Shown here piece by piece: positions 1 to 64,000 of a DNA stretch of 64,000 bases. Source of the DNA: Haliotis rufescens (Eukaryota); the NCBI RefSeq assembly GCF_023055435.1, contig NW_025963791.1, positions 806,001-870,000 of the forward strand. The letters are read 5' to 3'. Numbering within the stretch: the stretch's first letter is position 1; each line of letters starts with the position of its first letter. Made by a program: the position numbers and the translations under genes. The notes under the pieces are model-generated. The model had not been told where the DNA came from. It made no database searches and saw only the letters and a program-made list of their open reading frames with translations.

Positions 1-126
1 CCTATTTTACAGGACAGCTGAAGCATGGGCAACAAGTAAAGCCCACCAATCAATGCATAAATACAACACTGACAAGAGCCAAGCACAGTTTGAACTCCTT
101 GGTGGACCTGCAGCTTTAGTCACTCT

Positions 127-2133
127 CAAGCAGTTCCCCAGTCAAACAGTTCCCCAGTCAAACAGTTCCCCAGTCAAGCGGTCCCCAAGACAAGCAGTCC
201 CCAAGTCAAACAGTTCCCCAGTCAAGCAGTCCCCCAGTCAGGTAGTCCACAAGACAAGCAGTCCCCAAGACAAGCAGTCCCCCAGTCAAGCAGTCCCCAA
301 GACAAGCAGTCCCCCAGACAAGCAGTCCCCCAGTCAAGCAGTCCCCAAGTCAAACAGTTCCCCAGTCAAACAGTCCCCCAGTCAAACAGTTCCCCAGTCA
401 GGTAGTCCCCCAGTCAAGCAGTTCCCCAGTCAAGCAGTTCCCCAGTCAAGCAGTTCCCTAGTCAAGCAGTTCCCCAGTCAAGGAGCCCCCTAGTCAAGTA
501 GTTCCCCGGTCAAGTAGTTCCCTAGTCAAGTAGTCCCCCAGTCAAGCAGTTCCCCAGTCAAGCAGTTCCCAAGTCAAGTAGTCCCCCGATCAAACAGTTC
601 CCCAGTCAAGCAGTTCCCCTCTCAAGGAGCCCCCTAGTCAAGTAGTTCCCCGGTCAAGTAGTTCCCTAGTCAAGTAGTCCCCCAGTCAAGCAGTTCCCCA
701 GTCAAGTAGTTCCCCAGTCAAGGAGCCCCCTAGTCAAGTAGTTCCCCGATCAAGTAGTTCCCTAGTCAAGTAGTCCCCCAGTCAAGCAGTTCCCAAGTCA
801 AGTAGTTCCCCAGTCAAGGAGCCCCCTAGTCAAGTAGTTCCCCGGTCAAACAGTTCCCCAGTCAAGCAGTCCCCAAGACAAGCAGTTCCCCAGTCAAACA
901 GTTCCCCAGTCAAGCAGTCCCCAAGACAAGCAGTTCCCCAGTCAGGTAGTCCACAAGACAAGCAGTCCCCAAGACAAGCAGTCCCCCAGTCAAACAGTTC
1001 CCCAGTCAGGTAGTACACAAGACAAGCAGTCCCCAAGACAAGCAGTCCCCAAGACAAGCAGTCCCCCAGTCAAACAGTTCCCCAGTCAAGCAGTCCCCAA
1101 GACAAGCAGTCCCCCAGACAAGCAGTCCCCCAGTCAAGCAGTCCCCCAGTCAAGCAGTCCCCCAGTCAAGCAGTCCCCAAGTCAAACAGTTCCCCAGTCA
1201 AGCAGTCCCCAAGACAAGCAGTCCCCCAGTCAAACAGTCCCCCAGTCAAGCAGTTCCCCAGTCAAGTAGTTCCCCAGTCAAGGAGCCCCCTAGTCAAGTA
1301 GTTCCCCGGTCAAGTAGTTCCCTAGTCAAGTAGTCCCCGAGTCAAGCAGTTCCCCAGTCAAGCAGTTCCCCAGTCAAGTAGTCCCCCAATCAAGCAGTTC
1401 CCCAGTCAAGCAGTTCCCCTCTCAAGGAGCCCCCTAGTCAAGTAGTTCCCCGGTCAAGTAGTTCCCTAGTCAAGTAGTCCCCCAGTCAAGCAGTTCCCCA
1501 GTCAAGTAGTTCCCCAGTCAAGTAGTTCCCCAGTCAAGCAGTTCCTCAGTCAAGTAGTCCCCCAGTCAAGCAGTTCCCCAGTCAAGTAGTCCCCCAGTCA
1601 AGCATTTCCCCAGTCAAGCAGTCCCCCAGTCAAGCAGTCCCCAAGACAAGTAGTTCCCCAGTCAAGCAGTTCCCCAGTCAAGTAGTTCCCCAGTCAAGGA
1701 GCCCCCTAGTCAAGTAGTTCCCCGGTCAAGTAGTTCCCTAGTCAAGTAGTCCCCGAGTCAAGCAGTTCCCCAGTCAAGCAGTTCCCCAGTCAAGTAGTCC
1801 CCCAATCAAGCAGTTCCCCAGTCAAGCAGCTCCCCTCTCAAGGAGCCCCCTAGTCAAGTAGTTCCCCGGTCAAGTAGTTCCCTAGTCAAGTAGTCCCCCA
1901 GTCAAGCAGTTCCCCAGTCAAGTAGTTCCCCAGTCAAGTAGTTCCCCGGTCAAGCAGTTCCTCAGTCAAGTAGTCCCCCAGTCAAGCAGTTCCCCAGTCA
2001 AGTAGTCCCCCAGTCAAGCATTTCCCCAGTCAAGCAGTCCCCCAGTCAAGCAGTCCCCAAGACAAGTAGTTCCCCAGTCAAGCAGTTCCCCAGTCAAGTA
2101 GTTCCCCAGTCAAGCAGTTCCCCAGTCAAGTAG
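127..2133. repeat. 16-bp minisatellite, consensus CAAGCAGTTCCCCAGT (~125 units, with variant blocks)
   Basis: Tandem units seen directly. Variant blocks (caaggagccccctagt, caagtagttccctagt) recur as higher-order repeats. Confidence 0.95.
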
Positions 2134-2254
2134 ATTTACTCAGCAATTAGAGGATGTTTGGAGAACAGCTCACAACTGCATACCCCCAAGGTAAGTCTGT
2201 GATGTGTACTGAAGCATATTGTGTTTAGAGCTGCTTAATCAGGGTGATGGATAA

Positions 2255-3155
2255 AAAGGTTAGCTAAATACAATGTTTATTCCTAATACAGGATATTTAC
2301 CATCCCCAAACACACAAGCGTGATAACCTCTTTATCATATAATGTCATTCTTTAATTCTGTGCTTGAAAATTGCTTTGCATCTCTCACAAACATTACCGA
2401 AACATTGCAAGTTATCCTGGAATGTGCGCATATATATATATTACGTCACACGGTTAGTGATGTGTCAGTCGGACAGTGACAGTAGCCAATATAGTTCCGA
2501 ATGAAATCTGTTTCTTATACAGTGGCGAAACAACATATACACAAAACAACAACTGCAGACACACGGTCTGTCCGCTAGAGTAACTGCCCTTTGTCAAAGG
2601 GAAGCTACTCTAACCTTAGTCTATGAGACGTCACGGCCAGACGTTGTTGACAGTCTGTCCTGTCATAACGTTAAGTGCAGTCAAACAGAGTGACAAAACG
2701 AAAAAATGTAACAATTCGAACATATTTCGGCCAAACCCAACTATTTTTTTTTTGAAAATGGTTCCAAGCCGCAGAGGTTTACACGCACAGATATGGCTAC
2801 TAATCTCGCTTGGCTGATGCCCTCGCAAAATTGTTTTGCAATTTATGTCTCCAAAGTTGCCAAAACTTGTAAAATGCCTTAGCTACGTCACAATTAGACA
2901 CTGATTTTTCAGTATATTAGACTATTCTTTTGATAATGACAGCAATTATCCCAGTAGTTTCTCCAAATTCCCGATGGTTAATTCTGACTCTATCGCCAAA
3001 TGACAAGGGAGATGCCATGTTTGTTTATAAACACTGAAAGTAGTCCCTACTTGACCTTTGATATTTGCATCTCTACCCGCTTTTGACCCAAACAGATATC
3101 GTGGTAATCTGTTGGCTTTATCCTGCCAAGAAACTAACCCATTATACAATAAATA
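2255..3155 (+). mobile_element. Non-autonomous element: ~830-bp body with short TIRs (TTATCATATAATG) plus a terminal module; second copy at 29347-30317
   Basis: The body is the reverse complement of 29347-30211. The module gctaaatacaatgtttattcctaa...gtgataacctct is shared with 30248-30316. Confidence 0.75.
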
Positions 3156-3410
3156 TATATATATATAGATGTGTTAGTTGTTTTATGTCTATCATTCTGT
3201 GGTAAAGAAGTAATGCTGTGGTCTACTCAATGTATATATACATACATATCCAATGTAAAGAATCTATACTATGATAGATTCCTGTTAACTTAGTGTAACC
3301 ATTAGCCAATATACACGACCTATTGTATTTGCATGAACCTAGGCAGGTTGTAAGGGATTAATTCGGAAATATATCTTTTCAGTACATGCAGATAAGTATG
3401 CGTGTATGAG

Positions 3411-5910
3411 TATGTGTAGCCTAAAGTGCATGTGTAGCCTTAAGTGCATGTGTAGCCTAAAGTGCATGTGTAGCCTAATGTGCATGTGTAGCCTAAAGTG
3501 CATGTGTAGACTTAAGTGCATGTGTAGCCTAATGTGCATGTGTAGCCTAATGTGCATGTGTAGCCTAATGTGCATGTGTTGACTTCAGTGCATCTGTAGC
3601 CTAATGTGCATGTGTAGCCTAATGTGCATGTGTAGACTTAAGTGCATGTGTAGCCTAATGTACATGTGTAGCCTGAAGTGCATGTGTAGCCTAATGTGCA
3701 TGTGTTGACTTCAGTGCATATGTAGCCTAATGTGCATGTGTAGCCTAATGTGCATGTGTAGACTTAAGTGCATGTGTAGACTTAAGTGCATGTGTAGCCT
3801 AATGTGCATGTGTAGACTTAAGTGCATGTGTACCCTTATGTGCATGTGTAGCCTAATGTGCATGTGTTGACTTAAGTGCATGTGTAGCCTAAAGTGTATT
3901 TGTAGCCTCAAGTGCATGTGTGGCCTAAAGTGCATGTGCAGCCTAATGTGCATGTGTAGCCTAATGTGCATGTGTAGCCTAAAGTGCATGTGTAGCCTAG
4001 TTGCCTAAAGTGCATGTGTAGCCTAAAAGGCATGTGTACCCTAATGTGCATGTGTAGGCTTATGTGCATGTGTAGCCTAATGTGCATGTGTAGCCTAATG
4101 TGCATGTGTAGTATAATGTGCATGTGTAGCCTAAAGTGCATGTGTAGACTTAAGTGCATGTGTAGCCTAAAGTGTATGTGTAGCCTAAAGTGCATGTGTC
4201 GCCTAAAGTGCATGTGTAGCCTAAAGTGTATTTGTAGCCTCAAGTGCATGTGTAGCCTAAAGTGCATGTGCAGCCTAATGTGCATGTGTAGCCTAAAGTG
4301 CATGTGTAGCCTAAAAGGCATGTGTACCCTAATGTGCATGTGTAGCCTAATGTGTATGTGTAGCATAATGTGCATGTGTAGCATAATGTGCATGTGTAGC
4401 CTAATGTGCATGTGTAGCCTAATGTGTATGTGTAGCATAATGTGCATGTGTAGCCTAAAGTGCATGTGTAGACTTAAGTGCATGTGTAGCCTAAAGTGTA
4501 TGTGTAGCCTAAAGTGCATGTGTCGCCTAATGTGCATGTGTAGCCTAAAGTGTATTTGTAGCCTCAAGTGCATGTGTAGCCTAAATTGCATGTGCAGCCT
4601 AATGTGCATGTGTAGCCTAAAGTGCATGTGTAGCCTAGTTGCCTAAAGTGCATGTGTAGCCTAAAAGGCATGTGTACCCTAATGTGCATGTGTAGGCTTA
4701 TGTGCATGTGTAGCCTAATGTGCATGTGTAGCCTAATGTGCATGTGTAGCCTAAAGTGCATGTGTAGACTTAAGTGCATGTGTAGCCTAAAGTGTATGTG
4801 TAGCCTAAAGTGCATGTGTAGACTTAAGTGCATGTATAGCCTAATGTGCATGTGTAGACTTAAGTGCATGTGTAGGCTTATGTGCAGCCTAATGTGCATG
4901 TGTAGCCTTAAGTGCATGTGTAGACTTAAGTGCATGTGTAGCCTAATGTGCATGTGTAGCCTAAAGTGCATGTGAAGCCTAATGTGCATGTGAAGCCTAA
5001 AGTGCATGTGTAGCCTAAAGTGCATGTGTAGCCTAATGTGCATGTGTTGACTTCAGTGCATCTGTAGCCTAATGTGCATGTGTAGCCTAATGTGCATGTG
5101 TAGCCTAGAGTGCATGTGTAGACTTAAGTGCATGTGTAGCCTAATATGCATGTGTAGACTTAAGTGCATGTGTACCCTTATGTGCATGTGTAGCCTAATG
5201 TGCATGTGTAGACTTAAGTGCATGTGTAGCCTAAACTACATGCGTAGCCTAATGTGCATGTTAAGACTTAAGTGCATGTGTAGCCTAATGTGCATGTGTA
5301 GACTTAAGTGCATGTGTAGCCTAAAGTGCATGTGTAGACTTAAGTGCATGTGTAGCCTAATGTGGATGTGTAGCCTAAAGTGCATGTGTAGCCTAATGTG
5401 CATGTGTTGACTTCAGTGCATCTGTAGCCTAATGTGCATGTGTAGCCTAATGTGCATCTGTAGACTTAAGTGCATGTGTAGCCTAATGTGCATGTGTTGA
5501 CTTCAGTGCATCTGTAGCCTAATGTGCATGTGTAGCCTAATGTGCATGTGTAGACTTAAGTGCATGTGTAGCCTAATGTGCATGTGTAGCCTAATGTGCA
5601 TGTGTAGACTTAAGTGCATGTGTAGACTTAAGTGCATGTGTAGCCTAATGTGCATGTGTAGACTTAAGTGCATGTGTACCCTTATGTGCATGTGTAGCCT
5701 AATGTGCATGTGTTGACTTAAGTGCATGTGTAGCCTAAACTACATGCGTAGCCTAATGTGCATGTGAAGAATTAAGTGCATGTGTAGCCTAATGTGCATG
5801 TGTAGACTTAAGTGCATGTGTAGCCTAATGTGCATGTGTAGAATTAAGTGCATGTGTAGAATTAAGTGCATGTGTAGCCTAATGTGCATGTGTAGACTTA
5901 AGTGCATGTG
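3411..5910. repeat. 18-bp minisatellite, consensus GTGCATGTGTAGCCTAAT, with higher-order structure
   Basis: Tandem units seen directly. They generate the artefactual HMHIRL/MCMCSL ORFs. Confidence 0.97.
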
Positions 5911-6772
5911 TGAAGGTGTGTGCATGCAATGAAGTATGTATGTAGAATGAAATGTACTACGTATTGAGTTGATGTTTAAAGACATCTCAAGCACATGTGT
6001 TATTTGTGTACCTATATGTAGATGATCATGTGGTACCATGTATGTTTACTTATTGAACCGATCCTTACAGGACTGCACGAGTAACTGTTGGATCGTGAAA
6101 CCCTAGGTCCACCCACCTGGCAGGTGTTTCGTATCCTGGTTCATGTCAGTGTATCAGTGTGCATATATTGACCAGTGTCACATAAAGGTTACTGATTCAG
6201 ATAGTCATGACAGATGTGTTATATACATCCGGGGTTTATTTATTTAAGAAATAAACGACCACAAGTCATTTATTTCTTCCATGAGATATCCACATTTTGT
6301 ACAGCCTCTTTAACATGTTTAAGGATGTTCATAAAATGTACAAGCTTTAACAATATTGACCCATATTTAGATAATGATGACTGAATATAATCTCGGCAAT
6401 AACGGACAAGTCCCTTTTAAGAACAGGGGGGGTAAAGTTTGGTATTTCCCTGATACTCTCACAATTTCCATGGCGATTATCTGCACCATTTCTCTCAATA
6501 CCAACTGTCATCTCTCCCACTTTTGAATGCGATCATCTGCCACTGCATTCATCTGTGTTGCCCAGCTACATCTATGGGGAATAACTCACTAGACACTTCC
6601 CTTTAAAAAAATAATATCATCGAATTTACATCATGAAGTTGCAAGTGTTTGTTCAAATCTCCAGAAACAACATCATGATAGAACAATTTTTTATCATGAA
6701 ATAAACCACACTTCATTCTTCGTGATTTATATCTTAGCTATATATCATATAATGTGATATCTGTAGCATGTA

Positions 6773-6971
6773 TTGTTTGTTGTTTAACGCCGCACCCAGC
6801 AATATGACAGCGGTTTGTCAATTATCAATTCTGGACCAGACAATCCGGTGATTGATGTCATGAGCATTGATCAGCGCAATAGGGATACGATGAGATGCAT
6901 CAACCAAGTCTGCAAGCTTGAGCACCCGATCCTGTTAGTCACCTCTAACATAAAGCATGGGTTGCTGAAGA
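6773..6971 (-). mobile_element. SINE family B (RUDI-like mollusc SINE), degenerate copy
   Basis: Matches the reverse complement of 12663-12923 and the other copies. Confidence 0.7.
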
Positions 6972-8092
6972 CGTGGATGAGTCTTGGTTGATGACAGGAT
7001 ACCTCCTCAGATTAATATTGTTCACTGATTGTTTGGGGGTTTTAAGTATAAGGAGGGAATTGCACATTGGCAGATTTGTCCCAGAAAAATAAATGCACCA
7101 TCAGCTCACACATTGTAGCCTTGTGGTTTTCATTCCCAAGTCCCATGCTACTACAGTAATACACAGGAGTACTATATTAAAGTGTAAGTAAATGGCATAG
7201 GTGTTTTGTTCAGAGGTCAGGAAGACACCCCAGTCTCACCCACAGGGTAGATGCTCTTTGTATTCCATGTACAGTCTGTTTTATATTTGTGTAACATATT
7301 AAATGTGTCATGCCATAATTATCATGTGAACTATTTCTATTACTAGTAATATATATATTTATCATACCTCCATGTCAGATTGTGATGAGATTGGTTCACG
7401 TGATCTTAATCCAATACTATCTATCACGCCTGGGAGGAAAATATAAATCCCTTATACCCCACTACAAACACGACAGGCTGCACATGGATTTCTGAGCAGG
7501 AGAATAATATTATTTTTTTGAATTCTTTCACAATGGCAGATTATGACATTTTTAGGGTATATGATATGTACCTATTTATCATATGGATGTAGTATGTAAG
7601 AGATTCATAATCGTCATAATTACCCATGTTTTGTGTTATCTAGTTTGGCTCTTACGCCAATTGTCAGCTTCCTGTACATTTAACAGCTACTGTAAGAGGA
7701 AAACCATTTTGTCTTGTTAAACCGATACCACTGTGATAATGTTGATGACTAGAATATGTACACTGTTCATATTACTCATTCCTTTCAGTGTGTAAATTAT
7801 GTTCATCTGTTGGTGGCATAAAACATCTCACTCTGTAGTTTTTGTCTTCTTTGCACATTCTGCTACATTATTACAAGATGCTAAAAGTGCATTCAAAATG
7901 TACCTGCCAATCAAAAACTTCATTATATCATGTTAAGTCAGTGGGCTAGCTGATTTCACACAGGCCAACAGATAGTTTGATTGGTACCATATAGTGATGC
8001 TGTTACTAATTTACTGTTAAGCACCAATATGGGAGCCCAAAAGCACACAACAGTAATTACCCCGAGGTGTACTGACAGTGCATGTCACTCAC

Positions 8093-11000
8093 TATTTGGG
8101 CACTTCTCCTCTCTGGTAGTTCTGCAATGTGTCCTCGTCTTTCTTCTTCATGTCATCTAATGCTGTAAGACTTGGAGCTCGCTGCATCTTGGTGTGTTTC
8201 ACTGAGCGCCCATTTAGTTTGATGAAGTCGACATCACGTCGGATAAGCTCGATCTGATCAAACAGTATGTATACTGTTAACATGGTCATGTCTTTACATA
8301 CAATCAATCCCTGTTAATCCACATAGCAACAGGTAAACAAGTCCAGATTAAAGGAAAAGTAACAATTGACAAGTTCAAGAGGTTCTATGTAAAACACCAA
8401 AAAAACTTGAAATACGACAGCAAATAGGATTATTTCAACATGGTTTATTGACTGGTATTTGCCGGTTTCCATATATCACACAAGTCATATATACACCTGT
8501 GTGACATGGTTCAGATTAAGGGAGCACCCATTGTATTTTCATGGCCTATGTATGTTAAATAAATAACCATAACTTTATTGCATACAAAACATGTTCAAGT
8601 GCTGCACCATATCATGATGGTATTAATACTCATGTTGGTTCACACTTAATTTAATAACCTTGGCTGGTTGCTTGGGGTGAAAGATTCCCCAATCTAAAGA
8701 TACTCTGAGATTCTCCCAAGACCAGTTTGTCCTCCCGCCCGGTCCCGATCCCGATGCTTGAGGCCAGAGTCGCTTGTGGCAATATTGTATACCTGCTATG
8801 TATTTAGATCACATCAGTGTATAACACAGTGATCCCACGCTATTGTGCTCTTCGATCAAGCGCTACCTCGGTTACTACGCGCGGTACCGCATGGCTCCCA
8901 AAATTTATGTACACTTTTATTACTGAGAGTTTTACACAGACATAATTGTATTGTTGTTCGTTGTTCATTTGCACATAACGCTTCTCATTGCATAATCAAC
9001 CGTTTATCGCTGAATGGAGTTCTAATAATCTGTTTGAAAACATCCGCGGCAAGTCCCGGAAATACGATTGTTTAACTTTTCACACTATACATCCTTTGAT
9101 CTTAGAAGCGCATGCATGCAATAAAAGAGAACCACAAGAGAAGTTTATATTCTTAATTAGTTGGCAATACAATTTGAGACGACACTGTCACACACTTGTA
9201 GTTGCTGTCACAACACAGCGGTCATTCATTTCGTAATCGTGCTTTCGTAACATCGCCTGTTTTTTTTCCGTAGTTATAACAAGCGATTTCATTGGATTAA
9301 AATTTGTTTCTAATGACGCTTTCTTGTCGAAATCTGCTACAAGTTTCGTGATTGGTCAATTTTGAGCACGTGACCTAAGGCAGCCAATCAAATTATAGTT
9401 GTGATACCAAGCTCGTGTTTGATAAATTTCAGAAGTTGGCGAAAGATTTTTGTTAAATCGTGTTATTCTGAACGTTTTAAGCAGGAAATCACGATATATA
9501 TTAAAAATATGGAACTTCGCGAATGTATGGTGCTAGGTTACGAGCTGTGACAAAGATTTTTCATGCATAAATTTTTGCATTAAACGTTGTGTCACAGCCG
9601 AGAATTCAAGGCGACGAAAGCCGAGATGTCATTTGACTTACATTACACGCGATCGCACGAAACGATGCAAATAATAACTTAGATGTAAGTTTGATTACTT
9701 TTAGATATATTTTTGTTGATTTTATTCATCACTTTGTATAATATATTTAAAGATTTGCTTAAAAGTCTTTATTTTGCTCTTTGACATGTTCGATGCGGAC
9801 CCGTTGTCGAAATTTGTGTCCGAGAATTTTATTTTCAATAACATCGCAGGAAATAGTGAATAATTTTTTAATTTATCGATAAAAAATTATAAATTGAAAT
9901 GGAATACGTATTTCAGACATTGTGAAATGTGACAGATTTAATAAATGAATGATATTCCAGGTAGATCTAGGTCCATAAAAATATATTCTATTTTGACCTG
10001 ACGTGAGATAAACACATATTGATGATTTGAGATTTGCTGAGCGCGCTCCCCCGCCTCGGCCTCGGCCAAACGGCTCATCGTCTATAATGCCCACCAATTA
10101 TTTGGACCCCATTGGTAGCGTTGTAGCGAGGGACCACTGTAGTACTGACTAGTTTATTATCAGTGTTGCTAACTTGTGACTTTTCGCCTGTTTGACATAT
10201 CTCATGCTTTATTGCTTAGTTTAAATAAATCTTTTTTGACAATTATGAGTGGGTTCCTCCATGGGTGAGGTCTATCATGTGTACACTTTCACAAAAGTCT
10301 TACATTTTTGGCATCTGCTGCAGGAGGGACGGAGACCGCTGGGTCTGGCGTACACGGTCGAGATTCAAGCTTCACTGGGGGACCTGCTCGTGAGTGGGCG
10401 CGGAGGTAGTTAGCTGAGTGTGGTCTCGGTGCTGAAGGAGGCCTCTGCAAAATTTGAAGGCAGGATAAAATGTGTGACTTTTCTTAACTACCATGGCCCC
10501 TGTTTCACAAAGACCTGGGCCCATGGTCATGTTCTATCTGCTACACATGCTTGAGGCTGTGGACCGTAGGGAACCAGCCTTTCCACGATGAGTAAATGTC
10601 ACTGAGGTTGAGACGTGCAAGTCAACACTATTTCAGCTAAATCTCATTGACACATTGACATCTAGCTGTGTTACCATGGTGACCAAGTTCTATACACATT
10701 GTGTTGAGTATGATCAGCTAACATAATTAGAAATATGACACAAGATTAGGCACTGGGGATTCTACCCTAAACTGATAAATCATGGGAATCATCTTCATGA
10801 GGCAAGTTAACTGACTGTAAAGGTTCAGTTTCCACACTTGCCGAAATAGGCTTGAATTATGGAGTTATATTTCAGCTGGACTAACAAGTCTGTGCATGTT
10901 CCAATCAAAATCCCATAGTGCAGATTTCAGTCAGTTGCAGGATTCGAAAGAATGTGCACACCCAACTCAGCATCAACAGATATTTTCCAAATCTTTTCAA

Positions 11001-14000
11001 GTTTTTAAATCAAGGTGCTCACATAATTTGATGAGCTTTGCGAAGTAGGACCTGTTTTGTTACAATATTGATCTTGATTATCGATCAGAATGTCCTGACT
11101 GGGTGCTGCCATTTTGTTTGAAACAAATGCATGTAAAATGAGAGGTGGAATCTGGTCAAATAACTCATAATAGCCACTGGTGGCGCTATGATCGAACCCA
11201 GAAATTCCAGCCTAGTCCGGCAAGTGTGGAAACTGGACTTTTACAGTCAGTTAACTCCCTTGCCTCAGGAAGATGTGTGGGAAAATAAAAGGACCTGATA
11301 CATATTTTCACAACCAAAAGAAAGGCAAATACCATACATGTCGGTTAATATATGAAGAATCACTGTCATGTTCAAGAGAACAGTCATGTGTTTATGTGAC
11401 GTAATAGATCCATGACTCCAGATGTGTCATTTGTCTGGTGCAGGATTAGCATGTAACGGTTGGAAATCATGTGCCGCAACACATCATGATAAGTATAATT
11501 TAAAGAATAATCTTGACTGATAGTTAGTTTTGTCATGAAATGGTACACATTGGAAACATCTCTTCTTAACTTACATACTTCTCCATGGGTTTCTTTGGTT
11601 CGCCTATCTTTTGATAGTGAGAATAAATATTATCTGCTAACCTCAATATCATCCTTGATCTTTGACTGTACTTCTGAGAACTTGGCTGACTTCCACATGA
11701 CCTTGACCGGCTGCTGCGATTCCTGCTCCCTTTGTTTACTTCGTCTCTGTATCTGCCGCATGCGGCGGACATTTTCCTGGACATGGTCCTTGGATCTGGA
11801 CCCTTCAAATAAACAAACATTCATGTCACTGTTACATGGTCAGGACATGATACAAATCACAATAATATGTTCCCAATACAACATGATCCAATACCGATCA
11901 TCACGTCACAGCATATCAAAATGATATTGTGAAACCATTTTGTTTTAATATTATAAAACATGTAAGACTAATCATGTTATTGGCAATATGTACAAAGTAA
12001 AACAATAGCTGATAATGTTTTCACATTATTGTTCAAGACTAGTGAGTGAGTTGGGTTTAACGCCGCTTTTAACAGTATTCAAGTTATATCACAGTGTGTC
12101 AGCTTAATGTGGGAGGAAAGCCCGAAATGATGCAGGTCTCAGACATTTACCACTTGGGTGAAACCCACGAGCACGGGTATGGTGCTGACAAACTTAGAAA
12201 CATAATTGGGGCAAACTGAAATACACATATTTTTTAAGTAATAAACGACGAGTGGGAGTTGTCAATTTCTAATATGAAATAATCATTGTCCGACATTGCC
12301 GAGGTCAGATTCTATTCAGGGAGTCATCATTATTTAAATACAGGGAAATATTTTTATAACTCGTACATTTTATTAAAATCCTTAACATGCTTAAAGAGGC
12401 TGTACATAATGTTGATATGTGATATCAGAAATATACAACAAGTAGGAGTTGTTTTATGAGCCCCTCATCATGCTCATCATTCTCCCTGCATTGTTCTATT
12501 GTACAATAAACAACTCTCACTCATCGTTTATTTCTTAATTAATACACAGCTAGCTCACTGCTGCCTTGAGCCATCGCACAAGGATGGTGTTACTACATAT
12601 ACTATGAGAAGGTAACTGGGAGCGCTGGCTACCATTGGATACAATGGGTTTTTATATTCGTTAGACCTGTGAAGATTCCGAGGTAGAATAGGTCTTCAGC
12701 AACCCATGCTTCCCGTAAAAGGTGACAATGCTTGTTGTAAAAGGCAACTAACGGGATTGAGTGGTCAGGGTCGCTGACCTGGTTGATATATGTCATTGAT
12801 CCCAATTGCGTGGATCGATGCTCATGATATTAATCACTGGATTGTCTGGTCCAGACTCGATTATTTACAGACCGCTGTCATATAGCTGGAATATTGCTGA
12901 GTGTGACTTAAACAACCAACCAGTTAAAAAACCAACCAATTATATTTGTTAATCTCATTAAAATCCAATCTTAGTGCTTGTAACTGCTTCACAAAGATCT
13001 GAGCACATCCCATTACAGGTTCCATCAGACCGAGCAATGAAAAGACAAACAAGAAGTTGACATTAGTCGAGCAAAATGCAGCTTTCTCGAGCTTTGTGGC
13101 CCTAGTTTCAAACTGGCAACTTCTCTTCCAGACTACACTTTGAAATATATTTTGAGAAAGTTCTTGATTCAAAATTTGACAACTGAATAAAAGAGTAAGT
13201 GAGTATGGTTTTACGCCACTTTTAGCAATATTCCAGCAATGTCACGGCGGGGGACACCAGAAATGGGCTTCACACATTGTACCCATGTCTGGATTCGAAC
13301 CCGGGTCTTCGGCGTGACGAGCGAACACTTTAACCACAAGGCTACCCGACCGCCCCCTGAATAAAAGAAAGATGCCACAGACATGACAGAGCTCAGAAAC
13401 GACAAGCTGTACAAAATATCCACAAGAAGGTAATGGCACGACTATCATCATGTACCTTTGTGAAAGGTTGTTTAAGCTCATTTACTCTCACTAGTACATG
13501 TAGTATAGAAGCCTCAATGCTGATTGGCTGATCAGAAAGTTCACCTGACACAACCTTCCATGGAGGATCTAGCACACATAGGTATTGTGTCAGAGTAAAA
13601 GATCTCATAAGACTGATGTTCTGATGCAAGGGTGCATGTGGACAAGAAGGGTCAGTGACATTATTATGTTTGTTGTTTGATGGAGCACTCTGCAACATAT
13701 GACGGCAGTCTGTAAATAATCAAGTCTGGACCAGACAATCCATTGACTGACATCAAGAGCCTCTATCTATGCAATTGGGATACGATGACATGCATCAACA
13801 TAGTCAGTGAGGCTGACCACCCGATCCTGTTAGTCACCTCTTATGACAAGTGTAGTTGCCCTTTATGGGCAAGCATGAGTTGCTGAAGACCTATTCTAAC
13901 CTGGATCTTCTCTGGACCTGACATTATGTATAATGTATGGTAAAATTGATATAAAGTACCGGTATTACAAAAGATTGAGGGATTGCACTTTGTCTTTGAA

Positions 14001-14232
14001 TTTCATTTGAATTTCTAAACTATAAACATTATAAACATTACCATGATTACTGTACACAAACATCAGCAATCAGGCAATGATAGTTTAACACTGGCAGCAT
14101 AGACACATGAAGCAGACACGTCTTTCTGCAAACAGGAATGTGAAGGAGAGTGCTGTTGAGTGACTTACCAGGTCTGTTGTAGTGAGATGTTCCATATCTC
14201 TGGCCATCTACCTGCATCATCAACCCCTGCAT
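8093..14232 (-). CDS. ENKD1: Enkurin domain-containing protein 1, 5' coding exons (partial; 3' exons not found in the window)
   Basis: Phase-consistent GT-AG exons 14232-14169, 11802-11642, 10444-10304, 8253-8093 give MQGLMMQVDG..KDHVQENVRRMRQIQRR..VKVMWKSAKFSEVQSKIK..SANYLRAHSRAGP..VDFIKLNGR..YQRGEVPKY. This is colinear with recalled human ENKD1 motifs (KDHEKENLRRIREIQKR, ALWRSPKY, FLRAHSRCGP, VDFIRHN, QKGHVPHY). Confidence 0.88.
8827..10139. mobile_element. Non-autonomous Tc1/mariner(pogo)-type TIR element, ~1.3 kb
   Basis: TIRs CAGTGATCCCACGCTA / TAGCGAGGGACCACTG, with TA at the right flank. No transposase ORF. Confidence 0.7.
10790..11275. mobile_element. Mutator-like MITE with long TIRs (CATCTTC..GAGGCAA..)
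   Basis: ~70-bp TIRs. Degenerate 9-bp TSD catgggaat/tgtgggaaa. Same family as 31908-32449. Confidence 0.75.
12041..12190 (-). mobile_element. tRNA-SINE family C, 3' fragment
   Basis: Reverse complement of the 3' parts of 55222-55500 and 56087-56353, with a (CTCA)n tail. Confidence 0.65.
12663..12923 (+). mobile_element. SINE family B (RUDI-like), near full length
   Basis: Reads gacctgtgaagat..ggcaactaacggga..gctggaatattgctgag with an (AAC) tail. Other copies at 13668-13917, 14420-14570, 37909-38075, 42171-42300, 46378-46830, 54677-55090. Confidence 0.75.
13195..13356 (-). mobile_element. tRNA-derived SINE family A, full length
   Basis: A box (tagccttgtggttaaag) and B box (ggttcgaatcc) on the minus strand, (CTCA)n tail, 12-bp TSD ctgaataaaaga. 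Confidence 0.9.
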
Positions 14233-14574
14233 CTTCTGTAAAGCAACTGCGACAACCAGCTAGAATCTGTGTAGCTGCAACATGCCAATAACCGCCATCA
14301 GATTACATAACTACACATGCCATGAATATTGTGATTACAGTTACATGACTGTGGAACCATGAGGACTCTCACTTGGGTACTTCCAAGACAGAACAGATCT
14401 CCAGTTTTCATATGATCGACCTCTGAAGACCGAGTTGATGGATGTCATCGTAATTGCATAGATGGATGCTCATGATGTCAATCACTTGATTGTCTGGTAC
14501 AGACTTGATTATTTACCAACCGCCATCATATAGCTGGAATATTGCTGAGTGCAACGTTAACAAACAAACATTAT

Positions 14575-15100
14575 TGATCGTAAAGGGGATCCATGGGCTA
14601 AGGATCAAGTTCTGCTTGTTCTGGGTAGCCTACCCTAACATTGGCGACATTTCAATGAGTTCAGCGCCAATATAATACACCTAATAAACTGCATTCCTGT
14701 GCATAATAAGGAAAGTTAATGAATCGAAAAAATAATATATGTATAATAGTTCCCATTTATAATCATTTTAGCCACTTGAATTAAGAAAAAACAGAAACAA
14801 ACATTATATTGAAAATAAAAGTGCTTTCATAAATTAGCGCTTGCTATAAAATGTACCGCTGCAGGCGTCATTTAGTAAACAAATATTAAAAACTCTCAAC
14901 ATTGCTAGGCTTATCCAATGACATTGTGTGTAGAGATGATAGATCACTGGGCAATGCTGGGAGGAGCTTATGCACACTCGATGACCCCTGACGTCACAGG
15001 GTATTGTTTCGTTGGCGTGACTGGCAACAAAATACTAAAAATCATATGGTATTGTGACATGTTTCAAAAGTTTGTGATACTGTATTCTAAAGGTAGGCCC
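14575..15100 (-). mobile_element. One-ended fragment of a TIR DNA-transposon family (terminus GGCCTACCTTTAGAATACAG)
   Basis: Reverse complement of 60383-60905. Confidence 0.75.
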
Positions 15101-15860
15101 TATATCGTACTAAAACAGGTCTTACTTCCCAAAACGCATCAAATCACTTGAATATGTTCATTAAAAACCTGAAAAGATTTTTAAAGTTTTGACTATGCCC
15201 AGTTGACAGTACACATGCTTTGCAAATCTTGCAATTAAATGAAATCTGCACAGCAGTCGTCATGTTGTTTACAAAACGGATGTCTATTTCATTACACAAT
15301 TTTTTATTGAACTATGCACAGACTCGTTAGCCAACCAAAATTTAATTCCAGCCTAGTTTGGCAAGGATGCAAACTGGACTTTTATAGTCAGTCAACCCAT
15401 TTGCCTCAGAAAATGAGTCTGAAGTAGCAGTAACACTGTTTTGTTGATGTGTCCAGTAACATTGTTTAAAACATTGTCATTTGGTATTCCCATCATGGTC
15501 ATTAATCTTGATCATTGTTGATGAAGAGTAATAATGAACTATAAAGCCCTGTGTTTCTTTCACTATTGTGTTCATCGAACATTAAACTTGCCCACATGTA
15601 CATAGAGTGTTACGAGCATGATTAGTAAATAGTCGAAACCTAGAGAGCAGCCTAGACCAGCAAACCCAAGAAGTATTTCGGGTAAGCTACAGATACAAAA
15701 CAACACAAAACATTTGTGAAACTGAATATGAAGTCAAGATTCAACACGAACAATTCGGTATAAATTCCCATTCACGAGCTAGCAACATGTTCTCGGTGCA
15801 CATGACAAGAATGTATCATATGTGATAACTTAGAAGTGTATGAATATGATTCGACAATAC

Positions 15861-16200
15861 CTTTCCCAGATGCGTAGAAAGAGAAATTATGATTTGAATG
15901 GCTTTTTCTCAATTTCAACAGTATAACTATTCACCCGCCATCTTGGTTTGTTTAAGTCACGTGACTGCAAAGTAACCGTTTAATATACATACTTTTTTTG
16001 TAGTTGTGAATCGCAAAGCATTTCTTAATAAACTATGTTCACATATCTATATATGAAATATAAAAATAATTTCAGATTTGCTAGAAAACTAGTTCACGAT
16101 TTAACGAGAGCGTCATGTTGCCATGGCGATGACAACATCCGCAGTAATGGATGCCTCCTAAACAGGAGACAAATAGATTTTTCCAAAATGACAAAGTGAA
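15861..16200. promoter_or_regulatory. Bidirectional promoter ENKD1 / C2orf81-like: YY1-type CCGCCATCTTGG (15935-15946), palindromic E-box AGTCACGTGACT (15955-15966), RFX X-box GTTGCCATGGCGAT (16117-16130)
   Basis: Motifs seen in sequence between two divergent genes. A minus-strand donor (AAG|GTATTG) at 15861 is the likely end of ENKD1 non-coding exon 1. Confidence 0.65.
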
Positions 16201-16485
16201 GTCAGAGTATGATGTGTGGACTTTTACAAACAAATCAAATGGTACTGCAACCACATTTTGTATGTGTTATTTATATATCTGTAGTTGTTACGTGTCAGTG
16301 CAAGGGATTAGTGCAACGGTAAATATTTACCAAAAGGCAAGGAGGAATGGTTATAACACAGCTAATGGTCTGTTTCAGTGTTTGGCATTATTCATTCAAG
16401 TGAGGTTGTATTATTTCTTTCACCACGACTTCCATATTGTTTTCCTTTTTATTTCCCAGTGAAGTGAGCTAACAACAAACCGAGA

Positions 16486-19400
16486 ATGTCACGAGCCGCT
16501 GTATCCAAATCAAGGGCTGATAAAGGGAAGCCACCAGCAGCACAAACACCTGTCATCACCCATGAAATAGTTCCTGGGAAGTTCAATGACCATGACTGGT
16601 ATGTTGTTCTTTTATTAACTTATAACTTATACCCACATTGATTTCCATTCATTAACAATTTGTCACACTCTATGATAAAAATGGATCTATAAATAGCAAC
16701 AATCATATTGTAACCAGTTCTAGAAGTCAAGTTTGCTGCATTGTTAGCTCACCTGGTCTGAAGGACCAAGGTGAGCTTATGCCATACCGTGGCATCCGGC
16801 GTCCATACGTCAACAATTTTTTCAAACGACTTCTTCTTCTGAAACAGTAATTGGAAATTAATGAAATATGACTGGAAGCATCCCTAGAGTCAAAATTACA
16901 AAATATTTGCAGTATTATCTACATGTACAATGCAGATGTATATTTGGTCATGATTGCGTAAAGATCCAGTCGAGTGATACAGGCCCTATGGTCCTCTTGT
17001 TTAAATTTTTTAGATGAGAATATCTTTAGTGCTCTGTAGCACAATGAAGACTATAATGTTTGGTTTCTATTTCAGCGAATATTTCTCCATCCTGACAGTA
17101 GTACAATATATATTAAAACATACATAATATTATATCTTGTACATACCTCTCTGTTTATGTGCTTGTGATATAAAGAACGTTTACATATTCTTTCAAATTG
17201 CATTTAATTCTCCTTTACATTACAGATATTTCAAATGGAGACATTTACATCATTGATTTGTAATTTTGCAGCAGGTCGTTTCATTAAAGTATTTGACATT
17301 TATGGAAAGTAGACCCAAGTATTCTTTCTATGTCAACATACATGCAGAATTATAGTTAGAAATAGTGAAATATGGTTAGAAAATATAATCTTTTAAAACT
17401 GATTGCCTACTTGACATAACCTTATGACACAATTGTAAATTTAATTATACCAGTGATTATTGAAATTATGTTCATTCAGGGCCCAAATGCAAAAGTATAT
17501 TTTAAGTATAAAAGAAGTTAGAGGAAAAATCCCCCTTTTGTATAGTACAATGTAGTTTGAATTGAACAACAATTGTTCAATTTATTAACATCCATATATG
17601 TTTCAGGAATATCATGCTGGACAAGGATGGAACTGAGGATTTTATCCTGGACCTTGTGGACGAGGTTGTTGACAGTACAATGGACACAATCTACAAGACA
17701 TACATTGATAAACAACTTCTCCCATTCACAATATCTCAGGCCAAAGATGCCATTCTACAAATAATTGATGTGAGTTTTATTTCATGTTTGAAGATTATCG
17801 TTGTTACTGTTAAAAAGATAATGGAAATGTATCATTATTAAGTTTTTTTATGTGATACATATATATATTTGTAACAAATGTTATGTTTGGAATAACACTT
17901 TCTTAGCAAAGTACAGATTCTTGTACTTTTTGGGGTTGAGTCCTATCTGGGATTCCAACCCACACTGCCACACTGTTGAATCTGTACTTTACAAAGAAAG
18001 TGTTATCTCAAATATAACATTTGTTACATTTGACCACTTTCTAAATGGCATTGTGTGTTCATATATATTTTTAACCTGTGTGCATCATACTTGTAAGTAT
18101 GCTGATATAGTAGTAAGATTTATTTACCTTTTTCTGTAATGTCTAATATCTTAAAAATGTCAGATTAAATGAGGCAGTTTTGTAGGGGCCAAAATACTGA
18201 TCAGATGACATGGAAAGAACTCAAGTTATTGTTTTATATGTGCAGGTTGGAAATGAATTTGCTCTATAAGCATGAGTCAAACACAAACTACAATGTATGA
18301 GATAAACTTTATTGTACATGTTGCAGTTGTACATTGACTTGACAAGGTTTCTTAGGTTGATAATGGGCGTTCCAGCAGCATTGTCATAAGGACACGCTAT
18401 AGGGGTGTTTGACTTACAGGGACATCCACATTATGGTCATTCTGAAAATAGGAACAAACTATAGATATTTGTTTTTTGCATTACATAATAAAATAATTTA
18501 ATAGAATATATCATATAACAGAGTTTTATATTTTCATTCCTCTGTTGACTGTGTCAGTTCTGTTGCAGTGGCAGTTCCTGGACCGAGATGGAGGGGAGGT
18601 GAACACAGAGGGGGATCCCACCTGGCTCCAGGATGAAGGTGAGATGAATGACTAAGTACCAACAAAAGTTGATTCAGTCGTTGAGGGTCTCTAACCTGTG
18701 ACAGATTGTTTAATCTTTTACTTATGCTGCATTACTCCTTAATGCGTCTACATTTTACCTTATGACAAAGAAGGCAGCGCCTAGCAATGGATCTAGATAA
18801 AGAAAAAAGGTTGTTTTCACTTTCAGTCTCCTTTTGCAAGGACCCATCGCTGCTGTCATGTGACCGTCCACCGTGTCGTCACATCTGTCACATTGCTGCT
18901 TGTCGCCAAACAGACATGTTGTGCCTTGTTTTTGTCCTCAACTTTTGGCTTTAATTTTTGTAGTTTGCACTTTGCTACCGTGTTACATTTCATCTGCGAC
19001 GGGTGAAGTATACCTTGTCTTATATTTATGCTCGCCTTTGTGTAATACCGGCTTGTCTGCGGTCATATATGGGAATATGTTTTCCACATATTTTTCTTCC
19101 AGTTGGCTCGTTATTTTCCTGCCATTTTGTAATTGCATTACATGTTTGTCTCCTTAATCGAGGCATTCATTATAGTTTGCAATTGTTGGCTTGGTATTAC
19201 ATTGTGTTTGTGTAAATACCTTTAGCCACTAATGGCATTTTCCAGAGTTTCACTTTTGTATTTTGGTTTATCTATTGGTATGTACAAGTCTTCTTTCACT
19301 ACAACTTCAAGTTTTGTGTAACTTATGCACTGTGTATTAATTTTGTGGCAAAAAAATGGCTTATGATCCTCATCCATGTTGTTTGGATTGCCCTCATGTA

Positions 19401-22400
19401 ATTTTTGTTCATCTCTCTCCCCGTCAAGTTTCTCAACTTATAGACAGGTTCAGTAGTCCCGTCAGCACGCGAGGAGGATGTCGGATTCACAGGAGTCTTC
19501 CAGCCACCAGTCCCCGGGTATCACCTCTCAACCCTCGGCATTGGGTTCCTGGGACGGCGACATTCATTTTCTGCCATACCTGTCTCTAATTTTCAGGCAT
19601 CCCTGGCCTCCACCATGATGGTTCCAGCGCTGGCGCATACCTCAATCCTGTCAACCCCTGCGTGTGTCACCCAAAGGGCTTGCGCCAAGCGCAATCTCTG
19701 CCAACACCTTACCAGGCTCATCAAGGCTGTCTTCCAGCCTCATTTGTCAGCAGCGATGCCTAAGCCTGAAACAAGTGTTTACGCTTACGTAAACGCCTGC
19801 AGCACACCAGAAGCCAGTAACTCCAGCTGAGTGCTCCATGTCGACCAGTATGCCATCAGCAAGTGCCAACTCTACTTCCCATCTCACCCGGCTTCACCCA
19901 GGGCCTCGTCCAAGCACTCTTCAAGAGAGATCAACGCCCCGTACCAGAAACAGCTCACCCGTGGGGTGAGCATATCACCACCATTCCGAGTCATCGGAAG
20001 CTTCATTAGACGATGATTGCAATTCATACTACGGGATGGAATACCCACCTCAGATGCCGGAGGGGATGGCAGACCTACCCATGTCAGTGGCATGCCACCT
20101 CACCGCAGCCCTTGGGTAGATTACGGCTATGCTTGGCTTCCTGGTGCTCTCAAATTTGGACTCTGAGTTCAAGCGTCGTCTCCTCTGTCAACCATGGTCA
20201 GCCAGTTCGTTATTTAACGATCAAGTCATGGATACCAATGCTCATGATGAGACGGCACTCAAGGTGCTGGAGCATGTCTGGAGCCCTTAGCCTGTCTCAG
20301 CAAGCTGGCAGGTCAGGCAATTATTGGCCAAGACACTCTTCCCTCTCAAAGAACAAGATCAACATTCTTTTTGTGGCAGAGGCACGGGCAGAGACTGGGA
20401 ACTCTCAACCCCAGTCATCCCAATCGTCGACATCCCCATAGTTGGGAGGCTTGGCCTCTTCCTGCAGAACTGGTTGGATTGGTGGATGCATTCATACTAA
20501 ACGTACTGCGCTACGGTTATCGTTTGAACATAGCGGTAGACCAACTGTTAAATGCGGCCCCTCCTTCGTGGGCTTACCCAACTACTGAGATCCAGCATAG
20601 ACATCTTGCTGGAGAAGAGAGTTATAGAGATTGTACATGCCCCAGCGGTAACACCAGGCTTCTACTCGCCCATCTTACCTGTACCCATGAAGGATTCAGA
20701 CAAGATGCGGATGATCCACAATCTCTCAGTGTTCAACTAGCGCTATTTGGAGTGGCCACCATACTTTCGCCTCACAAACTTGAGACTGGTCAGGACCATC
20801 ATCGATGCCCTCGACTCCCTGATCAGTCTCGACTTGCAGTATTCGTACCTGCATGTACCTATCCATCCCTCTGACTGCAGTTTTCTCAGGTTCCAGTTCA
20901 ATGGGGTTCACTACCAGTGGGCGGTCCTGCCCTTTCAGGCCTCAAAGTTGCAACTATGCACACTAAATTTCAATTTGTCTACTGTCTAAAATTCAGAGGT
21001 AGCCAAATGACTACCTTGAAAAATATCTTTTGGCGACTAAATTCTATTGCCACACATATGTAGACACAAAACATGTCTGCTACTAATTGTACATGCAAAT
21101 CATTCCTCCTAAAGTCAACAATGAACCGAAATACATAATTATTAATGTAATTAGTATTTTATTTTAGTTGATAGTTTATTGGATAAGCAGGGATATACCT
21201 ATATAATCTAGTAACATAAATTACATCATTGCTCGAGTCACAAATAACAAAACTCAAGTACAGTTTCCACTAATATACAATAGTAGTTATTTGATCAAAG
21301 ATAATTTCAAATGCTTTTGGCCACCTACACTATTGGCTTGACTTCTTAATTTTCCCACTGGCTATCTGGAAAAAAATACTAGTAGCCATATGGCTACTTG
21401 GTAAAATTTTAAACTTTGAGGCCTGCATTTAGTGTTTTAAGTGGCCCCGTGGCTACTTACACGAATAACCAAGCCAGTAGCTGCTTTCCTACACCTGAGG
21501 AACATCCGGTTCGAGTTGTACATAGACGACTGTCTCCTGAATCAGCCCGATACGGCTACCCTGGTTTGCCATTGGGACTTCATAAGGCGTCTGCTATATC
21601 AAATGGGATGGATGGTCAACGAGTCGAAGTTGGAACTAATTCCTTCTTACCGACTCCAGGTCATAGGAGGCCTTTTCCAGATAGATCAGGACCTACTATC
21701 AGTGCAGCGGCAAGATGGCTCAAGATCCTATGCCACCTGTAACCTGCCATTCGACAATCTTGCACACTTCACCAGTGGCAAGTGCTTTTGGAATTGCTCA
21801 CATCAGCCCAGGACTTAACAAGCAGAGGCCGATTACACCTACACCCAATACAACAGTTCCTGACGCCTTACATCAGGCGTCAAGATCAGTCATCACTCTA
21901 CCGTCTCACCTGGGGCAGTCGGGTTGCCTAGTGGTTAAAGCGTTCGCTCGTCAAGCCGAAGACCCAGGTTCGATTCCCGACATGTGTACAATGTGTGAAG
22001 CCCATTTCTGGTGTCTGCTGCCTTGATATTGCTGGAATATTGCTAAAAGCGGTCTAAAACCATACTCACTCACTCGTCTCCTCATCCAGGCTGGCCCCAA
22101 TAAAAATATACCTGTTCGTAGACACCTCCCTTCAAGACCTGTGGTCCGGTGCACAACATACTTGGCACATCAACAACCTCGAGTTGGAAGCCCTCATTCT
22201 GGCAATCTCACATTGGCAGGAGCAGCCACGGTACACCCAACTCGCAATCTCCAATGACAACAGCACGACCAATCCACCAATCACTACGTTTGTGGGGGTC
22301 GAAGATGAGGGTGAACTCCTTGTGTCCTGTCGCACATGACAAGCTTTCATCCACCGCTCCAAGACTAGGCGTGGCACAAGGAAACGTTTGTTCATTCCTG

Positions 22401-25400
22401 TATTCCAGATGTCCACGACCGAAGTCAGTCACAACACCATTTCACTATTGTTACACACGGTCATCCTGCAGGCATACAAGGAAGTATCGCTAACCTTGAT
22501 CCTCCGAGACTGAATAATCCTCACTAGAGGAGAGCGGTCGCCTCAACCATGGCTCTACATAGCAACTGTTCATAAGAGCAATCATGGAAGGATGTTTTTA
22601 GTGGTCCGACACTGTCTTTGCCAGAGATGTGGCACTTGAAGACATCAAAGGCTTTCATAGCTTTGGCCCTCTGGTCATAGTCCAGCAGGTTACCAAATAA
22701 AGAACTCCTCCTGTCCAGAGCTAGTCTTACCCGATTTGGGCAGTTATTTTACACGCCCGTTATGGGGATCATCAGGCTTACAGCCTTGGCTATTTTACAC
22801 TATTTTTCTCCTTACTGTTTGTTTACCTGGACTTATCCTCATTTCTCGTTTCTCTCTGATGGATAAGATTGAACGAGTAAAACCGATCAGCACTTGATAC
22901 GCCATACAGTTCACTTTACATGCCTGTTGCTTGAAGGATATATTGATATATTGAGGATATTTCATCTGAAGGTATACCCACCGCCATACCGTCAGATACA
23001 GATGCATTAAGGAGTAATGCAGGTTATAAGTAAAAAAAATTAGTAAAATCTAAATATTTTTCACATTTGTATACTGATCCTGCATCTACCCGTCGCAGAC
23101 CTGCCTCCCTCCCCACTATAGCTTCAGAAATTTTAGCATGGTTGACAAGCACCAATGTGACCAGATGTGACATGAACCCAGATGGTCAATGGGTTCTTGC
23201 AAAAGAAGACTGAAAGTGAAAACAACCTTTTTTCTTCATCTACGACCATCGCTAGGTGCAGTCTTCTTTGTTGTAAGGTAAGCAGGAGATGCATTTAAAA
23301 GGAGTAATGCAGGATAAGTATACAATAGTAAAACATATTTAGATTTACTAAATTTGTAGAAAAGTACAGTGCTGTCATCATGGAATGCTGCATGTCTTTT
23401 TAGTCTTGTGGTTCTGTCTAGTTTCTGATTTTACTACCAGTATCTAATCTTTGTAGGTTATGTTTACACAAAGTTAAACTCATCATGCTTGTTGACTTGC
23501 CCCAGTAGAAGTGTTTCCAATCCCTAATTCCCTAATAGGTTGAGGGACTGAGAAGTTGGGGGGACCAACAAAATTTATTCATTCAATGCTCTGTGAGATA
23601 TATAAGCCTGACCAGGTGAGCATGACAAAGCCATAAATGTTAGATCAGACAGGTATCAAATATCAGCTATATGTTACAGATCTTGTCCTGACATATTTAT
23701 ATTTGTTAGTCTAGACATTAAAACTTACCATGCATAATAGTAACTATGATCCTTTAATGTTTTGTAACCATGGTAATAGCAATAATGCTAACAAAAAGAG
23801 GATTTTGTCAATGTGAATATACCACTGCCAGTGTCTCGTTAATGTCAAAGCTCCTATCTGTCAGCAGCACTAATAACTTGCTACAGTGTAGGTGTGTGAG
23901 GTATTGCCAGTATCCCAAGTTTTTGAAATACTAATGATTACACCTCACATTACGTTTGGACAATACCGGTAAAGTTTACATAACTGAAAAGTTGAATTAA
24001 AATATGAAATTCAGAAATTAGCACTTGCCTGTGTATAATGTGTTTGTTATGCATGTGTTGTGACCATAGTAACATCCAACAAAATGGCGGATTACTTTGA
24101 AGTTGTCAAATATATGCGAGCGAAATCTGATGTGTGGGTCCATTTCAGACTTGAAATAAGCTCAAGTCATTTGGGTTGTTTTTATTCAGGTTCCAAACAA
24201 ATTACAGTGGAAAGAACAAATGCAATATATTGTGGCATGTATCACAATAAATTGCAATAATAAAAAGTCAGGCCAATACCCATCACTACTACAGTACACT
24301 CTAACGTTATGTAGGAACCATTCAAACTATTTTATCTGATATGTCTCTGCAGGTTTAAGGGATAAGATAGTTATAAACATAAACATTCTGTATTTCCCTC
24401 CAGAGCCTGACCCTGCGACAACAGACTGCTGGGCTCAGGGCTCTGTGCCGCGGACCTACCTGCCCCCTCCCACCCCCGTCATAGTGGAGGAAACACAGGA
24501 GCAGCTAGAGGAGGAACATGTACAGACAGATCTGGAAGAAGCCAAGTAAGTGGAACACAGCATGGCAGAACACAACATTTAGTGTATCACCCTCTCTTCC
24601 CTGGGACAGTCACAACTGCTTCTTTAATATTACCAGTCCACATATTATGCACCCAGGGGGCATAAACAGTTTCAAAGGGAGGGGTGGGGATGGGGGCTTA
24701 TTAATATATAAACTAGGTTAGGCATCTGTATATTTTATTATGATATACTATGGATGTAAAGAAACATGTTACCTGTTAGCTCAAGAAAGAATGCTTATGG
24801 GAACAGAGTGCTTAATATTTTGAGTTCAGTACCCTGGTATTTCTAGTCTCAAATTTTATAAGGACTAATTATCATGAATACTCCTTGTGCCATGTTTCAT
24901 TGGCGTATCTTTACTTAAGAGGGTCAAGATTGCAGCACTGATCACACCTTACATTAAAATACGAGCTTCTGCATGGTTAAGGAGCAGGCAATTATTTTCA
25001 ATGTTGCCTGCTCATGTAGCCCGCTGAGTAATCAATCACACACCTTAGGTAACTTGCTTGTCTCATATAGGTATCAATGAGCTGAAATGAACCTATGTTG
25101 TTCTGAATGCATTTGGTAAAGGGAAGTAACTTGATTCATTTGCGTCGTCTGGTAGCTGTCAAAATGGCTGTTTACTTCAGTATCTGTTAAGTTGGTTTTT
25201 ACTCAAGACACGTGTAATGAATCTTGCTGATATATGGCTCGAGGTACGTAGGCTCACACAGGGTACATCACACCATATACCCCTCAAGATCAGCTGACAA
25301 CTTCTAGGTATACAGGTGTGATCAAGAGGAGATAACTGTTTCAGAGTCCTGATTGTTGACCCAGATGAGGATCCTGAGTTGCCTGATAAAGTGTCGGAGC

Positions 25401-28400
25401 CAGATGAGGACCGAGTTGATGAAAAGACTGAGACTGAGGCTGGAACTGTTGAGAAGGTACACAGTTGAAGAGATCATGTCAAAACTTCATGAAATCAATC
25501 CCGTATCTATGTAGCATTGTGTCAGCCCCATACTGCACACCTTGCACACAGAAATAATGTATCAAAATGTTGTATCTATGCAGCAAATAACATGTCAAAA
25601 TGTAACCTATTCATTCATCTTGAGGACACTAACAAGGTAGATTAGAACTGATTAATAATAACAAATTATCAAAAATACTTTTATAGGATGAGACAGTAGA
25701 AAAGAAGAAGAAGTTTAAGTTTAAGCGGTACCGAGGTCCGATAAAGTCTGCGGGAGTGAGCAAAATAACCGAGTCTCTGGAGGATACAGAGATGAAACTG
25801 TTCATGGATGAGATAGCCGGCTCCCTACCATCAGAAGACCGCACCAGCGGAATGCTAATGCCGGCCTCATGTCACTCAATTCTCCGTGTAAGTCGTATGT
25901 CAATTTCATTTTCAATAATTTTATGTTATTTTTGCAGATTTAAACAGTAAACCTTATCTTGAATGGAAACATGCTACATTTACTGAAATGTTATGTAAGA
26001 ATGATGTCACTGAAATTATATCAACAATAAATATTGTATGAAACATTAATCACGATTAAACATGAGTGATGTGTTCATTATGCACCGTATCTTGATGTTG
26101 TGCTTTTTGTGTTAACATCCCTGCACTATTAACTGCATGAAAATATAAGTAACATGTCTTTTTAAAATTGATCACACTTACAACCTGACAGGTGTCAATC
26201 ATTACTCTTCTCATATCAGTGGTACATGTACTTGTTTATTGCAACATTTCATTTTCAATGATAAATATGGCTGTTGTTGTTGATGTTGTTTATGATGAAT
26301 AGTGCGGGATTACATAACAAATCATTGCAGGTATTAATGTTGCCAATTTCAGAGTAATACTGACGCCACATCCGCGCAGGTATATTATAAGTAGAAAGAC
26401 TTAAAACAACACATATAATTTTGTAGACAATATTTTTCTCATTAGTTTAAACATATCGCTTTACCACAAAGTGTTAGATGATTTTCACCTTTCCAGTTAA
26501 GATAATTGATTACAGTAGAATTGTCACCTTTTGCATATGCTTTAGAATCTAAACCTTTAGCATGAGAGTGTAATTGTGTTTGCTGCAGCTACTGGGCTTA
26601 TAAATGTTCATAATATTTGACAGAGCCCTCACCATGCTCACAAAGTGTTAGAGGAATTACTTGTATAGATGGTTATTTCATTTTAGTACTCACTTACAAT
26701 CACAAGCAAGTCATAGTCATATGATATATGCATATGTGTATCATATGTATAAAACTTAAGCATATGTATTGTTAATAGAAATGTTGACACTGAATAATGG
26801 AGGAAAATTTAAATAAATTATATGCTCACCTTACTGTCTGTACTTTAGATACCACAACCCACATGTTTATTCCTTGCTTACCACAACCCCCACCCCACCC
26901 ACCCCTCCTACCCCAGCCACACCCTACTGCTACATGGTATTAAGTTATTTCAGCTCTTCAGCAGCTTGGCATGGTTTCTTTTCTTATTAATTTAAGTTGG
27001 TATTTGTCAAAATGGAATTTGTCTATAATTATTAATTACTTTTGTAATAATTGTCATATTTTTGTATTATTATATTTTTTCTTTAGTTTCTACAGAAATG
27101 TTTCATACTAACACTTTTCTTCATACTAATTTCTTTTGTTGAAGAACTCTTCTGACTGATTCTGCATCTGATTATTACAAAATGTATATTCATGTATAGT
27201 TCAGAGTCTGCAACTTCAGACTGCACAATGAAATTTAGCTACGTCTGATAATGGTTTATGTTTGGAATATATTTGCATCTTTAGGTAGTAGCAAAGAGAA
27301 TATATGCTGATATAATATTTACGTTTGCCATGTTCAAAGCAAACAAGAGTCTGTGCATCTTGCCGAACAATTATCAGCAATATTGACAAATCCAATAATT
27401 CTGACTGATACTAACATCAATTTCACCACTTCTCGTTACTTCATCAGTTTCCCAAATGACACATGTCGATGTTACTGCAGGTTCAAGCAGGTCGTCCACC
27501 TGGCAACAAGGACGTGGTGTATGATGACATGGGTAATGTCATTGCAGTTGTCAAGCTAGACCCGGAGAAACTGCCAAATCATAGGTAAGATTAACCCAAG
27601 TTTCAAGTTCAACATTTCTGTTATCATTCTTGGCTTGTGTTATGTATCAAAACAAATACCTACCAGTTATGAAATTTGTGTCTTTTTTTTCAATTTTTAC
27701 TTGTAAGAGTGGGAGACAGATGGCCCAGTTGTCTGAGGTGCCACAGTTGTCTGTGCAGAGTTATGTCCCTTAGTAGTGCCAGGATCCTATGATTGTGGTT
27801 TCAGATTCCAGATTGATGCTGATACTGTAGATCAAGGTTTCTGTCATTATGTGTGTGAATGTTTTCTGTGAGCTGAACACCAGTCACTGATCCAATCAAT
27901 CTAATTAAATGAGATCTCAGTTTTTCTTTACCGCTATTCAAACAAAGATCTGAGGACATCCCATTACGGGTCACATCAGAATGACCTTTCATCCAACCAA
28001 TCAGAGCGTCGCTTACCAGTTGGGGAAATTGACAGTTGGAATGTGTTTTCTAAACATGCAATCTCGAAAAGGTTAACTCAGGCTATTCCGAACGATAGTT
28101 ACAGACTAATTCCTTCAAAATCATCGTTCATCTCTCGCTTCAGTGGGATAAATATTTGAAACAGAAGAGACTTTTCTATAGCCAGTGGGATGGAGTGCCA
28201 TTGTGCCATGTATTAGACATTCCAGAAATTTCTTCTCTTTTTTTTCAGTTTTCAAATTTTGAATCGAGAACTTTGTCAAAATATTTTTCAAAGCATAGTC
28301 TGTAATGGAAGTCACCAGTTTGAAACTTGTGCCGTATAGCTCGAGAAAGCTCTAATTTCGACTTCATGATTGTAATTTCATTGGTCGGTCAAAGTTTGTG

Positions 28401-31400
28401 AAAGGTCACCCTGGCATGACCCTCAATGGAAATGTCCTCAGATCTTTGTTTAGCGGTAGCGAGAACTAAGATCTGATTTTAATGAGATTGCTTAACCAAT
28501 TGAATACGTTTCTCTCTGTGCAAGTGATCAAAACAACTTCTTTCTGTTCTGTCAGAGTAAGGGTCAAGTACCAGGTGGTAGACCCTGCTATCGAGGCGGC
28601 CCAGGCCCGACTGGAAGCCATGCGACACGGTAAATATGTGGGGGCCCCACAAGTACCCACCATCAGAAGAATCAAGTCAAGAGTCAAAGGCAACTCCGAC
28701 ACAGCATCCGTCTGTGAGTATCAGTGTGACTTTCAAAGCTTTGTAGGACTCACACATAGATTCTCATATGACATAAGTTTTAATGTACAGCACACATCCC
28801 AGCTTTATACTTGGGTTCTTATCAACAAAGTGATAAAATGCTATGATTGTCAGAATTACATGCATTATACCTTCATTTGTGATATATAGAATATGATAGT
28901 TATGGTAACATATTCATATCTTGCCTTAACAAAACAGTTATTGCTGAATATACTAATCATGCTCATAGAAAAAGCAATGTTTTAACAAGCTTCTTAGTTA
29001 TATATGAGATATACCGGTATGTTAAATACTACTTTCCAGCCAAATCGTCCAGTAAGACATCCCAACAGCCCACCATTGCTCCACTGCCTCCTCCACTGGT
29101 GAGTTGCCTGTCAACGTTAAAATAGATATATTCACATTATTTGTTACAGAGCACTACTCTTATTGAAATCGATCAATTTTTTAAGAAATGATAACTTAAA
29201 GTATGATTATTCATACTTATCCTGGTGTGTCCACATGTTGCCAGGTATCAATCTATGTATAAACAGAGAAAAAAGTATCGCAACAACCCTATTTGATTAT
29301 ACTGCTGGTGTTTGATTCGATTTGATCGCAATACGTGATATATGTGTTTATCATATAATGGGTAGGTTTCTCGGGAGGATAAAGCCAACGGATAAAAACG
29401 ATATCCGTTGGGGTCATATGCGGATAGAGATGCAAATATCAAAGGTCAAGTAGAACTACTTTCACTGTTTATAAACAAACATGGCGTCGCCCTCGTCATT
29501 CGGCGATCGAGGCAGAATTAACCATCGGGAATCTGGATAAAGTACAGGGGTAATTGCTATCATTATCAAAAGAGCAGTCTAATATACTGAAAATCAGTGT
29601 CTAACTGTGACGTAGCTAAGGCATTTTATAAGTTTTGCCAACTTTGGAGATTTGGCAACGAAACAATTTTGCGAGGGCACGAGGCCTAGCCAAACGGGAT
29701 AAGTAGCCATATCTGTGCTTGTAGACCTTTGCGGCTTAAAACCTTCTCCACAAATTTAAATAGTTGGATTTTGCCGAAATATGTTTGAATTGTTACCTTG
29801 TTTCGTTTTGTCGCTGTGTGTAAATCTAACTACACTTCTTAACATTATGACAGGGTAGACCGACTGTCAACAACGTCTGACCGTAGCCGTGACATCTCAT
29901 ATACTAGGGTTAGAGTAGCTTCCCTTTGACAAAGGGCAGTTACTCTAGTGGACAGACCGATGGATTGCCGCGAAAGGCAATTAAAAACAACTGTTGTTTT
30001 GCGTATATGTTGCTTCGCCACGGTATAAGAAACAGATTTCAGTTGGAACTATATTGGCTACTGTCACTGTCCGACTGACACATCACTTACCCTGTGACGT
30101 AATAAATATTAATGCGCGCATTCCAGGAAAACTCCCAATGTTTCAGTAATGTTTGTGAGAGAGGGAAAGCGATTTTAAAGCACAGAATTAAAGGATGACA
30201 TTATATGATAAAGGAATAAACACTATGTATTTAGCTCGCCAAGGCTCGCTAAATACAATGTTTATTCCTAATGCAGGATATTTACCATCCCCAAATACAC
30301 TCGCGTGATAACCTCTATGTAAACCAATGGTGTCTCAGTGTTGTTTGTAGAGCAAATATTGAACAATAAGAAAACGTTGGAATGAAATTGTCGGTAAAGA
30401 TCGTAATGTGTTTATGCTGAGTTACCAAAAAGACGAAAAAAATGGAAAATATCCAGTGCGAATAACTATGGCTAGAACAGGTCTATCTGAATTCATAAGT
30501 CAATTTCCATTCATGTCATCCTCGGAAAGTTCATCGAGTTTGCAAAACAGTGAAAAATGTCAGAATCTGGTGTAACCTCCTCCAGCTTGAATCACCTGTT
30601 CAACCCTCGTCCTCATTGACCTAATGACTCGTCTGATCTGTTCCTGTGTGAGAATGTTCCGCTCCTGGTGTAGTGCCTGTTCCAATTCATCAACATTCTG
30701 CACTGATGGCTCCCTCTGACGGATTTTACGTCCAAGAATGTCCCAGATATGCTCGATAGGATTGAGGACTGGGCGTCTGGCTGGCCAAGGTAGGGTAGTG
30801 ACAGCCTCATGACGCAGAAAATCCGACTGGCCTTGTGTTTAGAGCATGATTGTCAATATGAGGCTCTACAACCCTGTCAAGGATTTCTGTTTGGTATCGT
30901 TGGCCATTAAGGTTGCCTCTCACTGTTACCAGTGGCAGCTTGAAGTCATATGACAAGCAACCCAATATCATAACAGAGCCGCCGCCAAATGGAACTTGTT
31001 CCAGAATGTTCCTCTCAGCATATGCCGTCTTATTACGTCGCCAAACACGTGCTCTACCATCTGACATGAACAACAGAAAGCGACTCTCGTCAGACCAATG
31101 GATTTTCTGCCATGACGCAATATTCCAGTGATTAAGTGTTCGACACCATGACAATCGAGCTGCCTTGTGTTCACGTGACAACAGAGGTCTTCTGACAGGC
31201 CTCCTGGCACGATATCCAGCATCTTTAAGTCAATTACGGTCAGTTCTGTGGCATATGCGACGGTGAGGTAACCACTCCCTTTTCAGAACAGTGCTTGGTG
31301 CAAAAGGAAACCGCTGTACAATCCTCATAAGAGCTGTATCCTCTCTTGCTGACGTACAGCAAAGGTCTACCAGGACGATGGCGGTCCTTGACATCATTAG

Positions 31401-34400
31401 TCTGATGATGCTTTCGAAACAATCGACTAATGGTTGAAGGATGGTGACCCAGCTGCCTTGCAATCTCTCTCATTGACATACCGGCATTGCTCATGCCAAT
31501 AACTTGCCATCTTTTTTCTGTACTGAGTTGTCGAGGACCCATTGCTAAATTCTGACAGAGGAAACAATGACTTGTAACCTTTACTCAATACAGTGACAGA
31601 TCTCCAAAACATGATTTTCACGTTGCAAGGGGTGCATGCTTTCCTTGTGCCGTAGACCAGACACGTGCTCGACATGCATCTCATCATGACTGGTATGGAG
31701 GACAGGACATGCCATAATTTTCATTTCAAGATAGCTTCTTTATATATATGTCAACATGGTCACTTGACAGCTTACATATCTGGGTGTTGCGATACTTTTT
31801 TCTTTGTGTATACATGTGAAGCAACATTGTATATGTGAAGACTCCCTCCGTGGTCTAGTGGTAGAGCGTCCGCCTGGAGAGCGAAAGGTCCAGGGTTTGA
31901 TCCCCGACATCTTCCCGAGGCAAAGGAGTTAACTGACTATAAAAGTCCAGTTTCCACCCTTGCCGAACTAGGCTGGTATTATGGAGTTACGTTTTGTCTG
32001 GACTAACGAGTCTATGCATAGTCCAATCAAAATCGCGCACCGAAATCAAAATCCGGTTCGTAAACTGTCTTGCAGATTTCGATCAATTGCAGGGTTTGCA
32101 AAGCATGTGCATCACCAATTCGTTGTCAGCAGATATTTTCCTAATCCTTTCATGTTTTTCAAGGTGCTCACGTGATTTGATGCATTTCGCGATGTAAGAC
32201 CCGTTTTATCACAATATAGATCTTGATTATCGATCAGATCGTCCTGACTGGGCGCCACCATTTTGTGCGAAGCAAACGCAAGTGATACGAGAGGTGGAAT
32301 CTGATTGGTCCATAGGAGAGGCTTAGAAGGAACATAATTGGTAATAACCACTGGTGGCGCAACAATTGAGCCCAGTAATTCCAGCCGAGTTCGGCAAGGG
32401 TGGAAACTGGACTTTTAAAGTCAGATAACTTCCTTGCCTCGGGAAGATGGATCCCAAACCACGTCATACCAAAAGACGTTAAAAGATGGTTCTTGTTGTT
32501 ACCCTGTCTGGCGCTCGGCATTAAGTGGCTAAAACAAGGACTGGTCGGCTCGGAGTCTGAGTGGGGTATTCATGTTAAACTGCGGCATGGTATTTCAGTG
32601 AGCTAGCACTATAAATCGGCATCAGTCCGGACTAGTACAAGCAGCCACACACGTGCATGCACGTCGCTATATAAGTGCAATAATCTTGGACGTTAAACCC
32701 CATTTCACCTCACCTTGTATATGTGAGGTAGATCTGTATGGATGTTATACTTCAGGAGTGAGTTTAGGGTACTCTCTACACCTGTCTGTGATGCAGGTGA
32801 TGAAGATGAGTGGTGAGTGTGTGAGTAACATTTTGATACCTGGGTAGGCCAGTTCTGTGCATCGTTCATTGTCCCCAACAGATACTCATCTGGTTTACCT
32901 CATCTACGACAGCATAACACAAACTAACATGAGTCAATCCAGTCTTCACACAGTTTGAATGAGGGGCAATCTCATTAAAATCAGATCTTTGACACCGCTA
33001 CGATACCTGACTGCATGAACGTCTGAGGACACCTCCCACAGAAGGTCATATCAAGTGAATCATGAGTGAAATGAAAGCTGCGTTGTGATTGAGCCAATCA
33101 GGTGTCAGCCTTCTTACATGCCGAAATGATTCAGCTTCACTATATTTTATTTCTGTCCATGGCCTGTTGGTGATCAGTTTCTGTCCTGGGCCCACTTGCA
33201 CAAAGTGATCTTAGTGCTAAGATGATCGTAACTCCCATACTTTAACATAGGCTTACAATAGTTGTAGCGCTAAGATCGCTTTGTGCAAGTGGGCCTTGGA
33301 ATTGTTAATTTTGGTCTAAACAGCTACAAAATAAACACAGATATAACTGTTCCCTCACTCCACTGAGTGATGATGCCATGGCGCTCAAATTGTCAGGGTG
33401 TTTACATGTTTCTAATATTCTCTACACAGAACTGCCCGTCAATCTTCGTTTATGAGATACTGAAATCAGATGTGTTGCTGCAAATGTTTTGCTTGCTCAC
33501 ATCTAGAATTTAGAGGCCAATGGCATTCTGATTAGAAAGCTCACCTGATATGTGACTTCTCATGCAGAGAGGTATCAAATAAGGCACAACAAGTCAATGA
33601 ACAGTGTTATCCCCCTTTGCTGCTGGGACCTGCAGGTTGTGAGTGAGTATGGTTTTATGCCACTTTCAGCAATATTCCAGCAATCGAACCCTGGTCTTCG
33701 GCGTGATGAGCGAACGCTTTAACCACTAGGCTACCCGACCGCCCCTGCAGGTTGTGGGTTTGAATCCCCCAGAGTGTGATTCTCAGTTTTGTCAGCAACA
33801 TACCCATGGTCATGGGTTTCCTCCAGATTTTGCTGACATAAGTTGATATTGCTGAACATTAGTGAGTTTCCAATCTACAGATCACAACATCATTTATGAA
33901 ATTCTTTTTGGACAGAAAATCTGGATTTTATAGATTTACATATTCTCTGTATGGTTTTCCCAGATTGAGGCGATGGAGGTTGCGGCTGGTGTAACAGTCA
34001 AGGAAGGTGGGCGGGTCAAGAAGGGACCAAACAGAGTGAGGACAAAAAAAATTATTTGTATTTATGATAAATCTTACATGTTTTACTTCCAAAGTATGGT
34101 ATATCTTGAATAATACAATGTGTTCTACATGAAACAAACACCATCAATGAAAACACAAATGAAGCTGTGATGATAATATACTGCAGAGTTGAAGGAGGCT
34201 CATCATTTCAAACTTGTAATTGTTCCAGTATGTCCGGAAATCAGATGTCCTGGAAGAACATCAGAAAACACTCCGCCCAGTTGCGTCAAGAATCCCAGCA
34301 CAAGCTCTAGATGTAGCCGATCTGCTTGATCGGACCACGCCCATCCTCCGCCCTATTGGAGAGTCACCCCCACTGCCTCCTATTATCCCCCACCCCCCTA

Positions 34401-34423
34401 CACAGTCACGGATAACAACATAA
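16486..34423 (+). CDS. C2orf81: C2orf81/DUF4639-family protein, 11 coding exons
   Basis: Phase-consistent GT-AG exons 16486-16598, 17607-17769, 18569-18638, 24404-24545, 25345-25456, 25687-25887, 27481-27584, 28556-28713, 29040-29098, 33964-34035, 34229-34423. The N-terminus [63 protein letters not shown] matches recalled C2orf81 motifs ([55 protein letters not shown]). Confidence 0.88.
16745..16999 (+). mobile_element. Helentron-associated non-autonomous element (HINE/DINE-like)
   Basis: TT-flanked. 5' sub-TIR agctcacct..aggtgagct and 3' hairpin (caggccctatggtcctcttg|tt). Confidence 0.6.
20936..21425. mobile_element. MITE inserted into the DIRS RT domain
   Basis: 14-bp TIRs CAGGCCTCAAAGTT / AACTTTGAGGCCTG. 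It splits RT between LPF and APW. TSD not clear. Confidence 0.8.
21912..22075 (+). mobile_element. tRNA-derived SINE family A inserted in the DIRS element
   Basis: A/B boxes, (CTCA)n tail, same family as 13195-13356. Confidence 0.85.
24083..24245 (+). pseudogene. Possible hAT transposase BED-finger relic
   Basis: Reads MADYFEVVKYMRAKSDVWVHF..AIYC, which resembles a BED zinc-finger start. Short and degenerate. Confidence 0.3.
27897..28490. mobile_element. Mutator-like MITE (TIR CAATCTCATTAAAATCAGATCT..)
   Basis: Long TIRs, degenerate 10-bp TSD ctgatccaat/cttaaccaat. Fragments at 12951, 32968, 48794, 55976, 57863. Confidence 0.7.
29260..31810 (-). mobile_element. Tc1-family DNA transposon with frameshifted transposase (ATG 31542 to ~30570), in C2orf81 intron 9
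   Basis: TIRs ta(a/c)aca(g/a)agaaaaaagtatcgcaaca with TA flanks. HTH (MSMREIARQLGHHPSTISR..RPGRP), WSDESRF, WPARRPVLNPIEHIWD. The second catalytic D region is deleted. Confidence 0.9.
29347..30317 (-). mobile_element. Hairpin-module non-autonomous element nested inside the Tc1
   Basis: Homologous to 2255-3155. Terminal hairpin aggaataaaca..gtatttagc/gctaaatac..tgtttattcct. Confidence 0.75.
31842..32714 (+). mobile_element. tRNA-headed SINE with a Meta/MESC-like central domain, split by a MITE
   Basis: tRNA head 31842-31907. It resumes at 32450 with ataccaaaagacgttaaaagatggttcttgttgttaccctgtctggcgctcggcattaag. Tail cgttaaacccc..(cacct)n. Confidence 0.7.
31908..32449. mobile_element. Mutator-like MITE
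   Basis: ~70-bp TIRs, 9-bp TSD gatccccga/gatcccaaa. Confidence 0.85.
33188..33296. mobile_element. Short fold-back MITE (GGCCCACTTGCACAAAG TIR)
   Basis: Near-perfect terminal inverted repeats. Confidence 0.65.
33642..33745 (-). mobile_element. tRNA-SINE family A, internally deleted
   Basis: TSD tgcaggttgtg on both sides. Confidence 0.8.
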
Positions 34424-37400
34424 TGTCATTTACAATGCTAAAATGATCAATTGTACATATTTTAAATTTGGATGCCATGTAATTTTCAACTGTGATAATT
34501 TCGAAATTCATATCTGTACATATTTTTATTGTAGATGAAAATACATGTATACACTAAAGTAGACTAAATATTGGAATATTTTGATAGTAGAATAATGTTC
34601 TATTTATCTTATCATTTGAATGGTAAGGATGAGGACTCCTACATTATTTTCGTCTTCTATACTCTGCCTCTAAATCTTTAAAGTTAATATTTGAATACAA
34701 TTGATACTTGAACATTATTATTTGAACTTTTTAGACTGAACACTGTGTTTATTGCTCATCACTATTTCTTACACAGAAAATAGGAAAGAAATTCTGTTGT
34801 TTTGAACATGATTTGTAGAACCGTGGGAATATGTTTCTGGGGATGGGGTATGGATAGGAGTTATGCTGGAAATGTATATTTATCTGTGTGTAAAGGTATT
34901 AAACTGTTTTCTTCATAAAAAAGTCTTTGTTTTGATTTTGCCCTGCAAACACAAAGATGGTGTGGGATACATGTTCTATTCCTTCCATCCTTATTCCGAG
35001 CAGAATGAACAACTGTGGAAATATAGTCAGGAAACTGCGCAACACATCATCAAACAGCGATCAAACATCAAAAGTGATGTCAGATGAATTGTTCTATTTT
35101 CATAGACGATAAAATATTCTGGTATGTAAGCTACATTCCTGGAATAGAACTGTTTATGTAAGGGAAGTTTTACTAGCCAGGGTGCAGTTGTAGCAATCTT
35201 AGCACTAAGGTGATCGTAACTCCCATACGTTAACTTACAACCGAGGAGGAGTGTTTTACCCGACTTATGAACCGCCAAAACATTTATTAATGTGTGTTTA
35301 ATGTAATGTAATAAAGTATGTTAAAATGGTCTATAGAAATGCTCGTAAAATATATCTGGCCAGGTAATATATGCTAAACTTCTTCAACCAGTTCTGTGGT
35401 CTAGTGGTTAGAGTGCCTGACTACTGATCAAGAGGTTGTGGGTTCGATTCCCATGGCGTAATGACCCATAATGAAAAGGTTTCATTTCTTGTTGTTGGTT
35501 TAGGAAAATTGTCCAAACTTTGTCTTCTACTACACTCACCAGGTCTTACTATGAAAGAGAAACACCTCCTAAGACTCAGAGGTTATAGGAAGAAACAAGT
35601 CCTGTCCAAGACAATGGTGAACATCTGTGATACTTTTATGAGATATACAAGTACCAGCACAAAGCACCAATACATCCATGTCACAGGGAAATGGCAAATT
35701 GTCATCCTTGCTCACAGCACATCCTCAATTACATGTATGCAGGGAATTGTATCTCCATTCCGCTTTACATATCCTGGACGGCCTGGTGTAGTGGCATCAC
35801 CATCTCCATCACTCTCATCTGTTACTCTGCACAGAATCAAGGGCGGATCCACCATTTCTAAAATGGAGGGGTACAAAATATCAAAATCCTCTCTCAGTTG
35901 GAGGGGAGAGATTGTCTGCAACATACTACATTTGGTTTTCAAAAGAGGGGGTCCGGACACCCCCCCTGTTTTAGCATTTTGTTATTCAAATCAATCTCAA
36001 ATGAAGCACTGATAAGAGTAAAGGGTGTTTATTGTTCCATTCTGACTCATATGGGAGATATCTCTTGAGTGTGATCAAACTATATCTCTTTGGGAAAAAA
36101 CGTCCGTGGGAAGCTTAAATGTTTAAATCTGATAAGTGATTCTATTTTTTACTACCTTTTGCTTCAGTATATATTTTCTTTCAATTGGGATGTCACTTTT
36201 GAACTGTGACAAACGGGAACATTATCACGTCTACAGACTGGCAGTACTGCTCAACAGAATATACTCTTGACCAGTTTACCATTTCCAGCAAAATACAGGC
36301 TTTTCATTCAACTTTGCAATTTTTTAGTTTTAAACACACATAAAATATCTTTAGGTATTGTTTTCTCATAGATATTATACAGTTACAAAGAAAAAGCTAT
36401 GCTGCCCCCCAAACTGCCGCAAAAGGTGATGCATCTTCATTATTTCAAGATGGTCTGAAATGTTGACATTGCCATCAATCTAATACATTATTTTTTTATT
36501 GATTGACAGTAATATTGAATAATAAATGAAACCTCACTCACTCACTAATATATCAACTCTTTTTAATGAAAGTGGGAAACAAATTATACTCCTTTACTAC
36601 ATCAATGAACATGTGTTGATATATTTAAATATCAAAAGGCATTTGGGCAAGATTTTGTATTTAGCATACCTGGTAATACACTGAATTATTAAGAATAGCC
36701 TGTGCACCACTTTAATAGTGTCCAGTCAACTGATGTAATGCCCTTTGAATATTCTCTGTGCTTGCATTGAGACATGAACCTGTTATTTCACTTACATTTC
36801 AGTGATTTAATAACTCATACACCACTGAAGAGGGCTCTCATAATTTGACATTACTGATAAACAGGTTTATTTGAGGATTGTGTTCACAAGACCTTACACT
36901 TTATAATTAGTAAGTTGCCATTTTGTGTCTTAAATATCAAAGATTATTATTACTCAAGATCTACAAATCTTCAAAACGTTGCATCCCCCAACATAATATA
37001 GCTGGAATATTGCAAACAGCAGTGTCAATCCATGTGGCACACTCACTCTGACAAAGCCATACACTGTTGAATGAATTACCTTATGTAAATATTAATGTTT
37101 GCACATATTAGTGTTGAACTGTATCCCTGCTATAGAGCATGTTCATTGCACAACACAGTTATCACCATGGTCAGTGGATTAGTCTGCAGCCAAACTACAT
37201 TGTCAGCTCTTTAGAAAGCAACACAGGCACTTTATATTTGGAGTCCATGGATGTAGCAGCGTCACAATAAAACCACCTTATTTCACAAATGTATGGGTTA
37301 GAGTTTCATTTAATGTATCTTGCTGTCCAGAGAGGACAATTACACATGAATGAAATATATCAATGGTATCCTTAAAAGAATAAACATTAATATAGTAATA

Positions 37401-37776
37401 GTCAAAAGAGTCGACATTGATCGAACTCTAATTTAGAAGTAGAATTCCCCACCTGAAAGCTTACCGGTAGCTAAGTCATTAGAGTTATCTGCTCTTGTTG
37501 GGGTTTTCCCTTGTTTATCTCCAGCACTGCAAATCAACAAGTAACACGTGTGAATCTGCATGCATTCAACTGAACTGAATGAGGTCAAAATGTTGTAAGC
37601 GTCTCTGTGATGAACAAAGGGCATACTAAGTTACGATGTAAATGTTTTCGTGACAAACGCATGGAGTGGATGATCAACTTTCTGATGAGTAAATCGGGTA
37701 TTGCACCGAACTGAAACCGTTACTCATGCATACTGTTTGAACACCTTACATGTGGTAGAATTACTCACTATTCAGC

Positions 37777-40700
37777 ATGGGAGAAAAGACCACACGAAAA
37801 CGTCCTGGTGTAAAGAACAAATCACAAGAAAGCAAAGGGTAGGTGCAAACCTTCTAGTAATTTACAATATTAATTAATAGTCAGGAAAAGTGTGTGTGTG
37901 CGTGCACAGGTCTGTAAATAATTGTGTCTGGACTAGACAATCCAGTGGTTGATGTTATGAACAACTATTCATGGCATTGTGGTACAATATGACATGCCAT
38001 CAATCAAGCCACCAAGTCTGACCTACAAAGTTGCCTCTTGTGACCAACATAGGTTGCTGGGAACCGACTCTGGAATCCAATTTCTATTCAGGAAAAGAAT
38101 ATTCCTAAGCAAGGAATTCTGCCATTATGAAGATTCCTTATTTCAAAGCCATTTCATTCTTAGCCTAAGTTTAGTGGTTGAAAAATTGTTGAGGTATATT
38201 TTTTATCAAAATATATTTTCATTATTATATCATCCCTACTTATTTGTTTTTTAGGGCCCGTTATATTAGCTTAGCTTTTGTAATTGTTTATTACTTGACT
38301 TGGGATTGAACCTGTTGTTACAGAGGTGTAGCTGACAACAGCAAGTCATCACCAGGTCCTTCAGCTGGAGTCTTCCTCCTCCTCATCACCCTGGCTGCTG
38401 CACTGTGTGGCTACTACTTCTTGTTGGCAGCCCCAGACACAGTGTTTGTGCGGGTGGCCGACCATGTACAGCGGGCGGTATATAATGTTCCATGCTCTAA
38501 AGATTATTCACAAGAAGAATTTCAAGGTTACTGAAGCCTATATTTTTTTATTCAAATGTGTCTCAGTATTTGTTATGTGTAGGATATGACATGTCAGAGG
38601 TTTTGTTTTTAAATCTTATAAAAACCCGAGGGTAAGTGTTTTATCTAACTTATAAACAAAAAAAAGAAACTTAAAACAACATTTTGAAGTTTCAAACATA
38701 CTTTCTATGAACATGATGAACCTTAGGAATAGGTCGTAAAATCTATGTTGCTGGCGTACAGTTACTTGAAAAAGACATTCTTAAAAGCATTGTGATTTAT
38801 CAGCGCCTCTGTAGCCTACTGGTACTCCCTGGGCTGGAGATACAAAGGTTGCGTGTTTCATCCACGGGAATATAAAGAAAACGTTTGTAATCTGATTTTA
38901 CATTTTATTACATTCTGTTCAAATGCAAAATAAATTTCTGGCGAGAAACATTCATAAGTTACAATATAAACACAAGCTGTATTAATAAAATCCCCGGGAT
39001 TTTATATAAAATCCTGGCGATATTATAACATATTATATTGCAAATATCCCCGGGATATTATATAAAATCCTGGGGAAATTATAACATCGCTGTTTATGAG
39101 ATTTAACCCGACTGGAGAAAAATAGGATGATGTCACTGGAGGTAGGAATATTAAGAATGCATTCCACTATTATGAGGGGAAGGTGTTGTAGCCTAGTGGT
39201 TAAAGCACTGACTCATCACACCACAGACTGGGTTCATTTCCCACATGGGTTCAAAGTGTGAGCATTATATTGGAAAGCACCACCATCATGTCTGGAATAT
39301 TGCTATTACATAAATATAAGTCTTTGAATGGCATTTCGAAGTGATACACATAACAGAGAGAATTTATGAATGCCAAATTCTTTATTACGAGGAACACAAT
39401 ATTTCAGAGTATTTTCTTACTCCTTCATCATTTGCCTACTTTCCTGTTATCTGTAATATTTCAGCAGGACAAGTAATATTTGAAATCTCCTGTTCCACCT
39501 GTTGAGGAACACACTCCATGTTGTAAACACTTCAGTATTATAGACATACAACAGAATGGTGTGGCAGCACCTTTCTGACCAGGTATCTTGTTGGCCAGCT
39601 CTTGTATGATTGGCTAACACAGTTAGAGAGGCCTCCTGACCAGCTGATGGGTCCATGTGGCTGGTCCCATCACTTCTTTACAGATTCTGATCAGGGAAGC
39701 ATCCATAAGTCTTTGGACAGACTTTCATGTAATAGGTTTTCAATGATTAAATAGTATGTTTGATATTATTGTACAGTATCTGATTGCCATGGCTGGTATG
39801 TTTCAGACTGTAAGCCGAAGAGATGTGGAAGAGTGGTGATGGATGACCTGGTGCGGCAGGAAGATGCTGAATACTTGCTGAGGTAAACACTAGTGCTGGA
39901 TGTGTCCACTCAGATGCTGCAAAAGACACTCAAAAAGTGATAATTCCACACCTGCCATTATGACCTATGGAGGTTGTTTATCTCCATGGATGCCACTGTG
40001 GCAGGTTATCTCCATGAATGCCACTGTGGCAGGTTATGTCCGTGAATGCCACTGTGGCAGATTATATCCGTGAATGCCACTGTGGCAGGTTATATCCGTG
40101 AATGCCACTGTGCCAGGTTATGTCCGTGAATGCCACTGTGGCAGGTTATGTCCGTGAATGCCACTGTGCCAGGTTATGTCCGTGAATGCCACTGTGGCAG
40201 GACGTGTCCGGGAATGCCACTGTGCCAGGTCGTGTCCGTGAATTCCACTGTGCAAGGTCGTGTCCGTGAATGCCACTGTGGCAGGTTCTGTCCGTGAATG
40301 CCACTGTGCCAGGTCGTGTCCGTGAATGCCAATGTGCAAGGTCGTGTCCGTGAAAATGCCACTGTGGCAGGTCGTGTCCGTGAATGCCACTGTGGCAGGT
40401 CATGTCCGTGAATGCCACTGTGGCAGGTTATCTCCATGAATGCCACTGTGGCAGGTAATGTCCGTGAATGCCACTGTGGCAGGTTATGTCCGTGAATGCC
40501 ACTGTGGCAGGTTATGTCCGTGAATGCCACTGTGGCAGGTCGTGTCCGTGAATGCCACTGTGGCAGGTCGTGTCCGTGAATGCCACTGTGCCAGGTCGTG
40601 TCCGTGAATTCCACTGTGCAAGGTCGTGTCCGTGAATGCCACTGTGGCAGGTTCTGTCCGTGAATGCCACTGTGGCAGGTCGTGTCCGTGAATGCCACTG

Positions 40701-43700
40701 TGGCAGGTCGTGTCCGTGAATGCCACTGTGGCAGGTCGTGTCCGTGAATGCCACTGTGGCAGGTCGTGTCCGTGAAAATGCCACTGTGGCAGGTCGTGTC
40801 CGTGAATGCCACTGTGGCAGGTCGTGTCCGTGAATGCCACTGTGGCAGGTCGTGTCCGTGAAAATGCCACTGTGGCAGGTCGTGTCCGTGAAAATGCCAC
40901 TGTGGCAGGTCGTGTCCGTGAATGCCACTGTGGCAGGTCGTGTCCGTGAATGCCACTGTGGCAGGTCGTGTCCGTGAATGCCACTGTGGCAGGTCGTGTC
41001 CGTGAATGCCACTGTGAGTGAGTGAGGTTTTACGCCGCTTTTAGCAATATTCCAGCAATATCATGGCGGGGGACACCAGAAATGGGCTTCACACATTGTA
41101 CCCATGTCGGGAATCGAACCCGGGTCTTGGGCGTGACGAGCTAACGCTTTAACCACTAGGCTACCCGACCGCCCCGAATGCCACTGTGGCAGGTGATGTC
41201 CGTGAATGCCACTGTGGCAGGTGATGTCCGTGAATGCCACTGTGGCAGGTGATGTCCGTGAATGCCACTGTGGCAGGTCGTGTCCGTGAATGCCACTGTG
41301 GCAGGTCGTGTCCGTGAATGCCACTGTGGCAGGTCGTGTCCATGAATGCCACTGTGGCAGGTTATGTCCTTGAATGCCACTGTGCCAGGTTGGAACATTT
41401 GTTTTATTAGACACTTTACTATTTATTATTAATAAATCAGGGTTAAATTACCAGACTCAAAATATTGAGTAATCATACATCACCATGGTGAAATCATGTG
41501 CACTGCCTATCCCCTGGGGCCAGCATCTGCAAGCAGCTAGCAGCCTACAGTGTCTGGGTAAATCCAGCAACAGTATTTCTTGCCATGTTCCAGGCATATT
41601 TCATACAGTAGTGCTTTAGATTGCCAGGGAGGCAGGTTCACTGACCCAAGGAAGAACAACTGACCCTCCGTCTGTACAGTATGTTTCAAATCTGGACTAT
41701 GATGGTGACATGACCCTCAAGGACTGACACCAGTCTCTGTGACTACAAAACTCTGTATTTATGAAGTCACTTGAGTGAAAAATGGAAGTGTTGTTACCGC
41801 ATCGTAACCTCTTGTTTCAGGGTAGCTGAGAAGGGCCTCGCCCTGGGTGGATCAAGCGGAGGGGTAAGACTGAGTGAGTGAGTGGGTGCTGTTTTATGCC
41901 ACAGCAATATCACAGACGGTCAGGATGGGCTGTGAAGCACAGTCTTGGCCAGGCAAACCAGTAAAACAACTGGCATGAGTAAAAGTCGCCTGACTATGAC
42001 ACACAACCACCTGATGCTCAGTCTGCCATCATGACAAACATGGCAAACTTTTCTGCCCAGCCTGTATATAAAGGCATCAAGTAATTATTAATGCAATGTT
42101 TAAACATAAAGGCAACATACTGTATATTTCATAGCCTTTGGGTTTATTTTGTTTACCCTTATGGTATGATTTGTTTGTTTGTTTGTTGTTAACGCTGCAC
42201 TCAGCAATATTCCAGCTATATGACGGCAGTCTGTAAATAATCGATGATCCGGTGATGACAAGCATCAACCAAGTCAGCAAGCCTAAACACCCAATCCAGT
42301 TTATGGTATGGCTTGAGATGACAATCGATCAAATAGACATAACTCTATATTGTGACTTTTCTGCACTAACATGGGCTACAACTTCCTCCATATCTCCAGG
42401 GCTCGCATTTGATAAACCTACACTAAACCCTGGACCCACTTTCGTGGATCCCACCCTCTGTTTTCATTTACATTCTACTGACCAATCAAACATCACGATA
42501 GGGAGAATGGAAATGGGTAGAGGAGGTGGACGTAAAGACATCCTTTGCGTCAAAATGATTTTTAAGGGCTTTCTTTTGCATTTCAACATATTTTTTTATG
42601 TTTCTTAACTTGCAACTATTTTTATCAGTGGGACTGCCCACCATGTTCTTGATATTGCCAACCCAATATTGAAGCTGGTTTGTAACTCAGAATCGGATTG
42701 GTCCTTTAGACTAAGAGAGTGTAGAAAATCAAATTACCCCATGCAAATCAAGGCGATTATTTTGAGATTGCAGGAATGACAGGCATGGACGCATGGGTAA
42801 GTGTAGGTTCACCGAAATGCGAACCCTGGAGATACAGAGGATGGGACTCCAGCTTAATTAGTCACAGTACAATTAGTCATTCTGAGACTGCATGATTGTA
42901 TGTGAGTATGGGACCACGGACAGGATACGTTCACCAAACAGTTACTGTCTTTGATAGATATCAGATTCCATGGTCTAGACAGTTAACCAGTGCTGCTGAT
43001 GTTGTTATTAATACCTCTTACATCTACATCCTCAGGCTTCTATCCTGGATCTACACACTGGAGCTTTGTCAAAGGATAACGCATTCATTGATATATACAG
43101 GTAGTAGTAGTCTGCTGGCTGTTGATGAATATGTTAGTGAGATTGTGTTTACTTTACAGACCCTTGTAGCAGTCGGTTTACTGTCTGTATCAGGACAGGA
43201 GTGGTAGATTCTACTAACGGCTGGGACGATTCCAAATGTATTTCCCAGGGACCCGGACCCCCTATTACCTGACCCTACCCGGTTACCCCAAATCTCTGAT
43301 TGGGAATGGTTTTACCCTGGCAAAAACTATTTATATATAAGTGTAAACCGATTTTGTCGTGCATACACTGGAGCTGACTGAAACTTTATCTTTACTCAAA
43401 CATATGAAAGTCAGAAGGTATGTGTGCACAGTCAGTAAGCAATGCAAACATTAGCCACTTGTTGTGTAACCATGGAGTTTTATGGGTATTGTCAATAAAT
43501 AATATATCACGTGACCAACCATGGGTCCCAAGTACCCAGGTTGCCTGTCCCAGCCCTAGTAGATACAGGTTGTTCATGTAGGAGTTCAACATTCCTCACA
43601 AACCAGGTCACAGATCTATACACATGGTTGGGGTGTCAGGACCCACTTGAAATGGTGAAAGTTAGGGATGCTGGATCTGGAAAACATATTACAAAATGAC

Positions 43701-45932
43701 TATTTATTTTAAAATTATTTCCTGACATCCTGGGTATGGTTGCAGTGTCTGTCTTGTAAGAAATAATTTGGCATGACATTTACTTAGTAAGGTTTGTACT
43801 TCCCAATATGTAACATATGTTTTCATCACATCATTTAGACTGTACCTACAAATACTGTCAAACAGTTTGAGAGCTTCCTAATCCTACAAAATATTTACCA
43901 ACTTTCCATAGGAAGCAATTCTTTGTTATGAATTTTGTGTCCTGCCTATATAGGTGTCCAGCAAACAACAGTTCACATTTATCAATGTATGTCTGCACTG
44001 ACCATAGTCTCAAGTGTGCCTATAGTGGTGGCACTCCAGCCATGTCTCAGTGCAGAGAACGGACTTCTCACATTGCACCCAGGTGGCAATGAAGTTACAT
44101 GGAAACTTTCACATTTTATATATAGTTTATACATTTTCTTGTGGCAATAGGAGCATTTTGAATACAATTCACATACTTGTATTTGAAGAGGTATCTGTTT
44201 GTCTTTTACAGATTACTTAAAGCAGAAAAGATTGACTTATTAACAGAGAAAGATTTTAAGATTTACAAGTAAGTAAAATTTGAGTTGATACAAAGTTCTT
44301 ACACTTTACACTTAACATCTCCTGATGAAAGATGTTTTGGATTTGCTGGTGTTATCTAGTATTTGAGGCAAGTCAAGGCATGAGAAGGAAGAGTTTTAAG
44401 AGTTCAATTTCTGAGCATCTAACACTTAATTAAACCAACAATTCTAAAAACATAGATTTTCAATTGATAAACAAGTAAATATACCAAATTGTTAACATTC
44501 CAGGAAAGTCAAGGACCAGATCCATGATGCCATTGCCGCAGAGTTTGGGGTGCCGCCAGGGAAACTGTATCTGACAAAGCCAACCTTCTTCTCTAGAATG
44601 AACATGACAACGCCCAAGACAATACACGATGAATACTGGCATGCTCATGTTGACAAGGTGTGTCTAACAAGAGGCCAGCTGGAGGATGTCTAGGAGTCTC
44701 ACTTAACATTCTACTTCATTTACCAATTGGTCAACTCTAGGGCTGGGACGAGTCCAAATTTACTACCCGGGTACCCATCCCCCTATTATCCGACCCTACC
44801 CAGATACCCGCTGTAGGTCTCAAGAGATGGGTAAAACATGTCCGATTGGGAATAGTTTGACCCTATTCCTGTCAAAATAAATTTAGATATATGTATAAAC
44901 CGATCTGGTCATGCATACACTGAAGTTGACTGATGTTTTATCAATATGCAAACGTATAAAGTCAGAAGGAATGTGTGCAAAGTCAGAAAGAAATGTGAAC
45001 ATTTATCCCTTATAGTGTAACCATAGAGTTCTAGATAATTTTTGCCATTAAATATAATCACGTGACTAACCACGGGTCTGGGTGGACCTGTTCTATGGTC
45101 TAATGCATATTTCAACCTAGGTCTCCACTTTGTAATATGGAGTCATGACTGTCTGACACATTGAGACATTGACTGTGTGTGATAAGTGTAATATTTTACT
45201 GTAGCAGACAAAAAGTGGAACATTAAATGACTTTATTCAAAATGACTAGGATTGCGAATTGACCCAAGTCTCTGTGTGAGAGATCACTTCTTTAGGGGCA
45301 TTCTATTGAATGTTTTATCTGTACACCAAGTAATAAGAAGACATTGCTTGTGCTAACGTCCTTGTGACTTGTGTATGCAGGAGACTTACGGCTCCTTCCA
45401 CTACACCTCCCTGCTCTATCTGGCTACCTACAAGCAGGACTTTGATGGCGGCAGGTTTGTGTTTGTGGACACCGATGCCAACAGAACAGTGGAACCGAAA
45501 CTAGGTAGGGATATCGGTGAATGGATTGACTGAATAAATATTAGGCCACAACAAACTGATTAAGTTTCACCCTTTCAAGCAATGAAAACAGTTTTTTTCA
45601 TATTTTGAAAAATTTATGAAGATTTTGCATATTAACGTTTTGTTCTAAACTGACAGTTCTGGTATAGAAATGTACACTGACACATAAAACATAAATAGAC
45701 TGAGCTGAAGCAGATGTTTTCATATATCAATAAGAATGTTTTCAACATGTCAGTGGGAATGTTTTCACCAGAATTCATGTTCCATTTTTTTTCAGGGCGT
45801 GTGTCTTTCTTCACTTCAGGCTCGGAGAATGTCCATTTTGTAGAACGTTTGACAGATGGAGTACGATATGCAATTACTGTGTCATTTACATGTGATCCTA
45901 GCAAAGCTATTTCCGACCCAGAGTCGAGGTAA
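37777..45932 (+). CDS. OGFOD3: 2-oxoglutarate and Fe-dependent oxygenase domain-containing protein 3, 9 coding exons
   Basis: Exons 37777-37838, 38324-38526, 39807-39882, 41821-41863, 43036-43100, 44212-44268, 44504-44657, 45381-45504, 45796-45932 are all phase-consistent. N-terminal TM helix, then VPCSKDY, CKPKRCGR, AEKGLALGGSSGGASILDLHTGAL, LTKPTFFSR, HDEYWHAHVDK (HxD), GRVSFFTSGSENVH..RYAIT. Confidence 0.95.
39990..41390. repeat. 28-bp minisatellite GAATGCCACTGTGGCAGGTCGTGTCCGT in OGFOD3 intron 3
   Basis: Tandem units seen directly. No unique spacers. Confidence 0.97.
41017..41175 (-). mobile_element. tRNA-SINE family A inserted in the 28-bp satellite
   Basis: Full-length copy with 13-bp duplication gaatgccactgtg. 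Confidence 0.9.
43214..43558. mobile_element. hAT-like MITE (TAGGGCTGGGAC TIR); second degenerate copy at 44738-45120
   Basis: Ends ..ggctgggac / gtcccagcccta. The two copies are homologous. Confidence 0.65.
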
Positions 45933-48900
45933 TCCTTCCATGTTTGTGAATAAGACACAATAAAAACATATTCTTCTATCAGTGTAAGCTCAGTTGCTCT
46001 CTGACCAGCTGATTTCTAGTGGACATTATTGATTATGTGTGGGTGGGCTCTTTAAACCAGGTCCCAGTGAGATTTTCTCTGTGCCTTGGGTGCTGGGGGT
46101 GTTACATATGTTCACAACCAGGTGTTTGATTTCCCTCATGGGTACAAGTATTCTGTCTCACAGTCCCTGAACCATATGACAAACCCTTGTGACCAGCCCT
46201 TACTGTACAGAAATACCTCTAAGAGAAGCAAGTCTAGATTTTCCTCAGGTTCATCTCTTAGGGGCTGCTCCTTTTCAATTTAAATGTAGTTGCTGTTTCT
46301 GTGATAATTATATATTTTCTGAGACTAAGCGTTAGTATCGGCTAATAATGTGGTGGGGTGGCTTGAACAATGTGAGGTTGGTTGGTTGGTTTGTTTGTTG
46401 TTTAACACCGCACTCAGCAATATTCCAGCTGTATGTCTGCCGTCTGTAAATAATCAAGTCTGGAAATCATGAGCATCGATCCACGCAATTGGGATACGGA
46501 TGGATCCGGGTAGAATAGGTCTTCAGTAACCCATGTTGCCATAAAAGGCGACTATGAATGTCGTAAGAGGTTACTAACGGGATCGGGAGGTCAGGCTCGC
46601 TGACTTGGTTGATGCATGTCATATTGCGTCATATAGCTGGAATATTGCTGAATGCGGCGTTAAACAAACAAGCAAATAAATGGGATACGATGACATGTAT
46701 CAACCAAGTCAGCGAGCCTGACCACCCGATCCCGTTAGTCGCCTCTCTGGATTGTCTGGTCAAGACTCGATTGTTTACAGATCGCCGCCATATAGCTGGA
46801 ATATTGCTGAGTGCTGCGTTAAACAACAAACTAGCTACTAAAACAATTTTGTCCAAGCGTGGTTTGTTTGAACAGAAAGAGCTTCGTACCAGCACTGAAT
46901 AGAAAACGTTAAAACGCCTTCAACACAACAACGATGAGAAAGAGAATACGCACTCTTGTTAACAGTAAAAGATCTTAATTTTTCTTGAAAACAGCATCAG
47001 TGTTGATATTCCAGTTGCTGACTTGGCGTTAAACCAAACTCACTCACTAGCCTGGGAAAGGCCGCTGAACATTGTCCCCTTATTAAAGTTAGCTTCGTCG
47101 TTTGAGACAATTTAGAAACACATGTCAAATCAGGTTAAAAGCCTTGCAGATTTCAAGCACGTGTTCACCAGCATCATCACGTGATGTCATAGTTACGAGG
47201 TCTACCTATCAGGGCTCATTTCCGTTGCGCTAGTTTCCAGAGCGCGTTAATTCCAGACGACATGAATCGAAACAAGTAACGTGTATTCAATAACTGAAAC
47301 GGTGCATGTCGATTTGATGGCAAGAAGCTGATAAAATGGAGAATATATGCTTCGACACTGATATTTCTACTATTTACACGATACGATAAACGTTGTTTCC
47401 TATTTGTGATGTGCATTATAAATCTGGAAGGATATCAATATAGAAACGGGTTTTTTTTTATTCTTGTCTAGCTGTTAATTTTGAACAAACGTTGCACATG
47501 ACAAGGTAAAGTGCAGGAATATATAAATAATTAATCTGTTCTGACCATGTTCACGTATAACTTATTACTAGTTCCCTTAGAATAACATGTGAGATAATGC
47601 CACAGCTATCTGTTCTGATTAAAATAATTAAACCGTATGTCTTTTCTATTATCCAATATTAACAACATAAGAACTGTACGCAAAATGAGCTGTTCACTCC
47701 ACCGATTCTGGGCATGTGTAATAGCTAGTTTCATCATCTGTACTAACAACAGTAAATACGGCAAAACGATGCAATTTGCTGTATCCATTTACTTGACGTT
47801 AATCTGTCTCGCCTCACAAGAACAGGCTGAACATACAAGAAATATATTACTGGTTTGACAGGCAATATAATAATGCCCACAATGTTTGTTACTCTGACAT
47901 ATTGGAATAAGGCACTACACCTGCCGATGCATTTATTAGTTTCATTTTAACACGGTCTGTTTGACTATGTAAACATATTCAACCTGAATTTTGTGATATA
48001 TCCTAGTAACATGTGAAAGTGCTTTTCACTTTGTATTCTGTACCTCCATAAGAGCATATTTGCTTATGTGACGTTTGACAATATTTATTCAGCTGGTCTT
48101 TATTTATGAATATATAGAGAATCTCAGTGTCTTTTGATATCAAATATATCAACACGAGTTGATAAAAGTGGACAAAACTCCGATAAAGACACGTCAAAAT
48201 ACACGAGGGCGTGATTTTATTTAGCAACTTATATCATTCTTAAATCGAAATACGCGCAAAAAGATCAGTGATTTAAAATTATAAAAGCGATATCTACAAT
48301 GTACATATAGCCCAAGCGGTATCTCCTGTGGGAACCAGTTTTGGATGATAAACAGTTATGTATGCAAAAGCGTCAAGGCTCTCGAGAAGTGAGTGTAGGT
48401 TTATTGCTGTATAATTCCCAATAAGCAAACTGTTACCATTAACTGACTGCATGTCGTAATGGACCATAAACTAGATCGGGTGGACAGTCTTGGTTGATTG
48501 CTGAAGTTTATGGGCCTATTAGCTTTTGTAAACTAACATGATGAGCAAGCATTGTGTGTCGGTTTACCTTCAGTTAATCAAATCCCAAAGTCTCTCTGCA
48601 TCTGAAGAACCGAATCGATGAGCTGGAAATTTTTTTCTGACATAATATGTCAGAAATTCGTGGTTATATATAACATTTCGCTTTCCACAACCTATGATTC
48701 CTACCATGTGAATTTGGAGTTATGCTAAAAGAATATCCATTTAATTTCCACCAAGGATCTCAGGAATCTGTTTAATCTAATAACACACACCCTACATCTC
48801 ACAAAAATCAGATCTAAGTTGTGGTTACTGCTTTGTTTAGCGGAAGCAAGAACTAACATCTGATTTTAATGAGACACCCCGCCCCCTTTACCCTCTCTCA

Positions 48901-49211
48901 ATGTTACATAATGCTAGAGAGTTGTGTTTAAATGTAGAACATAATTCCAACATTTCATGGTATAAACTAACATGCAATTACAAGGGAAACTTACACCACC
49001 AGAACGGAAAACAACATTTATGAAAATATTAAAATCTGGAATGACAATAAGGGTCATGAAAATATTCATTCATATAAGATAATATAATTTTGCATTATTC
49101 AAATAGTCGAAATAGTCATCTTGTGTTCTTTTGGAACAGTTTTACAGAAAATATTTAGGTTCTTAAATGCTATAAAAGTTCCACTAGTTTTGAGTCACAT
49201 GAAATGTCCAT

Positions 49212-50263
49212 TTAGTACAGAGTGAACAATCTCTTGATGAAGCTGAATACACTGGAGCTGCAGCATGCTGTCACAAATGACTGTGGTGGCGTTATTTCTT
49301 CCAGGTGGCTCATGTCAATGAGGACATATGTGTCTGGCTTTACATGCTTCACTGGCTTTACGTGCTGTACTGCAAATGGTCCTGTTGGATCTCCCAAGTC
49401 TATCTCGGGGATGTCTTGCTCCAAGTTCATGGAGGAACCACACAGTGACGGACGGGCAGGGTTGGGGAGAGGGGCCTGGGTTATGGGCAGGGAATCAACT
49501 TCAGCAGTTGAGAGCTTAGAGAGGAAAGAGAAAGAGCGTATAGATGGTTTACAGAATAAGTAAAGCAGACAAAAAGTGTAGAATATTGTTAAGGTAATGT
49601 ATGGGGGTTAGTCATAATCCGTTGATTCCAACCAAATTGGAATAAACAAATGGTTTTTAACCTGTGAATTTCCATAAACTAATGTCAAAGTTATCTACGT
49701 GCACTTGTTTTTATCATGATTTTAGAACAACAGTCAATGGCATGAAAACTATATGTCTAAATATACAGTACTTATCTTTATACGTTTCCAAAGAGCCTAT
49801 ATGTGACTCCTGATGTTAGGATTCCCCTATAAGCCCATGTTCTATGTTTAGGCATAACCCCCCTTTTACACAAACACACAAAAATGCCCTACATGACCTA
49901 CTGGGAGAGGAACAGGAAGGTCGGAGAGGGAGGCAGCAATGGTAGGTCGCCGAGATTTTCTCAACTCTTCCCGAGCTGCCCAAAGAAATGAAGCATGAAC
50001 AAATGGTGCATAAACCGTTTGCCTCACTTTCAAGGCAAATCAGAAAAATAAATTGACAGTTAAAATAAAGTTGACCCTATGCCTTGAAATGAAAATAGAG
50101 TAACCTGTTACGTGCAGGAAGTTATCCAGGAAATCGCGTTTGATCAACGGGCATAAATCCTCCGGATCCAAAGCCAGATGTATCAAAAGACGTACCAAAT
50201 ACTAAATCCACAATACTAAAATATGATACCTTGATGAAAGACGCTTGCCACACTCGTGAACAT
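49212..50263 (-). CDS. Uncharacterised 136-aa protein, 3 exons (paralog A)
   Basis: Exons 50263-50230, 49975-49902, 49514-49212. GCACCATG start, GT-AG introns, phases 1 and 0 consistent. Translation: MFTSVASVFHQAREELRKSRRPTIAASLSDLPVPLPLSTAEVDS..VKPVKHVKP..ACCSSSVFSFIKRLFTLY*. Confidence 0.72.
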
Positions 50264-50346
50264 GGTGCTGACCTTGCGTGAAGTGTGTAACAAATCGCAA
50301 AATAAGAGCGGAGACTTGAAGTTTGCAACAGTGATGCTAAAACAAC

Positions 50347-50395
50347 AATGGCGTCGTTTACAGACAAAAGTCACCATGGAGACGTTCTCGCGAGA
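50347..50395. promoter_or_regulatory. Promoter motifs of paralog A: X-box-like GTCACCATGGAGAC (50370-50383) and palindrome TCTCGCGAGA (50386-50395)
   Basis: Located ~110 bp upstream of the ATG. Identical in paralog B (59433-59458). Confidence 0.55.
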
Positions 50396-50699
50396 TCACA
50401 ACGTTTTTTGATGAACTGGTACCCGGTATATATGATGAACCGGTATCTTGTGCGCTCTGCGTAGAGCGCTATGAGTCTACTTCTTGGGGCGAGTGAGTTT
50501 GGTTTTCCGCCGTATTGGCCTCACACATTTTACCTATGTTGGGAATCGAACCGGATCTATTTATGTCTCAAGTGATTTCATTCATGACAGATAACCCATT
50601 ATACTAGATCTGCACATTCCTAATCCAAACAAAATCAAGGTTAGGAAGTTTGAGTTTTTATATTTTTCAGTTGGAAAGCTGGAAAACGAGAGAGGTTTT

Positions 50700-53600
50700 T
50701 GTAGGGTTATCTATAATATTGTATATGACTATGGTTAGGTGCTCTACCGCCTAAACATTAGTAGCTCTGTTATGCGAGATGCGAGAGTGATCTCCCTTAG
50801 ATCATTTCCCATGTGGAGGCTGTATACTCAACACTCAGCACAATAAATTTAACCTACTATCTTCAAATATATATACTGTGGTTTATTGAGAAGACATAAC
50901 ATGATGGGAAGTCCATGTGCTTTTTGTGAAGTGTTGGACATTTTCTTCTGGTGTGATAAAAATGGCAAATAACTGAAAGCAACCACAGTTACCTCAGTTA
51001 TTACCACAGTCAACATACAGGGTGAACCCACCTGAACACTTTGACTTTACAAAACCATAATCTTGGCCAAAATGGGCACGAAGAAACGAAGTCATTTCAA
51101 ACAGTGATTTAAAAGTTTCTGAGACACTTTGTAATTTCTCATAATGTGATACATGAGAGAGCTGTATTTAACAGACGCATACATGGTGATGTAGCAGGGC
51201 GTGGAGTCATCCCACAGATGATATCCTTACCTTGTCAGCTTGCTGATGGGGTTAACCTCTTTGGTCATGTGGACAAGGCGTCCGACCTGTTATCAGAAGG
51301 CCCGTGGTTCGAATCCCATCACGGTACTCGGAAAGTTTATGGCCGCTACATTAGCGCCCAACGTGTAGCGGCCATAAAATTTCCGTGTACCTTGATGAAG
51401 TTCAAGATCGATTGTGGTGCGGCTGTCACTGCCATATCTGATACATGTTTCAAGAAGCTTGGTAATGTCAAGCTTGAAAAGACCAAGAAGAAATTACTTG
51501 GCCCAGCTAAAATAAAACTTGACATCATAGGGGTGTTTACTCCGAAGCTAACCAAAGGCAGCAAGGTACATCACAAGACATTTATGTTGTGAGAAACCTT
51601 GACAGAAGTCTACTGGGGAGACCAGCCATAAGAGCCTTTGAATTGATCAAGTTTGTAGACTCCGTCACAATTACTGATGTGGAGAGAGACTTTCCATCAT
51701 TGTCAAAGGTCTGGGTGAAATTCCGGGTGAACATGACATAGAACTAACTGATAATGCTGTACCCTGTTCTCTTAACACACCAAGATGTGTACCAAGACCA
51801 CTCCTTAAAAAGGTCAAGAAAGTGCTTGAGAAAATGCAGGATCTGCAAGTCATCGAACCAGTTACACATCCAACTGACTGGTGTTCAGGTATTGTCGTCG
51901 TTACGGAGGGGAAGACAGGAGTGAGAATCTGTGTTGATCTGACACAGCTCAACAATAGTGTGAAGAGACATTTACGCAGTGCCTGCAGTTGATCATCATT
52001 CCCAGTCAGATTAAAGGTGCGTAGTACTTTACTCACTTAGATGCTAGTTCAGGCTTTTAACAGCTGAAGTTGTCAGACAAAGCATCCAAGTTAACAACTT
52101 ACATAACTCCATTTGGCCGATATTGGTTCAAATGCCAGGATGCCATTTGGAATCTCGAGTGCACCCAAGATATTTCAACAAACAATGTCTCAAATCCTGA
52201 AAGACCTTCCTGGTGTAATCTGCCTGGTGGACGACATACTCATCTATGGCTTGAGTACTCCAATGTCTAGCAGATAATGATGTCACACTCAACAGGGACA
52301 AGTGCGAGTTCAACAAGACTAAACTGAAGTTTGGTGGACATGTCATCAGTAAGAATGGTGTTCAACCTGATCCGGATAAAGTCAAAGCCCTTGTCAACAT
52401 GAAAACCTCATACAGACAAAACTGAGCTGATGGATCATGGAAAGTAGTAATCTTGGCATCCAGGTATCTAAGTGACACAGAGCAAAGATACGCACAAATT
52501 GAAATAGGAGCTCTGGCGATTACCTGGGAAACAGAACTGTTCCATTATTCTGTGCTTGGAAAACACTTCCAAATAGAGACTGACCATAAGCCTCTTGTTT
52601 CCATACATGGATCCAAATGTCTCAGTGATCTGTCTCCAAGATTGCAATGTTTCAGAATGAGGTTAATGTGATATAGTTATTCTGTGCTCCACACACCTGG
52701 CAAAAATCTGGCAATTGCAGATACAATTTCAGGATTGAGTGCAGAAATAAAATCTGTTGTAGCACACTGCAAAATATGTTTAAAGTACAGGAGAAATCCA
52801 ACTGAACCTCTCCTACCAACACCAATTACTGATTGACCTTGGCAGACAGTAGGTACAGACCTGTTTGAACTGAACAAAGTAATGTACATACTTGTGATTG
52901 GCTACTTCTCAAGGTAATTAGAATCATGAAACTGTCTTCTACAACATCAAAGAGTATCATCAACAGTTTGAAATCTTATTCTCTAGACATGGGATACCAG
53001 AGGTAGTTAGGACCTCAATATTCTTCACAGGACTTCCGTGAGTTTGCAAGAATATGTTGCGTAAAGCTGATGATCCATATCTTGCAATGTTGGACAACAC
53101 CTGTATCTGGTGGATTATCTCCAAGTGAGCTTCTAATGGCAAGAAAGCTGAATACAAGCTTACCATGTCATCCTACACAACTACAATCCAAACATGTGGA
53201 TGTGAAAAGCTTCAAGCAAGCTGAATCTGTGAAAAAGCTAATAATGAAAGATCAGTATGATCATCATCATAATGTGCGACCACCATCACCTGGTGATTGT
53301 GTTTGGGTAAATCAGTCTGAGTCGAAAGTGGTTGGTAAAGCTGACACCCCCCTGTCATATATTGTGTCAACCCCAAAGGGGGAGGTGAGGCGCAATAGAT
53401 GTGATCTCAAGTTAATTCCTGGTTCAGAGGATACAAGTGTCAAACTGATCCAACCAACTGTCAACAGCAGTCCTAGAAGTGCAAGTCTGTGGTCACAAGA
53501 CAATACTAACTCTAAGACTCCAATTAAAGTTATTCCCCCATGCCAGCATGTGTTCAAACTAACAGTGGTAGACATTCAAAACCACCAAAAGACTTGATCT

Positions 53601-54199
53601 TTGAAATGCATATTCCATTATATTGGAATAGCATTTAACAGCGATGTTGTATCAGTAATTTTGAAGTTTATTATTACTCAGAGTTATAGCAATGTTCGTT
53701 ATAATGTTCTCTTTTAGAAAACACTTAAAAAGTAGAATGATCTAGTAACGTAGACTAAGTGTTAGGGCTTTATTTTCAATATAATCTTATGCATAATTCA
53801 TAGGCTTTGAAGTATCAAATGTTAATTTTCTTTAAGAAAGTATGATCATTTATTTGCAGTCTTTATTGCACATTTGTGTTTAAATGCATTTAAATGCATA
53901 TATCTGTCTGTAACTAGAGCATGTAGAATGCATTAATGTTTACTTTATTTCAACTGCTTAAAGTTTTGCAATTATCTTTCCTAGAAAGGTGGATGTAGGG
54001 TTATCTATGTTATATATGACTATGGTTAGGTGCTCTACTGCCTAAACATTACTAGCTCTGTTATGCATGACTGTAGATATGCGAGAGTGGTCTCCCTTAT
54101 ATCAATGCCCATGTGGAGGCTGTATACTCAACACTCAGCACAATAAACCTACTATCTTCAAACCATATATATACTGTGGTATATTGAGAAGACGTAACA
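50700..54199 (+). mobile_element. Ty3/Gypsy LTR retrotransposon, internally deleted pseudo-element
   Basis: LTRs 50700-50901 and 53994-54199 (TG..CA), TSD GTTTT, purine tract before the 3' LTR. PR (FKIDCGA), RT (RICVDL, TPFGRY, LVDDILIYG), RNase H (ETDHKPL) and integrase (PWQTVGTDLF) remnants with stops. Confidence 0.93.
51190..51391 (+). mobile_element. 161-bp tRNA-containing LTR-like unit (TGTAGC..GCTACA), then a tRNA-Lys-type PBS and an inverted LTR end
   Basis: Internal A box tggtcatgtgg and B box ggttcgaatccc. PBS ttagcgcccaacgtg at 51351-51365. Confidence 0.7.
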
Positions 54200-55221
54200 G
54201 TTTTGAGCTTTCAGTTTTCAATTCATTACGCTGAATTGTCTCTAACCACTCCGACGAGTGCTGCGTCGTCATCAAACTTGACATCTGATCGACACATTAT
54301 ATCATGCACTAGTATCCTCATACAATCGAACCTCGTGGGGTCCTGGCGGAAAGTGCGAGACAACCAACAAAGTGATTTTTCGAAAATCAAACATCATGTT
54401 ATAAGAGATTTTTACCAAGTCTGGATGCAACACAAGATTTCAAGGCGAACGTAAATTTCAGTACCCAGGCTGCTGGTAGTGAAAGGGGCGGCATCTCAGA
54501 CGAATCACTGATCTCACTGTCCCCATCTGGATGGGTGTCATTGTTTATGTCTTGTCTCAAATAATAGAATTAACTAACATCATTTTAATCCGTTTTACTC
54601 ATTTGTCAATTTTCATGTGTCATCGGCAGTCACGTGAGAACATTTAAGTAACTTGCCGCTGGTGTGCATACAGTACTCAATTGCGTGGATCGATGCTGAT
54701 GATGTCAATCACTGGATTGTCTGGTCGAGATTCGACTATTGACAGACCGCCGTCATAAAGCTGGAATATTGCTGAGCGGCGTTAAACAACAAACAAAGAA
54801 CAGAAAAGGCATACATATCCAGCTTTCACCATTGTTGTAAGGTTTTTGTTTTGTTTGTTTATTTGTTGTTTAACGCTGCACTCAGCAATATTGCAGCTTT
54901 ATGACGGCGGACTGTAAATAATCGAGTCTGTACCAGACAATCCAGTGATTGACATCATGAGCATCGACCCACGCAATAGGGATACGATGACATGCATCAA
55001 CCAAGTCAGCGATCCTGACCACCCGATCCCGTTAGTCGCCTCTCTGGATTGTCTGGTCAAGACTCGATTATTTACAGATCGCCGCCACACCAGCACTGAA
55101 TGGAAAACGTTAAAACGCCTTCAACAAAACAACGATTAAATAGGGACAGCACACTCTTGTTAACATTCTTAAAGATCTTAATCTTCGCATAAAATGTCAT
55201 CTTTGTTGACATTGCTTGAAA

Positions 55222-55500
55222 GGGGGCACGAAAGGCCTAGTCGTCTAAGGCACCGTGATTCGCTGTGCAGAGTTGTGTCCCTTGGGCACGACAGAAACCG
55301 ATGATTGTGGGTTCGAATCCCGTTTCGACCCGATTATGTTTCTAGGGTTGTCAGCACCATACCCGTGCTCGTGGGTTTCACCGAAGTGGTAAACGTCCGA
55401 GACCTGCATCACCAGGCTTTCCTCCAAAATTTAAATTACACGCCGCCATATAACTGGAATACTGTTAAAAGTGGCGTTAAACCCAACTCACTCACTCACT
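55222..55500 (+). mobile_element. tRNA-SINE family C; second copy at 56087-56353
   Basis: tRNA-like head with a long variable arm, B box ggttcgaatccc, (CTCA)n tail. Confidence 0.75.
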
Positions 55501-58251
55501 CATTTCTTAAAAACAGCACCTGTGTTGATATTCCAGTTTAATTAATTATCTACAAATCTGAGCTACTGATAAGCAGCGTATTTGCGTAAAATACCCCCCA
55601 AAATATTCAAAACCAATTAATTTCAATTAACTTGCGTACAGAAACGCATGCATTAATAGAAAAACTCAAATGTATAAAAACAGCACGCGTAAATACCCAA
55701 TGAAGCTTTTTCAGCATGCGTACAAAGGAGCTAATTTCCGAAACACAATTACGAGCTAATTTACTTTCCGAGTCAAGCCTATATATTTAGAACAGATATA
55801 CATCTAAAACATTATTTCATTTTATTAAATCTTAAAATGGTCACTTATTTTGGGAAAACCCCAATAGCGTGATGAATAGATGAGTGAAAAAATATTGGAT
55901 ACCCAATGAAAAATGTAATAGCCCAATCAAAATAGAAACCCTAGAGTAAAAACTGGAGCTCTGACTTCAGTGCGTTATGGGATGTCCTCAGATCTTTGTT
56001 TAGCGGTAGCGAGAACTAAGATCTGATTTTAATTTGATTTGATTTTAATTTTAATTAGTTTGGCAGGGTCAATCATTATTGATTAGGGGGGCCAGGGTGG
56101 CACAGTCGTCTAAGGCGCCGCGATTCGCTGTGCAGAGTTGCGTTCCTTGGGCACGCCAGAAACCTATAATTGTGGGTTCGAATCCCTGTTCGCCCCGATT
56201 ATGTTTCTAGGTTCGTCAGGACCATTCACCCAAGTGGTAAACGTCGGAGACCTGCATCACTTCGGGCTTTCCTCCCACATTAAGCTGACACGCCGTGATG
56301 ATACTGGGATACTGTTAAAAGCGGCGTTAAACCCAACTCACTCACATACTCATTATTAATAAGGATTAACCATTTTTATTATAATTAAAAAGTGATAATT
56401 ATTTGTGTGTTTAATAGGGCGGTGGATGCCGATGATTTTGCGGTGCTAGGTTCGGGCTAATTAATAAATTTGTTTCAAGTAATTCAAAAGACACCAGATA
56501 TTGCCATGAACATGTATAGCATCAGCCAGACTATGATAAATATTTTGTAGGACACAGTATGACCATGATGGATATAAACGAATGGCTGTGGAGTGGCATT
56601 TGTAATAAAGTTACATAAAGATACATGCTATAGGCGACTATGCTTGTGGTAAGAGGCGACAAGACGGGATTTGGTGGTCAGGCTTGCTGACTTGGCGTTA
56701 AACCCAACTCACTCACTAGCCTGGGAAAGGCCGCTGAACGTCTTCCCCTTGAGAAATTTAGCTTCGTCGTTTGAGACTATTTAGAAACACATGTCAAACC
56801 AGGTTTAAAGCCTTTCAGATTTCACGCAGGTGTCTACCAGCATCGTCACGTGATGTCATGGTTACGAGGTCTACCCATCAGGGCTCATTTCCGTTGCACT
56901 AGTTTTCAGTGCGCGTTAATTCCAGACGACATGAATCGAAGCACACCTGCCGATGCATTTATTAGTTTCATTTTAACACCGTCTGTTTGACTATGTAAAC
57001 ATATTCAACCTGAATTTTGTGATATATCCTAGTAACATGTGAAAGTGCCTTTCACTTTGTATTCTGTACCTCCATAGGAGCATATTTGCTTATGTGACGT
57101 TTCACAATATTTACTCACTCACTACAGGTCATTCCGGTGAAGGTAATGTTTTGGCGGAATTAAACATCATTTTACTGGACATATTCAGCTGGTCGTTACG
57201 CATTCCTTTTTTTATTATGTAGTAAGTATAATAAAAATAACCAACAGGATTTCCCTAATTGCGTACGAGTAAACATTAATCAGCTATTTCTTCAGTGTCT
57301 TCATTTATGTGACCACGCTCTGATTCCCTTTGACCCACCCACCCCTATATTAAATTACCGATCCCCTAGGCGTTAGGCATTATTCAGCGTTAGAAACTGG
57401 CACTAGTCCTATAGTCCTTGTCAAAATTGCCCGATAGTTAAGGTATCCTAAGGATTAGTAGAAGTTTGGAATTTTTACGGGTTTTGCTATATGTTATCAT
57501 TAAAAGGACTAGTGGACTAAAATGTTAGTTTCTACCGCTGTTATGCCAAGTTATCGATATGTTCCAAGTTAAGTTTATGGGCATATTAGCTTTTGTAAAC
57601 TAACACGTTGAGCAAGCATTGTGTGTCGGTGTACTTTCGGTTAATCAAATCCCAAAGTCTCTCTGCACCTGAAGAACAGAATCGATGAGCTGGAAAATCT
57701 TTTCTGACATAATATGTCAGAAATTCGTGGTTATATATAACATTTCGCTTTCCACAACCTATGATTCCTACCATGTGAATTTGGAGTTATGCTAAAAAAA
57801 TATCCAGTTTATTTTCCACGTAGGATCTCAGGAATCTGTTTAATCTAATAGCACACACCCTACATCTCACAAAAATCAGATCTAAGTTGTTGTTACTGCT
57901 TTGTTTAGCGGAAGCAAGAACTAATTTTTAATGAGAACTCTCTTCTCCTCTCCTCCCCTCTCTCAATGTTACATAATGTTAGAGAGTTGTGTTTAAATGT
58001 AGAACACAATTCTCAACATTTTATGGTAACATGCAATAACAGGGGAAACAAACACCTGAACGGAAAACAACATTTATGAAAATTTTAAAATCTGGAATCA
58101 CAATAAGGGTTATGAAAATATTCATTCATATAACATAATTAAGTTTTGCATTATTCAAATAGTCGAAATAGGTATCTTGTGTTACAGAAAATATTTAGTT
58201 TCTTAAATGCTATAAAAGTTCCACTAGTTTTGAGTCACATGAAATGTCCAT

Positions 58252-59327
58252 TTAGTACAGAGTGAACAATCTCTTGATGAAGCTGAATACACTGGAGCTG
58301 CAGCATGCTGTCACAAATGACTGTGGTGGCGTTATTTCTTCCAGGTGGCTCATGTCAATGAGGACATATGCATCTTGCTTTACATGCTTCACTGGCTTTA
58401 CATGCTTCACTGGCATTACATGCTGTCCTGCAAATGGTTCTGTTGGATCTCCCAAGTCTATCTCGGGGATGTCTTGCTCCAAGTTCATGGAGGAACCACA
58501 CAGTGACGGACGGGCAGGGTTGGGGAGAGGGGCCTGGGTTATGGGCAGGGAATCAACTTCAGCAGTTGAGAGCTTAGAGAGGAAAGAGAAAGAGCGTATA
58601 GATGGTTTACAGAATAAGTAAATCAGACAAAAGTGTAAAATATTGTTAATGTAATGTAATGTATGGGGGTTAGTCATAATCCGTTGATTCCAACCAAATT
58701 GGAATAAACAAATGGTTTTTAACCTGTGAATTTCCATAAACTAATGTCAAAGTTATCTACGTGCACTTGTTTTTATCATGATTTTAGAACAACAGTCAAT
58801 GGCATGAAAACTATATGTCTAAATATACAGTACTTATCTTTATACGTTTCCAAAGAGCCTATATGTGACTCCTGATGTTAGGATTCCCCTATAAGCCCAT
58901 GTTCTATGTTTAGGCATAACCCCCCTTTTACACAAACACACAAAAATGCCCTAGATGACCTACTGGGAGAGGAACAGGAAGGTCGGAGAGGGAGGCAGCA
59001 ATGGTAGGTCGCCGAGATTTTCTCAACTCTTCCCGAGCTGCCCAAAGAAATGAAGCATGAACAAATGGTGCATAAACCGTTTGCCTCACTTTCAAGGCAA
59101 ATCAGAAAAATAAATTGACAGTTAAAATAAAGTTGACCCTATGCCTTGAAATGAAAATAGAGTAACCTATTACGTGTAGGAAGGTATCCAGAATTTTAGG
59201 ATCTAGGAAAATCGCGTTTGATCAACATTAATCATCTGGATCCAAAGCCAGATGTATCAGAAATACTAAATCCACAATACTAAAATATGATACCTTGATG
59301 AAAGACGCTTGCCACACTCGTGAACAT
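58252..59327 (-). CDS. Uncharacterised 142-aa protein, 3 exons (paralog B)
   Basis: Exons 59327-59294, 59037-58964, 58572-58252. Same splice sites as paralog A, with an in-frame 18-nt extra repeat unit. Confidence 0.72.
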
Positions 59328-59715
59328 GGTGCTGACCTTGCGAGAAGTGTGTAACAAATCGCAAAATAGAGAGGAGACTTGAAGTTTGCAACAGTGATGC
59401 TAAAACAACAATGGCGTCGTTTACAGACAAAAGTCACCATGGAGACGTTCTCGCGAGATCACTACGTTTTTTGATGAACTGGTACCCGGTATATATGATG
59501 AACTGGTATCTTGTGCGCTCTGCGCAGAGCGCTATCAGTCTACTTCTTGGGGAGAGTGAGTTTGGTTTTACGCCGTATTTGGCTTCACACATTTTACCAA
59601 TGTTGGGAATCGAACCTGATCTATTTATGTCTCAAGTGATTTCATTCATGACGGATAACCCATTATACTAGATCTGCACATTCCTAATCCAAACAAAATC
59701 AAGGTTAGGAAGTTT

Positions 59716-62700
59716 TCTTCAAACCACATATACTGTGGTATATTGAGAAGACATAACATGATGGGATGAGGATATTATTAACCAGGTTAGCAACTACAAT
59801 AGTCAAAAAGAGATTTTACTTAATGAACTTGTTAGTGAGCGAAAACGGAAGGTTTAATTGAAGTCCATGTGCTTTTTGTGAAGTGTTGGAAATTTTCATC
59901 TGGTGTGATAAAAATGGCAAATAACGAAAAGCAGCCACGGTTACCTCAGTTATTACCACAGTCAACATACAGGGTGAACCCACCTGAACACTTTGACTTT
60001 ACAAAACCATAATCTTGGCCAAAATGGTCACGTCGTTTTGAACGATTCAGACAGTCATCTCTTGTGACTGAAGAAGCAGATGAGGTTCAAATCAATTCAC
60101 TCATTTACCATATGGGGGATGAAGCAGAGGATATCTTGTCATCTCTGAATTTGACAGCTGAAGAAATGAAGTCATATCAAACAGTGATTGAAACGTTTCT
60201 GAGACACTTTTTTAATTTCTCATAATGTGATATATGAGAGATCGAGCTGTATAAATAACAGACGCATACAAAAAGATGGTGATGTAGCAGGGCGTGGAGT
60301 CATCCCACAGATGATATCCTTACCTTGTCAGCTTGCTGATGGGGTTAACCTCTTTTGTCATGTGGACAAGGCGTCCAACCTCGGCCTACCTTTAGAATAC
60401 AGTACCACAAACTTTTCAAACACGTGATCATACCCTATGACGTAATTTGTAGTATTGTTGCCAGTCACACCGGCGAAACAATGCCCTGTGACGTCAGGGG
60501 TCATCGAGTGTGCATAAGCTCCTCCCAGTGATCTTTCATCCTTACACGCAATGTCATTGAATACCCCCTGCGGTGTTGAGAGTTTTGAGAATTTGTTTAC
60601 TAATAATAGCCTGCGGCGGCGCATTTTAGAGCAAGCGCTAGTTTACGAAAGCACTTTTATTTTTTATTTATTTTTTATTTCGTTTTTCTCGTAATTCAAG
60701 TGGATAAAATGGTTATAAATGAACTAATATACATATATTATTTTTTCAGTTCATTATTTTTTATTATTATGCACAAGAATGCAGTTTATTAGGGATATTA
60801 TAGGCCCTATAGATTCTCTATGGCGCTGAACACATCCAAATGTCGCCAGTGTTAGGGTAGGTTACCCCGAACTCTATCCTTAGCCCTTGGATCCCCTCTA
60901 CGATAAATCACCCCTTTACGACCATTAGGGTTAGGTACTCGTTTAGTGGCGATTAGATTACCCGAAGTCTATCCTTAGCCCTTGGATCCCCTTTACGATC
61001 AATCACCCCTTTACGACCATTAGGGGTTAGGTACTCGTTTAGTGGCTATTATAGATTATATAACGGGTCCTAATATTCTTCACACAAAAACGTCGAGTAA
61101 AAAGGATGAAATGGTTTTGTGTCGAATATTTTGGCTACTGGAAACTGTCCTGGAACATTCACACAAGCCACTTTCATCGGCTACACTTTTTCAGTACTGA
61201 TTCAAAAGCGAACTCACCGTTGTGTCGTCACTAGTCATGCTTATTCCTCCCTCGTTCCTTACTATTATCCACATCATCCTTACAGTGTTCCCTACCACAC
61301 TTTTCTGTCACAAAAATCACCCGACGAATTATTAAATACCATATAATTCATGACTACTTGCGAGTTCGACGTCTGACGTCTGACGCCTGGAGCCGTTTTC
61401 AGTTTGCGGCATATCGGCTCATTCCTCACCACTCGGTATCTTGTACATTACGGAATGGGACGAGTGTGCCAAATGGCATCGGGATCATGCGTAAGTGTCC
61501 GTAGACTAAAGTCACGAGACACCATGCCTACCCGTAACCTTCGTAAGTGTCCGTCACCTATTCGACCCTTTTCGTTCAGTTCCGTAACGTCATAGGCATG
61601 ACTAGGTAAATTTGCACTACATTTAACAGTGTGGACGTAGATCAGTCAGTTAGCTGTCGGGGATAACAATCCGAAGGTCGCGGGTTCGCGTCCGACGGAT
61701 TCTCACTAAAACTGGAGAGATCGTCCTAACGAGAAGTTGTAGTACTGTGTTCTAAAGGTCCGTGGTTCGAATCCCATCACGGTACTCGGAAAGTTTATGG
61801 CTGCTACATTAGCGCCCAACGTGTAGCGGCCATAAAATTTCCGTGTACCTTGATGAAGTTCAAGATCGATTGTGGTGCGGCTGTCACTGCCATATCTGAT
61901 ACATGTTTCAAGAAGCTTGGTAATGTCAAGCTTGAAAAGACCAAGAAGAAATTACTTGGCCCAGCCAAAATAAAACTTGACATCATAGGGGTGTTTACTC
62001 CAAAGCTAACCAAAGGCAGCAAGGTACATCACAAGACATCTGTGTTGTGAGAAACCTTGACAGAAGTCTACTGGGGAGACCAGCCATAAGAGCCTTTGAA
62101 TTGATCAAGTTTGTAGACTCAGTCACAATTACTGATGTGGAGAGAGACTTTCCATCAGTGTTCAAAGGTCTGGGTGAAATTCCGGGTGAACATGACATAG
62201 AACTAACTGATAATGCTGTACCCTGTTCTCTTAACACACCAAGACGTGTACCCATACCACTCCTTTAAAAGGTCAAGAAAGAGCTCGAAAAAATGCAGGA
62301 TCTGCAAGTCATTGAACCAGTTACACATCCAATTGACTGGTGTTCAGGTATTGTCGTCCTTCCAAAGGGGAAGACAGGAGTGAGAATCTGTGTTGATCTG
62401 ACACAGCTCAACAATAGTGTGAAGAGACATTTACGCTATGCCTGCAGTTGATCATATTCTCGGTCAGATTAAAGGTGCTAAGTAGTTTACTCGCTTAGAT
62501 GCTAGTTCAGGCTTTTAACAGCTGAAGTTGTCAGACAAAGCATCCAAGTTAACAACTTTCATAACTCCATTTGGCCGATATCAGTTCAAAAGGATGCCAT
62601 TTGGAATCTCGAGTTCAACCGAGATATTTCAACGAACAATGTCTCAAATCCTGAAAGATCTTCCTGGTGTAATCTGCCTGGTGGACGACATACTCATCTA

Positions 62701-64000
62701 TGGCTCGACTCAAGAGGAGCATGCTAAGTGTCACATGAGAGTACTCAAACGTCAAGCAGATAATGATGTCACGCTCAACAGGGACAAGTGCGAGTACAAC
62801 AAAACTAAACTGAAGTTTGTTGGACATGTCATCAGTGAGAATGGTGTTCAACCTGATCCGGATAAAGTCAAAGCCCTTGTCAACATGAAAACCTCATACA
62901 GACAAAACTGAGCTGATGGATCATGGAAAGTAGTAATCTTGGCATCCAGGTATCTAAGTGACACAGAGCAAAGATACGCACAAATTGAAATAGGAGCTCT
63001 GGCGATTACCTGGGAAACAGAACTGTTCCATTATTCTGTGCTTGGAAAACACTTCCAAATAGAGACTGACCATAAGCCTCTTGTTTCCATACATGGATCC
63101 AAATGTCTCAGTGATCTGTCTCCAAGATTGCAACGTTTCAGAATGAGGTTAATGTGATATAGTTATTCTGTGCTCCACACACCTGGCAAAAATCTGGCAA
63201 TTGCAGATACAATTTCAGGATTGAGTGCAGAAATAAAATCTGTTGTAGCACACTGCAAAATCTGTTTAAAGTACAGGAGAAATCCAACTGAACCTCTCCT
63301 ACCAACACCAATTACTGATTGACCTTGGCAGACAGTAGGTACAGACCTGTTTGAACTGAACAAAGTAATGTACATACTTGTGATTGGCTACTTCTCAAGG
63401 TAATTAGAATCATGAAACTGTCTTCTACAACATCAAAGAGTATCATCAACAGTTTGAAATCTTCTCTAGACATGGGATACCAGAGGTAGTTATCTCAGAT
63501 AATGGACCTCAATATTCTTCACAGGACTTCCGTGAGTTTGCTCAACAGTACAACTTTACTCACATCACATCCAGCCCATTGTATCCAAGGAGCAATGGAG
63601 AGGCTGAGCGAGCTGTTCAGTCATGCAAGAATATGTTGCGTAAAGCTGATGATCCATATCTTGCAATGTTGGACAACACCTGTATCTGGTGGATTATCTC
63701 CAAGTGAGCTTCTAATGGGAAGAAAGCCGAGAACAAGCTTACCATGTCATCCTACACAACTACAATCCAAACATGTGGATGTGAAAAGCTTCAAGCAAGC
63801 TGAATCTGTGAAAAAACTAATAATGAAAGATCAGTATGATCATCATCATAATGTGCGACCACCATCACCTGGTGATTGTGTTTGGGTAAATCAGTCTGAG
63901 TCGAAAGTGGTTGGTAAAGCTGACACCCCCCTGTCATATATTGTGTCAACCCCAAAGGGGGAGGTGAGGCGCAATAGATGTGATCTCAAGTTAATTCCTG
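59716..64000 (+). mobile_element. Duplicated copy of the Gypsy pseudo-element (5' LTR truncated; runs off the window)
   Basis: Gag remnant (WSRRFERFR..QINSLIYHMGDEAEDIL) plus PR/RT/RH/IN remnants (YPRSNGEAERAV). Shares lesions with copy 1. Confidence 0.9.
60383..61759. mobile_element. ~1.38-kb non-autonomous TIR element inserted into the tRNA part of the mini-LTR (copy 2 only)
   Basis: Ends acctttagaatacagtac / gtactgtgttctaaaggt. Internal ~110-bp tandem duplication (~60850-61050) and a tRNA-like segment at ~61632-61696. Confidence 0.75.

Follow-up and report, generated by a model that had tools for sequence, protein, structure and literature searches.

Results

A three-exon gene in each half of a tandem duplication

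Within the window, a 64-kb stretch of Haliotis rufescens DNA, each half of a tandem duplication contains a three-exon, minus-strand gene with an open reading frame, encoding 136 amino acids in copy 1 and 142 in copy 2. The coordinates and structure given by the first-pass annotation (50263-49212 and 59327-58252) are confirmed, as are its canonical, phase-matched introns, good start and lack of stops: the start context has an A at -3, GT..AG ends are present in 4/4 introns with phases 1 and 0 in both copies, and neither spliced frame contains an internal stop. The introns of copy 2 measure 256 and 391 nt. The main features are as follows.

50230..50263, minus strand: copy 1 coding exon 1, 11 codons plus 1 nt, in which the N-terminal helix begins; the most conserved segment of the family
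49976..50229, minus strand: copy 1 intron 1, 254 nt, GT..AG, phase 1, with a weak-looking donor; skipped exactly by one contig
49902..49975, minus strand: copy 1 exon 2, 74 nt
49515..49901, minus strand: copy 1 intron 2, 387 nt, GT..AG, phase 0; the junction agrees with RefSeq protein P0003
49212..49514, minus strand: copy 1 coding exon 3, 100 codons plus stop
59294..59327, minus strand: copy 2 coding exon 1
58964..59037, minus strand: copy 2 exon 2
58252..58572, minus strand: copy 2 coding exon 3, 106 codons plus stop, with an 18-nt in-frame gain and a T to A change flanking the LIR
46679..53421, unstranded: duplication unit 1, left edge patchy, matched by 54975-64000 at offsets of 8.2-10.6 kb
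50689..54199, plus strand: LTR retrotransposon of Gypsy type, decayed, lying upstream of copy 1, with LTRs at 50689-50901 and 53983-54199

The gene had been described as missed by the ORF track; the model is correct, but RefSeq already holds an identical 136-aa protein for copy 1, XP_048248065.1 (LOC124144594, H. rufescens, uncharacterized), a record that carries no name, function or family. Searches of protein records returned no separate entry for the copy 2 product, and a main-text literature search by six identifiers found no paper. RefSeq proteins of four species share the start, the junction residues and the C terminus, and the gene is very probably translated and under selection. Two RefSeq isoforms, P0010 and P0012, instead read into the 3' end of intron 1.

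Duplication unit 2 extends past the end of the window. The gene bodies of the two copies are about 99% identical, introns included. The Gypsy-type element is a co-duplicated passenger; in unit 2, matches to its RT and integrase are retained and the first LTR is mostly lost. Its LTRs differ at 15/205 positions, as against 53/2117 between the two element copies, and its decay thus likely set in before the duplication. An intact gene does lie beside a lesion-ridden element, as first described, but the contrast is not like-for-like. The Gypsy LTR was also considered as the promoter of the gene, which is unlikely because unit 2 has lost most of this LTR yet keeps the proximal motifs. A profile search of the 64-kb window found no third gene copy; a weak match at 3-119 (E 1.1) was regarded as chance. 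Rfam gave 0 matches within 46000-64000.

Splicing and the possibility of a noncoding transcript

We compared contigs from 4 of 24 listed sequencing runs, from which, as contigs only, depth, strand and start site are unreadable; the runs carry no tissue labels. One contig of run X2 skips intron 1 of copy 1 exactly, at a shallow depth of 5.4 and with a short side of 25 letters. Contigs of runs X1 and X2 cross the exon 2 boundaries unspliced. A joint across intron 2 is not listed among the contigs of the four runs, an absence that proves nothing in contig data. These observations could be read as a weakly spliced or mostly noncoding transcript whose frame is intact owing to the youth of the copies: unspliced contigs bridge the introns, the sole spliced contig is shallow, and the reading frame of unspliced RNA ends after 15 codons. 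Between the copies, moreover, exon 3 (6/303 positions differing) is conserved no better than intron 2 (4/386), and by our reading of the alignment 4/6 of the exon 3 changes alter the protein. Nevertheless, we regard this explanation as highly improbable, given full-length frames with the same ends in four species and in paralogues at 33-36% identity, conservation that peaks on short segments, and the fact that the runs are not recorded as RNA, so that they may consist of DNA.

Promoter region

Two motifs lie upstream of each copy.

50370..50383, unstranded: X-box-like near-palindrome GTCACCATGGAGAC, copy 1, 107 nt before the ATG
50386..50395, unstranded: copy 1 palindrome TCTCGCGAGA of the CGCG-element type, 123 nt before the ATG and within a CpG-rich patch
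59433..59446, unstranded: X-box-like site GTCACCATGGAGAC, copy 2
59449..59458, unstranded: palindrome TCTCGCGAGA, copy 2

The palindrome reported upstream of the gene is thus present in both copies. These are the only two exact occurrences of TCTCGCGAGA in the window and represent one duplicated event, against 0.37 matches expected even with one mismatch allowed. The CpG observed/expected ratio is 1.23 at 50230-50480 compared with 0.51 for the window, at about the 95th percentile of 300-nt windows. PMC6192621 describes TCTCGCGAGA as the CGCG element found in CpG promoters of vertebrate housekeeping genes. Activity in such promoters depends on the motif and often runs in both directions. Of their attributes, the abalone region has the exact motif in a CpG-rich proximal position and, judged by eye, no TATA box; our literature search found no account of the element in molluscs. 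Chances are about even that this CpG-rich, CGCG-type promoter would give broad expression, with the RFX-like site possibly adding a tissue bias.

An X-box about 110 bp upstream had been proposed. A site is indeed there in both copies, but it fits only the loosest consensus, RYYNYY-N-RRNRAC, which has 24 matches in the window against 29 expected by chance, and the match is therefore uninformative. The stricter motifs GYTRYY-N-RRHRAC and RTNRCC-N-RGYAAC (PMC2375033), searched with a 2-nt spacer, are matched by neither copy of the site. A contig of X15 spanning 50216-50398, from an organism about 98% alike, shows 2 differences, none in the X-box. A YY1-like stretch following the X-box was rejected on failing the YY1 pattern CGCCATNTT.

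The site had led to the suggestion of an RFX-driven sperm or cilia protein, a role that might coexist with the adaptor function discussed below. In its favor, the site is near-palindromic, is present in both copies and lies 107 nt from the ATG of copy 1. Fast-evolving, duplicated, lineage-restricted genes are, besides, often testis-biased. According to PMC2375033, palindromic X-boxes are over-represented among true targets and many lie 60-140 nt from the ATG, but the presence of an X-box is not by itself predictive of RFX control, and even genes with conserved strict X-boxes fall in the cilia set only 22.9% of the time. Three better X-boxes occur elsewhere in the window without any link to the gene. 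The family proteins show no sequence similarity to solved structures in the PDB, which include abalone lysin and sp18. With only the loosest consensus matched, both stricter ones failing and the neighboring TCTCGCGAGA being a housekeeping element, the sperm or cilia assignment is not supported; an RFX-driven role of this kind is unlikely, although a role in testis may exist.

A family found in abalones

The relatives come from four Haliotis species and fall into three subfamilies that share 33-36% identity. None was found outside Haliotis in searches of protein records, viral contigs (108 pattern matches, 0 confirmed) and metagenome contigs (141, 0 confirmed), and the family has thus been found only in abalones as far as searched, in agreement with its earlier description as lineage-specific. 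The family is also multi-copy, in line with the suggested expansion: counted, beyond the window, from protein records only, H. rufescens has at least 5 loci including window copy 2, and H. cracherodii and H. asinina have tandem-like gene pairs on one scaffold. Uncharacterized relatives include LOC124115404, LOC125384447, LOC124135662 and H. rubra LOC124282147.

As the first-pass annotation stated, no known family could be assigned. Pfam gave best E values of 0.24 (6 proteins) and 0.076 (10 proteins), neither passing the cut-off, and NCBIfam 0.16. PDB sequences gave a best E of 0.49 in one search and no match at E up to 10 in another. The ESM Atlas yielded no usable feature match for P0003 or P0013, all structure rows being below TM 0.5. 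No mobile-element domain or viral protein was matched in Pfam or the viral contigs. Literature searches found no paper on the family, and 10.1101/085571 contained nothing decisive for the abalone gene.

Conserved termini and a putative membrane anchor

Three segments of the copy 1 product are considered below.

49392..49406, minus strand: EIDLG codons (residues 73-77), at the core of a 24-aa unit that relatives carry 1-3 times
49317..49334, minus strand: LIR-like hexapeptide codons (residues 97-102), matching the strict LIR pattern
49215..49265, minus strand: codons for residues 120-136, comprising the Cys pair and the amphipathic helix at the C terminus

Three features are conserved across the family: a helix at the N terminus, the xIDL(G/S) motif in one to three copies, and an amphipathic C-terminal helix flanked by Cys. 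Across subfamilies, identity to P0003 is 0.61-0.64 in the N-helix and 0.46-0.57 at the C terminus, and 0.09-0.33 in the linker. All motifs named at first pass are present, but RRPT (2/15 proteins) and the VKHVKP repeat (KHVKP in 3/15) are not family-wide and are recent features. Both AlphaFold models place helices at the termini only, with pLDDT of about 50; the protein is predicted to be disordered with one helix per end. The LIR-like site falls in coil at the same pLDDT, a value that shallow alignments likewise lower.

The amphipathic C terminus with Cys, by contrast with RRPT and VKHVKP, is kept in all three subfamilies. Its terminal 11-mer has a hydrophobic moment of 0.52-0.66 in 14/14 proteins, exceeding shuffles (p<0.05) in 12/14; the helix has a Cys pair before it in 11/15 proteins and a single Cys in 4/15. 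A transmembrane segment is unlikely, since no 19-residue window exceeds 1.54 on the Kyte-Doolittle scale. S-acylation and membrane binding seem somewhat probable, in which case the Cys-flanked helix would hold a small disordered protein on a membrane.

Discussion

Short motifs and candidate partners

The conserved N-helix, xIDL(G/S) repeats and LIR-like site suggest that the proteins probably act as short-motif adaptors. Strict and looser LIR patterns are given in PMC5119064, the looser being poorly specific. The strict pattern occurs in copy 1 and in 8/9 subfamily-A proteins (8/15 overall), counts that come from related sequences and not independent tests, for a motif chosen post hoc among 8 patterns; the subfamily-A matches fall on four distinct hexapeptides, and the chance of a match in shuffled sequence is 0.015-0.03 per protein. 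In subfamily C, 2/2 proteins carry the looser pattern at another position. The pattern is found in 0/4 proteins of subfamily B and is missing from H. asinina P0006, and in window copy 2, which matches neither the strict nor the loose form, the YxxI core alone remains. The residues invariant across the whole family are I-D-L, with no aromatic among them, and a different ligand may therefore explain the conservation. ATG8 as the partner is a tentative possibility.

One such ligand could be SUMO, or some other xIDL partner, bound in place of ATG8 by a multivalent adaptor whose repeat number (1-3) tunes avidity. The xIDL(G/S) motif, a pattern derived from the family itself, is present in 15/15 proteins; a hydrophobic-hydrophobic-D-hydrophobic core in acidic surroundings is present in 13/15; the 24-aa unit around xIDL occurs two or three times over in H. 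rubra and H. asinina; and xIDL resembles the VIDLT core of SIMb. Yet the loose core also arises in 12-32% of shuffles, and SUMO readers are seldom membrane-anchored. None of the published SIMa, SIMb and SIMr patterns (PMC3395311) is matched (0/15 each), and a reading with SUMO or another xIDL partner is unlikely.

Descent from a known autophagy family was also weighed, with the proteins as a truncated, fast-evolving branch of the DOR/TP53INP regulators. In PMC3314686 (Fig. S1), the sea-slug and lancelet DOR N termini (MFNSVAKYLW, MFSAVTNLLF) look by eye like the family's first residues, and D-L/F also follows the LIR of DOR. Region 2, which defines DOR and carries the invariant LIEHPSM, is, again by eye, absent from all family members, 10/10 members gave no match to Pfam DOR at E up to 10, and the LIR lies near the N terminus in DOR but in the last third of the abalone proteins. 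Such an origin is very improbable indeed.

Our preferred reading, which we hold tentatively, is of a predicted-disordered protein, found only in abalones, that likely clings to membranes through its Cys-flanked helix and likely acts as an adaptor docking ATG8 by the LIR-like motif; the motif would recruit ATG8-family autophagy proteins to the membrane-anchored adaptor. A more elaborate version is improbable: abalone-born selective-autophagy receptors, lipid-anchored, with the LIR binding ATG8 and xIDL(G/S) as a cargo module, possibly RFX-induced and serving spermatid organelle remodeling. Under that version, both xIDL(G/S) copy number (1-3) and gene number expand.

Disordered proteins that are confined to one taxon and tandemly duplicated are common, and RefSeq already lists this gene; the base case is therefore ordinary. 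The present analysis adds an outline of the family, with its three subfamilies and conserved short motifs. Should the LIR bind ATG8, the family would represent an autophagy adaptor that arose within one lineage, in a genus used in aquaculture, and would exemplify a young gene joined to a core pathway by a motif of six residues. The promoter, for its part, offers a place to ask whether the vertebrate CGCG element works in a mollusc.

Comparison with known systems

Membrane-anchored ATG8 receptors include BNIP3/NIX. Like these and DOR/TP53INP, the abalone proteins are small, predicted disordered and acidic, with a short N-terminal helix and a Y/F-x-x-I motif with an acidic flank; unlike them, they have no DOR region 2 and no transmembrane segment, subfamily B is without a LIR, and no homology was found. 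CYSTM-type small proteins, which are Cys-anchored, resemble the family in their Pro-rich disordered body and C-terminal Cys-containing membrane module, but the abalone proteins lack a Pfam match, and their terminal Cys number only 1-4 and precede a helix that is amphipathic and mostly basic. With RFX X-box ciliary promoters the gene shares a nearly palindromic 14-mer whose distance from the ATG is typical, but the abalone half-sites both end in GAC and the stricter consensus motifs failed. CGCG-element (BANP/ZBTB33-type) CpG promoters have been described in vertebrates; the abalone resemblance lies in the exact TCTCGCGAGA within a CpG-rich patch a short way upstream of the gene.

Gene structure and duplication

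The minus-strand three-exon gene proposed in the first-pass annotation is present in both tandem units, with GT..AG ends at all four introns and no internal stop in either frame.

Coding exons of the two gene copies
Copy 1: 50263-50230, 49975-49902, 49514-49212, minus strand; open frame, 136 aa
Copy 2: 59327-59294, 59037-58964, 58572-58252, minus strand; open frame, 142 aa

No third copy was found within the 64-kb window. Blocks from about 46679 to 53421 are repeated 8.2-10.6 kb farther along, and unit 2 extends past the window end. Exons 1 and 2 are identical between the copies; there are 4 differences over 386 positions in intron 2 and 6 over 303 in exon 3, which also has an 18-nt gain, whereas the distal flanks are 4-8% divergent. 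The sequence pattern is consistent with a recent duplication, and gene conversion may have acted across the gene body. Intactness of both copies alone says little. The unit also carries a decayed Gypsy-type element (reverse transcriptase and integrase matches; LTRs 50689-50901 and 53983-54199). Its two LTRs are separated by 15 differences in 205 positions, compared with 53 in 2117 (and 7 indels) between the element copies of units 1 and 2, and the element therefore likely predates the duplication. Its lesions are an unfair control for gene intactness, and the proposed contrast between intact gene and riddled neighbour is not one of like with like.

Short, very-high-copy, SINE-like repeat fragments flank the gene on both sides (50517-50552 and 48831-48874). 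The 3' half of intron 1 (49976-50099 and 59038-59159) has 0 of 122 mismatches between copies, and its frame is open into exon 2. RefSeq isoform models are usually transcript-based, and in the alternative isoforms P0010 and P0012, from two other species, the 3' end of intron 1 replaces exon 1 as coding sequence.

An abalone protein family

All five candidates in a search with exon 3 matched, and all were from Haliotis; the best, XP_048248065.1 (LOC124144594, H. rufescens), is identical to the copy 1 product. Profile searches gave 7 matches among 8000 scored candidates, 10 among 2577 and, with the subfamily-A profile only, 3 at E up to 0.001 among 1.84 billion representatives; word-index searches were limited to proteins of 55-308 aa. 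Every named match was an uncharacterized Haliotis protein, and searches of viral and metagenome contigs confirmed no relative. Family proteins had no Pfam, NCBIfam or PDB match, in keeping with the earlier failure to assign a known family. The 16 full-length records form three subfamilies that share 33-36% identity.

Subfamilies
A: copy 1/copy 2 type; H. rufescens, H. cracherodii, H. rubra, H. asinina
B: 163 aa; found in H. rufescens and H. cracherodii only; scaffold lengths differ from those of A
C: 121 aa; found in H. rufescens and H. cracherodii only; scaffold lengths differ from those of A

A tree of 15 of these records plus copy 2 exon 3 (alternative isoform P0010 omitted) supported the subfamilies at 98-100 bootstrap; haplotigs could account for some of the H. 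rubra loci. The family is thus multi-copy and, among the databases searched, lineage-restricted, as had been suggested, within the limits set by vetigastropod sampling and by the loss of detectable similarity that a fast-evolving disordered protein can undergo.

Splicing was checked by comparing copy 1 with 4 of 24 listed sequencing runs, none on record as RNA. One contig of run X2 lacks precisely the 254 nt of intron 1 (plus-strand ends CT..AC; depth 5.4, short side 25 letters), which weakly supports splicing but no particular tissue. No intron 2 joint was listed in these four runs, and contigs of runs X1 and X2 cross the exon 2 boundaries unspliced, as might be expected of a mostly non-coding transcript. 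We consider this very unlikely, since open frames with the same ends recur across four species and in all three of the old paralogue groups; this evolutionary case for a coding gene is stronger than that from the run contigs. An X1 contig also skips 341 nt inside intron 2 (49540-49882), but the ends of this gap are not splice sites. The contig is about as deep as the full-length form and likely represents another allele or a paralogue with a short intron 2.

Probable promoter

An X-box-like 14-mer and the palindrome TCTCGCGAGA lie 107 and 123 nt upstream of the copy 1 ATG, close to the previously reported ~110 bp. CpG observed/expected in this patch is 1.23 compared with 0.51 for the window, and among 300-nt windows copy 1 ranks at about the 95th percentile and copy 2 at the 91st-93rd. 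The X-box-like site had been read as evidence of an RFX-driven sperm or cilia protein. It matches the loosest consensus, RYYNYY-NN-RRNRAC (24 window matches, 29 expected), but neither GYTRYY-NN-RRHRAC nor RTNRCC-NN-RGYAAC. Its palindrome pattern, derived from the site itself, has 3 matches against 0.05 expected. According to PMC2375033, RFX control cannot be predicted from an X-box alone, and that study's cilia set includes 22.9% of the genes in which a strict X-box is conserved; true RFX targets are enriched in palindromic boxes, which favours the RFX proposal a little. With both stricter consensuses failed, an RFX-driven sperm or cilia role, itself compatible with the membrane adaptor discussed below, seems possible but unlikely.

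TCTCGCGAGA corresponds to the CGCG element found in the CpG promoters of vertebrate housekeeping and ribosomal-protein genes (PMC6192621); a literature search found no mollusc study of it. Lying next to each other in CpG-rich sequence, the two sites probably belong to a real promoter, but they do not fix the tissue.

Protein features

AlphaFold models of the copy 1-type protein P0003 and of P0013, another Haliotis protein, are low-confidence coil with helices at the ends only, to which shallow alignments may contribute.

Helices in the models, and sequence identity between P0003 and subfamilies B and C
P0003 helices: residues 5-18, 126-133
P0013 helices: residues 5-23, 141-161
P0003 residues 1-18: 0.64 (B), 0.61 (C)
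P0003 residues 114-136: 0.46 (B), 0.57 (C)
P0003 IDL unit: 0.41 (B), 0.35 (C)
P0003 Pro-rich stretch: ~0.32 (B and C)
P0003 KHVKP stretch: 0.09-0.19 (B and C)

Among the motifs put forward earlier, the Cys pair recurs in 11 of 15 proteins, but RRPT (2/15) and KHVKP/KHIKP (3/15) are not family features. The KHVKP stretch varies in length by six-residue steps, and a contig of run X15, from an organism about 98% alike, has an in-frame 18-nt insertion there (49333). The C-terminal 11-mer is amphipathic, as claimed, in all 14 proteins examined, with a moment of 0.52-0.66 that exceeds shuffles at p<0.05 in 12 of them. The common N-terminal 11-mer is likewise amphipathic (13 of 13), and none of the family proteins examined has a transmembrane-like window. 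By eye, the N terminus resembles that of DOR (PMC3314686, Fig. S1), yet DOR region 2, as shown in the same source, is absent, and a truncated DOR offshoot is highly improbable.

Subfamily A proteins carry one, two or three copies of a 24-aa unit around xIDL(G/S). A strict ATG8-binding (LIR) pattern, taken with a looser one from PMC5119064, matches 8 of 9 of these proteins (shuffle chance 0.015-0.03 per protein). The position of the match is shared, with four different hexapeptides among the eight; the pattern was picked among eight patterns after the alignment had been viewed, and the relatives are not independent. The looser pattern matches both subfamily C proteins at a different position, and there was no match in subfamily B (0/4), the H. 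asinina protein P0006 or copy 2. Acidic residues, which help LIR binding when they precede the core (PMC6499816), do so here. SUMO or another partner as the xIDL ligand is rather unlikely. The SUMO-interacting patterns of PMC3395311 and PMC3901395 fit 0 of 15 proteins.

Other features of the window

The strict X-box RTNRCC-NN-RGYAAC occurs at 10670-10683, 16117-16130 and 24060-24073 (3 matches, 0.34 expected). The last is followed by a YY1-type CGCCATTTT and a short frame. Downstream of the boxes at 24060 and 16117 are 'DVW.F' stretches with no Pfam match, which are reminiscent of the BED-finger starts of hAT transposases.

Three long minisatellite arrays (123-2133, 3402-5914, 39978-41391) are a source of spurious repetitive open frames. 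An inverted pair of ~880 nt at 83% identity (2256-3162 and 29338-30316), with a short direct match, probably represents dispersed-repeat copies. Remnants of a Tc1/mariner-type transposase (30807-31584; Pfam HTH_Tnp_Tc3_2) and another retroelement (19444-22493; broken frames, weak reverse-transcriptase match at 21441-21815, E 0.0012) are also present, and an open stretch of 139 codons without Pfam match (28470-28889) is possibly an exon of another gene.

Discussion

From the observed gene, family and conservation pattern we infer each of the binding steps that follow. The protein is most likely a peripheral membrane adaptor. Its Cys-flanked amphipathic tail, probably S-acylated, would attach to membrane, with the acidic linker rich in Pro and Ser as a tether and short motifs as binding sites for partners; ATG8 is the best-named candidate partner, through the LIR-like site. 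No paper on the family was found for six identifiers (main texts) or in literature searches; supplementary abalone expression tables may list the loci. The family offers one testable lead. The gene was already predicted in RefSeq, and taxon-restricted disordered gene families such as this one are of a common kind.
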